DNA of 64,000 nucleotides, taken from assembly GCA_963764725.1 (NCBI GenBank), contig CAVXTM010000012.1:1-64000 (forward strand). The letters run 5' to 3'. Source of the stretch: an uncultured Gammaproteobacteria bacterium. GTDB lineage: Bacteria; Pseudomonadota; Gammaproteobacteria; JACCXJ01. The notes under the pieces were generated by a model. It had not been told where the DNA came from and searched no databases. It was given only the letters and a program-made list of their open reading frames with translations. How positions within the stretch are numbered: the stretch's first letter is position 1; every line of letters begins with the position of its first letter. Made by a program: the position numbers and the translations under genes. Shown piece by piece: positions 1 to 64,000 of this stretch.

Positions 1-84
1 ACGCCCGGCGGCTGGAACGCGATCCAGGCCAGAATCAGGACGATACGCCCCCGGCGGCATGGCGGCCGATCCCATGCGACCCGG

Positions 85-2190
85 TCAGTCCCGCACCCAG
101 TCTTCGACCACGCGCCGTGAGAGGTGGGGTGTCTCCGTCAGCGGCGGGTGCCGGCGCCCGGTCAATACCGCATGACAGACCCGCAAGGTCTCGATCACGA
201 GCACCCAGGTGGTGACGAGGAACAACAGCGTCAAGGCGGCGTCCAGTTGGTCATTGAAGATAAGCTGCGGCGCCTGAGCCAGTTTGTCGGAGGCTAGCAG
301 GCCGCCGCTCAATTGCTCAGCGAGCTCGCGCGCATGCGCGAGGAACCCGACCCGCGGCTCGGGGCTGAAAAGCTTTTCCCAAGCGGCGGCGCTCGTCACG
401 GTGACAAGCCATGTCAGAGGCAGCGCGGTCACCCACGCGTAACGCGCCCGTCCGGACTTGACCAAGATGGTAGTCGCAACGCAAAGCGCGATCGCGGCCA
501 GCATTTGATTCGAGATCCCGAAGAGCGGCCAGAGACTATTGATTCCCCCGAGGGGGTCAATCGTGCCGATATACAGGAAATAGCCCCAGCCGCCAACCAC
601 GAGCGCACTCGTCAGCCAGACACTCGGATACCAACTGGTCCGCCCTAAGGCCGGAATGAGGTTGCCCAGGAGATCTTGGAGCATGAAACGCGCACAACGG
701 GTGCCCGCGTCCAAAGTGGTCAAGATAAATAGCGCTTCAAACATGATCGCGAAGTGATACCAGACGGCCAGAAGGCCGCCACCGAAGGTGCTGGAAAAAA
801 TGCTAGCCATGCCTACGGCCAAGGACGGCGCGCCGCCTGTGCGTGCAAACAGCGTCGCTTCCCCCATCGACGCCGCTAGGGATTGCATTTGTTCCACCGT
901 CACCGGGAAACCCCAGCTCGTGATCGTGGCCACGGCTTCGGCCGCTTCCGCCCCGACGATACCCGCGGGGCTATTGATGGCGAAATACACCCCAGGCTCC
1001 AATACGGTGGCCGCCACCATCGCCATGATCCCGACGAACGACTCCATCATCATCGCGCCGTAGCCGATGAAACGCACATCCCGCTCGTTAGTGAGGAGCT
1101 TCGGCGTCGTCCCCGAGGCAACAAGCGAATGAAACCCCGAGATCGCGCCGCAGGCGATCGTGATAAAGACAAACGGGAACAGTTTGCCCCCGAAAATGGG
1201 GCCCGTGCCATCGATAAATTGCGTGAGCGCAGGCATCTTGACCTCGGGCTGGAGCACCACGATTGCCACGGCCAGCGCCGCAATGGTTCCGATCTTCATA
1301 AACGTCGATAAGTAGTCGCGCGGCGCAAGCAATAGCCAGACCGGAAGAACCGAGGCCGCAAAACCGTAGGCGATGACCATGAGCGCCAGGCTCGGAGCGT
1401 CGTAATCGAACCAAACGCGTAGCCAGGGCTGTGCGTCGATCCAGCCTCCGCCCAGGACCGCGAACAGCAGCAAGATCACACCGATGCAGGTCCCTTCGAG
1501 CACGCGTCCGGGACGGATCGCGCGCATATAAGCGCCCATCACCAAGGCAATCGGGATCGTCGCGGCGACCGTGCTGGTGGCCCAGGGGCTATGTTTCATC
1601 GCGTTGACGACCACCAGTCCGAGCACGGCGATGAGAATAATCATGATGGCCATGACTCCCACGAGAGCTACCGCTCCGCCGACTGGTCCAAGCTCATCGC
1701 GGGCCATCTGTCCGAGCGAGCGCCCATCGCGACGGGTCGAGAAAAACAAGATCACGAAATCCTGTACGCAGCCCCCCAGCACCGCTCCCACCAAAATCCA
1801 TAAGGTGCCGGGCAGATAACCGAACTGGGCCGCCAGAGTCGGCCCGATGAGGGGGCCCGGACCCGCGATGGCCGCAAAGTGGTGCCCGAAAACGATCCAT
1901 TTATGGGTGGGGACAAAGTCGCGGCCATCGTTGAGCCGTTCAGCCGGAGTAGCACGAGTGCCATCCAAAGCCAGCACCTGGGCGGCAATAAAGGCGCTGT
2001 AAAAGCGGTAACCTAATGCGTAAATGCATAGTGCGGCGACGATAAACCAAAGGCCGTTGATGGTTTCTCCTCGATGCAGCGCGATGGCCCCCACCGCACT
2101 CGCCCCGAGAATGGAAACTCCCAGCCACAGGCATGCCTGCCAGATCACGCGCGCAGAGGGTGTACGGTCGCGATTATTTTTCTGGTTCAT
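85..2190 (-). CDS. cstA: Carbon starvation protein A family (CstA/BtsT) peptide/pyruvate transporter
   Basis: Motifs GHHFAAIAGPGPLIGP, LLAPRDYLSTFMKIG and FITIACGAISGFH; polytopic membrane protein. Start placed at ATG 2190 to avoid overlap with the upstream gene. Confidence 0.95.
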   Translation of the reverse strand: MNQKNNRDRTPSARVIWQACLWLGVSILGASAVGAIALHRGETINGLWFIVAALCIYALGYRFYSAFIAAQVLALDGTRATPAERLNDGRDFVPTHKWIVFGHHFAAIAGPGPLIGPTLAAQFGYLPGTLWILVGAVLGGCVQDFVILFFSTRRDGRSLGQMARDELGPVGGAVALVGVMAIMIILIAVLGLVVVNAMKHSPWATSTVAATIPIALVMGAYMRAIRPGRVLEGTCIGVILLLFAVLGGGWIDAQPWLRVWFDYDAPSLALMVIAYGFAASVLPVWLLLAPRDYLSTFMKIGTIAALAVAIVVLQPEVKMPALTQFIDGTGPIFGGKLFPFVFITIACGAISGFHSLVASGTTPKLLTNERDVRFIGYGAMMMESFVGIMAMVAATVLEPGVYFAINSPAGIVGAEAAEAVATITSWGFPVTVEQMQSLAASMGEATLFARTGGAPSLAVGMASIFSSTFGGGLLAVWYHFAIMFEALFILTTLDAGTRCARFMLQDLLGNLIPALGRTSWYPSVWLTSALVVGGWGYFLYIGTIDPLGGINSLWPLFGISNQMLAAIALCVATTILVKSGRARYAWVTALPLTWLVTVTSAAAWEKLFSPEPRVGFLAHARELAEQLSGGLLASDKLAQAPQLIFNDQLDAALTLLFLVTTWVLVIETLRVCHAVLTGRRHPPLTETPHLSRRVVEDWVRD

Positions 2191-2236
2191 GAGCTTCAGT
2201 GGTTTAGTCACCGGCGTTTTAGCGCCGTTAGAAACG

Positions 2237-3250
2237 CTACGCCAAGACCGCAATGAGATAGGCGGCGTAGAGGCTACCGTTAACAATGGCGAGCTGCCAG
2301 ACGTAGAGATCCCCCACCCGGACCGCCAGCCTCAGCCATAGGGCCGCGACGTAGGCGACCAGCACCCCCGTGAATACCTCCAGGCGCAAATCCCAGGGTG
2401 TCAACAGCATACCGATGGCCGGAAGAATCGTACCCTGAAAGACCATTGCACCCGTGATGTTTCCGAACGCCAGGGTGTCTTTGTTGCGGCGGATCCAGAG
2501 AATGCTGTTCACCTTCTCGGGAAGCTCGGTCGCGATCGGGATGATCAAAAGCGACAGCAGCAGCGCTGAAATACCGATCTCGCGCGCCACTTCATCTACA
2601 TTATGAATAAAACCTTCCGCGCCGGCGACCAATAACCCGAGCCCGATAGCGATCTGAATTAACAGGACCAGCATGTGGTCGGGCAACCCGAGCCGGCAAA
2701 GATACATGTCCGTATGCGCCTGCGTGCCGTGGCCATCCATAACCAATTGCGCCGACACCCGCAAGGTCAGCATGACATAGACGAAATACACGAGCACCAG
2801 GGTCATGCCCAGAAAAACCTTCAAAGTGACGAAATAGTGGGGTTCCCGGGGGATAAAAAGCGCCCCGGCAGCGATGCCGAAGGCCAGTAAAAAGAAATTT
2901 AGGTCCCGTTCGAGCCCGGTTTTTTCGGGCGTGAGCCCACCTTTTAACCCGCGCTGCCGGACGACCGACCAGCCCATCAGGCATAAGGACAGCGTGGAGA
3001 GCATCAGCGGTGCGCCGATGATCGCCCCGACTCCTATCTCTTCGTTGACGTCCGCATGTTCGGTCCCGGCAAAGATAGCGAGAATCGGGACCATGCTCTC
3101 CGGCATGGCGGTGCCGACAGCGGCAAACAGCGAGCCCGTGACGCCTTCGGAGATTTTCAGTTTTTCCCCCAGATGTTCCAACGCATTGGTGAAAATCTCC
3201 GCGGCCACGAGAATAACGAGCAGCATGCCCACTAGTTCCACGTATATCAT
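2237..3250 (-). CDS. Sodium:calcium antiporter (Na_Ca_ex family)
   Basis: Two alpha repeats (AVGTAMPE and IATELPE...AFGNITG); about 10 TM segments. Start ATG 3250 is inferred. Confidence 0.9.
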   Translation of the reverse strand: MIYVELVGMLLVILVAAEIFTNALEHLGEKLKISEGVTGSLFAAVGTAMPESMVPILAIFAGTEHADVNEEIGVGAIIGAPLMLSTLSLCLMGWSVVRQRGLKGGLTPEKTGLERDLNFFLLAFGIAAGALFIPREPHYFVTLKVFLGMTLVLVYFVYVMLTLRVSAQLVMDGHGTQAHTDMYLCRLGLPDHMLVLLIQIAIGLGLLVAGAEGFIHNVDEVAREIGISALLLSLLIIPIATELPEKVNSILWIRRNKDTLAFGNITGAMVFQGTILPAIGMLLTPWDLRLEVFTGVLVAYVAALWLRLAVRVGDLYVWQLAIVNGSLYAAYLIAVLA

Positions 3251-3782
3251 GACGTCTACCATTCCCCGGATTGCAAACCGTCGTGACGGGCGGCGATACC
3301 TGCCGGAAACACGAGACGCCGCCGTTTTTATACGCGACAGCATAGCGACAACGCGATCAGTTTTCAGCCGCTTGACAAACGACCATCGATCGATCTCGCC
3401 TTATGACGCGGTTAACACGGTTACGTGGCGCGAGGCATTGAACTTTGCCAGGCGTCCAAGGTCCGACTAGGGAAATTCGCCGTGATGACCGCATTGCGAG
3501 CTGAGATACACCAATAATTACGCACCGCTACCATCCTGACGAACCCGCCCTTTGGCATATTCGAGTCCCCCACTGCGGTGCTTATGGTCATAAAGAACAT
3601 GCCCGAATTTGACCGATGCAGCACCGGCCGTATTACGCAGGCAGCGAATACCACTCGAGCAGCGTTCCTGGAAGAATGTTGCGGAAGCGCAGTGTGATAC
3701 TGCGCATGCGTTGAACGGCCCGCTATCGAACAGGACCCCGATTGCGGGCCGGCTTATCTATCCACCATCAGGAGGCCATCGT

Positions 3783-4043
3783 ATGAAAAATATTAAGGGC
3801 GTTTTATTGGCCACGGCTGCTGCGGCGTTATTCGTGAGCCAACCCATACTGGCGGAAGACGTCCACCCCGTCGCCGAAGGTAAGGTAAGATGTGGCGGCG
3901 TTAACGCGTGCAAAGGCACCTCGGAGTGCAATACCAAAGCCGATGTTAACGCCTGTAAAGGGAAAAACGCGTGCTCCGGACAAGGCTGGGTATCCTTGAC
4001 CAAGGAGGAGTGCGACGCCAAAGGCGGCAAAGTGACCGAATAA
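3783..4043 (+). CDS. Secreted 6-Cys bufferin (BufA2-like) precursor peptide
   Basis: AGGAGG RBS, Sec signal peptide, core CGGVNACKGTSEC..NACKGKNACSGQGW..EEC; lies directly upstream of DUF692 and DUF2063 genes. Confidence 0.85.
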   Translation: MKNIKGVLLATAAAALFVSQPILAEDVHPVAEGKVRCGGVNACKGTSECNTKADVNACKGKNACSGQGWVSLTKEECDAKGGKVTE

Positions 4044-4088
4044 GGGCTAGAGAGGTTGAGGCGGGGCCGGTTGGGCCCCGCCGGTCCA

Positions 4089-4961
4089 ATGCTCCCCACT
4101 TCGGAAAAGCGATTTCCGGCGCTCGGTTTTGGCCTCGGTCTCCGCAAGGAGCATTACGAAGTCGTCCTCGCCAGCCGGCCACCGCTCGGGTGGTTCGAAA
4201 TAGTCTCTGAAAACTTTATGGTGGCCGGCGGCAAACCCCTCGATTGCCTCGAACGCATCCGCGCCGTTTATCCGATCGTGATGCACGGCGTCTCGCTCTC
4301 CATCGGCGGGACCGATCCCATCGATGTAGGCTACCTCAAGCAACTCAAGACCTTGGCCGATCGCATCGAGCCCGCCTGGATTTCCGATCATCTGTGCTGG
4401 ACCGGTGTGAAACCCGTTAACCTGCACGATTTAATGCCCTTGCCTTACACCGCCGAGGCTTTGCATCATGCCGCGGAGCGCGTGCGGCAGGTTCAAGAGT
4501 ACCTGGGACGGCGGATCCTGCTGGAAAACGTGTCGAGCTACCTCGACTACCGCGCCTCGGAAATGCCGGAGTGGGAATTTCTCGGAGCCCTCGCCGAGGA
4601 ATCCGATTGTCTGCTTCTGCTCGATATCAATAACGTGTACGTCAGCGCCTGCAACCATGCGTTCGATCCGTACACCTACATCGAACATCTGCCACCGACA
4701 CGGGTGCAGCAATTTCATCTCGCGGGCCATCGTGATTATGGAGCCTACCGCATCGATACTCACGACGAGCCCATAATCAATCCCGTGTGGGACCTCTATG
4801 GCAGGGCAATTACGCTTTTCGGCAAGTTGTCTACCATGATCGAGCGCGATGGTAATATTCCCCCGTTCGAGGACTTGCTCGCGGAGCTGGCGCAGGCTGA
4901 GCGGATCGCCACGCAAGCGCTCCCGCCGCACGATTCCTCGCGGGCCGTGGCGACCGGCTAG
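4089..4961 (+). CDS. DUF692 multinuclear non-heme iron oxidative enzyme (MNIO, BufB-like)
   Basis: GLGLR, HGVSLSIG, SDHLCW, LLENVSSY, LLDINNVYV, FHLAGH, IDTHD and IERD motifs. Confidence 0.95.
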   Translation: MLPTSEKRFPALGFGLGLRKEHYEVVLASRPPLGWFEIVSENFMVAGGKPLDCLERIRAVYPIVMHGVSLSIGGTDPIDVGYLKQLKTLADRIEPAWISDHLCWTGVKPVNLHDLMPLPYTAEALHHAAERVRQVQEYLGRRILLENVSSYLDYRASEMPEWEFLGALAEESDCLLLLDINNVYVSACNHAFDPYTYIEHLPPTRVQQFHLAGHRDYGAYRIDTHDEPIINPVWDLYGRAITLFGKLSTMIERDGNIPPFEDLLAELAQAERIATQALPPHDSSRAVATG

Positions 4962-4973
4962 GCTATCCGATCC

Positions 4974-5795
4974 ATGCCGAACCTGCGTGAGCTACAGCAA
5001 TCCATTCAAGCCTATGTGCTTGCGCGCTGCCCGGGCGCGCAAGTCGAGGTGCTGGCGAGCCCCTCGGTAAGCGCCGAGACGCGCCTCGAGATTTACGCCA
5101 ATGCCTATCGTGTACGGCTCCGAGAAGCTTTGGCGATCGACTTCCCCGCATTGCGGGCCATGGTCGGTCCGGAGCGCTTCGCTCATTTAGCCGCGGCCTA
5201 TACCGATGCCTATCCGTCCGGGCATTTTTCCATACGCTACTTCGGGCAGCACCTCCACGCTTTTCTCGCCTCGTCCGACGATTTCCGCAATGAACCTTGG
5301 CTTTCGGAACTCGCGGCCTTCGAATGGCGGCTGGGTGAGGCCTTCGATGCCGCGCATGCACCGCCCCTGACGGCAGAGCCGCTTGCCCAGCTTGCGCCCG
5401 CCGCGTGGTCTAACATCGGCCTCGTCCTGCACCCATCGGTGCGGCGCTTGGATTTGGGCTGGAATGTAGCCGAGATCTGGCAGGCCGCCGATCGCCATGA
5501 GACGCCGGGAACACCCCTCGCCTACCCGCACCCGCTGACGTGGCTAATCTGGCGTCAAGAACTGAAAACCTTTTTCCGCTCGCTGGAGCGCGAAGAAGCC
5601 TGGGCGCTCGATGCGGTCCACAACGGCACGCGCTTCGGTGATCTCTGTGAAGGGCTGTGCCGTTGGCTGCCAGAGCACGAGGTCGCTCAGCGTGCGGCAG
5701 GGTTTTTAAGACGTTGGATTAATGATCAGCTCGTGACGGCCATCGACGCCGAGCCTGGCTTGCCGCCGAATCACGCCCCGGTACAACCCCGGTAG
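4974..5795 (+). CDS. DUF2063 MNIO partner protein (BufC/HvfC-like)
   Basis: RLEIYANAYRVRLREAL..DFP and ELAAFEW motifs; follows the DUF692 gene. Confidence 0.9.
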   Translation: MPNLRELQQSIQAYVLARCPGAQVEVLASPSVSAETRLEIYANAYRVRLREALAIDFPALRAMVGPERFAHLAAAYTDAYPSGHFSIRYFGQHLHAFLASSDDFRNEPWLSELAAFEWRLGEAFDAAHAPPLTAEPLAQLAPAAWSNIGLVLHPSVRRLDLGWNVAEIWQAADRHETPGTPLAYPHPLTWLIWRQELKTFFRSLEREEAWALDAVHNGTRFGDLCEGLCRWLPEHEVAQRAAGFLRRWINDQLVTAIDAEPGLPPNHAPVQPR

Positions 5796-6476
5796 ATAGA
5801 GCCAGCGGGAAAGGAGACTGCGGGCCACCATCCGGGTAATGAGCGCGATGTCTTTGACCGCGCGGAAATGACTGGCACGGGCATTGCCCGCGTAGAGGGC
5901 CGGAATCGGCAAGAACAAGCTTAGGCACCCCCGCTGCGCACCCTGGATCAAGATCTCGCTTTCCAGCACAAAGCCCTCGGATCGAAGATCCAACCGCCGC
6001 AGAAGACCGGCAGGGTACAGGCGGAAACCGCATTGACTGTCGTCGACGGCGTAACCAGCGGCCCACGAGATCCAGAAATTGGCGATCTTGTTGGCGATAT
6101 AGCGCTTACGCGGGAAGGCGGCCTTCTCCGCGAGGCGCGAGCCGGTGATGATCTCCCGCGGGTGGGCTTGCGCCAGGGCCAGGAATCGCGGAATATCGTC
6201 CGGCCGGTGCTGGCCGTCGGCGTCCAGGGTAATCACCGCCGAGGTCCCGGGACGAAGCGCGACCCGCATCCCGGCCCAGAGGCTCGCGGCCTTTCCGAGG
6301 TTGCGCGGATTGCGCACTAAGGTGATCGGAAGATCGGCGATGCTGGCCGCCGTGCTGTCCGTGGAGCCGTCGTCAACGACAATGACCTGGGGACAATGGC
6401 GCAAAACCCCCACGACGACGGCGCGCAGAGTTTGCGCTTCATTGTAGGCAGGAATGACGGTAACGACGCCGTTCAT
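5706..6476 (-). CDS. Glycosyltransferase family 2 (aryl-polyene-cluster type)
   Basis: IPAYNE, VVDDGSTD, TLDADGQH, DSQCGFRLYP and ESEILI..SHFR motifs. Confidence 0.9.
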   Translation of the reverse strand: MNGVVTVIPAYNEAQTLRAVVVGVLRHCPQVIVVDDGSTDSTAASIADLPITLVRNPRNLGKAASLWAGMRVALRPGTSAVITLDADGQHRPDDIPRFLALAQAHPREIITGSRLAEKAAFPRKRYIANKIANFWISWAAGYAVDDSQCGFRLYPAGLLRRLDLRSEGFVLESEILIQGAQRGCLSLFLPIPALYAGNARASHFRAVKDIALITRMVARSLLSRWLYLPGLYRGVIRRQARLGVDGRHELIINPTS

Positions 6477-6575
6477 ATCGGGAGGACCGTGTTCACCGGC
6501 ATCTTTATAGGGTAAGGCCATTCGTATGAACTGACTAGAGGAGCTTGGCCCAGGCGATCCAAATCACCCTTACTC

Positions 6576-6635
6576 ATGACGACCTTACCCGACTACTGCC
6601 GCTGGCGTCCGGCTCCCCTGATCAAGGCGCTCCCT
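6576..6635 (+). pseudogene. Possible N-terminal stub of an aryl-polyene-type polysaccharide deacetylase
   Basis: MTTLPDYCRWRPAPLIKA resembles the WRPxPLI N-terminus of that family; divergent from the GT2 gene; similarity is lost after about 18 aa. Confidence 0.3.
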
Positions 6636-6697
6636 GCAAGACTGGCAAACGTCGCTCCGCTGGCTCGGCTTCACGGTCGAGAACGACTCCGACCCCA

Positions 6698-8146
6698 TTA
6701 TCTTCCGGTGCGATTTAACTTCGAGAGCCGATTGATGGCCTCCGTGGTCTTATCAGGAAGACGACCGCTGACGTTCTTCTTGCCCAAGCTCTTCTGCAAG
6801 GTACTAAACGTCGTAAGGGCACCGGCATAGTTACCAGCAAGTTCTTGAAAGCTTCCAACGAAGAACTGGTAAAGGTCTCGCTTGTCCTCGGAGACGGTAT
6901 CCTCAGGAAATAACCATTGGAAAGTCGCCAAGTGGTCCGTCGGCGACAGGGCAGCGAGAAATGATTGCTGCTCTGTCGCGATGAGCATGCGCGAGTAATA
7001 TATGTGCCACAAATTTGACCACCGAACCGAATAATCGCGTTCGTCTGGCGGCAGTGATTCGCTATTGAGGCGCATGTCGTTGACAACGCGAATCGCCTCG
7101 TCTTCTAAGGCTTCGATCCGGTAGTTCAGGAACGCGGCGAGCTGCATCCGGCGAACATATGGACGTTCCTTGCCAGTCGCAAGCGCACGCTCGAAATGTT
7201 GTTTCGCTTCGCCGAGCGATCCGTGTGAGGCCAAGATGTGAAATCCCGACATCGCATGGGCGTAGGTGTTCTTGGGATCGAGGGCAAGCGCCCGCCGATA
7301 AAATTGTTCCGGCTTGAGTCCTCCTTGACCCTCACGTGACTTGAGAAAATCCCCCCACCCCATGTGGGCAAAACAGTCAGCTGCGGGTAACTTGTCCGGT
7401 GAGACCGCACATCGGGACAGCGCCGGAAGGACCTCGTCCACAATCGCCGAGAAACTGCCCTTGCCGACAGTGATACGCACATTCTCCAACCATGCCATGG
7501 CCAGCTTAGCTTCGTTCTCATGGACCTCGGGATTGTCGGGCGCTAACAACCGGGCTTTCTCGAAAAGTCGCCAGGCGTCCTGGTAATGCCCGTTATCTTG
7601 TTGGATCTTCGCCTCACTAAATAAACGCCCCAACGCCGTACGCTCCACCCGGACTTGCTGATACCACCAGCCAGCCCCAGCGCCGACGATAGCCACCGCG
7701 AGGAGCACGAGCAGTTGCGCTCGATATCGTTGGACAATTCGTAGCCACCCAGACTTAGGTATCCGGTGGATCTCGGCTGCAATCGTCGCTGCAACGTTTC
7801 CTGATGGCTGAAGGACTGTCCCGGCACGGAGGTATGGAGGAATCTCGGCCTTTGGGGTCGGCATCGCCATTACCGAGAGCACATAGCCCCAAGGTCGGGG
7901 CCACTTGTGCTCCGCGAAATCCAACTCCGTCAAGGTATAACGGCCCGCGGTGACAGAGTGAGGGCTAATGAGGAAAACGAAGAGTTGACTATCTTCGATC
8001 GCTTCGCGAATCTTCGCGTTGTAAGCTTCGCCAGCAGCGAGAGCCGAGCGGTCGAAGAAGACCGTGTGATTTTCTGCCCGTAGCGCGAGCGCGATCTCCT
8101 TCGCAAGCTCGCTTTGTTCAGAGGCGTACGATAGAAAAATCTTCAT
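6698..8146 (-). CDS. TIR domain + single TM helix + TPR repeat protein
   Basis: N-terminal KIFLSYAS..VFFDR..YTLTEL (TIR_2 with catalytic Glu), hydrophobic LLVLLAVAIVGAGAGWWY, then TPR-like helices (YRRALALDPKN, FERALA). Confidence 0.85.
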   Translation of the reverse strand: MKIFLSYASEQSELAKEIALALRAENHTVFFDRSALAAGEAYNAKIREAIEDSQLFVFLISPHSVTAGRYTLTELDFAEHKWPRPWGYVLSVMAMPTPKAEIPPYLRAGTVLQPSGNVAATIAAEIHRIPKSGWLRIVQRYRAQLLVLLAVAIVGAGAGWWYQQVRVERTALGRLFSEAKIQQDNGHYQDAWRLFEKARLLAPDNPEVHENEAKLAMAWLENVRITVGKGSFSAIVDEVLPALSRCAVSPDKLPAADCFAHMGWGDFLKSREGQGGLKPEQFYRRALALDPKNTYAHAMSGFHILASHGSLGEAKQHFERALATGKERPYVRRMQLAAFLNYRIEALEDEAIRVVNDMRLNSESLPPDERDYSVRWSNLWHIYYSRMLIATEQQSFLAALSPTDHLATFQWLFPEDTVSEDKRDLYQFFVGSFQELAGNYAGALTTFSTLQKSLGKKNVSGRLPDKTTEAINRLSKLNRTGR

Positions 8147-8172
8147 TTCGGTAGACCTGCGGAGAGCTCACC

Positions 8173-8335
8173 GAGCATTTTGATCAAATCCAACCAAAGA
8201 CGCTGACAGGCCCCTTTTGCGAGTCTGTTCAAGCTCCGGGTCGGTGACTGGCGCGTGCTTTACACCACCGATCCAGCCCGGCACACCCTGACGATTCATG
8301 TCATCGCTCACCGTTGCAAAGTTTATAAGTCGTAG
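8173..8335 (+). pseudogene. RelE/ParE toxin C-terminal relic (frameshifted, 5' missing)
   Basis: Hand translation EHFDQIQPKTLTGPF / ASLFKLRVGDWRVLY..TIHVIAHR..VYKS* carries the RelE LRVGDxRVxY and HR motifs. Confidence 0.75.
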
Positions 8336-8623
8336 CTGTAACATTCGGCGGAGAACCGGCAACGGCGATGGTACGGCATTTACGCTCCCCCTGCCCGGTC
8401 AACCTGCTTGCGCACCAGATTCTATACGGGTTGCCCGGACGTCGATGAAGCTACACATCAGGCCACCTAAATGACCCCTTCCCGCCCCCGCGCGGACCGC
8501 CGCATCACCGCCCTGCCCGTCCAATGAAGCAGGGCAGGTAGTTGTTACCCGTTGCGCTGCTACAATAATGATTTTGCGCAACCAGGCAGGCATTTCCCCC
8601 ACCCTTGCGATTGCAAAGGATCG

Positions 8624-9268
8624 ATGAAGCATAGAACCAACACGGAATGGCTGGAGGAGCTAGAGGCCCTGGACCCACTGCGGGAAGATGCTCTCAGGGA
8701 CCTCCGCGAGGGTATCTTGCGGGCAGCGCGAGCCTACCTGACAAAGCAGTTCGTGGGACGCGGCTCCTTGTCCGCCGAGGAGGCCCACCACCTCGCCGAG
8801 GATTGTACCCAAGAGACACTCCTTGCCATCCGTAGCAACCTGGCCGGCTTCCGCGGCGACAGTCAGTTCACCACCTGGGCCTATGCCATCGCGATACGCA
8901 CGGTGCTGGCGGATCTGCGCCGCAGGCGCTGGCAGAAGGTCAAGCGGGACCCGGAGCTCCTCGGGAAACAAACTCCGGCGTGGCCCCTGGACGCTTCGGC
9001 GCCAGGCCCAGACCGCAGTTTTCAGCAGCTAGAGGCATGGCGGATCTTGACGCGTCTCATCGAATCGGATCTCACGCCCAGGCAGCGCGCCGCGCTCGTC
9101 GCTCACGCCTTCGATGAAATGCCGCTCGATGAAGTCGCCGCCTGGCTGGGCACCAACCGCGATAACGTGTACAAGCTGCTGCACGACGCCCGCAAGAAGC
9201 TGAAACGTGCCCTCCTGGCGCGCGGCCTCACCTTGGCAGAGGTCTTAAAGATGTTCGCTATCGATTGA
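8624..9268 (+). CDS. ECF RNA polymerase sigma-70 factor
   Basis: Region 2 AEDCTQETLL..FRGDSQFTTWAYAIA; region 4 LTPRQRAAL..EVAAWLGTNRDNVYKLLHDARKKL. Confidence 0.92.
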   Translation: MKHRTNTEWLEELEALDPLREDALRDLREGILRAARAYLTKQFVGRGSLSAEEAHHLAEDCTQETLLAIRSNLAGFRGDSQFTTWAYAIAIRTVLADLRRRRWQKVKRDPELLGKQTPAWPLDASAPGPDRSFQQLEAWRILTRLIESDLTPRQRAALVAHAFDEMPLDEVAAWLGTNRDNVYKLLHDARKKLKRALLARGLTLAEVLKMFAID

Positions 9269-9436
9269 GCCAGTTCGGCCGCTGCAGCCACCCCGAGCCA
9301 TCAGTGAATATTGCACTGCGGATCTGTGACATTTTGCATAGAAATCGCCATCGCGAAAGGTTATACATGCGGGGCGGCTCGTCTTTAAAAAGTAGCACGT
9401 GCACCCAGCGTGATGAGTGGGGTTAGTGGCCCCGGG

Positions 9437-9462
9437 GTAAGAGCGGGGGCGCTCAAGACATC
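9437..9462 (+). promoter_or_regulatory. Putative ECF promoter (GTAAGA-N16-CATC) of the anti-sigma gene
   Basis: GTAAGA at 9437-9442 and CATC at 9459-9462; the same motif and spacing recur at 9730-9755. Confidence 0.6.
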
Positions 9463-9490
9463 CTATAAATCGGGATCGAGGACCCTTGTT

Positions 9491-9712
9491 ATGAAAAGGA
9501 AAGCATTCAAGCGATTGGTACATACCATCTTCGGCGCGGAAGAGGAAGAGTTAGTCTGCTCGGAATTCTTCCGCCAGCTGCCCCGCTATGTGGATCTCGA
9601 GCGATCGGGTCAGGACGCCGCTGCACTGCTCCCCAAAATCAGCCACCATATCCATCAGTGTCCCGAATGCGAGGAGGTATACAAAGCCCTTCGCGACGTC
9701 GCGGATAGCTGA
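9491..9712 (+). CDS. Soluble zinc-finger (ZAS/zf-HC2) anti-sigma factor
   Basis: LVCSEF..LPRYVD and HxxxCxxC (HIHQCPEC); follows the ECF sigma gene. Confidence 0.85.
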   Translation: MKRKAFKRLVHTIFGAEEEELVCSEFFRQLPRYVDLERSGQDAAALLPKISHHIHQCPECEEVYKALRDVADS

Positions 9713-9729
9713 GGCACTCAGTCCATCAC

Positions 9730-9755
9730 GTAAGATCCGTCCCTCTTATCGCATC
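9730..9755 (+). promoter_or_regulatory. Putative ECF promoter (GTAAGA-N16-CATC) of the multicopper oxidase operon
   Basis: GTAAGA at 9730-9735 and CATC at 9752-9755, 55 bp before the MCO start; same spacing as the 9437 copy. Confidence 0.6.
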
Positions 9756-9810
9756 TAATCGGCAGCGGGAAAGACCCGCGGTCGGTTTTCCACAAGAGGA
9801 GAAAGATGCG

Positions 9811-10785
9811 ATGACGAGACCAACGGTCCCGCTGGGGATCGCCTTCCTCGTGGCGCTGTCCCTGACGATCGTGCGCAGCGCACCGTCGGCACAGGCGACG
9901 GAGGGCGGCGATACCCACGTGATCACCATCCAGGCCGGCGCCCTCCCCTCCGGCCAGCTCGCCTACCGGATGGTCAGCCACAAGATCAAGACTGCGGGGG
10001 GCGGCGAGGCCGATCGCACTGATCGCTACTACGCCGGTCCCACGATCCCTGGCCCAACCATCATCATTAAGGAAGGCGATACCGCGGAGGTGACGCTGGA
10101 ACACGGCATCGCCGAGTCTCAGCAGCCGGTCAGCATCCACGTCCACGGGGTGCATTACAAGGCCGACAGCGACGGCACCATGAAGGTGTTGAACGGGCTC
10201 AAGGATGAGGCCGCCTTCCCTGGCCAACCCTACACGTACAAATGGACCGCTGCGCCGGGCACCGCCGGCACCTGGGCCTACCACGACCACGCCTTCGGCA
10301 ACCCTATGGTTGGGGCCGAAGACAAGGGCTTGTACGGCACGCTGATCGTCAATCCTACCGACGGTAAGGTGCGGGCCATGATCGACGGCAAGCACGTGGA
10401 CGTCGCTGTGGCCGATATCAAACGCGAATTCATCCTGTGGATGCACGAGACCACCTTCTGGGGCATGGAGGTCAACCACATCCTGAAGGGCAAGCAGGTC
10501 CCGCTCTGGACCAACCCGACGGTGGGCGCACGTTTAGGCGAAAAGGTCAGATTCCACGTCATCGGCCTGGGCACGGCCTTTCATACCTTCCATCTGCACG
10601 GACACCGCTGGTTGGAGTCCGGCACCACCAGTGTCATCGACACCGCCAACCTCGGCCCCATCGGCCGCCAGAGCTTCGTAGTCGAGGCCGGTGAGGGCGT
10701 GGGGCCGGGTGAATGGCACTACCACTGCCACGTCATCCAACACATGCAGTCCGGGATGATGGGCGACTTCCGGGTCGTTGAATAG
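9811..10785 (+). CDS. Secreted two-domain multicopper oxidase (SLAC-like small laccase, type B)
   Basis: Signal peptide; copper motifs IHVHG, YHDH, HTFHLHGH and YHCHVIQHMQSGM, with the T1 site in domain 2. Confidence 0.9.
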   Translation: MTRPTVPLGIAFLVALSLTIVRSAPSAQATEGGDTHVITIQAGALPSGQLAYRMVSHKIKTAGGGEADRTDRYYAGPTIPGPTIIIKEGDTAEVTLEHGIAESQQPVSIHVHGVHYKADSDGTMKVLNGLKDEAAFPGQPYTYKWTAAPGTAGTWAYHDHAFGNPMVGAEDKGLYGTLIVNPTDGKVRAMIDGKHVDVAVADIKREFILWMHETTFWGMEVNHILKGKQVPLWTNPTVGARLGEKVRFHVIGLGTAFHTFHLHGHRWLESGTTSVIDTANLGPIGRQSFVVEAGEGVGPGEWHYHCHVIQHMQSGMMGDFRVVE

Positions 10786-10813
10786 CGCTACCGATCAATA
10801 ACAGGAGAGAACC

Positions 10814-12640
10814 ATGCACAGCAACTACAAGTTTATCGCCGCGATCGCGGCCTTGAGCTTTGTTTCCACTCAAGCGGCCGAGCCGGCCACCGCCGAACCC
10901 AAAGAAGAAGACGTCATCATAAGCCGGCCGGGTGTGCTACCCGCCGCGATACTGGAGATGACCGACGAGCCCGGCAAGTGGTTCAAAGACCCCAAGGACG
11001 GCGACTCGCTGGTGGCCGTGAAACCGGGCGAGGCCGTGCTGATTAAAATGACGGACACCAACACCGAACACACCATCACCAGTCTCTTTTGGCAACCCGG
11101 CGCGGCCAAGTTTCCCGTGGATCAGGACAAGGTGTCCAACAGCAGCGTGGCCCAGACCTTCGACAAACCGGGGCTCTATGTCTTTACCTGCAAGGTCCAT
11201 CCCTACATGTTCGGCGCGGTCGTGGTCGACGACCCGGAAACCGAGGGATTGGACATCGGTGCCGAGATCCAACTTGTGACCGGGGTCAAGGTCCCGACCA
11301 GCAGCGATATCGCCAAGAAATTGCTGCGGACCTTCTTCGTAGCAACGACGCCCACCCTGTGGCGCGACTATGGCAAGCCGACCTGGGAGGTGAAGCTCCC
11401 CGATCTGTTGTTGAACCTGGGCGGCACCGTCATCAAGCTAAGCGCATTGGACGTCAGCGCACCCAACAAGCTCAACAATCCCAAGACGCCAGGGATAGGC
11501 GAGGTCTGGGTCAACACCCAGTTCGAGACCATCAGCGGCAAGACCAAACCAGGCTCCGCGACGCAAATAGACGCCTCGACGTGGACCATCAAACAGAAGG
11601 TCAAAGGGGTTGAGCATAACATGAACAACCCGCACAACATGTGGACCGACGCGAGCTACAAGTACATCTACCAAACCGAGTGGTTCGACAAACGGCTCAC
11701 CACCTTCGACCGCGAATCCGGTAAGGTCTACGGCACACAGACGGTCGGCATTAATCCCTCGCATGCGATGTCTAACCCCAAGAACGGCATGCTCTATGTC
11801 GCCATCAACGGTGAGGAGAGCGTGGTCAAGCTGACCCCGGGCGCCTCGCCCACGGCAATGGGCGCCATCAACGTCGGCACCCACAGCGGTCCCCACGGTC
11901 ACCACATCACCGACGACGGGAAATACATGATCACGCCGAATGCCCTCGCCTCCAGCGTCTCGGTCGTGGACCTCGCGAGCGAAGAGGTGACGCAGATACC
12001 TACCGGCGGGGTCATTCCCATCGCCGCCTGGAGCGACATGAAGCACAAGGCCTATGTCGCCAATCTACTCGGTACGCCGCCTGACATGCTGGCCTCGTTA
12101 TCGGTGATCGACCTCGATGCCAAGAAGAAGGTGAAGGACATCAATATCGCTTCGGATTACGACCCGATCAGTGGTGACCACAAGGGCGAGGCCTACGGAC
12201 TGCTGCCGATCCAAACCCCCGTCAGCCCGGATGGTAAGTACGTGGTCACGGCCAACACCCTGAGCGGTACGATCACTATTCTGGATACCGCCACCGACAA
12301 GGTCGTGAAGAGCCTGCCCTGCGAGCCCGGCTGCCACGGCGTCAACTTCGGGCTGAAGAAAGATGGCGGTTACTATGCCTATGTCGCCAGCAAGTTCGCC
12401 AACGACCTCATCGTCATCGACATGGACAAGCTCGACATCACCGGCCGCATTTCGCTCGCCGATCCGAAGGACGCCCAAATCACGGGGAACAACGGCATGG
12501 GCGGACAAGGCGTGCTGCCCTTACCGCTGGCCGAGCACGGCATGCTCGCCCCCACCCTCAAGCTTTCCGGCACCGGCAAGCTGAGCCCCGAGGTCGAGGC
12601 CTGGCTCAAGCTCATCACCAAGAACCAGCGCGGTAGCTGA
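10814..12640 (+). CDS. Secreted type-1 cupredoxin + YVTN/YncE-like beta-propeller protein
   Basis: Signal peptide; EHTIT...YVFTCKVHPYM blue-copper ligands; propeller blades (LYVAING, VSVVDL, YVANL, VSPDGKYVVTAN, AYVASK). Confidence 0.8.
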   Translation: MHSNYKFIAAIAALSFVSTQAAEPATAEPKEEDVIISRPGVLPAAILEMTDEPGKWFKDPKDGDSLVAVKPGEAVLIKMTDTNTEHTITSLFWQPGAAKFPVDQDKVSNSSVAQTFDKPGLYVFTCKVHPYMFGAVVVDDPETEGLDIGAEIQLVTGVKVPTSSDIAKKLLRTFFVATTPTLWRDYGKPTWEVKLPDLLLNLGGTVIKLSALDVSAPNKLNNPKTPGIGEVWVNTQFETISGKTKPGSATQIDASTWTIKQKVKGVEHNMNNPHNMWTDASYKYIYQTEWFDKRLTTFDRESGKVYGTQTVGINPSHAMSNPKNGMLYVAINGEESVVKLTPGASPTAMGAINVGTHSGPHGHHITDDGKYMITPNALASSVSVVDLASEEVTQIPTGGVIPIAAWSDMKHKAYVANLLGTPPDMLASLSVIDLDAKKKVKDINIASDYDPISGDHKGEAYGLLPIQTPVSPDGKYVVTANTLSGTITILDTATDKVVKSLPCEPGCHGVNFGLKKDGGYYAYVASKFANDLIVIDMDKLDITGRISLADPKDAQITGNNGMGGQGVLPLPLAEHGMLAPTLKLSGTGKLSPEVEAWLKLITKNQRGS

Positions 12641-12728
12641 ACCACATAGCAGACCTCCGTCGTAGGGCCCCGCTTGGCACTCGGATTTCTCTCGACGCTC
12701 GTCCAGTGAGCGGGCGTTTTGTCGGACT

Positions 12729-14588
12729 TCAGGGTCCGCCCGGAATCGGTCCCGCGTCCTCGAAGATCTGCTCGCTCGCATCGGTTGCGTTGCCCGATCG
12801 AAACTGCTCTTCGTAGAGACGCGAGTAGATCCCGCCGCGCGCCAGTAGCTCCGCATGGGTGCCCTGCTCGACCAGCTCCCCGCGATCGAGGACCAGGATC
12901 CGATCGGCCTGCAGGATGGTCGACAGACGGTGAGCGATCACGAGGCTCGTCCGGCCGACAAGGATTCCGGCCAGGGCTTCCCGGATCAGCGTCTCCGAGC
13001 GTGAATCGAGCGCCGATGTGGCTTCGTCCAGGATGAGCATCCGGGGATCCTTGAGGATCACGCGGGCGATCGCGATGCGCTGCTTCTCCCCGCCCGAGAG
13101 CTTGTAGCCCCGGTCCCCGACCACCGTGTCGTAGCCCTCGGGCAGCGCCTGGATGATCTCGTGGATCTGGGCTCGCCGGCACGCCGACTCGATCTGGCCG
13201 TCGGTCGCGTCCCGCCGCGCGTAGCGCAGATTCTCCAGCACCGAGGCATGGAACAGATAGCTCTCCTGGGTCACCTTGCCGATCGTGCCGGCCAGGCTCT
13301 CGAGCGTGAGATCGCGCAGGTCCTGGCCGTCGATGCGCACCGCGCCCGAGGTCGGGTCGTAGAGTCGGGAAGCCAGGTAGGTGATCGTGGTCTTGCCGGA
13401 TCCGGAGGGGCCGACGAGCGCGACCAGTTCGCCGGGCCGCGCCTCGAACGTGATCCCGCTCAGCACGGGTTTGCCCGGTTCGTAGGCGAAGGTCACGTCG
13501 TCGAACCGCAAATGCCCGCGCGCCGCCGTCAAGGTCGCGGCTCCCGGGCGCTCCGCCACTTCCTCGTCGAGATCGAGGTAGGCGAAGATGCGGTCGAACA
13601 GCGCGACGGCCGTCGTGAGATCCACGTGCACGTTCACCAGGGCCGAGGCCGGGCCGTAGAGCCGGCCCAGGTAGGCCACGAGGGCGACGATCGTGCCCAC
13701 CGTGAGGGCGTCTTGAATCGCGAGCCAGCCGCCGTAGCCCCAGATCAGTGCGGGGCCCACCGAGGCGAACAATAGGAGAAAGAAGAAGAACCAGCGCCCC
13801 ACTAGGTTCTGCCGCAGGGTCAGCCGCTGGACTTGACGGTTCTTCTCGCGGAAGCGCCGAACCTCGTACTCGCGCGCGCCGAAGAGCCGGACCAGCAGGT
13901 GGCCGCTCACCGAGAGCGTCTCCTGGACGAGTGCCGTGAGCTCGGCCACGCGCTCCTGGGTCTCGCGCGCGATGCGCTTGCGCGCCTGGCCTACGCGCCG
14001 GGTCGGCAGAATGAAGATCGGCAGGATCCCGATCGCCAGGAGCGAGAGCTGCCAGTTGATGCTGAAGATCACGAGCAACGTGGTAACGACCACGAGCACG
14101 TTCGTGGCGACCGCCACCAGCGTGCCCGTGACCACGCCCTGGATGCCTCCGACATCGCTCTGCAGGCGCGATAGAATCTCGCCCGATTTTGTGTTCGTGT
14201 AGAAGCGCAGGGACTGGGCAAGCAACTTCTTGTACATCTCGTTCCGGATGTCGAACATGACAGCCTGGCCGACCCGGACGGCAAGATAGTTCTGGAGCAC
14301 GCCGACGAGACCGCCCAGAGCCGGGGTCGCGATCATGAGACCGACGCACCAGAAGAGCGTTCGCGTGTCACCCAGAGGAATCGCGCGGTCGATTATCTCG
14401 CGCACGAGGAGGGGCGGGATGAGCCCGAGGAGCGCTCCGACCAGGACGCACAGGACGATCCAGAGCGCGTCGCGCCAGTAAGGCCGGAAGTAGGCCGCCG
14501 CGCGGTGCAATGCGCCCCTGGTCAGCCTGGGCGTAGGTCTCGATTCGTCGAAGCGGATGTGGAACACCTGACCGAACAGGCTCGACAT
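12729..14588 (-). CDS. ABC exporter, fused permease/ATPase (MdlB/MsbA-like)
   Basis: N-terminal TM domain; Walker A GPSGSGKT, LSGGEKQR signature, ILDEATSALD and IAHRLST. Confidence 0.95.
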   Translation of the reverse strand: MSSLFGQVFHIRFDESRPTPRLTRGALHRAAAYFRPYWRDALWIVLCVLVGALLGLIPPLLVREIIDRAIPLGDTRTLFWCVGLMIATPALGGLVGVLQNYLAVRVGQAVMFDIRNEMYKKLLAQSLRFYTNTKSGEILSRLQSDVGGIQGVVTGTLVAVATNVLVVVTTLLVIFSINWQLSLLAIGILPIFILPTRRVGQARKRIARETQERVAELTALVQETLSVSGHLLVRLFGAREYEVRRFREKNRQVQRLTLRQNLVGRWFFFFLLLFASVGPALIWGYGGWLAIQDALTVGTIVALVAYLGRLYGPASALVNVHVDLTTAVALFDRIFAYLDLDEEVAERPGAATLTAARGHLRFDDVTFAYEPGKPVLSGITFEARPGELVALVGPSGSGKTTITYLASRLYDPTSGAVRIDGQDLRDLTLESLAGTIGKVTQESYLFHASVLENLRYARRDATDGQIESACRRAQIHEIIQALPEGYDTVVGDRGYKLSGGEKQRIAIARVILKDPRMLILDEATSALDSRSETLIREALAGILVGRTSLVIAHRLSTILQADRILVLDRGELVEQGTHAELLARGGIYSRLYEEQFRSGNATDASEQIFEDAGPIPGGP

Positions 14589-14688
14589 GGGACCACTTTA
14601 CGGGCGCCTCCCGAGTATCACAAGGGTTGCGTGATCGGCGGGGCCATCTCGGCTACAGCGTGCTGCCATGCGTACCGGGATCATCATC

Positions 14689-15339
14689 TCAACTCCCTGC
14701 TGGTGCCACAGCCGGGACGGCGAAGTGCATGGCGTCCAGCGGTCCGTTGCGGGCGATGGCCTCGAAACGGTAGCTGAGCACGCCGCCCGAGGGCAGATCG
14801 ACGACGACCTCGCGCACCTCGAGGGTGTCGGCCGCGATACGGTTGGCGATGCGCGCGGGCAGGCCCGGGGAGGCGTCGTGGTTGCGCGTGAGAAAAACGG
14901 CGTAGAGATCGCCCTCGCGTCTGATCTCGGGCGTGTAGTGGCTTTCCTCCTCGGCCGGCTGGCCGCGCAGAAGACCGAGCAGCGAGAGGAACGGCTTGCC
15001 GGCGCTGTCCTCCCGGAGGGATTTTTCGGCGAGCTGTGCGCCGGTCTTTTGAATGAAGAGCCGATCGCCCAGGATCAGGACGAACTCTCCGGCGGGCTTG
15101 GTGTAATCGAGACGCAACCGATCCGGCGCCCGATACGCGAGCATGCCGGTGCTGACCACCGGATCGCGCACCCCGGGTAGGGCGAGCGTCTGCACGATCG
15201 CGGCCGACCAGGTGAGAGTCTCCCGCTGACGGGTTTGAAATTGTGCGAATAGCGCGCTAGCGCGCTCGGCGGACAGCGGCGCGGCGAGCGTGGTGGCCTC
15301 GGCAAGGAAAGGTATGAAGAACAGGAAATAGCGGAGCAC
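14689..15339 (-). CDS. LolA-like outer-membrane lipoprotein carrier protein
   Basis: Signal peptide; STGMLAYRAPDRLRLDYTKP LolA-fold motif; ends LDAMHFAVP; near an MMPL gene. Confidence 0.75.
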   Translation of the reverse strand: MLRYFLFFIPFLAEATTLAAPLSAERASALFAQFQTRQRETLTWSAAIVQTLALPGVRDPVVSTGMLAYRAPDRLRLDYTKPAGEFVLILGDRLFIQKTGAQLAEKSLREDSAGKPFLSLLGLLRGQPAEEESHYTPEIRREGDLYAVFLTRNHDASPGLPARIANRIAADTLEVREVVVDLPSGGVLSYRFEAIARNGPLDAMHFAVPAVAPAGS

Positions 15340-15488
15340 GCTGCATTTTCCGCTACCGAGACTAGCTCGGCAACTTCACTGACCCGCCGCGGTGCCGTCT
15401 TGCCGATTCGCTCATCGCAGGAACATCTGGATGCTGTGCCACACCAGATACGGCAGGCGCTGCAGAAGGTCGCGGCCGTGCGTGGGCT

Positions 15489-15902
15489 TCACAAGGCAAC
15501 CACACGCAGGCCCAGCGCTTCGGCTGCGGCGCACTGGCGCATGTCGGCGGAGATGAATACTTCGGCCGCGCTGATCACAGCGGCGCCCAGGTGGATGGCA
15601 TCCATGCCGCGCACGGGATGCCTTTCGAGCGCCTGAACCGACTGCCGGATCACCTGGGGCGTGGTATCGCAGATCAGTGCGTCGGCGATATCCGCCATAA
15701 GATCATTCTTCAGTCGCCGGTATTGGCCGGCGGACAGCTTGCCCTCGCGCTTGAGGCGGCAAAATGCCGAGAACAGTTCCGGTATGGCGATCACCGAAAG
15801 AGCAAGCTCGGTTGCCTGATCACACCATGCTAGGACTTCCGCCGTGCCGGGTTCGCTTATGTAACGCTTGGCGAAAGCGGACGAGTCGAAGTAGACCCGC
15901 AT
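15489..15902 (-). CDS. vapC: VapC PIN-domain toxin
   Basis: YFDSSAFAKRY..E, DAIHLGAA and FISAD PIN motifs; start overlaps the antitoxin stop. Confidence 0.92.
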   Translation of the reverse strand: MRVYFDSSAFAKRYISEPGTAEVLAWCDQATELALSVIAIPELFSAFCRLKREGKLSAGQYRRLKNDLMADIADALICDTTPQVIRQSVQALERHPVRGMDAIHLGAAVISAAEVFISADMRQCAAAEALGLRVVAL

Positions 15903-16123
15903 CAGCTGCCGCGCTCTTCCAAGATCAGCTTACTGATCGCCACACCATCCATTGCTAGCGGGCGCGCCTTGCGCAGCTTCCAGGAAGGCAGGTCGGTCTG
16001 AATGGGTTGGATCTCGGCGATCGGCTTGCCGTTGCGCAACACGCGAACCGTCTCGCCGGCCTCGACCAGATCGAAAAAATGCTTTGCTTGATTGCGGAAT
16101 TCGGTGAAGGTAGCCTCACGCAT
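15902..16123 (-). CDS. Phd/YefM family antitoxin
   Basis: TFTEFRNQAKHFFDLVEAGETVRVLRNGKPIA. Confidence 0.9.
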   Translation of the reverse strand: MREATFTEFRNQAKHFFDLVEAGETVRVLRNGKPIAEIQPIQTDLPSWKLRKARPLAMDGVAISKLILEERGS

Positions 16124-16144
16124 GTTCAATCTCCCACGCCTATT

Positions 16145-16162
16145 TGTACAACGGATTGTACA
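16145..16162. promoter_or_regulatory. Toxin-antitoxin operator palindrome
   Basis: TGTACAA-CGGA-TTGTACA inverted repeat about 20 bp upstream of the antitoxin start. Confidence 0.65.
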
Positions 16163-16331
16163 TCATGGTTCGCTCGGCAACAGCACGTAGACGCCCAGCA
16201 CCACCGGCAGCTGGGCCGACACCATGGCTCTTGACTACTTGAACCGCCCGACGCGCTGGAGCCAAGGCTCTAATGAAAGCTCGTAAGTGATGTCAGGTAA
16301 AGGCCCAACAATGCGCTGTGTCGGAGCGGTC

Positions 16332-18600
16332 CTATCGTCGCGCCCGCCGCGTCGTGAGGACCGCGAGCACGGGGAGTAGAAATAGGCACGCGATGACGGC
16401 AGCGATGATGCCGAGATCCATCACCAGACCAAAGTTCCGTAGCGCGGGCTGGCTGGTGAGCATGGGCACGCCGAAACCGATGCACGAGGCGAGGCCGGTG
16501 AGCAGGATGGGCACTCCGATGTGCGCGTAGAGGTGCACGTAATCGCGCTGTTGTTGCAAAGCCATGAGGACATGCAGGCTGTAATCGATGCAGAGCCCGA
16601 GCAGGAGCGGCACACATAAGAGCGAAAGCGGATTGAGCGCGGCGCCGGTGAGCGCGATCAGCGCGGCGAGGAGGAGGAACGAGAGGCCGAGGGCGGCAAG
16701 ATTGAGAAGCACCATGCGCAATGAACGTTGCGCGAGCGCGCACAGCACAACGATGCATGCGAGCACCCAGCCGCTGAGGCGGCGAAGGTCGGCGAGCGCG
16801 GTGCGGTTGAGATCGTCTTTGAGCGTGACCCAGCTCACCGGCAGCACGTTCGCGCCGGCGATGCTGATGCCGCCGGGCGGCACTGGCCGCTCGGCGGCGC
16901 CGGGGAGGCGGACCATGGCGCGATAAAAGCCAGATCCTTCGCGGTGAAAGTTGGCCAGGAGCGGGGAGACGGCGGTGAAGGCGTCGGGCGCGCCGGCGGC
17001 AGCGCGATTCAGGGTCTCGACGAGTGTGAGGGTGGGACTGCTCCATTCGCTGCCGAGACCGGCAGTATCGAAAGCGGCGCGGAGTCGTGGGGTGATGTCG
17101 TTTTTCCACAGCGCGCGGTTTTTGCGCTGGTGCGAGGGCGCGGGCAGGAAGGCGCTATGCGGGGAGCGACGCCCGCCGTTAACGCGCACGGCGAGCTCAT
17201 CGGCGGCGCGCCGGACCGCGTCCCAGCTCGGCGCCTCGACGAGGTAAATCGCGTCCTGCCAGCTCGGGTCTCTTTTCGCGAGTACCTGTTGGCCGCGAAA
17301 AGCGGCGGTCTGCGTGGGTTGGAGGTGATCGAGGTCCGGCGCGTACAGGGCGCTTGGATCGCGCCAGAGCCAAGCGGCGGCGGTGAGGCTAGCGAGCGTG
17401 GCAAGCACGAGCAACGCGCGGCCGCGGCGTGCCGTCGTGTGCGCCATAGCGCCGCTCATGCGGGCTAGAAAGGGCGGTGCCTTCGGCGGGCGCATGGCCC
17501 ACGCGAAGGGAAGCAGCCAAGTGGCGAACAACGCCGAGGCGAGGAGCCCCGCGGCCACGAGTAAGGCGAGCTGGCGTAGGCCAGGCAGGGACGAAAACAC
17601 GAGCACCAGAAACGCCGCGGCCGTCGTGACCGCGCTGAACCAGATACCGCGGCAGAGCCGCGCCCATACGGTGCCGTTGTCGCGGAAATGCGAGGCGTAG
17701 TGATGATAAACAAGGATGCTGTAATCCATGCTGATCCCGAGCAGGATGCAAGCGAAGCCCATGCTGATCACATTCAGGGAGCCGATGGCGACGCGCGCGG
17801 CGATGAGACCCACGCCGAGGGCGAGAAATTGCCCGAGCAAGATCCACCCAAGCGGCCTCAACGTGCGGTAGAAGGCCCAGAACGCTGCGCTGACGAGCAC
17901 GGTGGCGACGATGATCATCAAGCGCATATCGTGGCGCATCTGCGTCGAGATTTCGGCCGTGAAAGCGGGTCGGCCGGTAAGCAGTAAGTGCGTCTCGCCG
18001 GGCAGCGTTTGCCGCACGGCGGCGCGGAAGTCGCGGCCGAGAAGTCCTCACACATCCTCGAAGGTGATGAGGGCTCGCGTGGCGGTGATGGTGAGCGCAC
18101 TCGCTCGGCCGTTCGGTCCATTGGAAATGGTTGTGGTCTTTGCCCGTGCCGAGCGCGTCGAGTAGGCCGAGCGGGTCGAATCGCCGGCGCATCAGCTCTG
18201 CGGGATCGAGCGCGCCGGTGAAGCACTGATGTTACCGCGGGCAGGGACTCGTGCACGAGCGGCGATCGTCATTCCCGGCCCCGGCCCGAGCGCGCTCGAC
18301 GACGCGCGAGAATCGCTCGCGAACGGCAAGACTCTACCAAAAAATCGCCCACGCGGCGAGCCGCCGGGCGGTATGCGTCGCCATTCATCGCCGGGCGCTG
18401 CGATGGATTCGACGCCGGGCAGCGCGGCCTAGGACGGGCCGCGCTTTACGTGAAGCACCGCATCGCGCGCGGTGGCGGGCAGGACGTGTCGTGCGGCGAC
18501 CAGGACCACTTCGCGATCGCTGGCGAATGGGCCGCTGGGAAATGAGGTCGTGAGCCCGGCGAGATCACCGGCACGCTGCACCTCCGTAGCCACGCGGCGA
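16332..18600 (-). pseudogene. MMPL/RND-family exporter with a degraded 5' part
   Basis: The intact 3' ORF (561 aa) has GISMDYS and GLCIDYS MMPL motifs. Upstream 18017-18600 reads only in short broken frames (DPLGLLDAL, FASDREVVLV); the 5' limit is approximate. Confidence 0.7.
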
Positions 18601-18962
18601 TTGTAGACATCCCTTACACCACCGCTTCCTATAGCATCGTGTTATAACAGCAGCCAGGACCTCGACGTACAACCCGACGCAACAAACCATCCATAGAGGA
18701 CTATATGGGTGGATGCCAAAATCTGGATAAACGGGATCCGGGGACGCCTGGCGCTATTCGGTTATTAGAACCGCCGCGGGTCGGGCAGGAAAGGCTGGCC
18801 TTGGCTGCCGCGTGGCAGCTCCAGTGGCAATGAGGTCGCCATGACCACCAAACAGGCGTTAGGTTAGCGAGCCTCTGCGCGGGTGTGCAAGACATCACGA
18901 CATTCGGCCAGTACGACCTCCTCGGACAAGACGTGGATTAATGGACTGATTACGAGGTAACA

Positions 18963-19670
18963 ATGGAAACATCCACTGCGGGCGCCGAGGCGCGGCAACT
19001 ACTCCTGCGTGACTATCAAGGAGTCTTGTCTACGCTCTCCGTGGCGGTTAGCGGTTATCCCTTCGGCTCGGTAGTCCCCTATTGCCTCGATCGACAGGGA
19101 CGCCCCATCATCCTCATCAGCCGCATCGCCCAGCATACCAAGAACATCCTCGCCGATCCCAAGGTGTCGCTCATTGCCATCGAGGGCGGCGTCGACGACA
19201 TCCAGACCGCCGGGCGTCTGACCCTGCTCGCCGACGCAGCCCGCATCCCGCCCGAGGACGAAGACACGCCCGAGCGCTACTACTGCTATTTCCCGCAGTC
19301 GCGCGACTACCACAAGACCCACGACTTCGACTTCCATCGTCTCGAACCGGTGCGCGCCCGTTACATCGGCGGCTTCGGCGATATCCACTGGCTGGAACCC
19401 GAACGACTGCTGCTCCCCAACCCCTTCACCGGCGAGGAAGAGCTCGGTATGGTCCGGCACATGAATGAGGACCACACCGAGGCGATGCAGCGCTATTGCC
19501 TTAATGCCGGCCTTGCCCTGCCCGAGGCCATCACGCCGGTGATGACCGGGATAGACGCGGAGGGCTTTCACCTACGGTTGGGTGCGCGCATCGTCCGCTT
19601 CGAGTTTTCCTCGCTCGTGCAAAGCCCTATGGAAGTACGCCAAGCTCTGGTGGCGATGGCACGAGCGTAG
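18963..19670 (+). CDS. HugZ-family pyridoxamine-oxidase-like heme protein with DUF2470
   Basis: GVLSTLS..GYPFGSVV, ISRIAQHTKNI, RYIGGFG and HMNEDH. Confidence 0.9.
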   Translation: METSTAGAEARQLLLRDYQGVLSTLSVAVSGYPFGSVVPYCLDRQGRPIILISRIAQHTKNILADPKVSLIAIEGGVDDIQTAGRLTLLADAARIPPEDEDTPERYYCYFPQSRDYHKTHDFDFHRLEPVRARYIGGFGDIHWLEPERLLLPNPFTGEEELGMVRHMNEDHTEAMQRYCLNAGLALPEAITPVMTGIDAEGFHLRLGARIVRFEFSSLVQSPMEVRQALVAMARA

Positions 19671-19984
19671 GTGGCCCTCTATAAGCGAGTCGGCTTTGCC
19701 CCGAACTCGACCCCGAACTTACAGACTTAATCGGACCTCATCGTCGCACAGTAGGTCGGACTGAAGCACTGCCCGTTGCGAAATCGTGTTGAATTTTCTA
19801 TCCTTTGTTATGGAGTTCACGCGCCTGTTGTCATGTCGTAGAGCGTGCGATCGGGCATGGCGGCCGCGGGCTTGCTTGGTTTAGGTCGTCGTTGTTGACC
19901 GTCATATGATCGAGGAATACGGCTTTCGTGGTGCGCTAGACTAGCGCATCACACACGTTCAGGAAACCACCCGCTCGCCGTCGC

Positions 19985-20581
19985 ATGAATTTATCCGTCG
20001 TCCAAACGCTCATCGGTATCAATGTCATCGTCTACGTCATGCAAAACGTCGTAGGCAACACGGTTGCGCTGAATTTTGCGCTCTGGCCGCTTCAGCCGAT
20101 CGATGGTGAATCGCTGTTCCATCCGTGGCAACTCATCACGCAAGCGTTTCTCCACGGCAGCGTGCCGCATCTCGCGTTTAATATGCTGGGGCTTTGGATG
20201 TTCGGTCATGAGATCGAGCAAACCCAAGGATCGCGCCGCTTTCTCACACTGTACTTTTCATCCGTGATCACGGCCGCAATCGCGCAGTTGTTCGTTCCCG
20301 GTTGGCTAGGCTTACCACTCGCTCCGACGATTGGCGCCTCAGGTGGGGTGTTCGGTCTATTGCTCGCCTTCGCGGTGTTCTTCCCGAAACGCAAAGTAGT
20401 GCCGCTGATTCCGCCGATCCCAATGCCCGCATGGTTGTTCGCCGCGAGCTATGCGGCGATCGAGTTGTATTTGGGAGTTACCGGCACTCAAGCCGGCGTT
20501 GCGCATTTCGCGCACTTGGGCGGCATGGTCGGCGGCGGTATCGTCTTGTACCGGTGGTATCAGCCAGGCAGGCGACGCTAG
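19985..20581 (+). CDS. Rhomboid intramembrane serine protease
   Basis: FLHGS.PHLAFNM, GASGG (catalytic Ser) and AHFAHLGG (catalytic His). Confidence 0.95.
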
Positions 20582-21060
20582 TCGCGAAAATTATTGAACT
20601 GCAAGGGCAGGTCGAGTTTCGCCTTGCGCAGAAACGCGATTGCTTCTTGTAAATCGTCGCGTTGCTTGCCCGTAACGCGCACCTTCTCGCCTTGGATCTG
20701 AGTTTGGACCTTGAGCTTGGCCTCTTTGAGAAGCTTGGTCACCTTCTTCCCCGTCTCGGTATCGATGCCGTGGCGGAGGATCACCAACTGCTTTGCCGCC
20801 GCAAGGTTTACTTCCGGGTCCTTGACTTCGAGGCAGGCAATGTCGATGCCGCGTTTGGCGATTTTAAGTTTCAAAATCTCGAGCATTTGTTTGAGCTGAA
20901 AATCCGACTCCGCGGTTACGGTCACCGTCGTGTCGTCCAGCTCATAGTTTGCCTTCGTGCCTTTGAAGTCGAAGCGCAGCCAAAGCTCGCGGTTCGCTTG
21001 ATCCACGGCATTGGTGAGCTCGTGACCATCGATTTCGGACACCACGTCGAAAGAGGGCAT
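20578..21060 (-). CDS. yajQ: YajQ cyclic di-GMP-binding protein
   Basis: [25 protein letters not shown] and LQFNNFRD. Confidence 0.97.
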
Positions 21061-21114
21061 ATCAGATTTCCATTAGGGAACTGGGAGACATTCATCCAAG
21101 ACTGTTATAGACTG

Positions 21115-22140
21115 TTATCCAATACCGCCGTTAATGCCAATCACCTGGCCGGAAATATAGCTTGCGTGCTCCGAAGCCAGAAACGCGATCAAGTGGGCCA
21201 CCTCTTGGGGTGTGCCGGCGCGTTTCATCGGCACTAAGGCTTCGATCTGCGCGGGTTTGAAGGCACGTTCGATCATCGGCGAGGCGATGATCAGGACGTC
21301 ACCGGCATATGCATTGGCACTAAACCCGAAAAACCACCCGGCAACGACCCCGGTGGCAATCCCACCGACCAATCCGCCAAGAACACCGCCAATTGGGTCG
21401 GCGAACTTCCACAATCGAGATTTCCCACGCTTCCCGACTGTACGGAGCCACGAAACTATTCCCATCACCCAGGCTCCCAAAGCGCCCCAATAGATGGAGC
21501 TAAAGAGACAAACCCAGCTTACTAATGCCGGCGTGACCTTTGGATCGAGCGCCCGGTACTGGAAGTAATAGGTCACTCCGATGATCAGACCGGCAACCAA
21601 CCCACCCAGGCAGCCACCCATCAGCCCGCCAATGATCGGACGAAAAGAACCCAGTCCGTTGAGTGTGGGCGTAAAGCGGATGTCGCTCTGTACATCGAGA
21701 TGCGATAGAGATCTGCTAATTGTATTCTGCTCCGCGGATGTGTAGTCCTGCACACGTGCCGTGATCTCGCTCAGTAAGCTCTTTAATTCCGGGTGTTCCC
21801 GCTCGCCGTGCCAATCTACAAGGTTCACGGTGTGTAGCTGGCCGAATCCGAGTGGTATCTCCACCGCATCGATCAAAGCTGGCACCAGAACCTCCCGATT
21901 CTTGCCTACCTCAGCTTCATCCCGCACCCAACCAGATCCACGGGAAGCCTTGGACCAAAGCACGACCACGCACTTCGCCACCGAAAGGGCTGCCTGAATC
22001 TCCTCTTCCAGGTCGTGCCCAGGGCGAAGTTTGGGGTCCCACCAAACTGTCAACCCCGCGTCCATGAGCACTTTAGCAAGGCACTTGGCACGTGTCCGGT
22101 CTTCTCTAGCGTAACTAATGAAAACGTCGCTCATGATCAC
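21115..22140 (-). CDS. Chimeric ORF: TIR domain + Gly-rich TM helices fused in frame to a FabG C-terminus
   Basis: DVFISYAREDR..VWWD..SGWVRDEA (TIR); the last ~58 aa (IIASPM..VPMKRAGTPQEVAHLIAFLAS..YISGQVIGINGG) are an SDR/FabG tail. Confidence 0.8.
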   Translation of the reverse strand: MIMSDVFISYAREDRTRAKCLAKVLMDAGLTVWWDPKLRPGHDLEEEIQAALSVAKCVVVLWSKASRGSGWVRDEAEVGKNREVLVPALIDAVEIPLGFGQLHTVNLVDWHGEREHPELKSLLSEITARVQDYTSAEQNTISRSLSHLDVQSDIRFTPTLNGLGSFRPIIGGLMGGCLGGLVAGLIIGVTYYFQYRALDPKVTPALVSWVCLFSSIYWGALGAWVMGIVSWLRTVGKRGKSRLWKFADPIGGVLGGLVGGIATGVVAGWFFGFSANAYAGDVLIIASPMIERAFKPAQIEALVPMKRAGTPQEVAHLIAFLASEHASYISGQVIGINGGIG

Positions 22141-22226
22141 CAGTGAAGCTTGATGTTGAAGGGCAATAAAGTGGCTAGCTCAAAAAAGTTATATAGAAAC
22201 TATCTCCCCGACCGGTCACCGTTCCC

Positions 22227-23132
22227 CTAAGCCTCTGTGAAGTAGTCGGAGTCGATCTTCTTAATCTCGTAGGAGGCGACCGATGAAACACCGACACTAT
22301 GATCGATCATCAGCTGCGCGAGTAACTCTCCGTCAATCAGGATGATCTTGCTGTCAATCCGGGAAACGTATTCCTCCGCATCCTTGGAAAAGCATGATGT
22401 CGTAATTAAGATGCCCTTTCTCGCGCGATGGCCTTGTAGCGCCCCCGCAAACTTCTGAACCTCAGGGCGTCCGACCACCCCATCCCAGCGTTTCGCCTGG
22501 ATATAGATGATGTCCAAGCCAAGCCGGTCTTCCTTGATAATACCGTCTATTCCATCATCGCCACTTCTTCCGACTGCTCTTCCCGCATCCTGCCGAGTAC
22601 CGCCGTATCCCATCTTCACGAGCACATCCACAACCAGACGCTCAAAGAACGCGGGCGAACAGCTCTTAACAGTTTGGAGGATTTCGGCAACCAAACTCTG
22701 CCTGACCTTTTGGTAAGCGGTTTCTAACGATTCCTCAGGGGTTTCCTTGGATGGCTCTAACGCTTCCTCTGAGGGCGCCGGCTCCCTTCGAAGAGAACGG
22801 AACTCCACGAACTCGGAAAATTGTTCTAGGAACGAGACATTAATCTTTGGAGGATTCTTCTCCAGAACCTGAAGTCCGCGCGGGGTTATGCGGAAATAGC
22901 CTCGTCGGGGTGATTCCAAAAGACCGGCCTTTTTCATATAGGTGCGAGCCCAGCCGACACGGTTATCGAAAGTCGGCTGCCGGCCGCTGGGCAGTAATTC
23001 CTTTTGCTCTTCTTCAGTGAGTCGAAATTCAGCCACCAAGACCTCAATGGCCTCCCGAAGAGAATGCTCCTGCATGTCGCCAGCCAAGCGGAGTAGCGGC
23101 AACATGATGGATTCGTAGTCTGGAATGGCCAT
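22227..23132 (-). CDS. mrr: Mrr type IV restriction endonuclease
   Basis: MAIPDY, NRVGWARTYMKKAGL, DDGIDGII..DRLGLD.IYIQAKRW and IDSDYF. Confidence 0.95.
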   Translation of the reverse strand: MAIPDYESIMLPLLRLAGDMQEHSLREAIEVLVAEFRLTEEEQKELLPSGRQPTFDNRVGWARTYMKKAGLLESPRRGYFRITPRGLQVLEKNPPKINVSFLEQFSEFVEFRSLRREPAPSEEALEPSKETPEESLETAYQKVRQSLVAEILQTVKSCSPAFFERLVVDVLVKMGYGGTRQDAGRAVGRSGDDGIDGIIKEDRLGLDIIYIQAKRWDGVVGRPEVQKFAGALQGHRARKGILITTSCFSKDAEEYVSRIDSKIILIDGELLAQLMIDHSVGVSSVASYEIKKIDSDYFTEA

Positions 23133-23358
23133 TGTTGGTCCTTATTGCGTAGTCCTTTTGTTCTTCGGCAGCTCACCGGAAATAGACACCCGGTGCCTAG
23201 CCCAAATAACGGAAAGGTACCCCCCCTCCCGACAATCTTATAACCCGCTGATAAGCGTACAACATACCTTAACGCGCGAGCGGGCAACAAGGCGGATCGG
23301 TTGCGCGATAGTCGTTTGGGGTTTCTTTTGGCCAGCGACCGGCCTAGCCCCAATCATG

Positions 23359-25752
23359 CTACTGGGTGATCTTCGGTTCTGTTGTCTCCTTGACCGGGGG
23401 CTGCTCGCGGGCAAGATAAAGCCAGGTCTCGACCACCGTGTCGGGGTTGAGCGAAATGCTTTCGATTTCCTGATTGACCAACCAGCGGGCGAAATCGGGG
23501 TGATCGGAAGGGCCCTGCCCGCAGATCCCGATATACTTACCGGCGTCGCGGCATGCTTTGATGGCCATGGAAAGCAAGGCCTTGACTGCGGGGTTGCGTT
23601 CATCGAAGGCAGCGGCGACCAGCCCCGAATCACGATCGACACCGAGGGTCAGTTGGGTGAGGTCGTTCGATCCGATCGAGAAGCCGTCGAAATACTCCAA
23701 GAACTCCGTGGCCAGCAGGCAGTTGGACGGGATCTCACACATCATAATAACGCGTAATCCCTCGCGGCCGCGCTCGAGGCCGTACTGTTTTAAGAGCTCC
23801 GTGACCGCACGTGCCTCCTCGGCCGTCCGCACGAACGGCACCATCGCCTCGACGTTAGTCAGCCCCATCTCCGTGCGCACCTTGCGAAGGGCGGCGCATT
23901 CAAGCTCGAAGCAGTCGCGGAAGGTATCGGCGATATAGCGCGAAGCCCCTCTGAATCCGAGCATGGGATTCTCTTCCGCCGGCTCGAAATGCTCGCCCCC
24001 TAAAAGGCTACGATATTCGTTGGATTTAAAATCCGAAAGCCGGACGATGACCGGTTTCGGGGCAAACGCAGCCGCCAGCACGGCGACGCCTTCGGCCAGC
24101 TTGTCCACGAAAAAGCTTACCGGGTCCGGGTAAGCCTGCGTACGCAAGGCTATCCTCTCCTGCAGCGGGCGAGGCATCCGATCGAATTGGAGCAATGCCT
24201 GCGGATGAATGCCGATCATGCGGTTGATGATAAATTCCAGCCGTGCGAGCCCGATCCCCTGATTCGGGATCGCAGCGCACTCGAAGGCCCGGTCGGGATT
24301 AGCGACATTCATCATGATCTTCACCGGCAGCGCTGGCATCGTCTCGAGCTTTACCACACTGCGCTCGAACGCAAGCTTGCCGTCGTAGACGAACCCCTCC
24401 TCCCCCTCCGCGCAAGAGACCGTCACCTCGCGCCCCTCGCCGATACACTCGGTCGCATTGTTGGTCCCGACCACGGCCGGCACACCCAGCTCGCGGGCGA
24501 CGATAGCGGCGTGACAGGTCCGCCCGCCGCGGTTGGTGACGATCGCCGCGGCCCGCTTCATGACAGGTTCCCAATCGGGATCGGTCATGTCCGCGACCAG
24601 CACCTCGCCGGCCTGAAAGCGTGGCATGTCGTCCACGCCGGCGATGACACGGGCGCGACCCGCCCCGATGCGTTGCCCGATGCTCCGGCCGCTCACCAGC
24701 ACTGCCGCTCTCTCCTGCAGGGAATACCGTTCCAGCGATTGAACGGGACCTCGGCTTTTCACCGTTTCCGGGCGTGCTTGAAGGATATACAAATGGCCGT
24801 CGCTGCCATCCTTGGCCCATTCAATATCCATCGGGCAACCGTAATGCGCTTCGATCCGCAGGGCGTAGCGGGCCAGATCATGGATCTCTCGATCGCTCAA
24901 CGCGAAGCGGCGGCGTTCCGGTACGGCGACTTCCACGATGCGCGTAGGTTCGTCGTCTCCCAAGATCATCTTGATGGCTTTATCCCCGAGGTTGCGCCGG
25001 AGAATAGCGGGCCGGCCTGCTTTGAGGCCCGGTTTGTAGACATAGAATTCATCCGGGTTCACCGCGCCCTGCACCAGCGTCTCGCCCAGACCATAGACCG
25101 CGGTGATCAAAACGACGTCGCGAAATCCCGACTCGGTATCCAGCGTAAAAATCACTCCGCTGGCCCCCAGATCACTGCGCACCATCCTTTGGATCCCGGC
25201 CGAGAGCGCCACCTGCTGGTGATCGAACCCATGATGCGCCCGGTAGGCGATCGCGCGGTCGTTATACAAGGAGGCGAATACCCGCTTGACGGCATGCAGG
25301 ACATTACCGAGACCTCGAACGTTGAGATAGGTCTCCTGCTGGCCCGCGAACGAGGCCTCGGGCAGATCTTCCGCCGTAGCGGAGGACCGCACCGCGACCG
25401 GTGTGGCGCCTGGTAATTCCCCATACGCAGCGCCGATCGCCTGTTCCAGGTTTTGCGCAAACGGCGCCTCCAACACCCATTGGCGGATAGCAGCGCCGGT
25501 CTTGGCGAGTGCGCTAACGTCGTTCACGTCCAGTGCGCCCAAGGCGGCCCGAATGCGCTCATCGAGCCCGCCGCCGGCTAAAAACTCCCGGAAAGCGGCC
25601 GCGGTCGTCGCGAAACCGGAGGGAACGCGAATCCCTGTTTCCGGAAGCTTGGCGATCATCTCTCCGAGCGAGGCGTTTTTTCCCCCGACCTCCGCGACAT
25701 CCGCCATGCTCAGCGTCGCAAAACCGACGACGTAAGGTTGCACCCCTATCAT
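23359..25752 (-). CDS. ppsA: Phosphoenolpyruvate synthase
   Basis: [30 protein letters not shown] (phospho-His) and [10 protein letters not shown]. Confidence 0.98.
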
Positions 25753-25789
25753 CTCCTCACCGTTTCGATTCTAATACTATAGGATCTGT

Positions 25790-26608
25790 ATGCGGCGCAC
25801 GGTATTCTTCATTTCCGACAGCACGGGAATCACCGCTGAGACCCTCGGCAATAGCCTTTTGACCCAGTTCGACGGTCTTGATTTCAAGCGTATCACACTC
25901 CCCTTCGTCGATAACCAGGAAACCGCCCGATCGGCGCTCTCGATGATCGAAACCGCCGCGGCGCAAGATGGAGCGCGTCCGCTGGTATTTGCAACGATGG
26001 CCGACCCTGATCTGCTTGATTTTTTCACTCGCGGCCGGGCCTTGGTATTGGATTTGTTTCGCGTCTTCATCGGCCCCCTGGAGGCCGAGCTCGGCCGCGC
26101 GTCGAGCCACGCCAAGGGCCGTTTCCATGGAATGGCCAATAACAGCACCTATGACGTGCGCATGGACACGCTGAATTTTGCCCTCACCCACGATGACGGC
26201 ATGTCCACGGCGCGTTACCCGCAAGCGGATCTCGTCTTGCTCGGCGTCTCGCGTGCCGGTAAAACACCCACATGCATCTATCTCGCAATGCAATTCGGCG
26301 TGCGCGCCGCGAATTACCCGCTCACGGAGGAAGAGCTAACGCGGCAAAGTCTCCCCAAGGCCTTGGTTTCGATTCGCCCGCGGCTTTATGGCCTGACCAT
26401 CGATCCCGACCGGCTCCATCGCATCCGCTCCGAGCGCCGCCGGCATAGCGCCTATGCGTCGCTCAATCAATGCCGCAAGGAGATCACCGACGCCGAAGCG
26501 CTGTTCCGTAGCGAACGTATTCGGTCGTTGAATGTGACCTCCATGTCGATCGAGGAGATCGGCTCGCATCTCTTGCAAGAGATGGGCTTAGAGCGGCATT
26601 CATTCTAA
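25790..26608 (+). CDS. ppsR: PEP synthase regulatory kinase/pyrophosphorylase
   Basis: [14 protein letters not shown] and [10 protein letters not shown]; divergent from ppsA. Confidence 0.95.
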
Positions 26609-26624
26609 TGCTTGCTTGAAACAC

Positions 26625-26752
26625 GACCGAGGTAATAAATCCACAGCTATTGACGACCACGACATCGGCATGCTCGTAACTCGGACCGATGGCATAACCT
26701 TCGAGCCGCAACCGTGTGAGGGTGCGCCGAATCCACCAAGGCTTTCACAACC
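26625..26752 (-). pseudogene. rimO: RimO (S12 methylthiotransferase) N-terminal relic
   Basis: Frameshifted [33 protein letters not shown] matches RimO GCPKALVDSE..ADxVxVNTCGFI. Confidence 0.75.
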
Positions 26753-26982
26753 CGTGTCGCGACATCCGGCGAGATTTGTTATCCTAGACCGACCGTGGAT
26801 GGTTTCAGCACATTTAGGGAAGCTCTGCAAAAGTTACTGCGCAGCCCATCTGCTTTGGCGCGTGCTCGCTCATCGCTTGCCTATCTACCTGATATGTCTC
26901 GCGACTCGCTCCGCGGCTTCGCGCATATGGGCTTGCTCGCGACACTTTTGCAGAGCTTCCTTAGCTTACTTAGCGGGTTCTT

Positions 26983-27915
26983 ATGAGGCCCGCGAAAGCT
27001 TTTCTTACCGTCGTGTTCGCCGATATCAGCGGCAGCGCCGAGCTGTATCGCGTGCTCGGGGACGCAGAGGCGCGTATAAAAATCGCCGAATACCTCGATC
27101 TACTGACGGCGATCTCGGCGCAGTACCAGGGTAGCATGATCAAAACCATCGGCGACGAGATCCTCTGCACCTATCCGAAGCCCGATGCGGCGATGACCGC
27201 CGCCGGCGCGATGCACCGCTGCTTTGAAGCCAAGAACGTGATCCTCAACGGGGGCCTTACGGTCGATAGCGCCTTGCGGATAGGAATGCATTATGGGCCG
27301 GTGATTCGTGACGGCAGTGATATCTTCGGGCGTGCCGTTAACACCGCCGCACGCATGGTCGCTATGGCTAAGTCGAAACAGACCCTCAGCACGCACCGTA
27401 CGGTGACGCAGCTCACTCCGCTCAATCGCTCGCTAACGCGCTTGGTCGATCGGGTATCGGTCAAAGGGCTACGCGAGCCTATCGATGTCTTCGAAGTGAT
27501 CTGGAAAGAGGATGAGATGACCCATAGTTCGAGCAACATCCCGGCCGATATCCTTGCCACGACCGGCCCCGAGGTTTCGCTCTTATTACGCCACCGGGAC
27601 TGCGAGCTCAAACTAAACGGCCGGCTTCCGTTCGTGATCATAGGCCGAAGCACCACTTGCGATCTGATCGTCGAGGATAAAATGGTGTCGAGGCAGCACT
27701 TGCGCATCGAGTTTCGCCGCGGCAAGTTTTACGCAATCGACTACAGCACCAACGGAACGTTTATCAGGACCAGCGCCGGCGAGGAGCTGTTTATCCGGCA
27801 CGAGGAATCGCCGCTTTGTAGCTCGGGGCAACTGCGGCTTGGGCGCTCTTTTGGCGAGCCTGCCGATCACATGGTTCATTTCGAAACAAAAGGGCAGCTT
27901 GGTTTATTTAATTAA
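26983..27915 (+). CDS. Class III adenylate cyclase with C-terminal FHA domain
   Basis: FADISGS, KTIGDE and DIFG.AVNTAAR; FHA motifs IGRS..CDL..VSRQH..STNGT. Confidence 0.9.
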   Translation: MRPAKAFLTVVFADISGSAELYRVLGDAEARIKIAEYLDLLTAISAQYQGSMIKTIGDEILCTYPKPDAAMTAAGAMHRCFEAKNVILNGGLTVDSALRIGMHYGPVIRDGSDIFGRAVNTAARMVAMAKSKQTLSTHRTVTQLTPLNRSLTRLVDRVSVKGLREPIDVFEVIWKEDEMTHSSSNIPADILATTGPEVSLLLRHRDCELKLNGRLPFVIIGRSTTCDLIVEDKMVSRQHLRIEFRRGKFYAIDYSTNGTFIRTSAGEELFIRHEESPLCSSGQLRLGRSFGEPADHMVHFETKGQLGLFN

Positions 27916-27974
27916 GCGTCGGATGCGCTATCGCGGGATAATGAGTTTGTTCCTTCTAAGGGACTAATTGCACT

Positions 27975-28784
27975 GTGCCCACGGACCTCGCTTGGACGTC
28001 GAGCGCGTGCTCCCACATAGGGAAAGTGCGCAAGATCAACGAAGACGCCTACCTCGATAAGGCGCATGCCGGCCTATGGGTGGTCGCGGACGGCATGGGG
28101 GGACACGCGGCGGGAGACCAGGCGAGCAGGTCGATCGTCGCCGCCCTCGGCGGCGTGTCTCCCGCACCCACGCTCGGAGATTTCGTGGACCGCGTGCGCG
28201 ACTGTCTGCAACAGGTCAATCAAGAGCTCGTCGCGATGGGCGCCGAGAAACATCGCATCACGGGCAGCACGGTGGTGGCGCTCCTGGCGCACGGGCCCGG
28301 TTGCGCGATTCTGTGGGCGGGCGATAGCCGCGCGTATCTATTACGCGATGGCGCGCTGCGGCAGTTGACCGCCGACCATTCGCAGATCGACCTGTACGTC
28401 AGGTTGGGTCTGATTGCCCGTGATCAAGCCGCAAACCATCCCTTGTCGAATATCGTGACTCGCGCCGTGGGAATTCATGAAGCATTGGATCTCGATCGCG
28501 ACACGATCGAGGTCCACGCCGGCGATCGTTTTCTATTGTGCTCGGATGGCCTCTATCGACACCTGACCCACGAAGAGATCGCCAGCCTGCTTAGGACAGG
28601 TTCCGCCGGCAGCGCTGCCCAGAACTTGGTCGATCTCACGCTGGACAGAGGTGCTTTCGACAACGTGACCGTGGTGCTCATCGATGTGGCCGATGCGCGC
28701 CACGCGGAAGACTCGGCACCTCATCCGGATGATACACAGCCGGGCCTAAGCATGAGCGAAGGCGCGGGCCAAGCATTCCGTTAA
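27975..28784 (+). CDS. PP2C/PPM Ser/Thr phosphatase
   Basis: RKINED, VADGMGGH, AGDSRAY, LCSDGL and DNVT. Confidence 0.95.
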   Translation: MPTDLAWTSSACSHIGKVRKINEDAYLDKAHAGLWVVADGMGGHAAGDQASRSIVAALGGVSPAPTLGDFVDRVRDCLQQVNQELVAMGAEKHRITGSTVVALLAHGPGCAILWAGDSRAYLLRDGALRQLTADHSQIDLYVRLGLIARDQAANHPLSNIVTRAVGIHEALDLDRDTIEVHAGDRFLLCSDGLYRHLTHEEIASLLRTGSAGSAAQNLVDLTLDRGAFDNVTVVLIDVADARHAEDSAPHPDDTQPGLSMSEGAGQAFR

Positions 28785-28789
28785 TTTTA

Positions 28790-29491
28790 ATGCTCGAACG
28801 AAACATCGATCCGCAGGAACTGGGAAAGTTCGAATCGTTGGCGTCTCGATGGTGGGACCCCGATGGCGATCTTCATACCCTGCATGATATCAACCCCACG
28901 CGCTTGCGCTACATCAACGACCGCGCACCCCTCGCCGGGAAAAAGGTCTTGGATGTGGGTTGTGGGGGCGGCATCCTGTCGGAGGCCATGGCCAGGCTGG
29001 GGGCGGAGGTGAGCGCGATCGACGCGAGCGAAGCGGCGATCCGAATCGCGACATTGCACGGGCTCAAGAGCCAGGTTGTGGTTGAGTACGCGGCCGCGAC
29101 GCCGGAAGAATTCGCCCGCGTGCACGCCGGGGAATACGATGTCGTCACCTGCTTGGAGCTGCTCGAGCACGTGCCGCAACCGGAGAATGTGATTCAAGCC
29201 TGCGCGCGCCTGGTCAAACCGAGCGGCCCGGTCTTTTTCTCCACGATCAACCGGACCGCCCGTGCTTATCTCATGGCGGTGATAGGCGCCGAGTATCTAC
29301 TGGGCTTGCTGCCGAGAGGAACCCACCAATACGCTCGCTTTATCCGCCCCTCGGAGTTGGCGCGCTGGGCGAGACGCCATGCGTTGACGCTCGCCGATCT
29401 CAAAGGATTCGCGTACAACCCCCTGACGCGCGAAGTTACGATCACCGATAACGTCGCCATCAACTATATCGCCTGTATGCTTGCTCCATGA
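28790..29491 (+). CDS. ubiG: Ubiquinone biosynthesis O-methyltransferase
   Basis: WWDPDG..LHDINP.RL, LDVGCGGGILSE, GAEY.L.LLP.GTH and FIRPSEL. Confidence 0.97.
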   Translation: MLERNIDPQELGKFESLASRWWDPDGDLHTLHDINPTRLRYINDRAPLAGKKVLDVGCGGGILSEAMARLGAEVSAIDASEAAIRIATLHGLKSQVVVEYAAATPEEFARVHAGEYDVVTCLELLEHVPQPENVIQACARLVKPSGPVFFSTINRTARAYLMAVIGAEYLLGLLPRGTHQYARFIRPSELARWARRHALTLADLKGFAYNPLTREVTITDNVAINYIACMLAP

Positions 29492-29502
29492 GAGGTCCGC
29501 CC

Positions 29503-30165
29503 ATGCAGGCGGTTTTATTTGACCTCGACGGGACCCTGGCCGATACGGCGCCCGATCTCGCCGTGGCCCTTAACAGACTGCGCGCGGAAGCAGGATTGGC
29601 TAGGCTGCCGCTCGACTCGATCCGGCCGAAGGTTTCTGGTGGCACCCCCGCCCTGCTTGGCCTGGCCTTTGATCGCATCGATTTACGAAGCGAGGAGTTT
29701 CAACGCTTACGCACGCGGTTTCTGGCGCTATACGGTGAGCGCGTGGCCGATCAAACACTTCTGTTCCCGGGCATGGAGGAGGTGCTGTCCTTCGTTGAAA
29801 CCGCCGAGCTCCCGTGGGGGGTGGTCACCAACAAACCGGGCTGGTTAACCCATCGCTTACTCGATGCCCTCGATCTCTCGACGCGCGCGCGCTGTATCGT
29901 CAGCGGCGACACGACGACTCATCGCAAACCGCATCCGGCCCCTTTGCTGTACGCCGCGGACCTCCTGTCCGTGAAAGCCGCGCAGTGCGCTTTCGCGGGC
30001 GATGCGAGGAACGATATCGTGGCCGGTCACAAAGCCGGCATGAAAACGCTGGTTGCCCGTTTCGGATATATCGATCCCGGCGAAGATACCTCGGCTTGGG
30101 GCGCCGACGGCGAAGCGCATGCGCCCGCCGACATCGTGCACTGGTTGCGATCTTGGACCGTGTGA
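29503..30165 (+). CDS. gph: HAD phosphatase (Gph/MupP-like)
   Basis: FDLDGTLADTAPD, VVTNKP, KPHPAP and GD..NDI.AG; canonical position after ubiG. Confidence 0.9.
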   Translation: MQAVLFDLDGTLADTAPDLAVALNRLRAEAGLARLPLDSIRPKVSGGTPALLGLAFDRIDLRSEEFQRLRTRFLALYGERVADQTLLFPGMEEVLSFVETAELPWGVVTNKPGWLTHRLLDALDLSTRARCIVSGDTTTHRKPHPAPLLYAADLLSVKAAQCAFAGDARNDIVAGHKAGMKTLVARFGYIDPGEDTSAWGADGEAHAPADIVHWLRSWTV

Positions 30166-30166
30166 G

Positions 30167-31042
30167 GTGGATGGCGCCGATCATTGCCGCGAACGAGTGG
30201 CGGTACCTGGTTCGAACTATTACTACAGCACCGTTTTTCTACCGGCGGAACGGCAAAGGCCGCTGCACGTAATTTTCGCATTCAAAGAGGAGCTGACAGC
30301 CATCCCGAAGACGTGCGCCGATCCGGGCGTGGCACGCTTGAAACTCGAGTGGTGGCGGCAGGAGCTCGCAGCGGTGTTTTCCGGGCGCCGCTCCGCGCAT
30401 CCGGTGGCGACCGCGCTTGCGGAACTGGCCGAGAGCGCGGCGGCGCCGAAAACCGAGATCTTCGCGACCATCGACGCCGTCGAACATGACATTGGCCCCC
30501 TCGCGTGCCCCACCTTCGCGGACCTCACGACGCACTTCGGCAGGGTTTACGGCGGATTTTGGCGCATCGCCGCCGGCATCGCCGGGTTCGATCATCGTGC
30601 TACGCCGGATCGCATCTCTGATCTCGGGAGCGCCATCGATCTGAGCCAGTCACTACAGGACTTGCGGATCGACGCCACCCGCGGCCGTGCCGTCCTGCCC
30701 GCTGCCGAGCTTAGCGCGCACGGGATCGATTCCCAAGATATGTGCGGCCCGCAAGCGCCAGGGCGCTTGCGCCCTATGCTTGCCGTACACATCGAGCGGC
30801 TCCGTGCCTTGCTCTCCGATGGCATCGCACGGGTGCCGACCCTCGATCGCATGCGCCAGTTGAACACCCTAGTTATGGCGAATTTGCTCTTGGTGATTCT
30901 AGAAGAGATAAAACGTGACGGCTATCGGGTGAGCGAGCATCGATTGGGGCTCACGCCTGTCCGTAAACTGCTGATCGCGTGGCGAACGAAGCGCCGCGCA
31001 CTTCGAACGTTGAATCCACCCTCGCTTGAGGGATGTTCGTAA
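30167..31042 (+). CDS. Squalene/phytoene synthase-like (HpnD-like) protein
   Basis: GSNYYYS..FLP, DPGVARLKLEWWR, HPV and LTPVRKL.IAW; GTG start inferred. Confidence 0.8.
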   Translation: MDGADHCRERVAVPGSNYYYSTVFLPAERQRPLHVIFAFKEELTAIPKTCADPGVARLKLEWWRQELAAVFSGRRSAHPVATALAELAESAAAPKTEIFATIDAVEHDIGPLACPTFADLTTHFGRVYGGFWRIAAGIAGFDHRATPDRISDLGSAIDLSQSLQDLRIDATRGRAVLPAAELSAHGIDSQDMCGPQAPGRLRPMLAVHIERLRALLSDGIARVPTLDRMRQLNTLVMANLLLVILEEIKRDGYRVSEHRLGLTPVRKLLIAWRTKRRALRTLNPPSLEGCS

Positions 31043-31044
31043 CG

Positions 31045-31235
31045 CATGCAGCTCTTGTCGAGGATGGCGCGGCGGATGCGCGGGAACCAATCTCGACATC
31101 GGGAAGAACGACGCATTCTTCCACCCTGGTTATACGACTCGATGCGAACATTGGAAAACAAGAGTGACCGGCACACCTGGGCCCCGGAGATGACACAGTG
31201 CACCCCGTACCTCTTAGGCCGGCGGGAAGATGCTT
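31045..31235 (-). pseudogene. glgC: GlgC (ADP-glucose pyrophosphorylase) C-terminal relic
   Basis: Split over frames: CVISGAQVCRSLLFSNVRIESY / VEECVVLPDVEIG / RIRRAILDKSC. Confidence 0.75.
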
Positions 31236-31246
31236 AAATCCCGATC

Positions 31247-31933
31247 TCAATCCAACTGGGTGGAGCCGGTTGCGCTCGATCTCTCCCGCAGCGCGTTCTG
31301 TTTGGTGATTCCCTCCGTGATAGCGAGCTGGATGAGGTCGGCAAGACTGGAGGTGCCTAGCTTCTGTTTGATGCGCAGGGAATAGTTGGACACCGACTTG
31401 GGAGACAGGGACAGGGACTCCGCGATCTGGGCGCATGCCTTGCCCTCGGCGAGCAGGCGGAAGATCTCGAACTCGCGTGCCGTCAGCGCGGTGAGTGCAC
31501 TCTTCTGCGGGTCGAGCCTGCAGAGCGCGATGGCCTGGGCGATATCCTGACTCAAATAGCACTCCCCTTGACCGGCGCGCCGGACGGCCTCCACTAGATC
31601 CCGCGGCGCGCTGGTCTTGGTCACGAAGGCGCTGGCGCCTGCCTGCAGGGCCCGAGTTGCGATCATGGGATCGTCGTGCATCGACAACACAACCACCGCG
31701 GCCTCGGTGAAGCGGGCGCGGATGCGCCGAATGGCCTCGAGCCCCCCCATGCCCGGCATGGCCAGGTCTACGACGACGACACGCGGCGGGTGCTTGAGGC
31801 AGAAGGCATAGGCCTCTTCTCCTGAAGCGGCCTCGCCCGCGATCTCGAAGCCCGCCTGCTGCAACAACAAGCGGCAGCCCTGCCGCACGATGGCATGGTC
31901 ATCGACCAGCAGGATCGTGATCTTGGGTTTCAT
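31247..31933 (-). CDS. NarL/LuxR response regulator (MxcE/MxaB-like by context)
   Basis: LLVDDHAIVRQG, DLAMPG and LTAREFEIFRLLAEG HTH; divergent from the methanol dehydrogenase relic. Confidence 0.9.
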   Translation of the reverse strand: MKPKITILLVDDHAIVRQGCRLLLQQAGFEIAGEAASGEEAYAFCLKHPPRVVVVDLAMPGMGGLEAIRRIRARFTEAAVVVLSMHDDPMIATRALQAGASAFVTKTSAPRDLVEAVRRAGQGECYLSQDIAQAIALCRLDPQKSALTALTAREFEIFRLLAEGKACAQIAESLSLSPKSVSNYSLRIKQKLGTSSLADLIQLAITEGITKQNALRERSSATGSTQLD

Positions 31934-32275
31934 TTCATTACGCGGCTGGTCCAGGGCGGTGATCCCGTCTTGCGCTGGATGGGCGCACCGGGAACTTGAT
32001 GATAATCCACCGATGAGAAAGTGAGAAAGTCCCCTTTCCACGGGCTCGGGCCGCATCGTAGCATGATTCGGTGTCGTGGGGTGTAAGCCCTTCGATACTT
32101 TCATGACCATTGGTTCAGGGACGAACCGCCTTTTCCCACACCCAAACTGTCTTAGCGGTGCGACGCCGCCTCCAGCGTGCGCCCCGCAACCTTGCGGCCC
32201 GTAGCGGTTGTCGCCGCCCTATCAGACGCGGTGCGCCCCGCGTGCGGTCCCGTATTTCTCCTCAACGTTGAGCCC

Positions 32276-32391
32276 GGGAAGTCATCCCACACCTGTGGGA
32301 GATCTGCCCCGATCGCATGTGGAGTTATCGCCCGTGAATTGCGGGCAAGGGACTCTATCGAAAGCGCGGCTTCGCACTTAAGATTGTGCGC
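32276..32391 (+). promoter_or_regulatory. Conserved upstream element, copy 1 (before the xoxF-like gene)
   Basis: GGGAAGTCATCCCACACCTGTGGGA..ATGTGGAGTTATC..GAATTGC..GGGACTCTATCGAAA..AGATTGTGCG aligns with 33293-33408. Confidence 0.75.
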
Positions 32392-32523
32392 TACCGCGGT
32401 TGCGCGGCACGGATCGGACCGCTGCCAGCAAGCATCGCCTTTTGACCATCCGGAGGAGCAACGATGCAACGGTTTTCGTCAGAGCGGCGCCCCGAAAAAA
32501 AATACCAGGAGGAATAAGTCACA

Positions 32524-33276
32524 ATGTCTCCAACAATCAGAGCCAGAAATCTTGCTATTATCGTGACCGCCACGGCTCTATCCGTGACGGCGCCAACCGC
32601 GTCTTCGAATGAGGAGCTCATCCGCTTGTCTCCAAGCGATGAGAATTGGGTGATGCAAGTGCAAGGATTACGTGCGCGCACTACAGCAAAATGACGGATA
32701 TAAAAGCGGACAATGTCGAGCGGCTCCGGCCCGCATGGAGCTTTTCGACTGGCGTGTTGCACGGTCACGAGGGTGGGCCGCTCGTCGTGAACGGCATCAT
32801 GTATATCCACACGCCATTCCCCAATAATACTTTTGCTTTCGACCTCGAGAGACCGGGAGAGATCCTATGGGAGCACAAGCCCAAGCAAGACCCAGCGGCG
32901 CGCGCGGTGGCCTGCTGCGACGTCGTCAACCGCGGTCTGGCCTACGCCGACGGCAAGATTTTCAAAACCCTATTGGACGGCCACATCGTGGCGCTGGACG
33001 CCAAGACGGGGAAAGAGATCTGGAAGATGGAGAACTCCGATATCAGGGTAGGCTCGACGCTTACCGTTGCACCCTTTGTGGTGAAGGATAAGGTTCTAGT
33101 TGGATCGTCAGGCGCTGAGCTCGGGGTGCGCGGGTATGTCACCGCCTACGACCTCGACAGCGGCGAGATGAGATGGCGCTGGTACGCCACCGGCCCCGAT
33201 GAGGAGATGGGCCTGGCCCCAGACTTCAACGGTAAGAACCCGCATTACGGCCAGAAAGGATTGGGCCTCAAGACAC
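32524..33276 (+). pseudogene. xoxF: PQQ-dependent methanol dehydrogenase (XoxF2/MxaF-like), frameshifted and truncated
   Basis: AGGAGG RBS and signal peptide; indels near 32660; [33 protein letters not shown] and NPHYGQ.GLG. Homology ends after about 250 of the expected ~600 aa. Confidence 0.9.
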
Positions 33277-33292
33277 TGAGACTATCTGCTAC

Positions 33293-33408
33293 AGGAAGTT
33301 TTCCCACACAGGTGGGAATATGTACCCGGATAACATGTGAAGTTATCACACGCGAATTGCTGCTGAGGGACTCTATCGAAAAGGGGCTTTCGCTTGTAGA
33401 TTATGCGG
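33293..33408 (+). promoter_or_regulatory. Conserved upstream element, copy 2 (before the TonB-dependent receptor)
   Basis: AGGAAGTTTTCCCACACAGGTGGGA..ATGTGAAGTTATC..GAATTGC..GGGACTCTATCGAAA..AGATTATGCG. Confidence 0.75.
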
Positions 33409-33477
33409 CACAGAGCAAGCCGCCAAAGCCGCGAACAACAATGGCCTTCTGAGCATCGGCACCAATAATAACGTGAC

Positions 33478-35823
33478 ATGATGAGTCCAAGCCCCGTTTC
33501 ACGGAACCCACGTGCATTGATGCGTGCGGCCTATCTGGCGTCGATCCTGCCTCTTGTCTGGAGTTCCTCTCCCGGTATGGCGGAGGAGGGCGACGGGGAG
33601 GGCGAGAGAACGCGCGGTCCCGCCGGCGCGATCGAGCTGCCGGACATCGAGGTGATCGCGACCACGCCCTTGCCGGCGCTCGGCACGCCGATCGATAAGG
33701 TCCCGGCCAACGTGCAGTCGCTGACTGCCGAAGACATCGAGGAGCAGAACCCACTCGATCTTTCCGAGATGCTGTTCGACAACATCGGCAGCGTGAACAT
33801 CAACGCGGCCCAGAACAACCCCTTCCAGAACGATCTGGAATACCGCGGGTTCCTGGCTTCGCCGCTGGTCGGCAGCGCCATCGGCTTATCGATTTATATG
33901 GATGGCGTGCGCATCAACGAAGGATTCGGCGACACGGTCAACTGGGACCTGATCCCGCAGTCGGCCATCTCCAGCGTAGATCTCATCCCGGGCTCAAATC
34001 CGCTTTTCGGCTTGAACACGCTGGGCGGGGCGATCGCGTTACGTACCAAGAGCGGTTTCGCCTATCAGGGTACGGAGGTCGAAGCGAGCGGCGGCTCGTT
34101 CGCGCGCTGGGCAGTAGAGGCCGAGCACGGCGGCAATCATGACGGTTTCGACTGGTATCTCACCTTCAACGCGCTCGATGCGGACGGCTGGCGGGACGAG
34201 TCCCCTAGCGAAATCCGGCAGCTCTTCGGAAAGATCGGGTGGGAGGATGACCAAACCGATCTCGATCTCAGCTACATCTTCGCGGACAACGACTTGACGG
34301 GTAACGGCTTTGCTCCCGAGAGCCTGCTCGCCCAGGATCGCGCAGCGGTGCATACCTTTCCCGACGACACCGACAACAACCTGAACTTCCTGAATCTCAG
34401 GGCAAGCCACGTCTTCACCGATGCGTTGCTGCTGGCGGGCAATGCCTATTATCGAGGGTACCAACGCGATACCTTGAACGGCGATGCCGAGGTCCAGTGC
34501 GTGGATGAGGACGACAGCGCGATAGCGCTCGCGCTCGGGTTATGCGAAGGATCGGCCGCGCCCTTCGGCGGCGTCGGTGAGCTCGGGCTCGAGGTCGAAG
34601 GCGAGGACCGTACCACCCAGACCGACACCGACGGCTACGGCGGGACCCTGCAGTTGAGCCACCAAGCGACGTTCTTCGGGCGCGCGAACAGCTTGACTTT
34701 CGGTTTCGCCTATGACGGAAACGACACGGACTTCACCCAGAGCGAGGCCGAGTCGGAGATATTTCAGCAGGGCCTGGCCCGCGGCACCCGACGGATCGGT
34801 GAGCTTGAGACCGAGGTGGATGTCGCCACCCGCCAGGACAACTGGGGTATCTATCTGACCGACACCTTCGATATCACGGATGCCCTCGCGGCTACCTTTT
34901 CGGGTCGCTATCAGATCACCGAGGTCGAGATCCGCGATCAGACCGGCGATCCGGAAAACGCCGATCTCGACGGTGATCACCACTTCGATCGTTTCAACCC
35001 GGCCGGGGGTCTCACCTATTCGATCTTCGAGGATCTGAACCTCTTCGGCGGCTACAGCGAGAGCTTCCGGGCTCCCACTCCGGCAGAATTGACCTGTGCC
35101 GATCCGGAGGACCCTTGTAATCTGCCCAACGCCTTCGTGGCCGATCCGCCGCTCGATCCCGTGATCGGCAGGACCTGGGAGGTCGGCGCGCGCGGGCGCC
35201 TGCCGCTCGGCGAGGACCTGCGCTGGCGCGTGGCGTTCTATCGCACGACGCTCGAAGACGACCTCATCTTCGCCGTGACCGAAACGGGCGGCGCCGGGTT
35301 TTTCACCAATATCGACGAGACGCGCCGCCAGGGCGTGGAGCTCGGTTTGAATGGGCAGTGGGAGTCCGTGCATTGGTCGGTCAATTACGGGTTCGTGGAT
35401 GCGACTTATGAATCCGCCGAAACGCTGGCGAGCGTGGTCGAGCCCGACGGCATCCAGGTACAGGAAGGCGACCGCATCCCCGGTATTCCCGAACAAAACC
35501 TCAAGGTCAACGCCGACTGGGCTATCCTCCCGAAGTGGTCGGTCGGCGGCACGCTCATCTACGCCTCCGACCAGTTCCTGCGCGGCGATGACAGCAACGA
35601 GTTCGATACGGTGGATGATTACGCCATCGTCAACCTCCGCACCCGCTTTCATCCCTGGGAGCATATAGAGATTTGGGCGCGCATCGACAACCTCTTCGAC
35701 AGCGACTACGAGACCGGTGGGACCCGCAACTTCAATGCCTTCGCCGATCCGATCGCCGAGGAGCGCTTCCTGGCACCCGGGGGCCCGCGCGCCGGCTGGG
35801 TGGGCGTGAAGCTCCGGTTCTAG
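33478..35823 (+). CDS. TonB-dependent outer-membrane receptor
   Basis: Signal peptide, TonB-box-like DIEVIA, plug (YMDGVRIN..GSNPLFG), NLFD.DY and terminal Phe (VKLRF). Confidence 0.93.
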   Translation: MMSPSPVSRNPRALMRAAYLASILPLVWSSSPGMAEEGDGEGERTRGPAGAIELPDIEVIATTPLPALGTPIDKVPANVQSLTAEDIEEQNPLDLSEMLFDNIGSVNINAAQNNPFQNDLEYRGFLASPLVGSAIGLSIYMDGVRINEGFGDTVNWDLIPQSAISSVDLIPGSNPLFGLNTLGGAIALRTKSGFAYQGTEVEASGGSFARWAVEAEHGGNHDGFDWYLTFNALDADGWRDESPSEIRQLFGKIGWEDDQTDLDLSYIFADNDLTGNGFAPESLLAQDRAAVHTFPDDTDNNLNFLNLRASHVFTDALLLAGNAYYRGYQRDTLNGDAEVQCVDEDDSAIALALGLCEGSAAPFGGVGELGLEVEGEDRTTQTDTDGYGGTLQLSHQATFFGRANSLTFGFAYDGNDTDFTQSEAESEIFQQGLARGTRRIGELETEVDVATRQDNWGIYLTDTFDITDALAATFSGRYQITEVEIRDQTGDPENADLDGDHHFDRFNPAGGLTYSIFEDLNLFGGYSESFRAPTPAELTCADPEDPCNLPNAFVADPPLDPVIGRTWEVGARGRLPLGEDLRWRVAFYRTTLEDDLIFAVTETGGAGFFTNIDETRRQGVELGLNGQWESVHWSVNYGFVDATYESAETLASVVEPDGIQVQEGDRIPGIPEQNLKVNADWAILPKWSVGGTLIYASDQFLRGDDSNEFDTVDDYAIVNLRTRFHPWEHIEIWARIDNLFDSDYETGGTRNFNAFADPIAEERFLAPGGPRAGWVGVKLRF

Positions 35824-35840
35824 GGCGATCTGAAGGAAGG

Positions 35841-35960
35841 ATGACAACCGTGATTCGACATCGTAAGTCGCTGGCTATCGCGTTGGGGTTTGTGTTCAGC
35901 GCGACAGCATTGGCGGATGATCCGAAGCTCGTGGCGTACGTGAGCAACAAGAGGGCGGCG
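35841..35960 (+). pseudogene. N-terminal stub of a YVTN beta-propeller protein (PQQ-catabolism-associated type)
   Basis: RBS + MTTVIRH..ALADDPKLVAYVSN(K): signal peptide and first-blade AYVSN motif, after which the frame degrades. Confidence 0.5.
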
Positions 35961-36229
35961 TCACCGCCATCGATCTCGAACCCATGGTTTCAAGCTGCCT
36001 TGGGGGTGGTGGTGCCCCAAGACCTCCGGCAGCCTCAATGCACCCTGACCGGATACAGGCGATCATAGAAGCGGCGGGTTTCCTGACCACGCTTACCGCA
36101 CGCTGCGTCTATACCGAGTGTGCTGCTGCTCGGGTGATGCCGGCTGCTGGTACGCCCGGTCGCCACGAGTTGTCCCGGAGGGCAATGATCGTTACCATCG
36201 CGACTCCCGTGTGACCTCGGGCCTCTCAG

Positions 36230-37630
36230 GTGTCCCTCAAGATCCGACTCGTCTTGATCCTAAGCGCGGCGCTCTCGGTCGGTATCGCCCTGAGCGCTGT
36301 CTTTCTGTGGCTGCACGCTCGTGCGGCGATGCGGTCGGAGATGGACACCACCCTGCGTTCCGCCGAACGTTTGATCTCCGCAGTGCGGTCGCAGCCAGGG
36401 CTCGCCAGTCTCAGCCTTGCAAGCTTGACGGAGTCGCTGGATCGGCTCAGGCATGTCCGGGTGATTAAAACGGACCGAGGCCTGCTCCCGTCCCAGAACA
36501 CGGATGTCGCCGGGGTGCCGCGATGGTTTTCCCGGCTCATCGCCCCAGATAGAGAGAGTTTCAGATCGATCAATCTGACGGTGGGCGACCTCGCGGTCGG
36601 TGGTGCGCATGAGCAGATGATCCTGCAAGCCGATCCCAGCGACGAGATCCGCGAGGTGTGGCAGGACGTTCGGCTGCTCATGGTGATCGCCGCGGCGATG
36701 TGCCTGTGTGTCGGCGGTCTCGTCTACTTTGGCCTTGCACGCGGTCTTCGGCCGCTTGCGGATCTCCATGCGGCGTTTGAACGCTTAGAAGCAGGGAATT
36801 TCGAGACCCGAATGCAGGAACGAGCGGTGATGGAGCTCAAGCGCATCCACCAAAAGTTCAACCGGATGGCCGAGGTGTTGCGTTCGACCAGGGAGCGCGA
36901 GCGCGCACTCGCGAGCCACCTCGTCGATCTCCAGGAGGCGGAGCGACGCAGTCTCGCCCAAGAGCTACACGATGATATGGCGCCCCTTCTCTTTACCATT
37001 TCCGTTCATCTCACGACCATCCATAGTTTTCTTCAAGGCCGGCAATACGCCGCTATTCCTGAAGCGCTCCGGGCCAGCGAGATGACCGTGGTCCAGCTTC
37101 AGGAGCGCATCCGCGCGATGCTCCGGCGACTGCGCCCCCAGGGTCTTGATGAGCTGGGTCTGGATCAGGCGCTGCATGATCTGGTTGAAACCTGGCGATC
37201 CCGACAGCGCCAAACCGAATGGGCGATCGAGACATCCGGACTGATGGATCAACTGGACGACACGCTGCGTGTCACGATCTACCGGATCGTGCAAGAATGC
37301 CTGACGAACGTGGCCCGCCATGCCGGGGCCCGCCGGACCTCGGTGCGCGTTACGGTCGCGCCGGCGCACGGAGGCACCGGAAAGCCAGCGGGTAAAGGTC
37401 AGGTCGTGGACATTCGGGTCGAAGATGACGGGAAAGGAATGCAGCCAGAAACCCCATTCGGCCTAGGTCTCATGGGAATTGAAGAGCGCGTCCAGGCTTT
37501 GGGCGGTGCAATGGCGCTCTCGGAGCAGCACCTCGGTGGCCTCTCCGTGCGTATCTGCGTACCGATCCATGCCAATCACTCCGATCTGGCAGCGGATGCT
37601 TCCCGCATCGCGGTGTCTTCCCGACCTTGA
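36230..37630 (+). CDS. HisKA_3 sensor histidine kinase (MxcQ-like)
   Basis: Two TM helices, VPRWFSRL periplasmic motif, HAMP, ERRSLAQELHDD, QECLTNVARHA, EDDGKG and GLGLMGIEERV. Confidence 0.9.
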   Translation: MSLKIRLVLILSAALSVGIALSAVFLWLHARAAMRSEMDTTLRSAERLISAVRSQPGLASLSLASLTESLDRLRHVRVIKTDRGLLPSQNTDVAGVPRWFSRLIAPDRESFRSINLTVGDLAVGGAHEQMILQADPSDEIREVWQDVRLLMVIAAAMCLCVGGLVYFGLARGLRPLADLHAAFERLEAGNFETRMQERAVMELKRIHQKFNRMAEVLRSTRERERALASHLVDLQEAERRSLAQELHDDMAPLLFTISVHLTTIHSFLQGRQYAAIPEALRASEMTVVQLQERIRAMLRRLRPQGLDELGLDQALHDLVETWRSRQRQTEWAIETSGLMDQLDDTLRVTIYRIVQECLTNVARHAGARRTSVRVTVAPAHGGTGKPAGKGQVVDIRVEDDGKGMQPETPFGLGLMGIEERVQALGGAMALSEQHLGGLSVRICVPIHANHSDLAADASRIAVSSRP

Positions 37631-37641
37631 CTCCCGCCCGA

Positions 37642-37735
37642 TGTTCAAGAGCTGCTGGCGCGCCGAGCCCTCGATCTCGTCGGTATAGACCTTGACCGGG
37701 ACGCGGCTCTCGGTGAGGACTTGCTAGACCGGCAT
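37642..37735 (-). pseudogene. rtcB: RtcB RNA ligase N-terminal relic
   Basis: MPV*QVLTESRVPVKVYTDEIEGSARQQLLNI; internal stop and truncated. Confidence 0.65.
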
Positions 37736-37822
37736 GATCCTGATTGTAGCTCACAAAAAACGAAGGAAAACGGTCTTGAACCCACCTGGCGCCGGCGACG
37801 GCCATCGCGATACCCCCCTCAC

Positions 37823-39022
37823 TCATTCCACGAAATGCAGGCTGCCGAACAGGCCATCGGCCTCGCCGTTCGGCCCGGCGGTGAAGTACAGGTAATTCGC
37901 ACGGCCGAGGCTCGCGCCGTTGCCGAAGGCGAGGCCCCAGAGTCCGCTGATCTGGACGGCCTGCCGACCGCTGCCGCGCAGATAGCCTCTCTGCCGCCCG
38001 CTCTTCAAGCCGAAAGCCACCAGGGTGCCGTCGCCGAAGTTGCCGACGAGGAGCCGCTTGGAGAACGGCCCGAAACCCTCTGGTGCAATCGCCAATCCCC
38101 AGGGAGCGTTGAGCCTCCGGGTGTGGCCGAGCGTTCGCAGGTGTTGGCCGTCGAGATCGAACTCCGCGATGTACCCGAGGCCCGGCCCCTGTTCCTCCTC
38201 GACCGGATCCGCCGTGGTTCTGGCGTAGGCGACGAACAGACCCTGCCTCACACTACCGTCGATCTCGTATTCCAGGTACTGGATGTTGAAGGGCGCGAAA
38301 TCCTCGGGCACGTCAGCGGGCAGCGCGAAGGCGCCGGTCAGGATCGGCTGGTAGGCGCCGTCGAAGCTGTCGATCCGCCGCAGGCCGAAGTTTGCGGCGT
38401 AGAGGCGGTTGCCCAAGCTGAAGGGGGTGATCGCGAGGCCCTTGTACACCGATCCGGCCTCTCCATTTGCGGCGAGGGTAAAGGAGCGCATGCGCTCCGT
38501 CTGGCTCGATCCGGTCTCGGCCCAGCACTGGAGATTGCCGTCCTCGGTCACGACGAGGAACCGGCTCGGGGCCGCGATATGGATACCGGTGAAGCTCGTG
38601 CCCGAGCATGGGAACTCGTCCGAACCGCTGAAGACCTGGCCGGTCGGCGTCGGTGATTGTTCGGGCGTCGCCGGCGCCGGCTCGACTAGAACGGTCTTGA
38701 GTGCGTCCTGGAAGAGCGGCGTCGTATCGGTGTCGCCGACGTAGGTCGTGACGGTTCCCGAATCGGTGTTGGCGATCCACCAATGCCCGCCCGCCCCGGC
38801 CGGACGTAAGGCCAGACCCCAAGCGTTCAAGACGAGCTCGTTTCGGAGCGTCTCCCGACCGGGCTCGAGCCGCGTGCGGTACTTGTCGCGGAAGTTGGTG
38901 ATGAGGTTGCGTTGCGCGTAATAACCCTCCGCGGCTACCGCGGTCTTCGGTGCGACCGCGACTGACGCGATGAAGGTGAGAGCAACGGCAAGCTGCGCGA
39001 TGTGTTTTGTCATGCGTGTCAT
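37823..39022 (-). CDS. TIGR03118 family secreted protein
   Basis: Y.Q.NL, LNAWGLA, PTGQVF, VYKGLA, APFNIQ, LNAPWGLA.AP.GFG, LLVGNFGDG, GLWGLAFG and LYFTAGP..EADGLFG. Confidence 0.88.
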   Translation of the reverse strand: MTRMTKHIAQLAVALTFIASVAVAPKTAVAAEGYYAQRNLITNFRDKYRTRLEPGRETLRNELVLNAWGLALRPAGAGGHWWIANTDSGTVTTYVGDTDTTPLFQDALKTVLVEPAPATPEQSPTPTGQVFSGSDEFPCSGTSFTGIHIAAPSRFLVVTEDGNLQCWAETGSSQTERMRSFTLAANGEAGSVYKGLAITPFSLGNRLYAANFGLRRIDSFDGAYQPILTGAFALPADVPEDFAPFNIQYLEYEIDGSVRQGLFVAYARTTADPVEEEQGPGLGYIAEFDLDGQHLRTLGHTRRLNAPWGLAIAPEGFGPFSKRLLVGNFGDGTLVAFGLKSGRQRGYLRGSGRQAVQISGLWGLAFGNGASLGRANYLYFTAGPNGEADGLFGSLHFVE

Positions 39023-39089
39023 GGCGGCCTCCTGGCTTCAGGCTGCGACCAGCAAGCCATCGCCGGGTGCCATTCGCAGGCGGTGAGCC

Positions 39090-39189
39090 GCCGCCTGAAG
39101 GCCTGGACGAGCCGCAGGTGCTCGAAGCGGCCATCCGGCATGAGCGCCTCGACCTCCAAGTCCGGTGTCGAGTTTCCGATCATCAACAT
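39090..39189 (-). pseudogene. Peroxiredoxin (AhpC-like) N-terminal stub
   Basis: AGGAGA RBS + MLMIGNSTPDLEVEALMPDGRFEHLRL; no catalytic Cys region follows. Confidence 0.55.
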
Positions 39190-39220
39190 AGTCGTGTCTC
39201 CTTGGGGTTTTTGGTTCGGT

Positions 39221-39454
39221 TCAATGACGAATGTCCTGGCAGCTCCGGTCCGACGCCTCGCAGGGCACATGCGCCGGTAGTTTTTCGACGGCTTGCTGCA
39301 TCGCTCCGCACAAGGCCCGGAAGACGTGTGGCGCGAGCTTCAGACTCAGCGGCCCGATGCGCAGGTGGAGGACCTGACATTGCGGGCACAGCGAGATGCC
39401 GCAGAATTCGTTGGTGGCGAGGTCCAGAAGTTGACAGGCTGGGTGCGTATCCAT
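39221..39454 (-). CDS. Small Cys-containing hypothetical protein
   Basis: 77 aa ORF with RBS; ISLCPQCQVLHLRIGPLSLKL; lies in the hemP-downstream gene string. Confidence 0.6.
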   Translation of the reverse strand: MDTHPACQLLDLATNEFCGISLCPQCQVLHLRIGPLSLKLAPHVFRALCGAMQQAVEKLPAHVPCEASDRSCQDIRH

Positions 39455-39499
39455 AGTAGAGATTCCTCTTTAAGTGGGTGGTGGTGTGTACGGGATGGC

Positions 39500-39775
39500 T
39501 CAGAGTTTGTGAAAGAATCGTCGCGAGTGCAGTAGATCCTCACGCAACCAATGTTCGAGGGATGTCCGGCGCGCCATACGCTGCCATTGTTGCGAGAGGT
39601 GTGCGGAAGCCCTGGCGAGGGGCGAGCGCGCGCATTCCGGGTGCTCGGCTATCCACTGGAGGTGTTGGGCCAGCGCCACCGCCGTATCTGCACGCCGTTC
39701 CTCGGCGTAACGCGTCATGAGATAGAGGCTCGCGGCCATCAACACATTGAGCGGGGGCGTCGTATCGAGATTCAT
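39500..39775 (-). CDS. Small hypothetical protein of hemP neighbourhoods
   Basis: 91 aa; LMAASLYLMTRYA..QHLQWIAEHPEC; RBS present. Confidence 0.6.
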   Translation of the reverse strand: MNLDTTPPLNVLMAASLYLMTRYAEERRADTAVALAQHLQWIAEHPECARSPLARASAHLSQQWQRMARRTSLEHWLREDLLHSRRFFHKL

Positions 39776-39974
39776 ACGGACCGATCTCCCACCAGGGCCA
39801 GAGCGGTGCGTAGACAGAAGAGCAACGGTGGCTCCTCCGCGCCTGAGGCGGATATCAAGACCGGCAAAGCGATTCGACGCAACATGTGACAGCCTCCCAC
39901 AGGTTTCGGGCTGGCTGCCTCGTGCCGTCGGGCACGCGGTGGCTCGCGTCTCGTTGAATTAGTTGATCAGATGA

Positions 39975-40169
39975 CTACTTGGTCAGGATCAGTTTTCCCG
40001 CCCGTGTGTGGTGCAGGTGGTACTCCTGCCCGGCGTGCTCGATGATGACCTCGTCACGGCCGGCCAGGAGATCCCGGCTCGCCAGCCGCCGCTTCGGGAG
40101 CGCTGGGCCACAGACTTCTCGGCGATCAGAGCTACTTCGCCCCCGTTCAGGTTTGTCAGACGTGCTCAT
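39975..40169 (-). CDS. hemP: Hemin uptake protein HemP
   Basis: SRDLLAGRDEVIIEHAGQEYHLHHTRAGKLILTK. Confidence 0.9.
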   Translation of the reverse strand: MSTSDKPERGRSSSDRREVCGPALPKRRLASRDLLAGRDEVIIEHAGQEYHLHHTRAGKLILTK

Positions 40170-40176
40170 GTGCATA

Positions 40177-40195
40177 AATGATAATGCTTCTCATT
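40177..40195. promoter_or_regulatory. Fur box
   Basis: AATGATAATGCTTCTCATT with inverted AATGA/TCATT arms, immediately upstream of hemP. Confidence 0.85.
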
Positions 40196-40289
40196 CGCAT
40201 GTCAAGAGGTCCTTGCCCTGAACCAGGGTCCGGCGGCTCAAGGAGCACCGGTGCCGCGACTGTCACCGGCTCGCCATCACCGACGGAAT

Positions 40290-40495
40290 GAGAAGTGCTG
40301 TGGACTCGACGATCAATCGAGCTGCCACGATCGACTCGATCGACACCGAACCAACTGACGTCGGAGGAACTGCGTGCCATTCGTACGATGGTGGAGTCCG
40401 AAGAGTACAATTATGTCCCCACGAGTCGGCTTGTCGTGCTCGCTCAGAGACTGGGGACGGCGCCGCTCCGGCCATCGGGTGCAGACTCGTGTAGA
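40290..40495 (+). pseudogene. DDE integrase/transposase internal relic
   Basis: DDQSSC/PRST..PNQLTSEELRAIRTMVESEEYNYVPTSRLVVLAQRLG resembles rve-type transposase N-terminal regions; frameshifted. Confidence 0.5.
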
Positions 40496-40530
40496 TCCAC
40501 CGAAGTTGATACTCCAATCGTGTTTATGTG

Positions 40531-40953
40531 TTAATCCGTTTTTCCAGGCAAAGTGATGAAACCCATGCGTTGGATGCCGGCATTCTGGGCGGTGGACATC
40601 ACCTTAGCGAGCCGTTCATACAAAGTTGCTTTATCGGCCCGTAAATGCAATTCGGGTTGCGGGTTGCGGTTCGCTGCAGCCGTCAGTTCCACCGTCAACT
40701 CCTCCTCCGAGACGGTCCGATCGTTCCAGTAGAGCGTTCCTCCTCCGTCGATGGCCAAGGTAACGATGTTCGGTTGCTCGGGATTCTGCTGGCTGCTCGC
40801 TTCAGGGAGATCGATCTTAACGGCATGAGTCAGTAACGGGGCCGTGATGATAAAGATGATCAGCAGCACCAGCATGACATCGACTAAGGGTGTAGTGTTG
40901 ATTTCCGCCATCGGCAGCTTGCGGGCAGAGGAATCGAAACTGCCGAAACTCAT
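40531..40953 (-). CDS. exbD: Biopolymer transport protein ExbD
   Basis: EINTTPLVDVMLVLLIIF and LRADK. Confidence 0.95.
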   Translation of the reverse strand: MSFGSFDSSARKLPMAEINTTPLVDVMLVLLIIFIITAPLLTHAVKIDLPEASSQQNPEQPNIVTLAIDGGGTLYWNDRTVSEEELTVELTAAANRNPQPELHLRADKATLYERLAKVMSTAQNAGIQRMGFITLPGKTD

Positions 40954-41882
40954 GCCTTCCCCCGTGGCACGTGCACTACCTTGGCATGGTCGGTTGCTTC
41001 GGTCTCAATCCACCCGATACTGGGATCGACCCGTGCACCGGTGGTCAAGAAGGCGTGCAGATCGTGAGCCAGCGCATCGAGTTGTGCCAGTAGCACCCGG
41101 TTCGCGCGAACGAAGGCGTTGTAGGCGAGCACCGCGGGAATGGCCACCCCCAAACCCACCGCGGTCATGATCAAGGCTTCACCCACCGGGCCGGCGATCT
41201 GTGCCAGCGAGGCTTGCCCGGTGATCCCAATCCGCACTAAGGCATGGTAGATCCCCCACACGGTCCCGAATAAGCCAATGAATGGTGCCGTGCTGCCCAC
41301 CGAGGCCAGTAAGGTAAGACCCGATTCCAAGCGCGCCGTCGCGTAGTCGATGCTTTGACGTAGCGCACGGGTAATGAAATCACTGTGCGTGCAGGCCTCG
41401 CCGAGCGTCTGCGCTTGATGCTTACGGTAATGCATGTCAGACCCGGTCCCCTGGCGCAAGAGCTCCGCAAATATATCGCGCCAGCGCCGGCTCTCCAGAT
41501 CGGCCGCCGCCTGCGCCAGCGACGGCGCTGCCCAGAAGTGACGAACCACCTTGGAGGCCCGATGCCGCAATATCCACGTGCGCGCGCCCTTGTTGATGAT
41601 CAGATACCAAGTCGCCACCGACATCAACAGTAGGATCCCGAGCAGCGAAAGAATCACTACGTCGGCTTGCGCGAAAAAAGACTCTACACCAAACTCAGGC
41701 ACCAGCGCCGTTGCACCAGTCGCTAGCGAATCGACCAGATCCCCCGGATTGCCCCCCGCCAGCGGCGGCGCATGGGGCGGCTGTATGATCTCCGCCGGCA
41801 TCGCCGGTGGATTCGGCACTAACAACGCCGCCGCTTGCTCAACCGGATCAGCCGGTAACGCTGTCTCTGCGTGTTGTGCCAT
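40950..41882 (-). CDS. exbB: ExbB/TolQ proton channel
   Basis: LASVGSTAPFIGLFGTVWGI and GPVGEALIMTA.GL.VAIPAV. Confidence 0.95.
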   Translation of the reverse strand: MAQHAETALPADPVEQAAALLVPNPPAMPAEIIQPPHAPPLAGGNPGDLVDSLATGATALVPEFGVESFFAQADVVILSLLGILLLMSVATWYLIINKGARTWILRHRASKVVRHFWAAPSLAQAAADLESRRWRDIFAELLRQGTGSDMHYRKHQAQTLGEACTHSDFITRALRQSIDYATARLESGLTLLASVGSTAPFIGLFGTVWGIYHALVRIGITGQASLAQIAGPVGEALIMTAVGLGVAIPAVLAYNAFVRANRVLLAQLDALAHDLHAFLTTGARVDPSIGWIETEATDHAKVVHVPRGKA

Positions 41883-41887
41883 GAGCT

Positions 41888-42511
41888 TTATCCTCTCAGT
41901 GTGAAAACGATGGGAACGATAACCCATGCCCGAACCGAACGATCCCCAAGCTTCGCCGGTACAAATGTCCATTGCGAAACCGCCTCTCGCGCCGCCGAAT
42001 CAAGGCGCGCAAAACCACTGCTGCTGGTTACCTGAATATCCTCCGGATGACCTTCTACACTGACTAAAACCCGCAGCAGCACCCTACCCTTCTCCCCCAA
42101 ACGACGCGAAAGCGCCGGGTAACGCGGCGCCGGGTTGTTTAAGTAATTAGCAGAAAAACGCGGCGGCAGCGGCTCCGGTGGTACCTCGGTCTTCGGACCC
42201 CTCAGCGCCGGGGCTGCCTCGGCCACCGGCCCAGGCTCCGGCACAGACTCCTCCCAAGGGTGTATATGGATCGCGTTTGGTAAGAGACTCTTCTCGACCA
42301 CCTTCTTCGGCTTGGGTTTGGGTTTAGGCTTGGGCTGCGGAACCACCTCGACTTTCGGCGGCGCCGGCGACTCTATTAGGGTAACCATCAGCGGATGCGG
42401 CGCTTGCAACAGTACCGCCCTCCCCGGCTTGTAGTGCGCAGCGCACACCAACGCAACCACGTGTAAGCCTATCGCTAGCAATAAACTAACAAACGAATGA
42501 TCCTCCCTCAA
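41888..42511 (-). CDS. tonB: Energy transducer TonB
   Basis: N-terminal TM with His, PKPKPKP spacer and NPAPRYP..GRVLLRV..SSG..RLD.AA..WTFVPA. Confidence 0.92.
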   Translation of the reverse strand: MREDHSFVSLLLAIGLHVVALVCAAHYKPGRAVLLQAPHPLMVTLIESPAPPKVEVVPQPKPKPKPKPKKVVEKSLLPNAIHIHPWEESVPEPGPVAEAAPALRGPKTEVPPEPLPPRFSANYLNNPAPRYPALSRRLGEKGRVLLRVLVSVEGHPEDIQVTSSSGFARLDSAAREAVSQWTFVPAKLGDRSVRAWVIVPIVFTLRG

Positions 42512-42533
42512 ACCTTGGCGACCCCCGCGCCCG

Positions 42534-43490
42534 CTACTTTTTGGCCCAGATGACGATCCCGGTGACCGATAAGATACACACCATGAGACCTGTTATAGAG
42601 ATCATAATTCGTCCGGGAAGGCCCGCGATCTGGCCGCTATGCATCGGATACTGCAGCTGGGCGAAGACATCACCTGCCGTGCCCTCTCCAGGCCGATGCG
42701 CGCCGGTCGGCAAACCGGTTACTCCATCGAAATAGAGCCAGCGGTTTCCGAGTCCAGGGGCACGGTCTAGCCCAAAACCCACACCAAACACTCCATAAAG
42801 AGGATCGTAGAAAATACCGTTTGCCGAATCCTGCCAGCCGAATGATTCCGCTTCACGGAGCGCCGCGTTCAGGATCTCGCGAAATGATACGCGAGCCTCG
42901 ATCGGTTGTTCGGGCGAGTGCTCTTCTCGTACATCGAACGGCGAGGGAGTCAGCGGTGAGAAAATTTCAACGACCGGCTCGAAAACCTCGTCATGGAGAT
43001 TAAAGGAAATGCTGCTTACGGCCATTACCAAGAGCAGGAACCAGAACCACAGACCACCGGCGCGATGGAGATCGAAATTGAACCGATAGCGGCTTCCGGT
43101 ACGCTTAATGCGCCAGGAGATTTTCCAGCGCTGCCAGAAGGTTTTCGTAACGTTGAGATGTTTGTTCGCCGCTGTGCGCGGATGCTCTTTGAGGCGCGCG
43201 GGCAAGGTCAAATAAAAGCCAAAAAAACAATCGAATACCCATACCAGGCCGATGATACCCATCAACCAAACTCCCCAGTTTCCAGGTAGATATAAGGAAT
43301 AGTGAACAGAGTAGAGGAAGGGAAGTAGATGTTTACGCTCCAAACAACATGCGCCCCATAGCCGTTTACCCAATATCTGTCCAGTCGCAGGATCAACAAA
43401 TATCTCGTCGAAACCAAGTGCAGGTGACTTACCCGTAGCGGCATCCCGTCGCGGCGCGACGCGAACGACCCTACTGTGGTTTGGCTCGGT
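42534..43490 (-). pseudogene. PepSY-associated TM-helix protein, 5'-truncated
   Basis: IFVDPATG, LY.VHYSL, FDLHRAGGLW and QYPMHSG..GLPGR; the N-terminal first TM/His segment is absent and there is no credible start. Confidence 0.75.
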
Positions 43491-43576
43491 GCGTAGCGGC
43501 AGGGCCTTCGAGGGACCCGTCAAGAACTCAAAGCCAACCCGTTGCTTCAACTTGCGCCGCCCTGCCGACCAATGGC

Positions 43577-43762
43577 TTAGCTAGGATTGCAGTGCAATAC
43601 AATGCTATTCATGAAGCCCCTCGGGACATAGGCGGAATCCTCGGGCGACAAAGCCACGCCCACGCATTGGCAGGGCAGAGGCGATCTCGCACTGCATTCG
43701 AACAGCGTGCCACATCGGGGACAGAGCTGGAGACGGAAGAGAAATGTGCTATCCGCGGTCAC
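43577..43762 (-). pseudogene. Cysteine-rich CWC-family relic
   Basis: CPRCGTLFEC...CQC..VAL; the C-terminal Cys motif is degenerate. Confidence 0.45.
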
Positions 43763-44643
43763 TCGCGTTTGAATGCGAGAATCATCGCCAAATCATGTTC
43801 GGCCGCGGCGTAGTCGATTTCATCTTGTTTGGCCAAAGCAATGGCCCGGTGGATGAAGAACTCCGCCGCATCAAGATCCCGTTCAAAGATCAGGATGCTG
43901 CCCAGACCGTTAAGTGCCGAATAATCGTTCGGGTTGACGAAGAGCGCCTCGAAGAAAAAGCGTTCGGCCCGCTCGATCAATCGATCTATGGGCGGACGGC
44001 CCGCCTGGATCGCTGCCCAGTGCTTCAGCATGTAGGCGTTCTTGTGGTGATACCCTGCGAGGTTGAGCACCATCTGTTCCAGGGGCCATGCCTTTTCGGC
44101 ATCGACCGTGACGCCGTCCACGAGCTGCTGCTTCTCCTTGGCACCCTGAAGATCCCGATTCGCCAGGCGATCCGTTACCTCTCTTTGACCCTGGACGATT
44201 CGCTGGATAGTCTGCTGGAGTTCCCGGCTCTGACTGCTCATCATGGTCGGGATCTCGTTCGCCGCATCCGGGGACTCGCGAACGGCACGGCGGAGGCGCT
44301 CGACCCAATCGGTCTTGCGGCCCTGCAGATTCAGATAGATGGTGTTCTGAAGGAAGTACGGCAATCGCGTGTTATCGCGCACACAGGCCACGATAAACCG
44401 GTTCAGATGAAAGGCGGTCAGCACTTCGGCGGCAACCCAGCGGGACTTTGCCGCTGCCTTCGACCAGAGAAGGATCAAGACGCGGCTGTTCTTGATGGCA
44501 GTCTGCAGTTCCTTGCGCAACAAGACCCCTAGACGGATTTCCGAATGGTCCAACCACACCTTCGAGCCGTCCTCCTCAAGAAGTTCTTCTAGCCGTGCGG
44601 CCGGCGCGGCGTCTTTCGATGCATGGCTAATGAACGCGTTCAT
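43759..44643 (-). CDS. Soluble TIR domain + TPR protein
   Basis: AFISHASKD..VWLD..SRWVAAE (catalytic Glu); C-terminal TPR (EALFVNPNDYSALNGLGSIL). Confidence 0.88.
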   Translation of the reverse strand: MNAFISHASKDAAPAARLEELLEEDGSKVWLDHSEIRLGVLLRKELQTAIKNSRVLILLWSKAAAKSRWVAAEVLTAFHLNRFIVACVRDNTRLPYFLQNTIYLNLQGRKTDWVERLRRAVRESPDAANEIPTMMSSQSRELQQTIQRIVQGQREVTDRLANRDLQGAKEKQQLVDGVTVDAEKAWPLEQMVLNLAGYHHKNAYMLKHWAAIQAGRPPIDRLIERAERFFFEALFVNPNDYSALNGLGSILIFERDLDAAEFFIHRAIALAKQDEIDYAAAEHDLAMILAFKRE

Positions 44644-44846
44644 CTCTTATCACCACTGATGGCTGTCTCCTTGCCGCCCAACGAGAAAAAGATAAGCTAC
44701 TGCGGAGCACGGCTGTCATGATCAAAATCGGGGCTGAGTCCGGCCATTTCTCCCTAACTCGTTTCCTCTAGCCGCCACCCTTGCTCCCAGACATCGCTCC
44801 TATCGGTGCCTCCGAGTTCCGACAGCTGGCGAAACTCTTGATCCAT

Positions 44847-45038
44847 TCATTTACTCTCGACCGGTGTTTCATTTTGCCGCGATGACGGCGTTGCCCCAGA
44901 GTTAAGAGGATCAGGTCGCGTAGGAGGTGCGAACCAACTCATAACGATGATAAATACGGTTATAATGGCCCAGATCCACATAAAAATATTCAAGCCCTTT
45001 GACTGGGCAATTCGAGAAACCCATTGCCTGAAACTCAT
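44847..45038 (-). CDS. Small single-pass membrane hypothetical protein
   Basis: GAGG RBS; IFMWIWAIITVFIIVMSWF TM; AT-rich. Confidence 0.45.
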   Translation of the reverse strand: MSFRQWVSRIAQSKGLNIFMWIWAIITVFIIVMSWFAPPTRPDPLNSGATPSSRQNETPVESK

Positions 45039-45473
45039 AGTAATAAACCTCTTCCCTAAACTCGATTTCAACAACAGCTAGGTCTTTCAGATTAGCATGT
45101 GCGACGAAGGTGAAACAACGAGTGAGTAAGATAGGACTCTTGCCCATAGTAAGCGCGTCCAATTCAAAGAATACATCGGGAGAAGCGCATGACCACGAAA
45201 GCCGAGGACATCAGAGCCGTATCGCAACCAGGCTTCTTTGCGGGAGAAAAGCGCTGCCGATGATCTGCTCAACGAACTCGCCAAGCTCGCGGTCGGCTGA
45301 GCAGTACCGCTGACGGGCCATGGGATACTCGACCGGCAAGTGCAGTTTCTTCTACATCGTCCCCGCAAGCTTATTTTGCGACTATAAATAGTGATGTCTA
45401 TAATTTGTGTGCTCCTCGCAACGCTTATATTCCTCAGCTCTCTTAGGCCCACTTGAACCCTGAATAGCAGTTC

Positions 45474-46575
45474 TAGTGGCCTGTAACATATAAGTTAGCA
45501 GTATAATCGCGGTCATGAAAACCGCGATAAAATTGATGGAAACCGAACGTGTGGAATTGACCAAGCGAGCCATAAGTCGGACGGGCCGTGCGGAGGATGC
45601 GCGCCGCGCACGGTTGATTTTGTTGCTTGAGCAAGGCCACACATGGGCTGAGATTCGAAGCAAGCTCGCATGCAATGATGGGTTTATCAATAGCTGGAGC
45701 AAACGTTTTAGTGACGAGCGGCTTGCCGGTTTGTACAGTCGGCACAGGGGACAGCCGGCGAACAAACTCGATGTGCGAGGCGAAGCGAAGATCTTGGCCT
45801 GGACCACCAAGAAGAAACCGCCCGATGGCTCCACGCATTGGAGCACCCGCAAGCTTGCGCGCGAGCTTGGGCTTTCTCATATGATGGTAGCGCGGGTATG
45901 GGCTAAGCATGGGTTGAAACCCCATCGGGTGGAGCGCTATATGGCTTCCAACGACCCGGACTTCGAGGCTAAGGCGGCTGACATCATTGGGTTGTATCTG
46001 AACCCCCCGCAACACGCCGCGGTCTTCTGCGTGGACGAGAAGACCGCCATCCAAGCCTTGAACCGTAAAGACCCGCTGCTGCCGCTCTCCCCGGGACGCG
46101 CCGAGCGGCACGGCTTTGAGTATTACCGGCACGGCACCTTGAGTCTGTACGCCGCCTTCAACACCAAAACCGGAGGGATTCTGGGTAAGACCGCCGATCG
46201 CCATACCTCCGCGGAGTTTGTCGCGTTTTTGACCGACATCGTGGCGAGCCAACCCAAGAACAAGGAGATCCATGTCATCGCGGATAACCTCTCGGCTCAC
46301 AAGACCAAGCGGGTAGAAGAGTTCCTTGACCAGCATCCGAACGTGCGTCTTCATTTCATCCCCACTTACTCCTCTTGGCTAAACCAAGTGGAGCTGTGGT
46401 TCGCCAAGATCGAGCGCGATGTCATCGCCCGCGGCATCTTCACTTCGGTCAATGATCTTAAAAGAAAACTCATGCGCTATATCCGTCACTACAACAAGAA
46501 ACCTAAAACCGTGAAGTGGAAATACTTTGATCCCTCACGCCGCATCACTACTAAAGTGCCTGTTACAGGTCACTA
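45474..46575 (+). mobile_element. IS630-family insertion sequence, complete
   Basis: Ends CTAGTGGCCTGTAACA and TGTTACAGGTCACTAG (inverted, one mismatch); TA duplication within a CTAG target. Confidence 0.93.
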
Positions 46576-46576
46576 G
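45515..46576 (+). CDS. IS630 transposase
   Basis: HWSTRKLA, VDEKTAIQAL, IADNLSAHK and PTYSSWLNQVE.WF. Confidence 0.95.
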   Translation: MKTAIKLMETERVELTKRAISRTGRAEDARRARLILLLEQGHTWAEIRSKLACNDGFINSWSKRFSDERLAGLYSRHRGQPANKLDVRGEAKILAWTTKKKPPDGSTHWSTRKLARELGLSHMMVARVWAKHGLKPHRVERYMASNDPDFEAKAADIIGLYLNPPQHAAVFCVDEKTAIQALNRKDPLLPLSPGRAERHGFEYYRHGTLSLYAAFNTKTGGILGKTADRHTSAEFVAFLTDIVASQPKNKEIHVIADNLSAHKTKRVEEFLDQHPNVRLHFIPTYSSWLNQVELWFAKIERDVIARGIFTSVNDLKRKLMRYIRHYNKKPKTVKWKYFDPSRRITTKVPVTGH

Positions 46577-46708
46577 CAATTAGGTTGGCCACCCAGTACC
46601 AAGACCTTTTGCGATGCGGCCTATCATGCACTTGCTATCGTACAAGGTGGAGTATTGGTCACTGCCGACCGAAAGTATCTGCCATCATTCACGCATTTGG
46701 ACAGCTGA
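46577..46708 (+). pseudogene. VapC/PIN toxin C-terminal relic next to IS630
   Basis: AIRLATQYQ / TFCDAAYHALAIVQGGVLVTADRKY..* carries the PIN DAxYxALA and TAD motifs. Confidence 0.7.
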
Positions 46709-46715
46709 GAGCACC

Positions 46716-46976
46716 ATGGCGAAATTGAAACACGAGACAGAGTTGGTGAAGGCGGCAATTGCGGCAGGAGTGAAGTATGCTGAGGATCGCGGCGCCGCCA
46801 TATTTGAGCCTACGGATTCGGCCAGTGAGAAGATTCTGTATATCTACCGTCTGCTGGTGCACGACAAGGTGATTCAACCTTTGCCAGAAGACAAGGTCTC
46901 GCAACAAAGCATGCGACACAAGCTGGCCATATGGTACTCGAAGCGTTTGCCGAAAGATGATCCGCTGATGAAATAA
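46716..46976 (+). CDS. DUF5062 family protein
   Basis: KLKHETELVKAAI..G..YA..RG..FE.TDS..K..YIYRLLVHDK.IQPLP..HKLAIW. Confidence 0.75.
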   Translation: MAKLKHETELVKAAIAAGVKYAEDRGAAIFEPTDSASEKILYIYRLLVHDKVIQPLPEDKVSQQSMRHKLAIWYSKRLPKDDPLMK

Positions 46977-47090
46977 TCGGGGCTTTTAATACTGACATTT
47001 TGCACAAGTGGAGCAATCACCCGCTCGGCTTTGCGCGGGGTCGGCATAGCACTCAATGTACCGCTCGCGGATCCGGGCGACGGTTATGTG

Positions 47091-48728
47091 TTAAGGCTGC
47101 AGTCGTTCCTCCTGTCCGCCAGTAACGCAGGTATTGGGGGTATGTGACCTTGGAAGTGGCCTTCCCGGTTGTGGACGGAACACGTGATCAAATACTGGCT
47201 GCCCGACCCGTTCTTCGATACCCCGGAGGGTACCTAGTTCGGTAACGGCCGCAGCCCGCAAGAACTCTTCCGCCCACCAGAAGACATCGTGCTTGCGGAT
47301 GGATCGCTGCAACCCGTGCATCCTCCTCCGGCGTTCTTCTCCCGTCATGCCGTATGCCCGGTAGATCGCCTCGGCCATGCCTTCGGTGTCGCAGGGATCG
47401 ATCAGCAAAGCGCCTCTTCCCAATTGCTCCGCGGCGCCGGCGAATTTGCTCAGGATCAGCACCCCTGCATCGTCGGTGCTGCATGCACAATACTCCTTCG
47501 CCACCAGATTCATGCCGTCCTTAAGCGGCGTTACCAAGGAGATATCCGCGGCGCGGTAGTAGGTGAGGAGATCTGACCGGCTGAGGCAACCAAACACATA
47601 CCAGACCGGCAGCCAGTCACCGGGCCTAGCCCATTCGCCGTTGATCCCGCGCACGAGCTGCTCGATCGTCATCTTGAGCTTCGCGTATTCGGGAATCTTG
47701 ACCCGGCTTGGCACAACCACCTGAAGCAACGAGATCCGCCCGCGGAGCTCCGGATAGCGGGCCAGCGCGCTCCTGAAAGCCTGCAAACGGTATGGAATAC
47801 CCTTGGTATAATCGAGACGATCCACACTGAAGATAAGCTTGCGCTCGGAGAGGCGATCGCGAAGCGCTTTGACCTTGTTCGCCACCAACGGCTTCGCGGC
47901 CTGTGTGTGAAAGGCTCGGTAGTCGATGCTGATGGGAAAATGACCGATTTTCACTTCCCGATCGCGGGTCGCGGCCTTAACAACCTCACCCTTACCCTTT
48001 ACCTGGATCTCATTACAGAGGCACTGCAGGCACTGCACCAAATTGCGCTGATCCCGCAAGGTCTGGAGACCGATCAGATCGCATTCCAGCAATCCCTGCA
48101 GCAGGGACATACGCCACGGCAACTTCAAGAAGGTATCGAGCGGCGGAAACGGAACGTGCAGAAAAAACCCGATCTTCGATGTCACGCCGAGGCGGCGCAA
48201 CCCAGCGGCCACTGCCATGAGGTGGTAATCGTGGATCCAAATGAAATCGCCGGCTTGCGCCGTCTCACGGATCACCTCGGCGAATCGCCGGTTGACCTCG
48301 CGGTAGGCTTGCCAGTACCGCAGTTCATAATTGCAGAGCGTTTCCAGATCGTGGAACAACGGCCAGAGGATTTCGTTGGCAAATCCATGGTAGAAATTCT
48401 GGATTTCCGCGGCGCTCAAGATCACCGGCTTGAGCGCATAGCCTAGCTGCTCGCTCGCGTCCGCCACTGCGCGATTGATGTCCTCTCGGCCCGCCGTGGC
48501 TCCCGGCCAGCCGATCCAGATCCCGCCGCGATCGCGCAATACGGGAGCCAGCGCCGTCACCAAACCGCCTGAACCGGGCTCCGGCCGCAAGTGGCCATCA
48601 TCGCCCGTGCGAAACACGACGGGTAACCGATTCGAGACCACGATTAGCCGGTTTCTGCGCTTACGCAGGCTCAATGCTTGGGGTCGCAGCCACGAGCGGC
48701 GCGTTTGGGAATGTACGCGGATTGCCAT
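47091..48728 (-). CDS. otsA: Trehalose-6-phosphate synthase (GT20)
   Basis: VSNRLP, GGLVTAL, WIHDYHL, FLHVPFP, DRLDYTKG and DGMNLVAKEY; exact start uncertain. Confidence 0.92.
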   Translation of the reverse strand: MAIRVHSQTRRSWLRPQALSLRKRRNRLIVVSNRLPVVFRTGDDGHLRPEPGSGGLVTALAPVLRDRGGIWIGWPGATAGREDINRAVADASEQLGYALKPVILSAAEIQNFYHGFANEILWPLFHDLETLCNYELRYWQAYREVNRRFAEVIRETAQAGDFIWIHDYHLMAVAAGLRRLGVTSKIGFFLHVPFPPLDTFLKLPWRMSLLQGLLECDLIGLQTLRDQRNLVQCLQCLCNEIQVKGKGEVVKAATRDREVKIGHFPISIDYRAFHTQAAKPLVANKVKALRDRLSERKLIFSVDRLDYTKGIPYRLQAFRSALARYPELRGRISLLQVVVPSRVKIPEYAKLKMTIEQLVRGINGEWARPGDWLPVWYVFGCLSRSDLLTYYRAADISLVTPLKDGMNLVAKEYCACSTDDAGVLILSKFAGAAEQLGRGALLIDPCDTEGMAEAIYRAYGMTGEERRRRMHGLQRSIRKHDVFWWAEEFLRAAAVTELGTLRGIEERVGQPVFDHVFRPQPGRPLPRSHTPNTCVTGGQEERLQP

Positions 48729-49020
48729 CGCAAATCATGGGGCCGCGGGAAGAACATGCCGGCTGGCGATTCGCTCATGGCGGTGGACGATTTTTGCAGC
48801 CGGATGAGGAACCGTCTCCAGTTGCGTCTTAGGATCTCTCGTTGCATGGTTGAACCCCTTTGTTACAATTCCAGCGACCTCGCCGGAAATCGCCCGGCGA
48901 GGCCCTCACAGGGCAAAGCCGCAAAGCGCCGTGGTTACCGCTCTCGCCCGAAGACATTTTATAAGCCGGGCCGCAAATCCTTAGCCGCGGTTTGGCTCGC
49001 CAAACTCGCATAGATCCTGG

Positions 49021-49035
49021 GCAACGCCTATGCCA
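49021..49035 (-). promoter_or_regulatory. sigma54 -24/-12 promoter toward otsA
   Basis: Minus strand TGGCATAGGCGTTGC; IHF-like CATCAACGGGTTA at 49065-49077. Confidence 0.8.
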
Positions 49036-49123
49036 TTGCGTTGTATTGATATTCCGATTAATAACATCAACGGGTTAGCGCTATACGCGCCGTAGTTAGC
49101 CAGGCTCCTTTCGATCCGGGTCG

Positions 49124-49155
49124 GTCAGGTTTACCGTTTGCGCCGTAAGCCTTAC
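49124..49155. promoter_or_regulatory. Paired activator boxes (GTAA-N3-TTAC)
   Basis: GTCAGGTTTAC at 49124 and GTAAGCCTTAC at 49145; 21 bp period; 89 bp from the sigma54 site. Confidence 0.7.
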
Positions 49156-49253
49156 AATCGGGGCACGCAGTGCCATGGCTGATGAAGACCGAGCGGCGCC
49201 AGCGTAAACCACGCCATCAGCGAGTTACTCGCTCCAATAGAAGAGGCTGCATC

Positions 49254-50597
49254 ATGTCCCATGTGCTGATAGTCGATGACGATGTCGATGCCGCAGCGGG
49301 TCTGACCGAGTTGGTCGCTCGCGAGGGGTTTACCACGGCCACCGCGCACAACTTGAAGGAGGCGTTCGAGCAGATGGCGCGGCAGCGCCCTGACGCGGTG
49401 CTGCTTGACATTAAATTGCCCGACGGCAGCGGCATGGAGTTGTTCGAGAACATCGAATATCGCAACACCACGGAGATCGTCCTCATCACCGGCTACGCCA
49501 GCCTGGAGACCTCGGTGGAGGCGCTGCGCCTCGGCGCGGCCGATTACCTGACCAAGCCGGTGAATTTTAGACAGGTAAAGAAGATCCTGGCGCGCATCGC
49601 CCGGCCCCCCGAACTCAAGGCCGAGATCGGCCGGCTGCGCGGGGAGCTCCGCAGCCTCGGGCGCTTCGGCCCGCTAGTCGGCCAGTCCGCCGCCATGCAA
49701 AGCGTCTACGATCAAATCGCCCGCGTCGCGCCGACCGCGGCGACCGTGCTGATCACAGGGGAGAGCGGTACCGGCAAGGAACTGGTCGCGCAGACCGTGC
49801 ATGAGCTTAGCCGGCGGCGGAAACAACTCTTTCTGCCGGTCAATTGCAGCGCGATCTCGCCCGAACTGCTGGAAAGCGAGGTCTTCGGTCACGAAAAAGG
49901 GAGCTTTACGGGAGCGACGCGCGAGCACAAAGGCTATTTCCAGCGCGCGGACGGCGGGACTTTGTTCTTAGATGAGATCACGGAGATGCCGATCGAGCTG
50001 CAGGCCAAGCTGCTCCGGGTGCTGGAAACCGGGAGCTTCTTGCGGGTGGGCGCCGAACAGCCCATCGAGACCGACGTGCGGGTGATCGCCGCGACCAACC
50101 GAGAGCCCGCGGAGGCAGTGACGCAGGGCAAGCTCCGCGAAGACTTGCTCTATCGCCTTCAGGTCTTCCCGCTGCACCTGCCGCCCCTGCGCGAGCGAGA
50201 GAAGGACATCGAGCTCCTGGTGAACCATTCTCTGGCCGAATTGAATCAAGCCGAGGGCATGGCGAAGACCTTGTCCCGAGAGGCCCTCGCGCAGTTCCGC
50301 AGCCATTCTTGGCGGGGCAACGTGCGCGAGCTTAAGAATGTCCTCCAGCGCGCGTTTATCATGGCCGGCGAGATCATCGATAGCGACTGCCTGCCACCGG
50401 ATTTTGGCTCGGGGAAGGCCCAGTGCGACTTTTCTTCTAAGGATATACCCGTCGGTCTCAGCATCGCCGAGGCGGAGCGGCGCTTAATCCTCGCGACCTT
50501 GGCGCATTGCGGTGGCAATAAGGAAAATACCGCACAGATGCTCGGGATCAGTCTCAAGACTCTGTATAATCGGTTGCGCGATTACGGGTCGGATTAA
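49254..50597 (+). CDS. sigma54-dependent response regulator (NtrC/AtoC type: REC-AAA+-Fis)
   Basis: LIVDDD, GESGTGKE, GSFTGA, LFLDEI, WRGNVREL and LGISLKTLYNRL. Confidence 0.95.
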   Translation: MSHVLIVDDDVDAAAGLTELVAREGFTTATAHNLKEAFEQMARQRPDAVLLDIKLPDGSGMELFENIEYRNTTEIVLITGYASLETSVEALRLGAADYLTKPVNFRQVKKILARIARPPELKAEIGRLRGELRSLGRFGPLVGQSAAMQSVYDQIARVAPTAATVLITGESGTGKELVAQTVHELSRRRKQLFLPVNCSAISPELLESEVFGHEKGSFTGATREHKGYFQRADGGTLFLDEITEMPIELQAKLLRVLETGSFLRVGAEQPIETDVRVIAATNREPAEAVTQGKLREDLLYRLQVFPLHLPPLREREKDIELLVNHSLAELNQAEGMAKTLSREALAQFRSHSWRGNVRELKNVLQRAFIMAGEIIDSDCLPPDFGSGKAQCDFSSKDIPVGLSIAEAERRLILATLAHCGGNKENTAQMLGISLKTLYNRLRDYGSD

Positions 50598-50917
50598 CGC
50601 CTGCGCTCCTGTTCTGCGGGGTCTAGAAACCGCGGCGAAGCTTTTTGCAGACCAGCATACTGTACATAAAATCAACTGTAACACCAGCAGTTGTCCGCTG
50701 CCCGCCGCGTTCCGCGCAGTCACTGATGTTGCTGCCTGGTCCTTTGTATTTACGACACCGAAACCGGCGATTCTTACCGATGGATCCACACTCGCAGGCG
50801 CTGAGCCGTTCGCCGAAGGTCGGAGCTTGCCGGACTATCACGCGGCTGCGGGGACTGACCGGCTTCCACCCGGCCGAGGGCTTTAAATGCCGATCGAGGC
50901 TGCCGAGGGGGCGGCGG

Positions 50918-50949
50918 GTAAGGTTTACAGAGGCGCGGGTAACCCTTAC
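50918..50949. promoter_or_regulatory. Paired activator boxes (GTAA-N3-TTAC)
   Basis: GTAAGGTTTAC at 50918 and GTAACCCTTAC at 50939; 21 bp period; 90 bp before the sigma54 site. Confidence 0.75.
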
Positions 50950-51038
50950 CGATCCTCCCAGCCCAATCGCTTTCCAGGCGCCGCATCGATCGCGACAATG
51001 CCGTGTGCTTCAATTAGATGCATACCTTGGCCACGCCG

Positions 51039-51053
51039 TGGCATAGGCATTGC
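51039..51053 (+). promoter_or_regulatory. sigma54 -24/-12 promoter of the rlpA-like gene
   Basis: TGGCATAGGCATTGC. Confidence 0.8.
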
Positions 51054-51094
51054 CGGATCCGCATTCAGGAGGGTTATTAACAGGAGGATTGAAT

Positions 51095-51568
51095 ATGTTA
51101 TCTGTGAAATCGTACTCATGGACCGTGGCGGTACCGGTCGCGTTTGTGTTGTCTGGATGCAGCGATGGCAGCGCCAAAACCGATAGAGCCAAGATCCATA
51201 AAGAACCAGCTTTCGAACAGACGGGGAAGGCATCGTGGTACGGACCCGGGTTCCATGGCAAGAAGACTGCGAACGGTGAGATCTATAACCAGAACGAGCT
51301 GACGGCAGCGCACCGAACCTTGCCCTTAGGGACCGAGGTGGAAGTCACCAATGTCAAGAATGGCAAATCGGTTGAGGTCGAGATCAACGATCGCGGGCCT
51401 TATGTAAGGGGGCGCGTCATCGACCTCTCGCGTGCCGCGGCCATCGAGCTTGGGATGAAAGAAAGAGGTCTGGCCGTGGTCCAGATCGAGGCCGAGTCCC
51501 TCCCCAAAGGAAAGGGCCGTAGCGCTGCCCAAGGTGCCGACGGGAGCGGAAAAATCGCCCACAACTAG
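51095..51568 (+). CDS. rlpA: RlpA-family lytic transglycosylase lipoprotein (no SPOR domain)
   Basis: Lipobox LSGC; GKASWYG..TANGE, TAAHRTLP and INDRGPY..RVIDLS. Confidence 0.9.
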   Translation: MLSVKSYSWTVAVPVAFVLSGCSDGSAKTDRAKIHKEPAFEQTGKASWYGPGFHGKKTANGEIYNQNELTAAHRTLPLGTEVEVTNVKNGKSVEVEINDRGPYVRGRVIDLSRAAAIELGMKERGLAVVQIEAESLPKGKGRSAAQGADGSGKIAHN

Positions 51569-51698
51569 GTCAAAAGCTCGTTCTGCCGCGATGGTACGAC
51601 AGGATCGTATGTCCAAACGCCGCGCGGCGATCCGACGCGCAGTGGCCCACATTGAAGCCTTTTAGCAACGGGTTGCGTGGCGCTCAGGGGATCGAGTA

Positions 51699-51899
51699 AT
51701 GAACGTTCAGACCACGGTAACGGCAAGCGAGATGGCGCTCGCCAAGATACTCGCACACCACTACGGCGACGGTACCGTTTACCTACCCACGGGCACGCCG
51801 CAGGTCCTATACATATCCTGCTTGCACCGAGGCTTGGTCAGTGTCGATGGCTGTGTCACGCGCAAAGGGCGCGAGCTGCTAGCACGCTATTCTTTGTAA
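51699..51899 (+). CDS. Small hypothetical protein
   Basis: 66 aa ORF; GLVSVDGCVTRKGRELLA resembles a winged-helix end. Confidence 0.45.
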   Translation: MNVQTTVTASEMALAKILAHHYGDGTVYLPTGTPQVLYISCLHRGLVSVDGCVTRKGRELLARYSL

Positions 51900-51952
51900 C
51901 TGCTCTTAAACGGCCTCGTCGTAAATAACGCAGGTTAGTTTGCCAGAATGCC

Positions 51953-52608
51953 ATGCGTATTATGGACAGATCACTTCCACAACAGCGCGTGCCAGGCGAC
52001 CCGTGCGACTATGATTATACTCAGAACATAATAAGCCGCCGTCGATTCCTGACGTGGTGTGGCATGGCTGCGGCGCTGTGCATCGCGCCCGAACCTTTGA
52101 TGGCCGCTGCATCGAGATTAAAGAACAAGGCACGGCGTTTATGCTTCTATCATACGCACACCGGTGAGCGCTTGCAGATCGTGTACTGGGACAATCATGG
52201 GTACGTGAAAGAAGCGCTCGGCGAGATCGATCATCTCCTACGCGATCATCATACCAATGCAGTACACCGGATCGATCGGGGTTTGCTCGATCTCCTGCAC
52301 GGTATCAGCGTGTCACTGGGAAGGACCACCCCGTTGCATGTCCTCTCCGCTTATCGCTCGCCTGCTACGAATGCGAAGCTGCGCACACGCGGTACGCAGC
52401 GGCTGGGCATAGTCTGCACATGAAGGGGCGGGCAATCGACATCTACGTGCCTGGCGGTAGCCTCGCTGCTTTGCGCCGAACGGCCTTAGCGCTCAAAAGG
52501 GGCGGGGTAGGTTATTACCCGCGCAACGGTTTCGTGCACCTCGACGTCGGCCCGATCCGCTACTGGGAGAGGGCGGGTTCGAAGCGCTCCCGTCGGCGTG
52601 CGGCGTAG
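51953..52608 (+). pseudogene. YcbK/DUF882 (M15A peptidase), frameshifted
   Basis: Tat signal SRRRFL, HTHTGE, LLRDH and SAYRSPATN; frameshift near 52395; resumes HSLHMKGRAID..GGVGYY..FVHLDVG. Confidence 0.85.
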
Positions 52609-52850
52609 GCGGAGATCCGCCAATCGAGGGACCGCCCAGAAAGATGCCCCCATGATGAATGGTCTCCGGCGTTTGCGATGCTCAAGGAGAGCTTCGATTA
52701 CTTTCAGGAGTTGCTCGCTGGGCGAGCACGATCTTCGCCGCGGGCCGTGCGCGAAAGTCACCCCGGTTGCCTTCCCGCTGACTCGCGGGCAGAGGCCGGA
52801 AAAATTCAAATCCAACGTCACTTCATGACTATGCTATAAGGGGACATGCT

Positions 52851-52997
52851 ATGACCCGGAATATGATTACCCTGCTGCTCGCGCTGGGAGCGCTGTTATT
52901 GGCAGGATGCGAGGAGTGGAGCGGCGCTTCGAACGCAAGACCTCGCACCCAGGGTGAGTTTGAAAGCGCCCTTAGCGCGGAAGAGCCTCGTCAGTGA
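52851..52997 (+). CDS. 48-aa lipoprotein (below the ORF-track cutoff)
   Basis: AAGGGGA RBS; MTRNMITLLLALGALLLAGC lipobox; stop TGA at 52995. Confidence 0.55.
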   Translation: MTRNMITLLLALGALLLAGCEEWSGASNARPRTQGEFESALSAEEPRQ

Positions 52998-53018
52998 CGC
53001 CGTCAGGGGTCGACGGAC

Positions 53019-53309
53019 CTATGCGCTCATCGGACTACTCGGCGGGGGAGATGGGCTGCTCGCCGAGCGCTTCGGCGCGGTCGTTCGAGGATCGCTTTCG
53101 ACGTTATGCTCCGGCTCGAGCACCACCGGTTCGGTCGGATGCATCTCGCGCAACATTGAAGTGACCTTCTCACGTACCGGTTCGAACCTTAGGCACCATA
53201 GAAATACGATGCCATATTGCCTCAGCGCGGATATCGCCCCGACGATGACGAGCACCATACCAGGCACGAACGCCAGAAACAATACGCCAAGTTCTCTGTC
53301 CATAATCAT
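53019..53309 (-). CDS. Small membrane hypothetical protein
   Basis: AGGGGG RBS; TM LGVLFLAFVPGMVLVIVGAI. Confidence 0.4.
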   Translation of the reverse strand: MIMDRELGVLFLAFVPGMVLVIVGAISALRQYGIVFLWCLRFEPVREKVTSMLREMHPTEPVVLEPEHNVESDPRTTAPKRSASSPSPPPSSPMSA

Positions 53310-53559
53310 ACCCCCTGTTCAACCGCCCACCATCGCGGTGGCCTGCCCGGAGTTATGATCTGGCCCTTAAATACCGTAAGCCGGTTTTCACTTGGTTCTG
53401 CGCGAAAGACAGGACTGATCGAATGCCCGCCAGACCAGGAGCCAAAGGCGGTAGCATGGCAACCCGGTTCCGTCAGCGGAGGGCTTTCCTGGCGTCTTCG
53501 AACCTCTACAGGCCCCACCTTCCCGGACCCCCGACGGCACCATTGCCCGGGGCCGGCTT

Positions 53560-53653
53560 CGCGTGCCGGGCTCCATCTAGCCCTCGCCTCGCACCATGCC
53601 TTTCGGTGACGTTGCCTCAACTTCTCGTCAATTTGATGCCGGTTCATGATCAT
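53560..53653 (-). pseudogene. Degenerate CsbD-like gene start
   Basis: GAGGAG RBS + MNRHQIDEKLRQ..K..W, similar to CsbD MNxDQIxGKWKQ; lies downstream of a sigma54-like site. Confidence 0.35.
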
Positions 53654-53688
53654 CTCCTCTCATAAAGATGTTACCTGGTCGCTAATCA

Positions 53689-53703
53689 TCAAACTCTGCG
53701 CCA
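53689..53703 (-). promoter_or_regulatory. sigma54-like promoter (variant -12)
   Basis: Minus strand TGGCGCAGAGTTTGA; 92 bp from paired boxes. Confidence 0.5.
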
Positions 53704-53794
53704 TCGCCAGCGCCGTAGTCAATAATCTCTTAGTAACAATGAGATAAGCGGTGTGACTAGACGTAGATGCAGGTGTTGGAATGTCCTCTGCTCC

Positions 53795-53827
53795 GTAAGA
53801 ATTGCAGTCTCCCGATGTAAATCTTGC
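53795..53827. promoter_or_regulatory. Paired activator boxes (GTAA-N3-TTRC)
   Basis: GTAAGAATTGC at 53795 and GTAAATCTTGC at 53817; 22 bp period. Confidence 0.6.
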
Positions 53828-53936
53828 CCGATCGCATGATAGGATGGCGACAGGGTGATCGTGCCATTGGAGTGCAGATAAGAGACCTTAGGCTAGACTC
53901 CCGTTTGCGCACGAAATCGCCGCGCGGAGACTGCTT

Positions 53937-55061
53937 ATGAAGGCTTTCACCTGCCACGTCTGTCAGCAGCTGATCTTCTTTGAAAACGTCCAGTGCCTGC
54001 GCTGCCAAAGCGCCCTCGGTTACCTGCCCGATGTGGGCGTGCTGAGCGCACTCGAACCAGCCGCAGACGGGGAGTGGAGGCCGCACGCGCCGGAGGCCGG
54101 GACTAGGCGCTACAAGATGTGCCTGAATTACAGCCAGGAGCGGGTCTGCAACTGGCTGCTAGCCTCTGAGGATGACGCGAACCTATGCCTGGCCTGCCGC
54201 TTCAACCAGACCATCCCGGACCTCTCGTTACCGGAGAATCGCGGCTTGTGGCAGCGGATCGAAACGGCGAAGCGGCGGTTGGTCTATGGACTGCTGGCGC
54301 TGGGCCTGCCGCTCGTGAGCAAACAGGACGACCCGGAGCGCGGGCTTGCTTTCGCCTTTCTCGCCGGCCCGGACGCGGGGTTTCGAGAAACCAACGCAGT
54401 GATGACCGGGCACGCACAGGGCTTGATCACCCTTAACATCGCCGAGGCCGACGACGCGGTGCGGGAGCGATTGCGGCTTGCGATGAATGAGCGTTACCGT
54501 ACGCTGCTCGGGCATCTTCGGCATGAGAGCGGGCATTATTTCTGGGAGCGGCTGCTCCGCGCTGCTGAGCAGCTCGATTCCTTCCGCGCTCTCTTCGGTG
54601 ACGAGCAGGCTGACTATGAACAGGCGCTCCAAAACCACTACAACAACGGCCCGCCCGCAGACTGGCAAACCTATTTCGTTAGCGCCTACGCGAGCGCCCA
54701 CCCCTGGGAGGACTGGGCGGAGACCTGGGCGCACTACCTGCATATCGTCGATACCTTGGAGACCGCCCGCAACTTCTCGCTGCGGGTCGTGATCCCAGAG
54801 CGTGCCGCGGGTGCATCGATAGCGACGCCGGGCGGCGTTACGGCCTACCGGCCGCAGTCCATCGATACGATGGTGGCGAGCTGGTTGCCGCTGACTTATG
54901 CGATCAACAGCATCAACCGCAGTATGGGTCAGCCGGATATGTATCCGTTCGTGCTCTCGCCGATAGCGGTCGAAAAACTAGGCTTTGTCCACCAGGTCGT
55001 CAGCGGTGCGGCCAAGACCGCGTCCGGAACCCTTCCGCGACGCGATGTCCTCGCTCCCTAA
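53937..55061 (+). CDS. Zinc-ribbon + putative zinc metallopeptidase (DUF2248/Peptidase_Mx)
   Basis: CxxC..FFEN..CxxC, TGHAQGLIT, RHESGHY and YASAHPWEDWAETWAHYLH. Confidence 0.9.
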   Translation: MKAFTCHVCQQLIFFENVQCLRCQSALGYLPDVGVLSALEPAADGEWRPHAPEAGTRRYKMCLNYSQERVCNWLLASEDDANLCLACRFNQTIPDLSLPENRGLWQRIETAKRRLVYGLLALGLPLVSKQDDPERGLAFAFLAGPDAGFRETNAVMTGHAQGLITLNIAEADDAVRERLRLAMNERYRTLLGHLRHESGHYFWERLLRAAEQLDSFRALFGDEQADYEQALQNHYNNGPPADWQTYFVSAYASAHPWEDWAETWAHYLHIVDTLETARNFSLRVVIPERAAGASIATPGGVTAYRPQSIDTMVASWLPLTYAINSINRSMGQPDMYPFVLSPIAVEKLGFVHQVVSGAAKTASGTLPRRDVLAP

Positions 55062-55107
55062 GCTGGCCAAGGGCTACGAGGGAGACCTCTGTACTTGGGC
55101 GAGCGAC

Positions 55108-56211
55108 TCAGAAGAAAAACTGCAATCCCGGGCCAAAGTATTCGATGTCGCGGTCATAGAATTGCCCGTTCGGCGAGCGGCCGTTGAAATACTCCATCAC
55201 CAGCTGTAAACGCCGGGTGGCGAGCCATCCGCTACGAAACTCAACACCGGCGCGCGCGGAATAGTTGACCCCCCAATCCGATTCCTCAAACGACTGAACA
55301 TCGAGCGCCACGATCGGATAGAGGAGATTAGAGTAGATCGGATCCGGGCTCGTGACCTCGACCCCGCCTTGCACCATCCAGGGATCGAGATCCGGTTCGG
55401 AGCGAAAGATCCCACCGCCCCCCGCATAGAGCCGAAGCCAGTTCCACGGTTTCACAGACAGCCTGAGGTCGGCGCCCTCGTAGGAGAGATTGATCCGGTC
55501 AACGGGTTCGGGTTTCCGCAGCAGGAATTCATCTCCCAGATGCGAGCTTTGGTGGAATACCCGAACCTGTGCCGAGAGCGGCCCATAGCGCGTACTGATC
55601 GGCAGCCCCACGAAGAAGTCGGAATTGATCAGATCGGAGGAGTCCGCGTTGAGATCAAATATCGAGAACACTCCCGCTTGGAGCCCGGCCTGCCAATCGA
55701 TCCCTAAGCCACGCCAGCCATAAAGCGGTATGGCGGCGCCGAAAGTCGGGGCGCCTACGGTCCCGAGCTCCTCGTCACCCTGGTAGAACTGAAGGCTCGC
55801 CGAAAAACGCGGCCAGCGCGGATCGGCGATCAAGGGGTCGAAGAGCGCCGCCCGCGGGAGCCATCCCCTGGTTTCCGACGGGGTAGCCCTCGGCGGCGGT
55901 GTAGCCGAAGAGGATACGCTGCGCGCTTCCGTGGGTGCTCCGACCAGCTCGACCTCTAACCCATCGATGGCCCCCAACGAGGCCAGCACCTCCTCTGCAT
56001 CTTGTCCCTCGAGATCGACGCTACGCAATCGTAGCTTTCCGTTTTCGACCTGAAGATCACGGGGCGGCAAACCGAAGCGGGTCTCGAGAATGGCCGCCGC
56101 GTAACCCGCAAGATAGCGGTCATCGGCAGTAGCCCTCGCCGTCAGCGAGATCACCGATAGAATCACGGCGGCAATCGCAAGGATGACGGTGTTAATTTGT
56201 GTAGTAGTCAT
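55108..56211 (-). CDS. DUF1207 outer-membrane beta-barrel-like protein
   Basis: Signal peptide; FDPLIADPRWPRFS, DLINSDF, HQSSHLGDEF and GRSPNGQFY; terminal Phe. Confidence 0.8.
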   Translation of the reverse strand: MTTTQINTVILAIAAVILSVISLTARATADDRYLAGYAAAILETRFGLPPRDLQVENGKLRLRSVDLEGQDAEEVLASLGAIDGLEVELVGAPTEARSVSSSATPPPRATPSETRGWLPRAALFDPLIADPRWPRFSASLQFYQGDEELGTVGAPTFGAAIPLYGWRGLGIDWQAGLQAGVFSIFDLNADSSDLINSDFFVGLPISTRYGPLSAQVRVFHQSSHLGDEFLLRKPEPVDRINLSYEGADLRLSVKPWNWLRLYAGGGGIFRSEPDLDPWMVQGGVEVTSPDPIYSNLLYPIVALDVQSFEESDWGVNYSARAGVEFRSGWLATRRLQLVMEYFNGRSPNGQFYDRDIEYFGPGLQFFF

Positions 56212-56404
56212 GCGCTGGACTGCGAAAGCGTGCTACTGACTTCGTACTAGCGTCTTCGCGCTCACCTCGCGCACCTCCGCGGTCTTATCTGCCCCTCCAG
56301 TGATCGAGCCCGCCGTCGAGATTGCGCTCATCGGCGATCCCTTGATGATTTTGGTGCTGATGGCCATTTAACAAGGTGTTGTGCTTCTCATCGTAGAGCT
56401 GCCT

Positions 56405-56530
56405 GTTCCTGGGCTTTCTCCTTGTTGATCGATCAACTCATCGTGCTTCCCTGCAATCGTATCGAGCTCATCGTCCGTCAGGTCGCCCCACATCTGCTTC
56501 GCCTTGCGATGAACGTCAAATTGAATGCCA
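56405..56530 (-). pseudogene. CsbD/YjbJ stress protein relic
   Basis: KAKQMWGDLTDDELDTIAGKHDELI matches CsbD WGKLTDDDLD.IAGKRDQL; both ends degraded. Confidence 0.7.
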
Positions 56531-56732
56531 GCATCGTCGGCCGAGCTGATTGGCATCAACTATCACTACGATGGTGCGATCAGTCACGGCATATGCCAGG
56601 CTGCGGATCACGCCCTATCGGCAATTAATTGCGGATCTTTAAACCTATTGAATTATAAGTGGAACTATAAGATGTTTCACTCGATCCCATCGAGCAATCG
56701 ACGAAGATTAGCTCAAGAAAGGAGAGACCCGA

Positions 56733-58050
56733 GTGAAACGTACGAACGCTGAACACGGCGGAGGAATGATCAAGAGAGAGAGTATTCTCCGGAGCGGGAG
56801 TTCGAACCGACTGGGCAAAGAGGTGAGGTATTGCCAGCGTGAACGGGTAGTGACGCCGTTTCGGCTGGTGATGGCGAGTGCTCTCGACGCGATCGAGAGT
56901 CGAAAGGTCGAGACATTGGCAGATCTCCAACGCGGTTTCAATGCGTTGTTTCGGGGAGAGCTTGGCCTACAAGCCCTTCACAATCAGCTTTCGAAGCGTG
57001 GGTTTGGGGAGTTCATGCGGGCGAGCGTCGAGCGCTTGGTGGAGAAGCTCGTTCTCAATGTCTTGAAGATCAAAGAAGGTCACGCCTTTCGGAATTTCGG
57101 CGCATTGTGATCCAGGACGGAAGTTCCTTTGCGGTCAAGGACAGCTTGCGTGATGTTTTCCCCGGTCGCTTCAAGCGAGTGAGCCCCGCGGCGGTGGAAT
57201 TACACGTCAGCATGGATCTCTTGAGCGAGGCGCTGGAGCACATCACCCTGACCCCCGACACCTTCGGTGAGCGGGCCGAGCTTCCCGACCCTGGGAGTTT
57301 ATCCGGTTGCCTATTGCTCGCCGACCGCGGTTACTTCAGCTTGCCCTATGTGGGGGAGATGATAAAGGCGGGGGCGAGCTTTGTGCTGCGGACCAAGACA
57401 AACCGTCAATCCGTCGGTTGTCAACGCCTATGGGAAAGCGGGTAAGCGCCTGACGCCGGTTGTGTGGGAAGCTGTTGCGGGAAGTGGTCGAACGATTTCC
57501 CGAAAAAGACCCCGGTAGACCTCGATGTATGCTGGCGGAATGCACAGCACGCAACTCTCCTGTCGCCTGGCGGTGAGCTTCAATCCGAAGACCCGTGAAT
57601 TCCGCTACCTCCTCACCAACCTCTGCCGCACCCGCTATGCCGCCGAGCAGGTCGGTTTGGCCTACAAGCTCCGCTGGCAGATCGAGCTCCTGTTTAAAGA
57701 GTGGAAATCCTACGCGAACCTGCACGCCTTCGACACCGGCAAATCCGAGATCGCCGAAGGTCTCGATCTGGGCCGCCATCGCCGCCGCGACGGTGAAACG
57801 TTATCTCGCGCATCTCACCCGGCAGCTTGCCCAAGTGGACATCTCGACCGGCAAGGTCGCCATGTGTGCGCACCATGTGATGAGCGGCATTGTAGAGGCT
57901 CTCCTCGATGGTCGCCTCTCGCGAATTCGTAAGGCAATCAACAACGCCGTCGCCTTTCTTGCAGCCAATGCCCGCCGGGCCACCCTGAACGGCGCACAGG
58001 CGAAGCGGACGCCTCGAACTGAACTTGGAACCAGTTTTCAACGCGGCTAG
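56733..58050 (+). mobile_element. IS4-family transposase pseudogene (multiple frameshifts)
   Basis: IQDGSSFAV, LLLADRGYF and YLLTNL..YKLRWQIELLFKEWKS (YREK motif), split over at least four frames. Confidence 0.88.
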
Positions 58051-58223
58051 AGGACCTGGCCTGTGATCAGATTAATGCCTATTCTTTTGCAAACTTCGGT
58101 ATCTGTGAGGGCTCGAGGGCCGATCGTTCAGGTACGCAGGGTCCGTGGATGAGTCTGCCACGGACGACGCAGGAAGTATAGGGGCCGGCCAGGTGTTGTG
58201 CAGATCACCGTTAATTATTCAGT

Positions 58224-58412
58224 CTACCTCTTAGCCCCTTCCACTGTTTCATCGAGCTTCTCGCCGGCACGTTCCGCCGGACCTTGGGGATCCAGGGCCT
58301 CCTTAGCCTCGTCCATCGCCTTATCGACCTGCGCACCGGCACGCTCGGCTGGGCCTTGCCGCTCGCACGCACCGAGTCCAAGGATCGCCCGAAGTCCAGT
58401 CGTGCCTCGCAA
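58224..58412 (-). CDS. Small stress-type lipoprotein with GPAERAG repeat
   Basis: LGAC lipobox; QGPAERAG occurs twice; start codon uncertain. Confidence 0.65.
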   Translation of the reverse strand: MRGTTGLRAILGLGACERQGPAERAGAQVDKAMDEAKEALDPQGPAERAGEKLDETVEGAKR

Positions 58413-58537
58413 GTATCACCGGCGTGCGGTGCGGCCGTGCAGCTTGAGCGCCAGGACGGAGGCGAGCGGGGCTCACACCCCCTCATGCTCAAACCGATGC
58501 CCAACGATCTAACTCACACGGCCGCACATGACCAGGG

Positions 58538-58552
58538 GCATTAGCCGTGCCA
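58538..58552 (-). promoter_or_regulatory. sigma54 promoter, leftward
   Basis: Minus strand TGGCACGGCTAATGC; consensus IHF site AATCAAAGGCTTA at 58583-58595. Confidence 0.7.
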
Positions 58553-58642
58553 CCCTCGTCCATACCGAACGCTGTCGAAGTCAATCAAAGGCTTAGCAAT
58601 TTACTAGATACGCTTCCAGCACATGGGTTCACAGGCCGATCG

Positions 58643-58674
58643 GTAATAATTGCAAGGGAAATAGCAACTCTTAC
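58643..58674. promoter_or_regulatory. Paired activator boxes shared by divergent sigma54 promoters
   Basis: GTAATAATTGC at 58643 and GCAACTCTTAC at 58664; 21 bp period; 91 and 90 bp from the two promoters. Confidence 0.7.
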
Positions 58675-58763
58675 AGGCGGTTGCTGGTAGACGGCTTGTC
58701 AAATATCGCTGATGTAGTGCTAACCGCTTGAATGTATTGATCCGGGTGTGCAACTTAGAACGG

Positions 58764-58778
58764 TGGCATAGGCGTTGC
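58764..58778 (+). promoter_or_regulatory. sigma54 promoter, rightward
   Basis: TGGCATAGGCGTTGC, identical to the 49021-49035 site. Confidence 0.8.
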
Positions 58779-58865
58779 GCACACGGTCACTAGGCGCGAA
58801 TCGGACGCCCATCTCACGACCCTACAACGATGGTGTTCGAAAACCATTACTTTAAGGAGAAAAAA

Positions 58866-59138
58866 ATGTCAGCAAAAAAGATAAGCACAAAAGCATCTGC
58901 GAGTAAGCAGACGAGTAAGAGTCGCGGTACTACGAAGGGCAGCTCTAAAATGAGTTCAGTTGCTAAAACGCAAATAAAACAGACGGCGGCCAAAGTGCTG
59001 GCCGGAGCGGCTGCGGGCGCAGTTCGCGCGATCATAGGTCCGCTCGAAGAGGCTGCGGGTACGAGCGAAGAGGCTGCGGGTCTCAATAAGCAAGGCGCAA
59101 ACAAGGGCGGGAAGTCTGACGGCAAATCTAGCAAGTAA
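58866..59138 (+). CDS. Small Lys/Ser/Ala-rich hypothetical protein
   Basis: AAGGAG RBS; basic N-terminus and an AAKVLAGAAAGAV segment. Confidence 0.65.
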   Translation: MSAKKISTKASASKQTSKSRGTTKGSSKMSSVAKTQIKQTAAKVLAGAAAGAVRAIIGPLEEAAGTSEEAAGLNKQGANKGGKSDGKSSK

Positions 59139-59148
59139 GCCTTCGGTC

Positions 59149-59595
59149 GTGAGCGATACTGAAAAGAGTGCAACCGGCGCGAAACCGGATGCGGGCGGCG
59201 CAAACTTGCCCTCGCTGATCGGTCGCCTGGGCCACGATATAGTCACTCTCCTCGACACCAAACTCGGCCTACTGAAGCTCGAGATCAAAGAAGACGTAAA
59301 CGCATATGTGCGCGGGCGCGTCTCTATCGGCGTGGGCGGTGTAATCGCAGCCGTCGGGTTCTCGCTGCTCAACGTGGCTATAGCCTTCCTGGTTTCCGCG
59401 CTATTTGAAAAGACTCTGCTCAGCCAACCGGTCAAGTACGCGCTCGGCTTCATAATTACGGGCGTGATCTCCTTGGTCATCGGGGGAGCCGTTATGATAA
59501 GAGCTAAAGACCGATTAGCGAAACAGAACCTCGCGCCCGAAAGGAGCATCGAAGAGCTCGAAAAGGACAAGCGGTGGTTGAAGCGAGAGTCATAA
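59149..59595 (+). CDS. YqjE-like membrane protein (Phage_holin_3_6 family)
   Basis: LPSLIGRL..DIVTLLD.KL.LLKLEIKE, two TM helices and LAPERSIEEL.KDKRWLK. Confidence 0.8.
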   Translation: MSDTEKSATGAKPDAGGANLPSLIGRLGHDIVTLLDTKLGLLKLEIKEDVNAYVRGRVSIGVGGVIAAVGFSLLNVAIAFLVSALFEKTLLSQPVKYALGFIITGVISLVIGGAVMIRAKDRLAKQNLAPERSIEELEKDKRWLKRES

Positions 59596-59646
59596 ACCGA
59601 CTCGGCCTGTTAGCGACAAACGATTTACAGACAAAAGGAGAAAGCA

Positions 59647-60117
59647 ATGGCTAAAAAAAGAGTGCCTGGCAAAGCGCAACTCCAACGCAAAATGGAGGCG
59701 GCGCGCGAGTCCATTTCACAAACCGTCGAGGACATCAAGGACACTGTCGAAGACCAATACGAGTCAGTAAAGGAGACTGTCAGTGGGGCGCTCGACTTCC
59801 GGGAGCCGTTTCAAAAAGACCCCATTGTCTGGAGCATGGGCGCGCTCTCCGCTGGCTTCGCTCTAGGCTACACTCTCGGCTACGCACACAAGAATATAAA
59901 GCCGTCCGGGCGCAAGCGCTCTAAGGTAGCCGCTTTTGCTGACAGCTTCGTTGAGGAACTCTCCACGGTGGGCAATAGCCTCGTCATGCCTGCGCTCAAC
60001 GCGAAGATCAAGCAGCTGTTCGGCTTCGACTTCTCCGACATGTTAGAAGAGATCGGCGGCGTTAAAAAGACACTCGGAAAGAAGAAGTCATCTCGGAAAG
60101 CCGGCGCGAAGTCGTAA
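59647..60117 (+). CDS. DUF3618/ElaB-YqjD-like protein
   Basis: LQRKMEAARESISQTVEDIKD and P..W..GALSAGFALGY. Confidence 0.6.
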   Translation: MAKKRVPGKAQLQRKMEAARESISQTVEDIKDTVEDQYESVKETVSGALDFREPFQKDPIVWSMGALSAGFALGYTLGYAHKNIKPSGRKRSKVAAFADSFVEELSTVGNSLVMPALNAKIKQLFGFDFSDMLEEIGGVKKTLGKKKSSRKAGAKS

Positions 60118-60158
60118 GGCGCACGACGAAGGATTAAAGTTCCCACTGCGCTATCCTG

Positions 60159-61511
60159 ATGCGCCACGCTGTCACTCTCCCTCTGCTCGCCAGCTTTTCG
60201 ATGCTGGGTTTCGCCGCCTGCGGAGAACGCGCGACATTGCCGGTGCAGGCGGGTATCGGTCGGCAGCCGACGTTGCCGCCGCCGAATCCCACGCTAATCC
60301 CCACCGTCAACATCGCTCCAGCGAAGGGCTGGCCCGCCGGTACAACCCCGATCGCCGCCGCCGGCCTGGCCGTGAGCGCTTTCGCAACCGGCCTGGATCA
60401 CCCGCGCTGGCTCTATGTGCTTCCCAACGGCGATGTACTCGTCGCCGAAACCAACGCCCCACCGAAGCCCGAGGACGGCAATGGCATCCGGGGCTGGGTC
60501 ATGACGCGGGTCATGAAGCGCGCGGGTGCGGGCGTTCCAAGCGCTAACCGCATCAGGTTGCTGCGCGACGCCGACGGGGACGGCATGGCGGAAACGCGAA
60601 GCGTCTTTCTGCAAGGGTTGAATTCGCCCTTCGGTATGACGCTCGTCGGCAGCGACCTCTATGTCGCAAACACCGATGCGATCGTGCGCTTCCCGTATCG
60701 CGACGGCGAAACGCAGATCACCGCGCCTGGAGTAAAGATCGTCGATCTTCCCGCAGGCCCGCTCAACCATCACTGGACCAAGAATGTCATCGCAAGCCGC
60801 GATGGTTCACGCCTTTATGCGACGGTCGGCTCGAACAGCAATGTGGGCGAGAACGGGTTGGAAAAGGAGGTCAACCGCGCCGCAATTCTCGAAGTCGATC
60901 CTGCCACAGGCCGCTCGCGGGTCTTTGCCTCGGGCTTGCGCAACCCGAACGGTCTGGCTTGGCAGCCCCGGAGTGGGGCGCTCTGGACCACGGTCAACGA
61001 ACGTGATGAGATCGGCAGTGACCTCGTCCCCGACTACATGACGTCGGTGAAGGACGGCGGCTTCTACGGGTGGCCCTACAGCTACTACGGCCGGCATGTC
61101 GACGAGCGGGTGAAGCCGCCACGGCCGGATCTGGTCGCGAATGCGATTGCTCCCGACTACGCCCTCGGCCCGCACACCGCGTGCCTCGGGCTTGCCTTCT
61201 ACGAGGGAACCCTCTTGCCCGCGCGGTATGCGGGCGGGGCGTTCGTCGGTCAGCACGGCTCATGGAACCGCAAGCCGCGGAGCGGTTATAAGGTGATTTT
61301 TGTGCCGTTCGTCGATGGTTGACCAGCCGGCACACCCGAGGATGTGCTGACCGGCTTTGTCAATGCGGACGGCGACGCGTTGGGTCGTCCGGTTGGCGTG
61401 GCGGTCGACCGAGCGAGCGCGCTGCTGGTCGCCGACGACGTTGGCAACATCGTATGGAGGGTGACGCCCGCCGCGGAAAAAGGCAGTCGTCCAAAGACGC
61501 CCGGGTGCTAA
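60159..61511 (+). pseudogene. Sorbosone dehydrogenase-family lipoprotein with a premature TGA
   Basis: [32 protein letters not shown] and GQHGSWNR; TGA at 61320, then the same frame continues ([19 protein letters not shown]) to TAA at 61509-61511. Confidence 0.88.
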
Positions 61512-63100
61512 CGAGGCGGCCGATCCTTTTTTATCTCATTACCGAGCCTTTCTACGGCTTTTGCCGCCAGGCGCGCACCGGCATCGAGGAGGATACGGCC
61601 GGCCCTCCAGGACTGCTGGCGCAGGCGGTTCCAATGATCCTCCCGCTTGAGCTCCCGCAGGCAGCGAAGGTATTTCACCCGTTGCGCCTGATCGAGCTTC
61701 GCCAGGATCGCCGGGATCACCCCTTCTTCGATATTGTACATCTGTCGAAGCTGTAGGTTGACCGCGATCACATCGCCCACATCGATCCGCAGGTCCTCCG
61801 CCGTTGCCTCCATGGCCGCTCGGATCGCCTGCTCCTTGGGCCGCTTGGGTTGGGCGATATTGTAGGGCGGGTCCCATTCACGCAGGGGACGGAGCTGATC
61901 GACATGAGTCAGGACGACCAGGAGTGGGGGCGCGATCAGGTCGGTACGGCGCTGAAACAGGGCATTGATATTATCAAGTAGCTGCCGGTCCGCCTGCCGC
62001 GCGGCGTTGGTGGCCGAGCACACGAGTAGGATCAGGTCGCTGCGCAAGAGCTCGGCTTCTGCTTCATCGAGTCCCTGATCTGCCGTCGGCCCTGCATAAC
62101 CCGCGTTATCGAGGACGATCATCCTTCCGGCTTCATCCCGTTCCAATACGTAGGGGGTGATCCCGGAGGTCAGCGGTAGCACATCGGTCATGGCCCGAAG
62201 CTCGCCGAAGAGGGCATTAATGAGACTGGATTTACCGGCTTTGACCTGGCCCAGCACGAGCAGCCGCAAGGGTTCCTCAGCAGGCAGCGCCCGGCGCTCA
62301 AGATCTGTGCGGGAGTATCTCGTTATATATTCAGAAGTATTCCGATCGCTCAAGGTCAAGGCCCCACTGTAGAGCTCGATCGCGTAGTAGGCGACCTGCT
62401 TTACATAGCTCTGCAATAACCACATCTTGATCTCATCGGCGGGGTATCTCAGGGCCTGGTGCGCGCTCAGGTCGCGGAGCTCGCGCAACACCGCCCCCAC
62501 GGGATTGATGGCCAGGGCACCCAGCCGGTATACGTCGTAGCACTTGCCCGCGAAGCTCGCTAGACTGTGCCCCCGCATGAGATCGTGAATGGTCAGCATA
62601 TGACTGAAGGGGATGTTATCAAGGAGTGTTCTCAGATCCTTGCTGACCAGCTCGATGATCATGAGTAAATAGGGGATCGCGATCTCGAGCGGTGCGTTTT
62701 TCGATTCCGGGTGATAATGCCGCGCGACGGTCGTGATCGTCTCTCGGCCCAGCTCGACGAGTCTGGCGGGGTCGTCGAGCGGGTAGTTCGCGAGCGTGAG
62801 CTTCTCCGTGATTGCGGTGGCCTTATCCCAGGCGGCGCGGCTGCGGTCCGGCCAGTGGGAGTCCGGCTGCACCTCGGGTTTGTCCGTGAGCGCAATCGTG
62901 TGCTTGCGGTTCAGCCCCACAAGCGTCAGCCAGGCGGCTACACCCAGGCACGCCAGTACCAGCAACCACTCCAGGATGAGCCCCTGTTGCCATAACCACA
63001 CGAGTCCCAGCGGCAGCAGAGTGACGGTAGGCAGCACGATCACCGCAATGGCCACGAGCCAGCGGAGCGAGAACTTCACCGATGATGTCCGGGTGGTCAT
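61508..63100 (-). CDS. Membrane-anchored Era-like GTPase family protein
   Basis: Two N-terminal TM helices; G1 [10 protein letters not shown]3 DNAG and G4-like THVD. Confidence 0.82.
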
Positions 63101-63119
63101 GACGGTGCAAGGCCCTGAT

Positions 63120-64000
63120 TCAAGACCGTAGCGCCTGCACGTAGCGCGCTAACAATTCCCGCCCTGCCCGCAATTCCTCGGCGTAGATCCGCTCGAACAC
63201 CGCCCTGTCAGGCACGTGTCCCTTCTTTATCGAGCTGAAATACGCGCACAGGGTTTTGCCCAGGGCATAGGTCACGCCGGCGGTGTAGACCGAGGCGACG
63301 GCGGGTCCATACGCCGGGATGAACTTAATCAGCTCCCTGCCGCCCCAGCGCAAGAGATAGCCCAGGCCCAGGGCGCTCACGATCTCTGCGTAACGCTGGT
63401 GCGTGAGCTCCTGATTATAGATAGAGGCAATGGCCTGCAGCATCTTCGCCTGCAGGGACAATACGAACGGGACGCTGACCATGGGGACCGGGATCGCTTC
63501 CAGACCTCCGGCGAGGAAGGCATAGGTGAGGATGTGGGGGTGGGCAGTCCGGGCATAGATGTCGCGGAGCTGTTCCACGTGTTCAGTGCTCTGGAACAGC
63601 GCCCGTAACCCCAAAGGCAGGGCAGCCTCGATCGCCGCCCATAGCGCGTCGAGCCCATAATGGACCGGCGCGTAGCCGTCTTCGGGCAAGGTGAAATCTA
63701 GCGCCACCAAAGCCGCGTCGATACCGGCAAACCACTCCCGCTGCTTACGGAGCGAGCGTGCAAGATCCTTGGGCACGGTCGGCGGCCAAGGAGCACGGGC
63801 ATAGGGATAGGGATCGAGATGTGGCGTAGCACGGTTGGGATAGCCTTCATGCAGAGTGGTCTGAACCACGATCACCGGCCACCCCGGGTGTTCCTTCAAA
63901 ATCGCCCGCAGGGCCCGTAACACCTCTTGTTGCGAGTGATCCATCGCTCTCATCACGACCATCAAGAGATGCGCCTGCTGCCCGAATAAACGCATGTCCT
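63120..64000 (-). CDS. GTPase + DUF697 (YcjF-like) protein, partial at the window edge
   Basis: G-domain tail (VVQTTLHE, DFTLPEDG..YG.DAL) and DUF697 (AIPVP..LQAKML.AIA.IY, ELIKFIP.YG, TYALG). Confidence 0.78.
   Translation of the reverse strand, partial: DMRLFGQQAHLLMVVMRAMDHSQQEVLRALRAILKEHPGWPVIVVQTTLHEGYPNRATPHLDPYPYARAPWPPTVPKDLARSLRKQREWFAGIDAALVALDFTLPEDGYAPVHYGLDALWAAIEAALPLGLRALFQSTEHVEQLRDIYARTAHPHILTYAFLAGGLEAIPVPMVSVPFVLSLQAKMLQAIASIYNQELTHQRYAEIVSALGLGYLLRWGGRELIKFIPAYGPAVASVYTAGVTYALGKTLCAYFSSIKKGHVPDRAVFERIYAEELRAGRELLARYVQALRS

Follow-up and report, generated by a model that had tools for sequence, protein, structure and literature searches.

The four-gene locus

Four co-oriented genes occupy positions 8624-12640 on the forward strand of the window (the whole 64-kb stretch of DNA that was analysed), and all four open reading frames (ORFs) called in the first-pass annotation were confirmed. 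In order, they encode an ECF (group IV) sigma factor of 214 aa (8624..9268, +), a soluble ZAS-type (zinc-binding-type) anti-sigma factor of 73 aa (9491..9712, +), a secreted two-domain multicopper oxidase (MCO) of 324 aa (9811..10785, +) and a secreted cupredoxin-propeller protein of 608 aa (10814..12640, +). Only 28 nt separate the MCO stop codon from the propeller protein start. A consensus scan returned a weak sigma-70-like promoter candidate 5' of the sigma gene (TTGTTA-16-AATAAT, 8542..8569, +; 9/12 positions), although the scan yielded 2 sites versus 1.5 expected. At the operon end, a terminator-like hairpin with a T run (12696..12722, +; consensus scan) lies 56 nt past the propeller stop codon, and the next gene, an ABC exporter (12729-14588), is on the opposite strand.

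The module had been described as sitting in an otherwise decaying region, which is only weakly borne out. The sole split gene found is an MMPL gene (16332-18192); the relative L002 has it as one unbroken ORF of 798 aa. Intact ORFs with family matches flank the module, and these are syntenic with L001 and L002 at 87-94% DNA identity. PpsA from the window is at most 75% identical to its next hits and 67-71% identical to that of any named gammaproteobacterium. No pmo genes occur within the 64-kb window.

A regulator tied to its cargo

The sigma factor matches Pfam Sigma70_r2 and Sigma70_r4_2 as well as TIGR02937 (86.6 bits; cutoff 42.9), and the solved ECF sigmas SigE, SigW and SigH match it at E values of 1e-5 to 1e-4. 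Orthologues with 52-57% identity adjoin the module in alphaproteobacterial methanotrophs. The true start of the anti-sigma factor was placed at the ATG at 9491 because homologues align from that Met. The protein carries Cys23 and HH-x-H-Q-C-x-x-C (H-x3-C-x2-C), a motif that is invariant in 19 distinct homologues; this agrees with its earlier description as a soluble HxxxCxxC anti-sigma, as does the lack of a hydrophobic or transmembrane segment (maximum Kyte-Doolittle 19-residue window, 0.56). The RsrA model matches weakly (E=5.7e-4; 19.9 bits, below the cutoff of 62.5), and the Cys and His positions align with RsrA structure 5frf, albeit non-significantly (E=0.35). As in SigR-RsrA and other ECF-ZAS pairs, an ECF sigma is accompanied by a small soluble anti-sigma with Cys...H-x3-C-x2-C, whose gene is itself under an ECF promoter. 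Unlike SigR-RsrA, the anti-sigma falls below the RsrA model cutoff and the -35 element is GGTAAGA, not one of the GGAAT/GGAAC type.

Motif scanning and conservation identified two ECF-type promoters: P1 (9437..9462, +; GTAAGA-N16-CATC then CTATAA), 5' of the anti-sigma gene, and P2 (9730..9755, +; GTAAGA-N16-CATC then TAA), 5' of the MCO-propeller operon. These are the only two matches in 64 kb, versus 0.11 expected; two matches arose in just one shuffle out of 100. Among 25 sigma-bearing loci, the strict motif was found at P1 in 22 and at P2 in 24, and the relaxed motif at both positions in all 25, which upholds the proposal that the motif ties regulator to cargo. Across 2.23 Mb, 45 of 53 strict matches fall at P1/P2 positions, and the motif is conserved across Alpha- and Gammaproteobacteria. 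P2 is followed by a conserved leader (9756..9814, +) comprising a hairpin (9765-9779) with a T run, a Shine-Dalgarno sequence (GGAG) and a mini-ORF of two codons (ATG-CGA-TGA, 9806-9814) that overlaps the MCO start codon. The leader is conserved in sequence, but its fold falls short of significance (z=-1.48) and no Rfam family matches it.

In the proposed circuit, the small cytoplasmic anti-sigma would hold the sigma factor inactive; once freed, perhaps by the thiol or metal signal that the first-pass annotation proposed, the sigma would fire both conserved promoters, with P1 providing negative feedback and P2 driving the MCO-propeller operon. In Methylococcales, a divergent SufR/MsvR-like regulator is found at the module instead (16 loci), and is a second sensor of thiol or Fe-S type.

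The secreted oxidase and cupredoxin-propeller protein

The MCO (Cu-oxidase_3 plus Cu-oxidase_2) is SLAC-like and of type B, with its T1 site in domain 2. It had been said to retain all copper ligands, and all 12 of 12 are present, in the motifs HVH, HDH, HTFHLH and HCHVIQH...M. These motifs are kept in 19 aligned orthologues, with the single departure of L042, whose C-terminus is frameshifted, and all 12 ligands are kept in methanotroph-type MCOs. The only Cys, C306, is a T1 ligand. Both secreted proteins have hydrophobic Sec-like leaders (judged by eye plus a computed sequence check), and neither leader contains a twin arginine.

Domain searches and alignment showed that the propeller protein consists of a linker-like segment (residues 37-43, S-x-P-G-x-x-P), a T1 cupredoxin, a conserved connector and a YVTN/lactonase-type (YNCE/lactonase-type) beta-propeller, for which the best solved YVTN match is 1l0q (E=4.5e-21). 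The cupredoxin ligands H86/C126/H129/M132 match those of pseudoazurin, amicyanin and NirK-tethered cupredoxins. Conserved propeller residues are H274, H317, H361, H363, H508, Q467, Q565 and C503/C507. As read from the sequence, the five His, Q467 and Q565 lie 1-3 residues past the P/G at the opening of the first strand in six successive YVTN repeats. Among the 297 near-full-length family members collected, the T1 ligands and the five His are retained by 290 or more. Given these near-invariant residues at blade starts together with the T1 ligands, the sequence suggests that the propeller hub holds a metal site. A T1-T1 contact between the cupredoxin and the MCO may likewise be predicted.

A role in copper homeostasis, with the MCO as a cuprous oxidase (CueO/CopA-like), the cupredoxin-propeller protein as a periplasmic copper binder or deliverer and the ECF/ZAS pair sensing copper stress, is considered unlikely. 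In its favor, Zn-thiolate and Fe-S sensors, kinds that are present here, are open to attack by Cu(I), and the hosts are copper-hungry. A bufferin copper-RiPP cluster (BufA2, 83 bits, cutoff 60; BufB, 377 bits, cutoff 310) also lies 2.8 kb upstream of the module at this one locus, but two opposite-strand genes separate them. The available text of PMC12448741 adds that archaeal MCO1, 4a and 4b respond to copper limitation. However, the window MCO lacks a Met-rich segment (no 30-residue stretch holds more than 3 Met), groups with SLAC-type laccases rather than CueO and scores only 17.5 bits against the CueO model (E=0.0014; cutoff 525), and the near-invariant T1 and propeller His residues resemble a redox enzyme, not a chaperone.

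Linkage of the MCO and the cupredoxin-propeller protein as one unit is well supported: in 54 of 60 methanotroph-type loci the MCO gene immediately precedes the propeller gene, and 121 of the 297 family members carry the two as a fusion. Of the six loci without an upstream MCO, five are at contig starts or ends and the sixth, L056, is a broken copy; the intergenic gap is estimated at 0-83 nt (median 35; 53 loci). Fusion in ammonia-oxidizer MCOs, which the first-pass annotation had raised, was indeed found, as proteins of 890-1130 aa that join MCO, cupredoxin and propeller in Nitrosopumilus, Nitrosocosmicus, Nitrososphaeraceae, Nitrosomonas and Nitrosospira. N-terminal Cu-oxidase domains were detected in 8 of 18 long representatives; in P0150, the MCO portion aligns with the window MCO over 290 aa at 54% identity. 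The S-x-P-G-x-x-P linker is retained in split forms (S in 97, G in 98 and P in 98 of 101) and fused forms (S in 109, G in 110 and P in 121 of 121), and is gapped in 41-54 of 75 standalone forms. Of the 121 fused forms, 78 retain both T1 sites but no longer have the trinuclear-cluster His of domain 1, so O2 reduction is not family-wide. A clade with 44-49% identity has the cupredoxin-propeller protein without any MCO in 19 of 19 loci; therefore, the propeller enzyme works with other electron partners too. Named hosts are methanotrophs, ammonia-oxidizing archaea and bacteria, and Nitrospira. Further members come from Acidobacteriota, Chloroflexota, Binatia and Amycolatopsis, which makes the copper monooxygenase link an unquantified enrichment.

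A proposed copper oxidoreductase and its relatives

The MCO and cupredoxin-propeller protein very probably form a functional unit under ECF control. On balance, we favor a self-contained, stress-inducible periplasmic copper oxidoreductase as the best explanation of the locus as a whole. The pair is the split form of the fused ammonia-oxidizer copper oxidase and probably makes up one enzyme that oxidizes a small reactive compound with O2. The two secreted products would act as one enzyme, as the single chain would in ammonia oxidizers. A small substrate would be oxidized at the histidine-lined, probably copper, hub site, and electrons would travel through the attached cupredoxin's T1 copper to that of the MCO, whose T1 ligands are within its last 20 residues, beside the tether in fused forms. 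The trinuclear cluster would reduce O2 to water. We give this oxidase direction of electron flow, which the first-pass annotation had also proposed, about an even chance. Candidate substrates would be reactive nitrogen by-products of copper monooxygenase chemistry. A nitrogen compound, with hydroxylamine, HNO or NO as the leading guess, is a tentative suggestion based on the host types, qNor and NnrS beside the module in Methylocystis (where folE, qNor, SirB2 and NnrS come after it), an H-NOX neighbor at one Acidobacteria locus and the Nmar_1354 activity described below.

The reverse direction, with an N-oxide (N2O, NO or nitrite) reduced at the hub, the T1 coppers serving solely to supply electrons and the MCO acting as an electron-transfer module rather than an oxidase, seems improbable. 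NosZ is likewise periplasmic and all-copper, and joins a beta-propeller with His at inner-strand starts to a cupredoxin electron-entry domain. The listed language-model neighbors are all NosZ families (0.83-0.86, with YncE and lactonase families excluded), which is a lead only; weak NCBIfam matches to L-NosZ and NosZ were obtained, and hhalign sets P-H-G on the S-P-H-G His326 of NosZ with a probability of 9%. The qNor and NnrS neighbors in Methylocystis and the fused forms that lost half of the O2-reducing cluster while keeping both T1 sites also fit reduction. However, NosZ models score 14.9-56.3 bits against cutoffs of 625-700, Pfam nos_propeller gives no match even at E<=10, and no nosDFYL-type assembly genes are nearby. 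The domain order is the reverse of that in NosZ, the cupredoxin has a one-Cys T1 site instead of CuA, and the hub has five of the seven conserved His. The trinuclear cluster of the window MCO is complete, and its sole known role is O2 reduction.

Among characterized enzymes, the SLAC small laccases 3t9w (the best solved relative, E=4.2e-36) and 3cg8 share with the window MCO a length of about 300 aa, a pair of cupredoxin domains, the full set of four copper motifs and a T1 site in domain 2 (E=4e-36 to 2e-27). Unlike them, the window MCO lacks a twin-arginine leader; members of its type always come with a cupredoxin-propeller, as a pair or as a fusion, and the hosts of that type are methanotrophs rather than actinomycetes. 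SLAC enzymes oxidize phenols. Thiocyanate dehydrogenase, a periplasmic beta-propeller whose multicopper centre is bound by histidines, oxidizes a small substrate and hands the electrons on; it is not known to have a cupredoxin or an MCO partner, and PDB searches at E<=1 gave no sequence match to it.

The fused family member NFRAN_2029 (WP_197731161.1, 945 aa) of Ca. Nitrosocosmicus franklandianus is labelled MCO3, without assigned function, in the archaeal literature (PMC12448741, available text). It matches the window propeller protein (42%, E=7e-151) and MCO (36%, E=4e-65), with the same order of MCO, linker, T1 cupredoxin and propeller, the same hub His and both T1 sites. In contrast to the window system, it is archaeal, is one polypeptide rather than two genes, lacks ECF control and has lost the trinuclear-cluster His of domain 1, which the window MCO keeps. 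In the same text, MCO3 is missing from N. maritimus and N. viennensis, and thus is not a core nitrification enzyme, and its authors prefer cell-surface modification in biofilms as its role.

Extended to the window, that proposal makes the MCO an extracytoplasmic polymer or phenol oxidase, a true laccase altering the cell envelope or biofilm matrix, with the propeller as a substrate-binding or anchoring domain, which we regard as very unlikely. Phenol oxidation by SLAC enzymes fits it, as do the YVTN repeats of S-layer proteins, given the 1l0q match, and the expression of NFRAN_2029 in N. franklandianus biofilm (rank 5; TPM 14,073 vs 2,296, log2FC 3.16; PMC12448741, available text). However, a mere binding domain would need no conserved T1 and five hub His, a standalone form exists without any laccase, and control by cytoplasmic redox-type sensors is more in keeping with a stress response than with a structural function.

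The first-pass annotation had put the system forward as a candidate undescribed one. This does not hold for the fused archaeal form, already named MCO3, but it stands for the propeller/cupredoxin part, which the available text of PMC12448741 does not discuss, and for the methanotroph operon and ECF control; literature searches found none of the three. The system is widespread, uncharacterized, partly named and undescribed as a unit. The preferred copper oxidoreductase finds a possible functional parallel in archaeal MCO4a, Nmar_1354, a two-domain MCO that oxidizes NH2OH to HNO with O2 (PMC13058606 and PMC12448741, available text). Compared by description, Nmar_1354 is of a different MCO type (N. 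viennensis two-domain MCOs are stated to be type C; PMC11561398) and has no propeller partner, but it shares the two domains and a host with a copper monooxygenase, and indicates that two-domain MCOs can act on hydroxylamine.

A cupredoxin-propeller protein and its two-domain oxidase

The last gene of the module (10814-12640, + strand) starts 28 nt past the stop codon of the multicopper oxidase (MCO) gene and encodes a 608-aa protein, in which a Sec-like leader is followed by a T1 cupredoxin and a YVTN/lactonase-type beta-propeller. A terminator-like hairpin (12696-12712, +) follows, and the next gene lies on the opposite strand. The T1 ligands are H86, C126, H129 and M132, and the ligand loop aligns with those of pseudoazurin, amicyanin and a NirK-tethered cupredoxin; by its His...Cys-x2-His-x2-Met set, the N-terminal domain is predicted to be a type-1 (blue) cupredoxin. 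Solved structures matching the protein were limited to generic YVTN propellers and cupredoxins.

Conservation was assessed in 297 near-full-length family members: 101 of the methanotroph type (split, with an MCO gene upstream), 121 fused (MCO, cupredoxin and propeller in one chain) and 75 standalone (without an MCO). Each T1 ligand is conserved in at least 291 of the 297. H274, H317, H361 and H508 each occur in 296 members, H363 in 287, and Q467, W277 and W290 are nearly invariant. The five histidines, together with Q467 and Q565, fall 1-3 residues past the P/G that opens the first strand in six successive YVTN blades, from which we infer the arrangement expected of a site at the axis of the propeller (the hub). 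There are three Cys in the whole protein. C503 and C507 are usually kept, with replacement, mostly by Ala, in up to 10/101 methanotroph-type, 1/121 fused and 5/75 standalone members. A variant haem-c site at C503-x3-C507-H508 was ruled out, since these Cys are replaceable, archaeal ammonia oxidisers, which are not known to have c-type cytochromes, retain the motif, and no haem machinery was found near the module.

The MCO gene (9811-10785, +) encodes 324 aa with Cu-oxidase_3 (residues 78-183) and Cu-oxidase_2 (residues 234-322) domains. Among solved structures it is closest to the SLAC-type small laccases (3t9w, E=4.2e-36), and 50 sequences of solved two-domain laccases match it at E < 1e-25. 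All twelve copper ligands are present (H110/H112, H158/H160, H258/H261/H263, H305-C306-H307, H311 and M316), arranged as HxH, HxH, HxxHxH and HCHxxxHxxxxM, and the T1 site belongs to the C-terminal domain. Across 19 orthologues each ligand is either invariant or conserved to at least 90%. Domains, copper motifs and relation to the small laccases identify a predicted two-domain multicopper oxidase of type B. A true laccase role is one rival explanation of the locus. CueO-type cuprous oxidase was rejected for the MCO, which has no Met-rich region. SLAC laccases are usually exported by a twin-arginine signal, whereas an RR pair is absent from the N-terminus of the window MCO (MTRPTVPLG...). Among 49 orthologue N-termini listed, those of loci L004 and L057 start MRR, and RR in L021, L014 and L020 lies within uncertain upstream extensions.

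An ECF circuit ahead of the oxidase gene

The first-pass annotation described four co-oriented genes, and four ORFs within 8624-12640 do lie together on the + strand. The first encodes an ECF (group IV) sigma factor (8624-9268, +) with Pfam r2 and r4_2 matches, i.e. sigma-70 regions 2 and 4 only, and a TIGR02937 score of 86.6 bits (cutoff 42.9). The ZAS-type anti-sigma gene (9491-9712, +; 73 aa, start set from a homologue alignment) is positioned 222 nt downstream. The anti-sigma motif, Cys23 plus H-x3-C-x2-C, is invariant in 19 distinct homologues. The protein has three Cys in total and, with a hydropathy maximum of 0.56 and no hydrophobic segment, is of the soluble type. It is alike in layout to the anti-sigma RsrA, yet falls below the cutoff of the curated RsrA model TIGR03988 (19.9 vs 62.5 bits), and the RsrA structure 5frf matched it at E=0.35.

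The motif GTAAGA-N16-CATC, reported at first pass to precede both the anti-sigma and the MCO genes, has exactly two matches in 64 kb (0.11 expected), at those two places (9437-9462 and 9730-9755). A copy ahead of the sigma gene itself was not found in the window, nor were other regulon members by motif within the 64 kb. The sigma/anti-sigma pair accompanies the module in two groups only, the window lineage (homologous loci L001, L003 and L040) and the alphaproteobacterial methanotrophs. The anti-sigma gene adjoins the MCO gene in 24 loci, 25 with the window; the strict motif precedes the anti-sigma gene in 22 of these and the MCO gene in 24, and a relaxed form occupies both positions in all 25. 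Strict matches number 53 in 2.23 Mb of locus sequence, of which 45 are at the two positions. The consensus is GGTAAGA-N16-(C)GCATC, and use of the longer -35 element gave one extra site, directly before folE in L011. A sigma factor, an adjoining putative cognate anti-sigma and a conserved putative target promoter together assign the system, at the level of sequence, to ECF group IV.

The Methylococcales have no ECF pair, and 16 of their loci (L025, L028, L030-L034, L038, L042 and others) have instead a divergent 216-aa winged-helix regulator, weakly like cyanobacterial SufR (E=1.5e-17, below cutoff), MsvR and 'methanogen output domain 1'. Both kinds of regulator, ECF/ZAS and SufR/MsvR-like, come from classes whose members sense oxidants, NO or thiophilic metals via Cys or Fe-S. 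The ECF circuit offers an experimental handle on the inducer of the module.

The MCO operon leader (9756-9814, +) is conserved in sequence and carries a terminator-like hairpin with a T run at 9765-9789. It contains a 2-codon mini-ORF, ATG-CGA-TGA, overlapping the MCO start codon, and an element, GATGCGATG, that alpha and gamma loci have in common and whose reverse complement is the -10-proximal CATCGCATC. In the RNAalifold prediction the 5' end of the leader pairs with the start region, where compensatory changes are absent. A riboswitch or known RNA was rejected for the leader, as Rfam gave no match there at E<=1 and a chance snoRNA match elsewhere only.

Gene pairing, fusion and spread

One genome per species was scanned for propeller relatives; at least 576 were found and 79 loci were kept. 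Sixty of these are of the methanotroph type (propeller identity 64-95%), and in 54 an MCO gene (63-93% identity) lies directly upstream of the propeller gene. Five of the other six begin at a contig edge and the sixth (L056) is a fragmented copy. The estimated gap between the two genes is 0-83 nt (median 35). Among the named hosts are Methylocystis, Methylocella, Methylocaldum, Methylococcus, Methylomicrobium, Methylotuvimicrobium (including M. buryatense 5G and M. alcaliphilum), Methylobacter, Methyloglobulus, Methylohalobius and Methylothermaceae. L020, labelled Methyloversatilis, groups inside Methylocaldum, and L027, labelled Gammaproteobacteria, encodes exactly the propeller protein found at the Methylocystaceae locus L005; both are likely binning errors in public MAGs. 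The remaining 19 loci (44-49% identity) encode a standalone cupredoxin-propeller and belong to Nitrososphaera, Nitrospira, Acidobacteriota, Chloroflexota, Binatia and one betaproteobacterium. By tblastn no MCO was found near the propeller in 19/19 of these, and no Cu-oxidase domain was detected among 75 neighbours of the 14 standalone loci scanned. In a single standalone locus, from Ca. Angelobacter, a gene for H-NOX (haem-NO-binding) directly follows the propeller gene (L072:9797-10378, -).

A protein search against 1.84 billion representatives returned 3576 matches at E<=1e-3, of which 86 reached E<=1e-30. Many are 850-1112 aa long with the aligned segment at the C-terminal end, and N-terminal Cu-oxidase domains were present in 8 of 18 scanned representatives. 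A search with one homologue, P0150, whose MCO part shares 54% identity with the window MCO across 290 aa, listed fused proteins of ~890-1130 aa. An MCO-propeller fusion in ammonia oxidisers, suggested at first pass, does exist: named hosts are Nitrosopumilus adriaticus, Ca. Nitrosocosmicus franklandus, Nitrososphaeraceae, Nitrosomonas and Nitrosospira.

Kerou et al. reportedly defined MCO1-4 in 2016. One fused homologue, P0355 (WP_197731161.1), is 42% identical to the window propeller protein (E=7e-151) and 36% identical to the window MCO (E=4e-65). In the supplement of PMC12448741 it corresponds to NFRAN_2029, the 'MCO3' of that paper, annotated 'Beta-propeller repeat containing protein', which ranks 5 in biofilm expression (TPM 14,073 vs 2,296). 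The MCO3-type oxidase is one chain, whereas the window has two genes 28 nt apart, both homologous to it; by this homology the window genes represent the split form of a protein that is single-chain in ammonia oxidisers. An S-x-P-G-x-x-P segment reads as a further trace of the MCO-propeller link: in fused forms it comes after the MCO, in split forms it stands at the start of the mature propeller protein, and in 41-54 of 75 standalone forms it is gapped. A full-text literature search found no paper on the MCO-cupredoxin-propeller pair or fusion as a unit, and none by locus tag. The module had been put forward as a candidate undescribed system, which, within that search, stands for the unit; the fused archaeal form already carries the name MCO3, without an assigned function.

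The MCO domain-2 ligands are kept in all 121 fused forms. The four domain-1 His of the trinuclear cluster are kept in 43 and lost in 78, among them NFRAN_2029 and the Nitrosomonas and Nitrosospira proteins (examples P0355, P0399, P0394 and P0429), and the invariant core of the family is therefore reduced to the predicted hub site and two T1 sites. Methanotroph-type MCOs, that of the window among them, retain a complete O2-reducing cluster, as does one part of the fused forms. NFRAN_2029 is adjoined in N. franklandianus by another 'MCO3' gene, NFRAN_2030, which might supply the missing half of the trinuclear cluster. An unrooted FastTree phylogeny of a sample of 113 family members recovered the methanotroph type as one clade (support 100) and placed the fused forms that have lost the domain-1 His as sister to a standalone clade; the four architecture labels require 7 changes on this tree, where the minimum is 3.

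Two MAG contigs from uncultured gammaproteobacteria are syntenic with the window (87-94% DNA identity), and the window PpsA has one match at 97%, with all others at 75% or below (named gammaproteobacteria 67-71%). The module shares 80% identity with its Methylocystis counterpart, the propeller tree places the window clade as sister to alphaproteobacterial methanotrophs (SH-aLRT 99), and two mobilizable Methylocystis rosea plasmids of ~215 kb carry the entire set in the order YncE-like gene, sigma, anti-sigma, MCO, propeller, folE ... SirB2, NnrS. It is therefore likely that the ECF-controlled version has spread by horizontal transfer. In Methylocystis loci L006-L009, L050, L080 and L082, an extra YncE-type propeller gene lies upstream of sigma, and the propeller gene is followed by folE, a quinol-type NO reductase (qNor; NorB cytochrome-c-like domain plus COX1), SirB2 and NnrS. 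Ammonium-induced 'multicopper oxidases' are reported on plasmid pBSC2-2 of Methylocystis sp. SC2 (PMC9600857); a link of the module to these was unsupported, as a plasmid search with the propeller protein matched the two M. rosea plasmids only.

A bufferin-type copper RiPP cluster (3783-5795, +) lies 2.8 kb upstream of the sigma gene and comprises a BufA2 precursor (3783-4043, +; 83 bits, cutoff 60), the MNIO maturase BufB (4056-4961, +; 377 bits, cutoff 310) and an HvfC-like/DUF2063 partner (4974-5795, +). Copper handling is another rival explanation of the locus. The surroundings had been described as decaying; the only sign of decay found near the module is an MMPL-family transporter gene (16332-18192, -) broken into two frames that overlap (561 and 267 aa). 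It is one intact 798-aa ORF in the syntenic relative L002, and the break marks a frameshift pseudogene or else a sequencing error. Scattered around the module are defence-like genes (6698-8146, 21115-22140, 22227-23132 and 15489-16129, all -), the set comprising a TIR-TPR protein, a second TIR-domain protein, an Mrr-type restriction endonuclease and a PIN/Phd toxin-antitoxin pair. Farther downstream, a 268-aa ORF (32646-33452, +) aligns with PQQ-dependent dehydrogenases over their first third only (profile 11-213 of 595) and is probably truncated; a TonB-dependent receptor gene (33478-35823) follows it.

Proposed function and relation to known copper propellers

The locus reads as a multicopper oxidase with an appended copper propeller that is probably catalytic. 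As one inducible periplasmic oxidase, it would oxidise a substrate at the propeller hub, relay the electrons from T1 to T1 and reduce O2 at the MCO. Hydroxylamine, HNO or NO as the substrate is a guess, made because of the host range, the qNor/NnrS neighbours in Methylocystis and the one H-NOX neighbour in Acidobacteria, and because another archaeal MCO turns NH2OH into HNO (PMC13058606 and PMC12448741). It stays a guess because members of the family are also found in phyla for which no copper monooxygenase is known, because not all archaeal ammonia oxidisers have MCO3, and because the biofilm paper favours a cell-surface role.

Taken in full, the proposal is one we regard as rather unlikely: that the cupredoxin-propeller represents a copper enzyme of a new kind, with a His-lined multicopper hub and a NosZ-like layout run as a dehydrogenase on hydroxylamine, HNO or NO from copper monooxygenases, coupled in methanotrophs and many ammonia oxidisers, by adjacency or fusion, to a laccase-type terminal oxidase of its own, placed under a thiol-based ECF stress switch in the window lineage and carried on plasmids in Methylocystis. 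If true, the archaeal 'MCO3' and the operon would be one widespread, unrecognised route of nitrogen-oxide turnover, possibly forming N2O or nitrite. The copper-based nitrogen chemistry of ammonia-oxidising archaea and how methanotrophs handle hydroxylamine and NO are long-standing questions. The analysis joins three things so far apart: the highly expressed, unexplained MCO3, genes called 'hypothetical' or 'copper oxidase' in most methanotroph genera, and the standalone cupredoxin-propellers of Nitrospira and Nitrososphaera. It yields a concrete, testable enzyme model, with genetically tractable carriers in Methylotuvimicrobium buryatense 5G, M. alcaliphilum and Methylocystis rosea. Were the substrate ordinary (phenols, Cu(I)), this would still be the first functional frame for a family of several thousand database members.

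A reductive, NosZ-like role is a further rival explanation. The blade starts resemble the 'pHG/pHD' starts of NosZ, and hhalign sets the propeller P-H-G onto NosZ His326, at a probability of only 9%. The propeller protein does not reach the curated NosZ models NF052460 (56.3 bits vs 700), TIGR04246 (16.1 vs 625) and TIGR04244 (14.9 vs 625), and a true NosZ scores 1128; membership of NosZ or L-NosZ was rejected on these cutoffs, on Pfam at E<=10 and on the hhalign result. The blade-start His pattern suggests that the protein may work like a copper propeller of the NosZ or thiocyanate dehydrogenase type; it is not a member of either family. The CuA domain of NosZ is C-terminal and has two Cys, whereas the cupredoxin of the window protein is N-terminal and has one; seven hub His hold CuZ in NosZ, and the propeller protein has five conserved His at blade starts, around a hub that is predicted from sequence.

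Follow-up and report, generated by a model that had tools for sequence, protein, structure and literature searches.

We describe a copper protein system in which a secreted protein of a methane-oxidising bacterium, P0001, joins a type-1 (T1) blue copper domain to a seven-bladed beta-propeller with conserved histidines, and in which the propeller gene directly follows the gene of a laccase-type multicopper oxidase, P0002. The domain architecture, the conservation of the residues concerned and the linkage to the oxidase, including its fusion to the propeller protein in relatives, were observed directly. We hold it about evenly balanced whether P0001 and P0002 together make up a modular periplasmic copper oxidase, with the propeller facing the substrate and the laccase as terminal module; that the propeller binds metal, that electrons flow in this direction and that catalysis takes place is what we infer from the sequences. 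The family looks like an undescribed copper oxidase system that is common to methanotrophs and nitrifiers.

The gene of P0001 lies at 10814..12640 on the + strand of the window, by which we mean the whole stretch of 64,000 nucleotides that was analysed; all features given below are on the same strand. The boundaries of the open reading frame (608 aa) match those of the initial annotation exactly, a ribosome binding site (AGGAG) is found 8 nt 5' of the start, and P0001 is present as a single copy in the window's genome. The AF2 model of the protein has an overall pLDDT of 89 and a pTM of 0.88. The N-terminus is a signal-like segment, and residues 1-40 have a pLDDT below 50 in the model. It is followed by the T1 cupredoxin domain (residues ~41-142, 10934..11239) and by a conserved linker (residues ~143-225, 11240..11488) that leads from cupredoxin to propeller and holds, among others, the invariant columns T143, G145, L146, D147, P161, S164, D165, L171, F175, W183 and W191 as well as one modelled helix (165-178, pLDDT 87-95). 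The propeller, of YVTN/lactonase type, spans residues ~226-571 (11489..12526). A C-terminal helical tail (residues 572-608, 12527..12637; modelled helices 578-584, 592-599 and 603-606) is shorter in a distant branch of the family. Downstream of the gene a terminator-like hairpin followed by a T run was seen at 12696..12716, as a pattern match only, where five such sites were seen in the region and 3.6 are expected by chance.

By its ligand set, His...Cys-x2-His-x2-Met, the N-terminal domain is predicted to be an amicyanin-like T1 cupredoxin. The four ligands H86 (11069-11071), C126 (11189-11191), H129 (11198-11200) and M132 (11207-11209), which had been read as a T1 site from the beginning, are invariant in 19 of 19 homologues, and of the 42 distant representatives with the four propeller histidines and no gaps in the T1 columns, 40 have the complete ligand set. 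The best solved match to the domain is the tethered cupredoxin of the three-domain nitrite reductase 6hbe (E 4.6e-5); the other nearest solved sequences are pseudoazurin, amicyanin and, at E 0.05, the pendant cupredoxin of 9cck_A. The T1 ligand loop is covered by the matches to pseudoazurin, to amicyanin and to tethered cupredoxins. The Pfam model Copper-bind (PF00127) scored 15.4 bits (E 0.026), which is below its gathering cut-off of 21.2.

The propeller was recognized by two curated models above their cut-offs, Pfam YNCE (PF21783, 38.6 bits against 27.1) and the YVTN repeat TIGR02276 (34.1 bits against 27.85). Seven four-stranded blades were seen in the DSSP assignment for the AF2 model, and VIA-align superimposed the model on the YVTN propeller 1l0q with a Z of 37.6 and an rmsd of 2.0 over 295 residues. 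All motifs singled out in the initial annotation are present, namely NNPHNMW (271-277), INPSHAM (313-319), SGPHGHH (358-364), LPIQTP (464-469) and CEPGCHGV (503-510), and its proposal of a T1 cupredoxin followed by a His-bearing propeller agrees with the domain matches, the AF2 model and the conservation. The placement of a histidine at the blade entry in four blades and of a glutamine in another was borne out by DSSP: H274 (11633-11635), H317 (11762-11764), H361 (11894-11896) and H508 (12335-12337) are residues +1 to +3 of the first strand in blades 1, 2, 3 and 6, and Q467 (12212-12214) takes the equivalent first-strand place in blade 5. In 1l0q, a solved YVTN propeller of the generic kind, the equivalent proline is followed in the alignment by M, Q, L and K.

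In an alignment of 19 homologues (46-80% identity), 119 of 608 columns are invariant. Six of the 14 histidines of P0001 are among them (H86, H129, H274, H317, H361 and H508), H363 (11900-11902) occurs in 18 of 19 sequences, and the remaining seven are kept in only 1-7 of 19; as judged from this alignment, histidine conservation is bimodal, beyond chance expectation. Q467 and C503 (12320-12322) are also invariant, C507 (12332-12334) is found in 18 of 19 sequences, and M276 follows H274 in all 19. Among 62 distant representatives, 50 keep all of H274, H317, H361 and H508; the other 12 consist of eight fragments that are gapped at those columns and four with substitutions, three of which also lack the T1 cysteine. 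The idea that the histidines of these motifs are conserved therefore stands for the four residues across the family, but not for H364, which occurs in only 5 of 19 homologues, nor in general for H363, which is kept in 27 of the 50 distant representatives with four histidines. The two cysteines behave as a unit, since both are present in 29 of these 50 and both replaced in 20 (one is gapped), which suggests a disulfide rather than metal ligands. By this alignment H363 and the pair C503/C507 characterise a subfamily. A conserved set of four histidines, with H363 added in the subfamily, points to a small mono- or dinuclear metal site and not to a seven-His cluster like CuZ.

P0143 is a full-length paralogue with 36% identity. 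Here the T1 ligands are replaced (C to D, H to A and M to T), three propeller histidines are changed to N, Q and S, and H508 to R, while the fold-level sequence persists. The T1 ligands and the propeller histidines have been lost together, and on the aligned residues this is a coupled loss.

The gene of P0002 (9811..10785, 324 aa) ends 28 bp upstream of the start of the propeller gene. Both domains of a two-domain oxidase were found above their cut-offs (PF07732, 57 bits, and PF07731, 47.9 bits, of the Cu-oxidase_3/Cu-oxidase_2 pair), the best solved relative is the small laccase 3t9w (E 4.2e-36), and the copper ligands H110/H112, H158/H160, H258, H261/H263, H305-C306-H307, H311 and M316 are invariant in 18 orthologues. 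With both domains and all T1 and trinuclear ligands in place, P0002 belongs to the SLAC-type two-domain laccases. Upstream of it lie the first two genes of the four-gene cassette, an ECF-type sigma-70 factor (8552..9268; Pfam Sigma70_r2/r4, TIGR02937 with 86 bits against 42.9) and a small putative zinc-binding (ZAS-type) anti-sigma factor (9410..9712). The latter was assigned by an H-x3-C-x2-C motif, HIHQCPEC in the translation, and by a weak match to RsrA (TIGR03988, E 5.7e-4) that at 19.9 bits does not reach the cut-off of 62.5; its true start may be 3' of the listed GTG.

The linkage to the oxidase extends well beyond the window. In 47 of 52 loci of the methanotroph branch the oxidase gene lies upstream of the propeller gene on the same strand; it is directly upstream in 47 of the 48 loci that have upstream DNA, as four of the five loci without the oxidase have none. 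Sigma and anti-sigma genes precede it in 20 of the 47 loci with the oxidase. In addition, the oxidase is fused N-terminally, with gene order kept (oxidase-cupredoxin-propeller), in 8 of 18 long representatives scanned, in all 58 homologues with a length of 1065-1339 aa and in each of three loci from the class to which a Nitrososphaera genome belongs. A search with the window's oxidase gave no oxidase gene next to the propeller gene in the 27 loci of the distant branch, and the neighbours vary by lineage. The oxidase is thus not an obligatory partner, and the electron direction may differ there; where it adjoins, often as a fusion, it indicates the likely direction of electron flow. The initial annotation did not mention the adjoining or fused oxidase, the sigma/anti-sigma pair upstream, that four histidines make up the conserved set, or the size of the family. 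An alignment-fed complex prediction of P0001 (41-608) with P0002 (30-324) returned a score of 0.00, which gives no verdict and is evidence neither way. Contigs of relatives (90-99% alike) from four runs labelled RNA-Seq or metatranscriptomic cover the stretch from sigma factor to propeller, and one contig of 1142 nt crosses the oxidase/propeller junction; the RNA status of these runs is a guess and DNA is possible, so the contigs were not counted as expression.

We propose the following path. P0001 and P0002 would be subunits made from two co-transcribed genes, with P0001 facing the substrate. A putative metal centre at one mouth of the propeller channel, formed by H274, H317, H361 and H508 and in the subfamily by H363, would most likely hold one or two copper ions and oxidise a small diffusible reductant. 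Electrons would then pass to the amicyanin-like T1 copper of the N-terminal domain of P0001, from there to the T1 copper of P0002 and on to its trinuclear cluster, where O2 would be reduced to water. In the window's lineage and in alphaproteobacterial methanotrophs the oxidase-propeller pair follows the genes of an ECF sigma factor and a zinc-type anti-sigma factor. This position suggests a stress-induced role in detoxification or scavenging, and not in core energy metabolism.

A search of one-genome-per-species collections of bacteria and archaea gave 580 matches, and 86 clusters at 50% identity were found with E <= 1e-30; the family is thus a large one. The gene tree contains a clade of 47 rows with 100% support, made up of Gamma- and Alphaproteobacteria (methanotroph-named or unnamed) and one MAG labelled as Betaproteobacteria, in which the alphaproteobacterial sequences are nested within the gammaproteobacterial ones. 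Nitrososphaera, Nitrospira, Methylomirabilis, Binatia, Acidobacteriota and Chloroflexota are placed in the other clade. The distribution is patchy: of 251 genomes sampled in the class of the Nitrososphaera genome 29 carry the family, and of 15 in the window's order 6 do (3 of 12 without three genomes flagged as unpublished). The window's genome has pmoA-type genes, and in an Angelobacter genome that carries the gene no CuMMO gene was found. As had been foreseen for automated pipelines, members of the family are annotated as YncE/YVTN, as lactonase-family or as hypothetical proteins. Our literature search found no paper on the family; a mention in the original MCO1-4 classification paper, the first L-NosZ paper or the supplements is possible.

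Several known systems share parts of this design. Copper propeller enzymes are rare and each has an unusual small-molecule chemistry, as NosZ reduces N2O and thiocyanate dehydrogenase oxidises SCN-. Thiocyanate dehydrogenase oxidises its small inorganic substrate in the hub of the propeller, at a copper centre with His ligands, and an external carrier takes up the electrons; it differs by its trinuclear centre with more ligands and is without a fused cupredoxin or a laccase partner. In NirK, as in 6hbe, a T1 copper exchanges single electrons with a catalytic copper that is held by histidines, but this catalytic copper lies between cupredoxin domains of the trimer and not in a propeller; the NirK model TIGR02376 had no match on P0001 and nothing over its cut-off in five genomes examined. 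Methylamine dehydrogenase is a periplasmic propeller enzyme of methylotrophs that hands electrons to amicyanin, which has the C-x2-H-x2-M loop also seen in P0001; there a small subunit of its own carries the quinone cofactor and amicyanin is free, whereas P0001 has fused domains and conserved histidines. The archaeal oxidase MCO4 (Nmar_1354, PDB 9CCK) resembles the present system in that a two-domain multicopper oxidase is connected to an additional T1 cupredoxin, and it is a precedent for a tethered T1 relay. According to PMC11761707, this pendant C-terminal cupredoxin has its copper 13.5 A from the oxidase T1, and the enzyme oxidises NH2OH with O2 consumption. MCO4 as described is without a propeller, and the available text of the MCO4 papers has no mention of 'propeller'; in the window, oxidase and cupredoxin are separate chains and it is the propeller protein that carries the cupredoxin. 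The match to 9cck is weak, with 7e-8 for the oxidase part of P0125 and 0.05 for the P0001 cupredoxin, while P0002 and the fused oxidase domains are much closer to actinobacterial small laccases (E ~1e-34 to 1e-36).

The fold on its own does not discriminate among these candidates. Among 48,161 chains compared with VIA-align, NosZ (2iwf) was matched with a Z of 31.1 (rmsd 2.7, 307 residues), selenium-binding protein with 30.6 and the seven-bladed thiocyanate dehydrogenase 5f75 with 29.0 (rmsd 2.6, 318 residues), but all of these fall in the Z 28-37 band of metal-free and WD40 propellers, so that fold rank cannot assign a function. The best 50 rows of a Foldseek search against the PDB held only generic propellers (YVTN S-layer, NirN/NirF, YncE and hydrazine synthase beta), and the family profile, run against PDB sequences, gave 34 matches at E up to 10, with neither thiocyanate dehydrogenase nor NosZ among them.

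Four other explanations have to be set against the copper oxidase reading. The propeller centre could be that of a NosZ- or NirK-like reductase, in which the T1 copper feeds the propeller, N2O, NO or nitrite is reduced and the laccase is separate or protective. L-NosZ (NF052460, clade III) is the best NCBIfam match of P0001, and the two share a lactonase/YVTN-type seven-bladed propeller, histidines at the starts of inner strands and a cupredoxin in one chain. An hhalign comparison of the family with L-NosZ gave 95.7% probability over 233 columns, in which H361 falls on H132 and H508 on H261, both invariant in L-NosZ (blades 1-2 are outside the aligned region), and BLASTP aligned the PHGH of P0001 with a PHGH of L-NosZ. 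Among neighbours in the ESM-Atlas at 0.90, to be taken as a lead only, are clusters with the nos_propeller Pfam family in 58-78% of their members. Yet the match to NF052460 is weak (56.3 bits against a cut-off of 700), canonical NosZ models fared no better (TIGR04244 and TIGR04246, 14.9 and 16.1 bits against 625), nos_propeller (PF18764) was not reported on P0001 at E up to 0.1, and no Nos accessory genes are present in the window's cassette. Identity with NosZ or L-NosZ by sequence was rejected, as scores were below cut-offs, and thiocyanate dehydrogenase gave no sequence match with the family profile at E up to 10. The resemblance to NosZ with opposite domain order and a T1 site in place of CuA, as originally noted, holds: an L-NosZ sequence taken for comparison has the propeller first and a C-terminal CuA motif (C-x2-F-C-x3-H-x-E-M), whereas P0001 has its T1 domain N-terminal and is without the CuA motif. 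CuZ of NosZ is held by seven histidines, against four or five conserved in P0001, and the partner of P0001 is an O2-reducing laccase, whose covalent fusion to the propeller protein makes a propeller site donating electrons more natural; we consider a reductase quite unlikely. Less likely again is that the four histidines bind Fe(II) or another non-copper metal in an oxygenase- or hydrolase-type site whose metal the T1 copper only redox-cycles, which we hold to be the most improbable of the four. Carotenoid-cleavage oxygenases hold Fe(II) by four histidines on the propeller axis, and the present set, from three consecutive blades and one opposite, with conserved Gln and Asn residues nearby, would fit such a geometry; but both partner modules are copper proteins, and no carotenoid oxygenase was matched in the best 50 fold rows or by sequence, which is no exclusion. 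The propeller might also bind no metal at all, its conserved His, Gln and Cys forming a surface for a ligand or protein, for example a dock for the laccase or the envelope, so that T1 copper would be the only metal of P0001. The closest solved propellers by sequence are indeed non-enzymatic or cofactor-free (the S-layer YVTN domain, hydrazine synthase beta and YncE), and archaeal MCOs have been proposed as cell-surface modifiers (PMC12448741). Against this, the histidines are invariant at equivalent strand starts of four blades in sequences of 35-80% identity and were lost jointly with the T1 ligands in P0143, and we regard it as improbable.

A role in copper handling is the strongest of the four, though still rather unlikely in our view. 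A mouth lined by His and Met (HNM, HAM) would bind Cu(I) as substrate or store, and cupredoxin and laccase would act as a cuprous oxidase in the acquisition or detoxification of copper by organisms with a high copper demand. In two papers (PMC7785015, PMC12448741), archaeal MCO4 oxidases show the strongest up-regulation of all genes in Nitrososphaera viennensis when copper is limiting, and a function as Cu(I) oxidases is discussed for them. Many hosts of the family rely on copper monooxygenases, M276 is strictly conserved after H274, and the cassette lies behind a stress-type ECF/ZAS pair, all of which fit this role. On the other hand, P0002 and the fused oxidase domains are SLAC-like and far closer to small laccases (E ~1e-34) than to Nmar_1354 (7e-8), the annotated loci have no copper transporter or chaperone as a conserved neighbour, and the family also occurs in Acidobacteriota and Chloroflexota, as well as in the Angelobacter genome without CuMMO. 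To our knowledge, cuprous oxidases such as CueO need no separate propeller. A copper-binding bufferin RiPP operon was observed 4.8 kb upstream in the window, which would favour copper handling, but a conserved link to it was rejected as the flanks of 79 of 79 related loci gave no match.

Returning to the modular copper oxidase, we tentatively place NH2OH or NO first among its candidate substrates, a possible choice if a doubtful one, followed by Cu(I) or another metal ion and then by reduced sulfur or small organics. A haem-NO-binding (H-NOX) gene adjoins the family gene in five Candidatus Angelobacter loci, which come from one lineage and so count as one event; together with the NH2OH precedent of MCO4 these neighbours are weak hints to N-oxides. 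A hydroxylamine oxidoreductase-type cytochrome (PF13447) was found in gene-carrying Methylocystis and Nitrospira genomes and not found in the window's genome (97% complete), nor in the Angelobacter and Nitrososphaera genomes. A complementary distribution with these cytochromes was rejected, as the five genomes show no pattern, and this leaves no simple pattern for NH2OH. A role as the core archaeal hydroxylamine enzyme was likewise rejected, since only 29 of 251 genomes of the class carry the family. The narrower proposal that the propeller holds a new His-ligated copper centre for NH2OH and/or NO, and with T1 copper and laccase forms a self-contained 'N-oxide oxidase', is speculative, and we consider it unlikely. 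It would, with the same low expectation, let methanotrophs dispose of the NH2OH or NO that arises from co-oxidation of ammonia by methane monooxygenase. In soil ammonia-oxidising archaea and Nitrospira it might, as an equally speculative extension, offer an accessory route to nitrite, HNO or N2O.

The family is concentrated in organisms that control soil methane and nitrogen fluxes, and it has been carried in databases under the YncE/YVTN, lactonase and hypothetical labels. The fusion with the laccase gives a concrete and testable electron path, for which substrate-dependent O2 uptake is an easy readout, and it suggests a reason why archaeal MCO4 should have its so far unexplained pendant cupredoxin. 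If the substrate is Cu(I), the system would bear on copper acquisition by methane and ammonia oxidisers, and if it is NH2OH or NO, on the N2O and NO that methanotrophs and nitrifiers emit. Should an N-oxide oxidase prove true, the copper-propeller enzymes would gain a third class in addition to NosZ and thiocyanate dehydrogenase, and nitrification chemistry a copper enzyme that has been missing.

The gene for the cupredoxin-propeller protein P0001 is a clean open reading frame of 608 codons (window:10814-12640, +), with an AGGAG ribosome-binding site 8 nt 5' of the start and, on its 3' side, a terminator-like hairpin (12696-12716, by pattern match only). Among sequencing runs recorded as RNA, none contained this stretch. 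Using an alignment of 19 homologues as input we obtained a confident AF2 model (pLDDT 89, pTM 0.88), in which a disordered N-terminus comprising signal peptide and spacer (residues 1-40) is followed by a beta-sandwich (residues ~45-138), then by a conserved linker containing a single helix, by seven four-stranded blades (residues ~226 to 571) and by a short helical tail. The sole domain called by Pfam was a YncE-like propeller (38.6 bits), and the blue-copper domain stayed below threshold (15.4 vs 21.2). Since the public names of relatives are likewise 'YVTN family beta-propeller', 'DNA-binding beta-propeller fold protein YncE', 'lactonase family' or 'hypothetical', the initial annotation was right that automated pipelines would call this protein merely YncE/YVTN.

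In a first alignment of 19 sequences with 46-80% identity to P0001, the type-1 (T1) copper ligands H86, C126, H129 and M132 and the propeller residues H274, H317, H361 and H508 were invariant, as were Q467 and C503, while H363 and C507 were each kept in 18 of 19. Of the propeller histidines pointed out initially, H364 is unconserved in this set; it is one of the seven other histidines of the protein, which were kept in just 1-7 sequences. We then used mafft --add at fixed length to bring in 62 cluster representatives (50% identity) reaching to E ~1e-22; with this procedure the alignment of the most distant rows may be imperfect. All four propeller histidines were kept in 50 of the 62 (eight were fragments and four were substituted), and their persistence here and in 19/19 of the first set makes a four-His core from blades 1, 2, 3 and 6 the family signature. 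Each of these residues lies at position +1 to +3 of the first strand of its own blade in the AF2 model, and sequence alignment places M, Q, L or K at the equivalent positions of a generic YVTN propeller. Among the 50 representatives H363 was present in 27, and the Cys pair (C503/C507) was complete in 29, replaced at both positions in 20 and gapped in one. Because the two cysteines are both present or both replaced, a disulfide would fit better than metal ligation.

The full T1 set was found in 40 of the 42 representatives with intact propeller histidines and ungapped T1 columns, and the T1 Cys was also missing in three of the four with substituted propeller histidines; these counts come from mutually related sequences and describe a pattern, not a statistic. 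A full-length paralogue, P0143 (651 aa, 36% identity over ~600 residues), lacks both the T1 ligands and H274, H317, H361 and H508 while retaining the Cys pair and fold-level sequence, and is perhaps a non-redox offshoot of the family.

Ending 28 bp 5' of the propeller gene is the gene for P0002 (9811-10785, +), a complete small-laccase-type multicopper oxidase with two domains (Cu-oxidase_3 and Cu-oxidase_2 in Pfam; E 4.2e-36 against 3t9w), whose T1 and trinuclear ligands are all invariant in 18 orthologues. Farther upstream are genes for an ECF sigma factor and for a small protein that has an H-x3-C-x2-C motif and weakly matches the RsrA type. We surveyed neighbours by tblastn with the window's proteins on 79 related loci from a genome collection. 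Of the 52 loci in the branch with 64-95% identity, 47 have the oxidase as the next gene 5' of the propeller gene, in the same orientation. Four others begin at the propeller gene without upstream DNA, and the last, L048, gave a partial match. The sigma/anti-sigma pair accompanied 20 of the 47 oxidase-bearing loci. Oxidase, cupredoxin and propeller also occur as one polypeptide in the same order as the genes, in 8 of 18 long representatives scanned, in 58/58 homologues of 1065-1339 aa, and in all three loci excised from genomes that share a class with a Nitrososphaera MAG. This fusion is the strongest functional evidence at hand that the laccase and the cupredoxin-propeller work together. Directly 5' of the fused gene, two of the three loci from the archaeal class (L084:5786-6853, L085:5356-6429) carry a further multicopper-oxidase-like gene, of ~355 aa.

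The window also holds a bufferin-type copper-binding RiPP operon (3609-5795, +), 4.8 kb upstream of the oxidase cassette, with a BufA2 precursor (NF050166, 80.6 bits vs cut-off 60), the MNIO maturase BufB (NF050167, 377 bits vs 310) and an HvfC/DUF2063-type partner; it was found in the flanks of 0/79 related loci. Three minus-strand genes (6698-8146, 21115-22140 and 22227-23132) are possible defence genes: two code for TIR-domain proteins, of which one has TPR repeats and the other a short-chain dehydrogenase-like tail, and one codes for an Mrr-type restriction endonuclease. A 268-aa ORF (32646-33452, +) matches the PQQ methanol/ethanol dehydrogenase model (530 positions) over just positions 31-208 and is a truncated or fragmentary gene; directly 3' of it is a TonB-dependent receptor gene (33478-35823, +).

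The genome-collection scan gave at least 580 encoding stretches, from which the 79 loci were retrieved, and 86 clusters reached E <= 1e-30 in a library of 50%-identity representatives. From 74 rows we built a quick maximum-likelihood tree, which omits six loci with a best HSP <450 aa (L003, L036, L042, L048, L049, L058) and resolved two clades, each with 100% SH-aLRT. The clade of 47 rows contains methanotroph-named or unnamed Gamma- and Alphaproteobacteria and one MAG labelled Methyloversatilis; that of 27 rows contains Nitrososphaera, Nitrospira, Terriglobia including Candidatus Angelobacter, Blastocatellia, Vicinamibacterales, Chloroflexota, Binatia, Methylomirabilis, one Betaproteobacteria MAG and one 'Patescibacteria' bin. 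Two MAGs group tightly with other taxa, L018 (labelled Methyloversatilis universalis) with Methylocaldum and L062 (labelled Patescibacteria) with Methylomirabilis, and are probably binning errors or recent transfers. In the larger clade alphaproteobacterial sequences are nested among gammaproteobacterial ones, and the former are the sister group (99%) of the small group with the window's sequence, which has the same sigma/anti-sigma genes; this indicates transfer of the four-gene cassette between classes of methanotrophs. The window's cassette (8552-12640) has the same sigma/anti-sigma/oxidase/propeller set as alphaproteobacterial methanotrophs (L004-L017).

The window's genome (4.2 Mb, 97% complete) carries the propeller gene in single copy together with pmoA-type genes. 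One pmoA/amoA-type match there (G000:C3:34673-35361; L082/L083) is in two adjacent pieces in separate open frames, at model positions 7-54 and 73-234; a frameshift, a divergent copy and an assembly error are all possible causes, and two further copies are intact. In the window's order the propeller gene occurs in 6 of 15 genomes of the collection, or 3 of 12 without those flagged unpublished (G466, G461, G468). A role as core nitrification enzyme is ruled out by the patchiness of the gene in the archaeal class (29/251 sampled genomes). No CuMMO gene was found in one Angelobacter genome bearing the propeller gene.

The best curated family for P0001 was L-NosZ, at 56 bits vs a cut-off of 700, and canonical NosZ models gave 15-16 bits vs 625. 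In the L-NosZ proteins fetched for comparison, from Nitrospirota genomes (2/201 above cut-off), the propeller comes first and the CuA loop is C-terminal. By these scores, and by its N-terminal T1 domain with no CuA motif, P0001 is neither NosZ nor L-NosZ. Nevertheless, the initial comparison to 'similarly placed' NosZ histidines was correct at the level of blade position, as hhalign of the P0001 family against L-NosZ (95.7% probability, 233 columns) set H361 and H508 on invariant L-NosZ histidines; BLASTP placed the PHGH blade of P0001 on that of L-NosZ in a register differing from hhalign. A structure search recovered NosZ (Z 31.1), selenium-binding protein (30.6) and thiocyanate dehydrogenase (29.0), but all three lie among many unrelated seven-bladed propellers (Z 28-37), and the fold gives no discrimination among propeller functions. 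By similarity, the blue-copper domain stands closest to cupredoxins that are tethered or pendant and to free pseudoazurin or amicyanin; the pendant domain of Nmar_1354 is among its matches. Nmar_1354 is described as a two-domain oxidase with an extra T1 site 13.5 A from the oxidase T1, oxidising NH2OH to HNO (PMC11761707).

We propose that the channel mouth would house a small, putative metal centre ligated by histidines, whose convergence is assumed from propeller topology. This centre would oxidise a diffusible reductant, and electrons would pass from it to the internal T1 and on to the laccase, entering at the laccase T1 and reaching O2 through the trinuclear cluster. The fused proteins have their modules in an order that matches the proposed path. 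The four-His core, with no Nos-type maturation genes in the window's cassette and no conserved accessory gene at related loci, argues for a simple mono- or dinuclear site and not a sulfide-bridged cluster.

Hints at a substrate among the N-oxides come from the MCO4 precedent (Nmar_1354), from the hosts and from an H-NOX neighbour. The H-NOX (PF07700) and V4R gene adjoins the propeller gene on the opposite strand at L064, L068, L076, L077 and L079, all from Candidatus Angelobacter and thus one lineage. Copper handling is hinted at by His-Met motifs and by the strong induction of archaeal MCO4 genes described at low copper (PMC7785015, PMC12448741). Neighbours in the distant branch differ by lineage, with radical SAM, DUF547 and a glycosyltransferase with DUF5666 in Nitrospira and a MEDS sensor domain in Nitrososphaera. 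In one Chloracidobacterium sp. genome (L073:4549-9349) the propeller gene is flanked by homologues of LuxE and LuxC, an acyl-protein synthetase and an acyl-CoA reductase respectively, with all three genes on one strand; for that single genome this is a hint of a setting related to aldehydes or alcohols.

Taken together, our results show that the cupredoxin-propeller family is real, strongly conserved and functionally tied to a laccase-type oxidase. In the literature covered, it is apparently undescribed. The candidate reading of P0001 as a new metalloenzyme, now with a defined, proposed electron path, is plausible.
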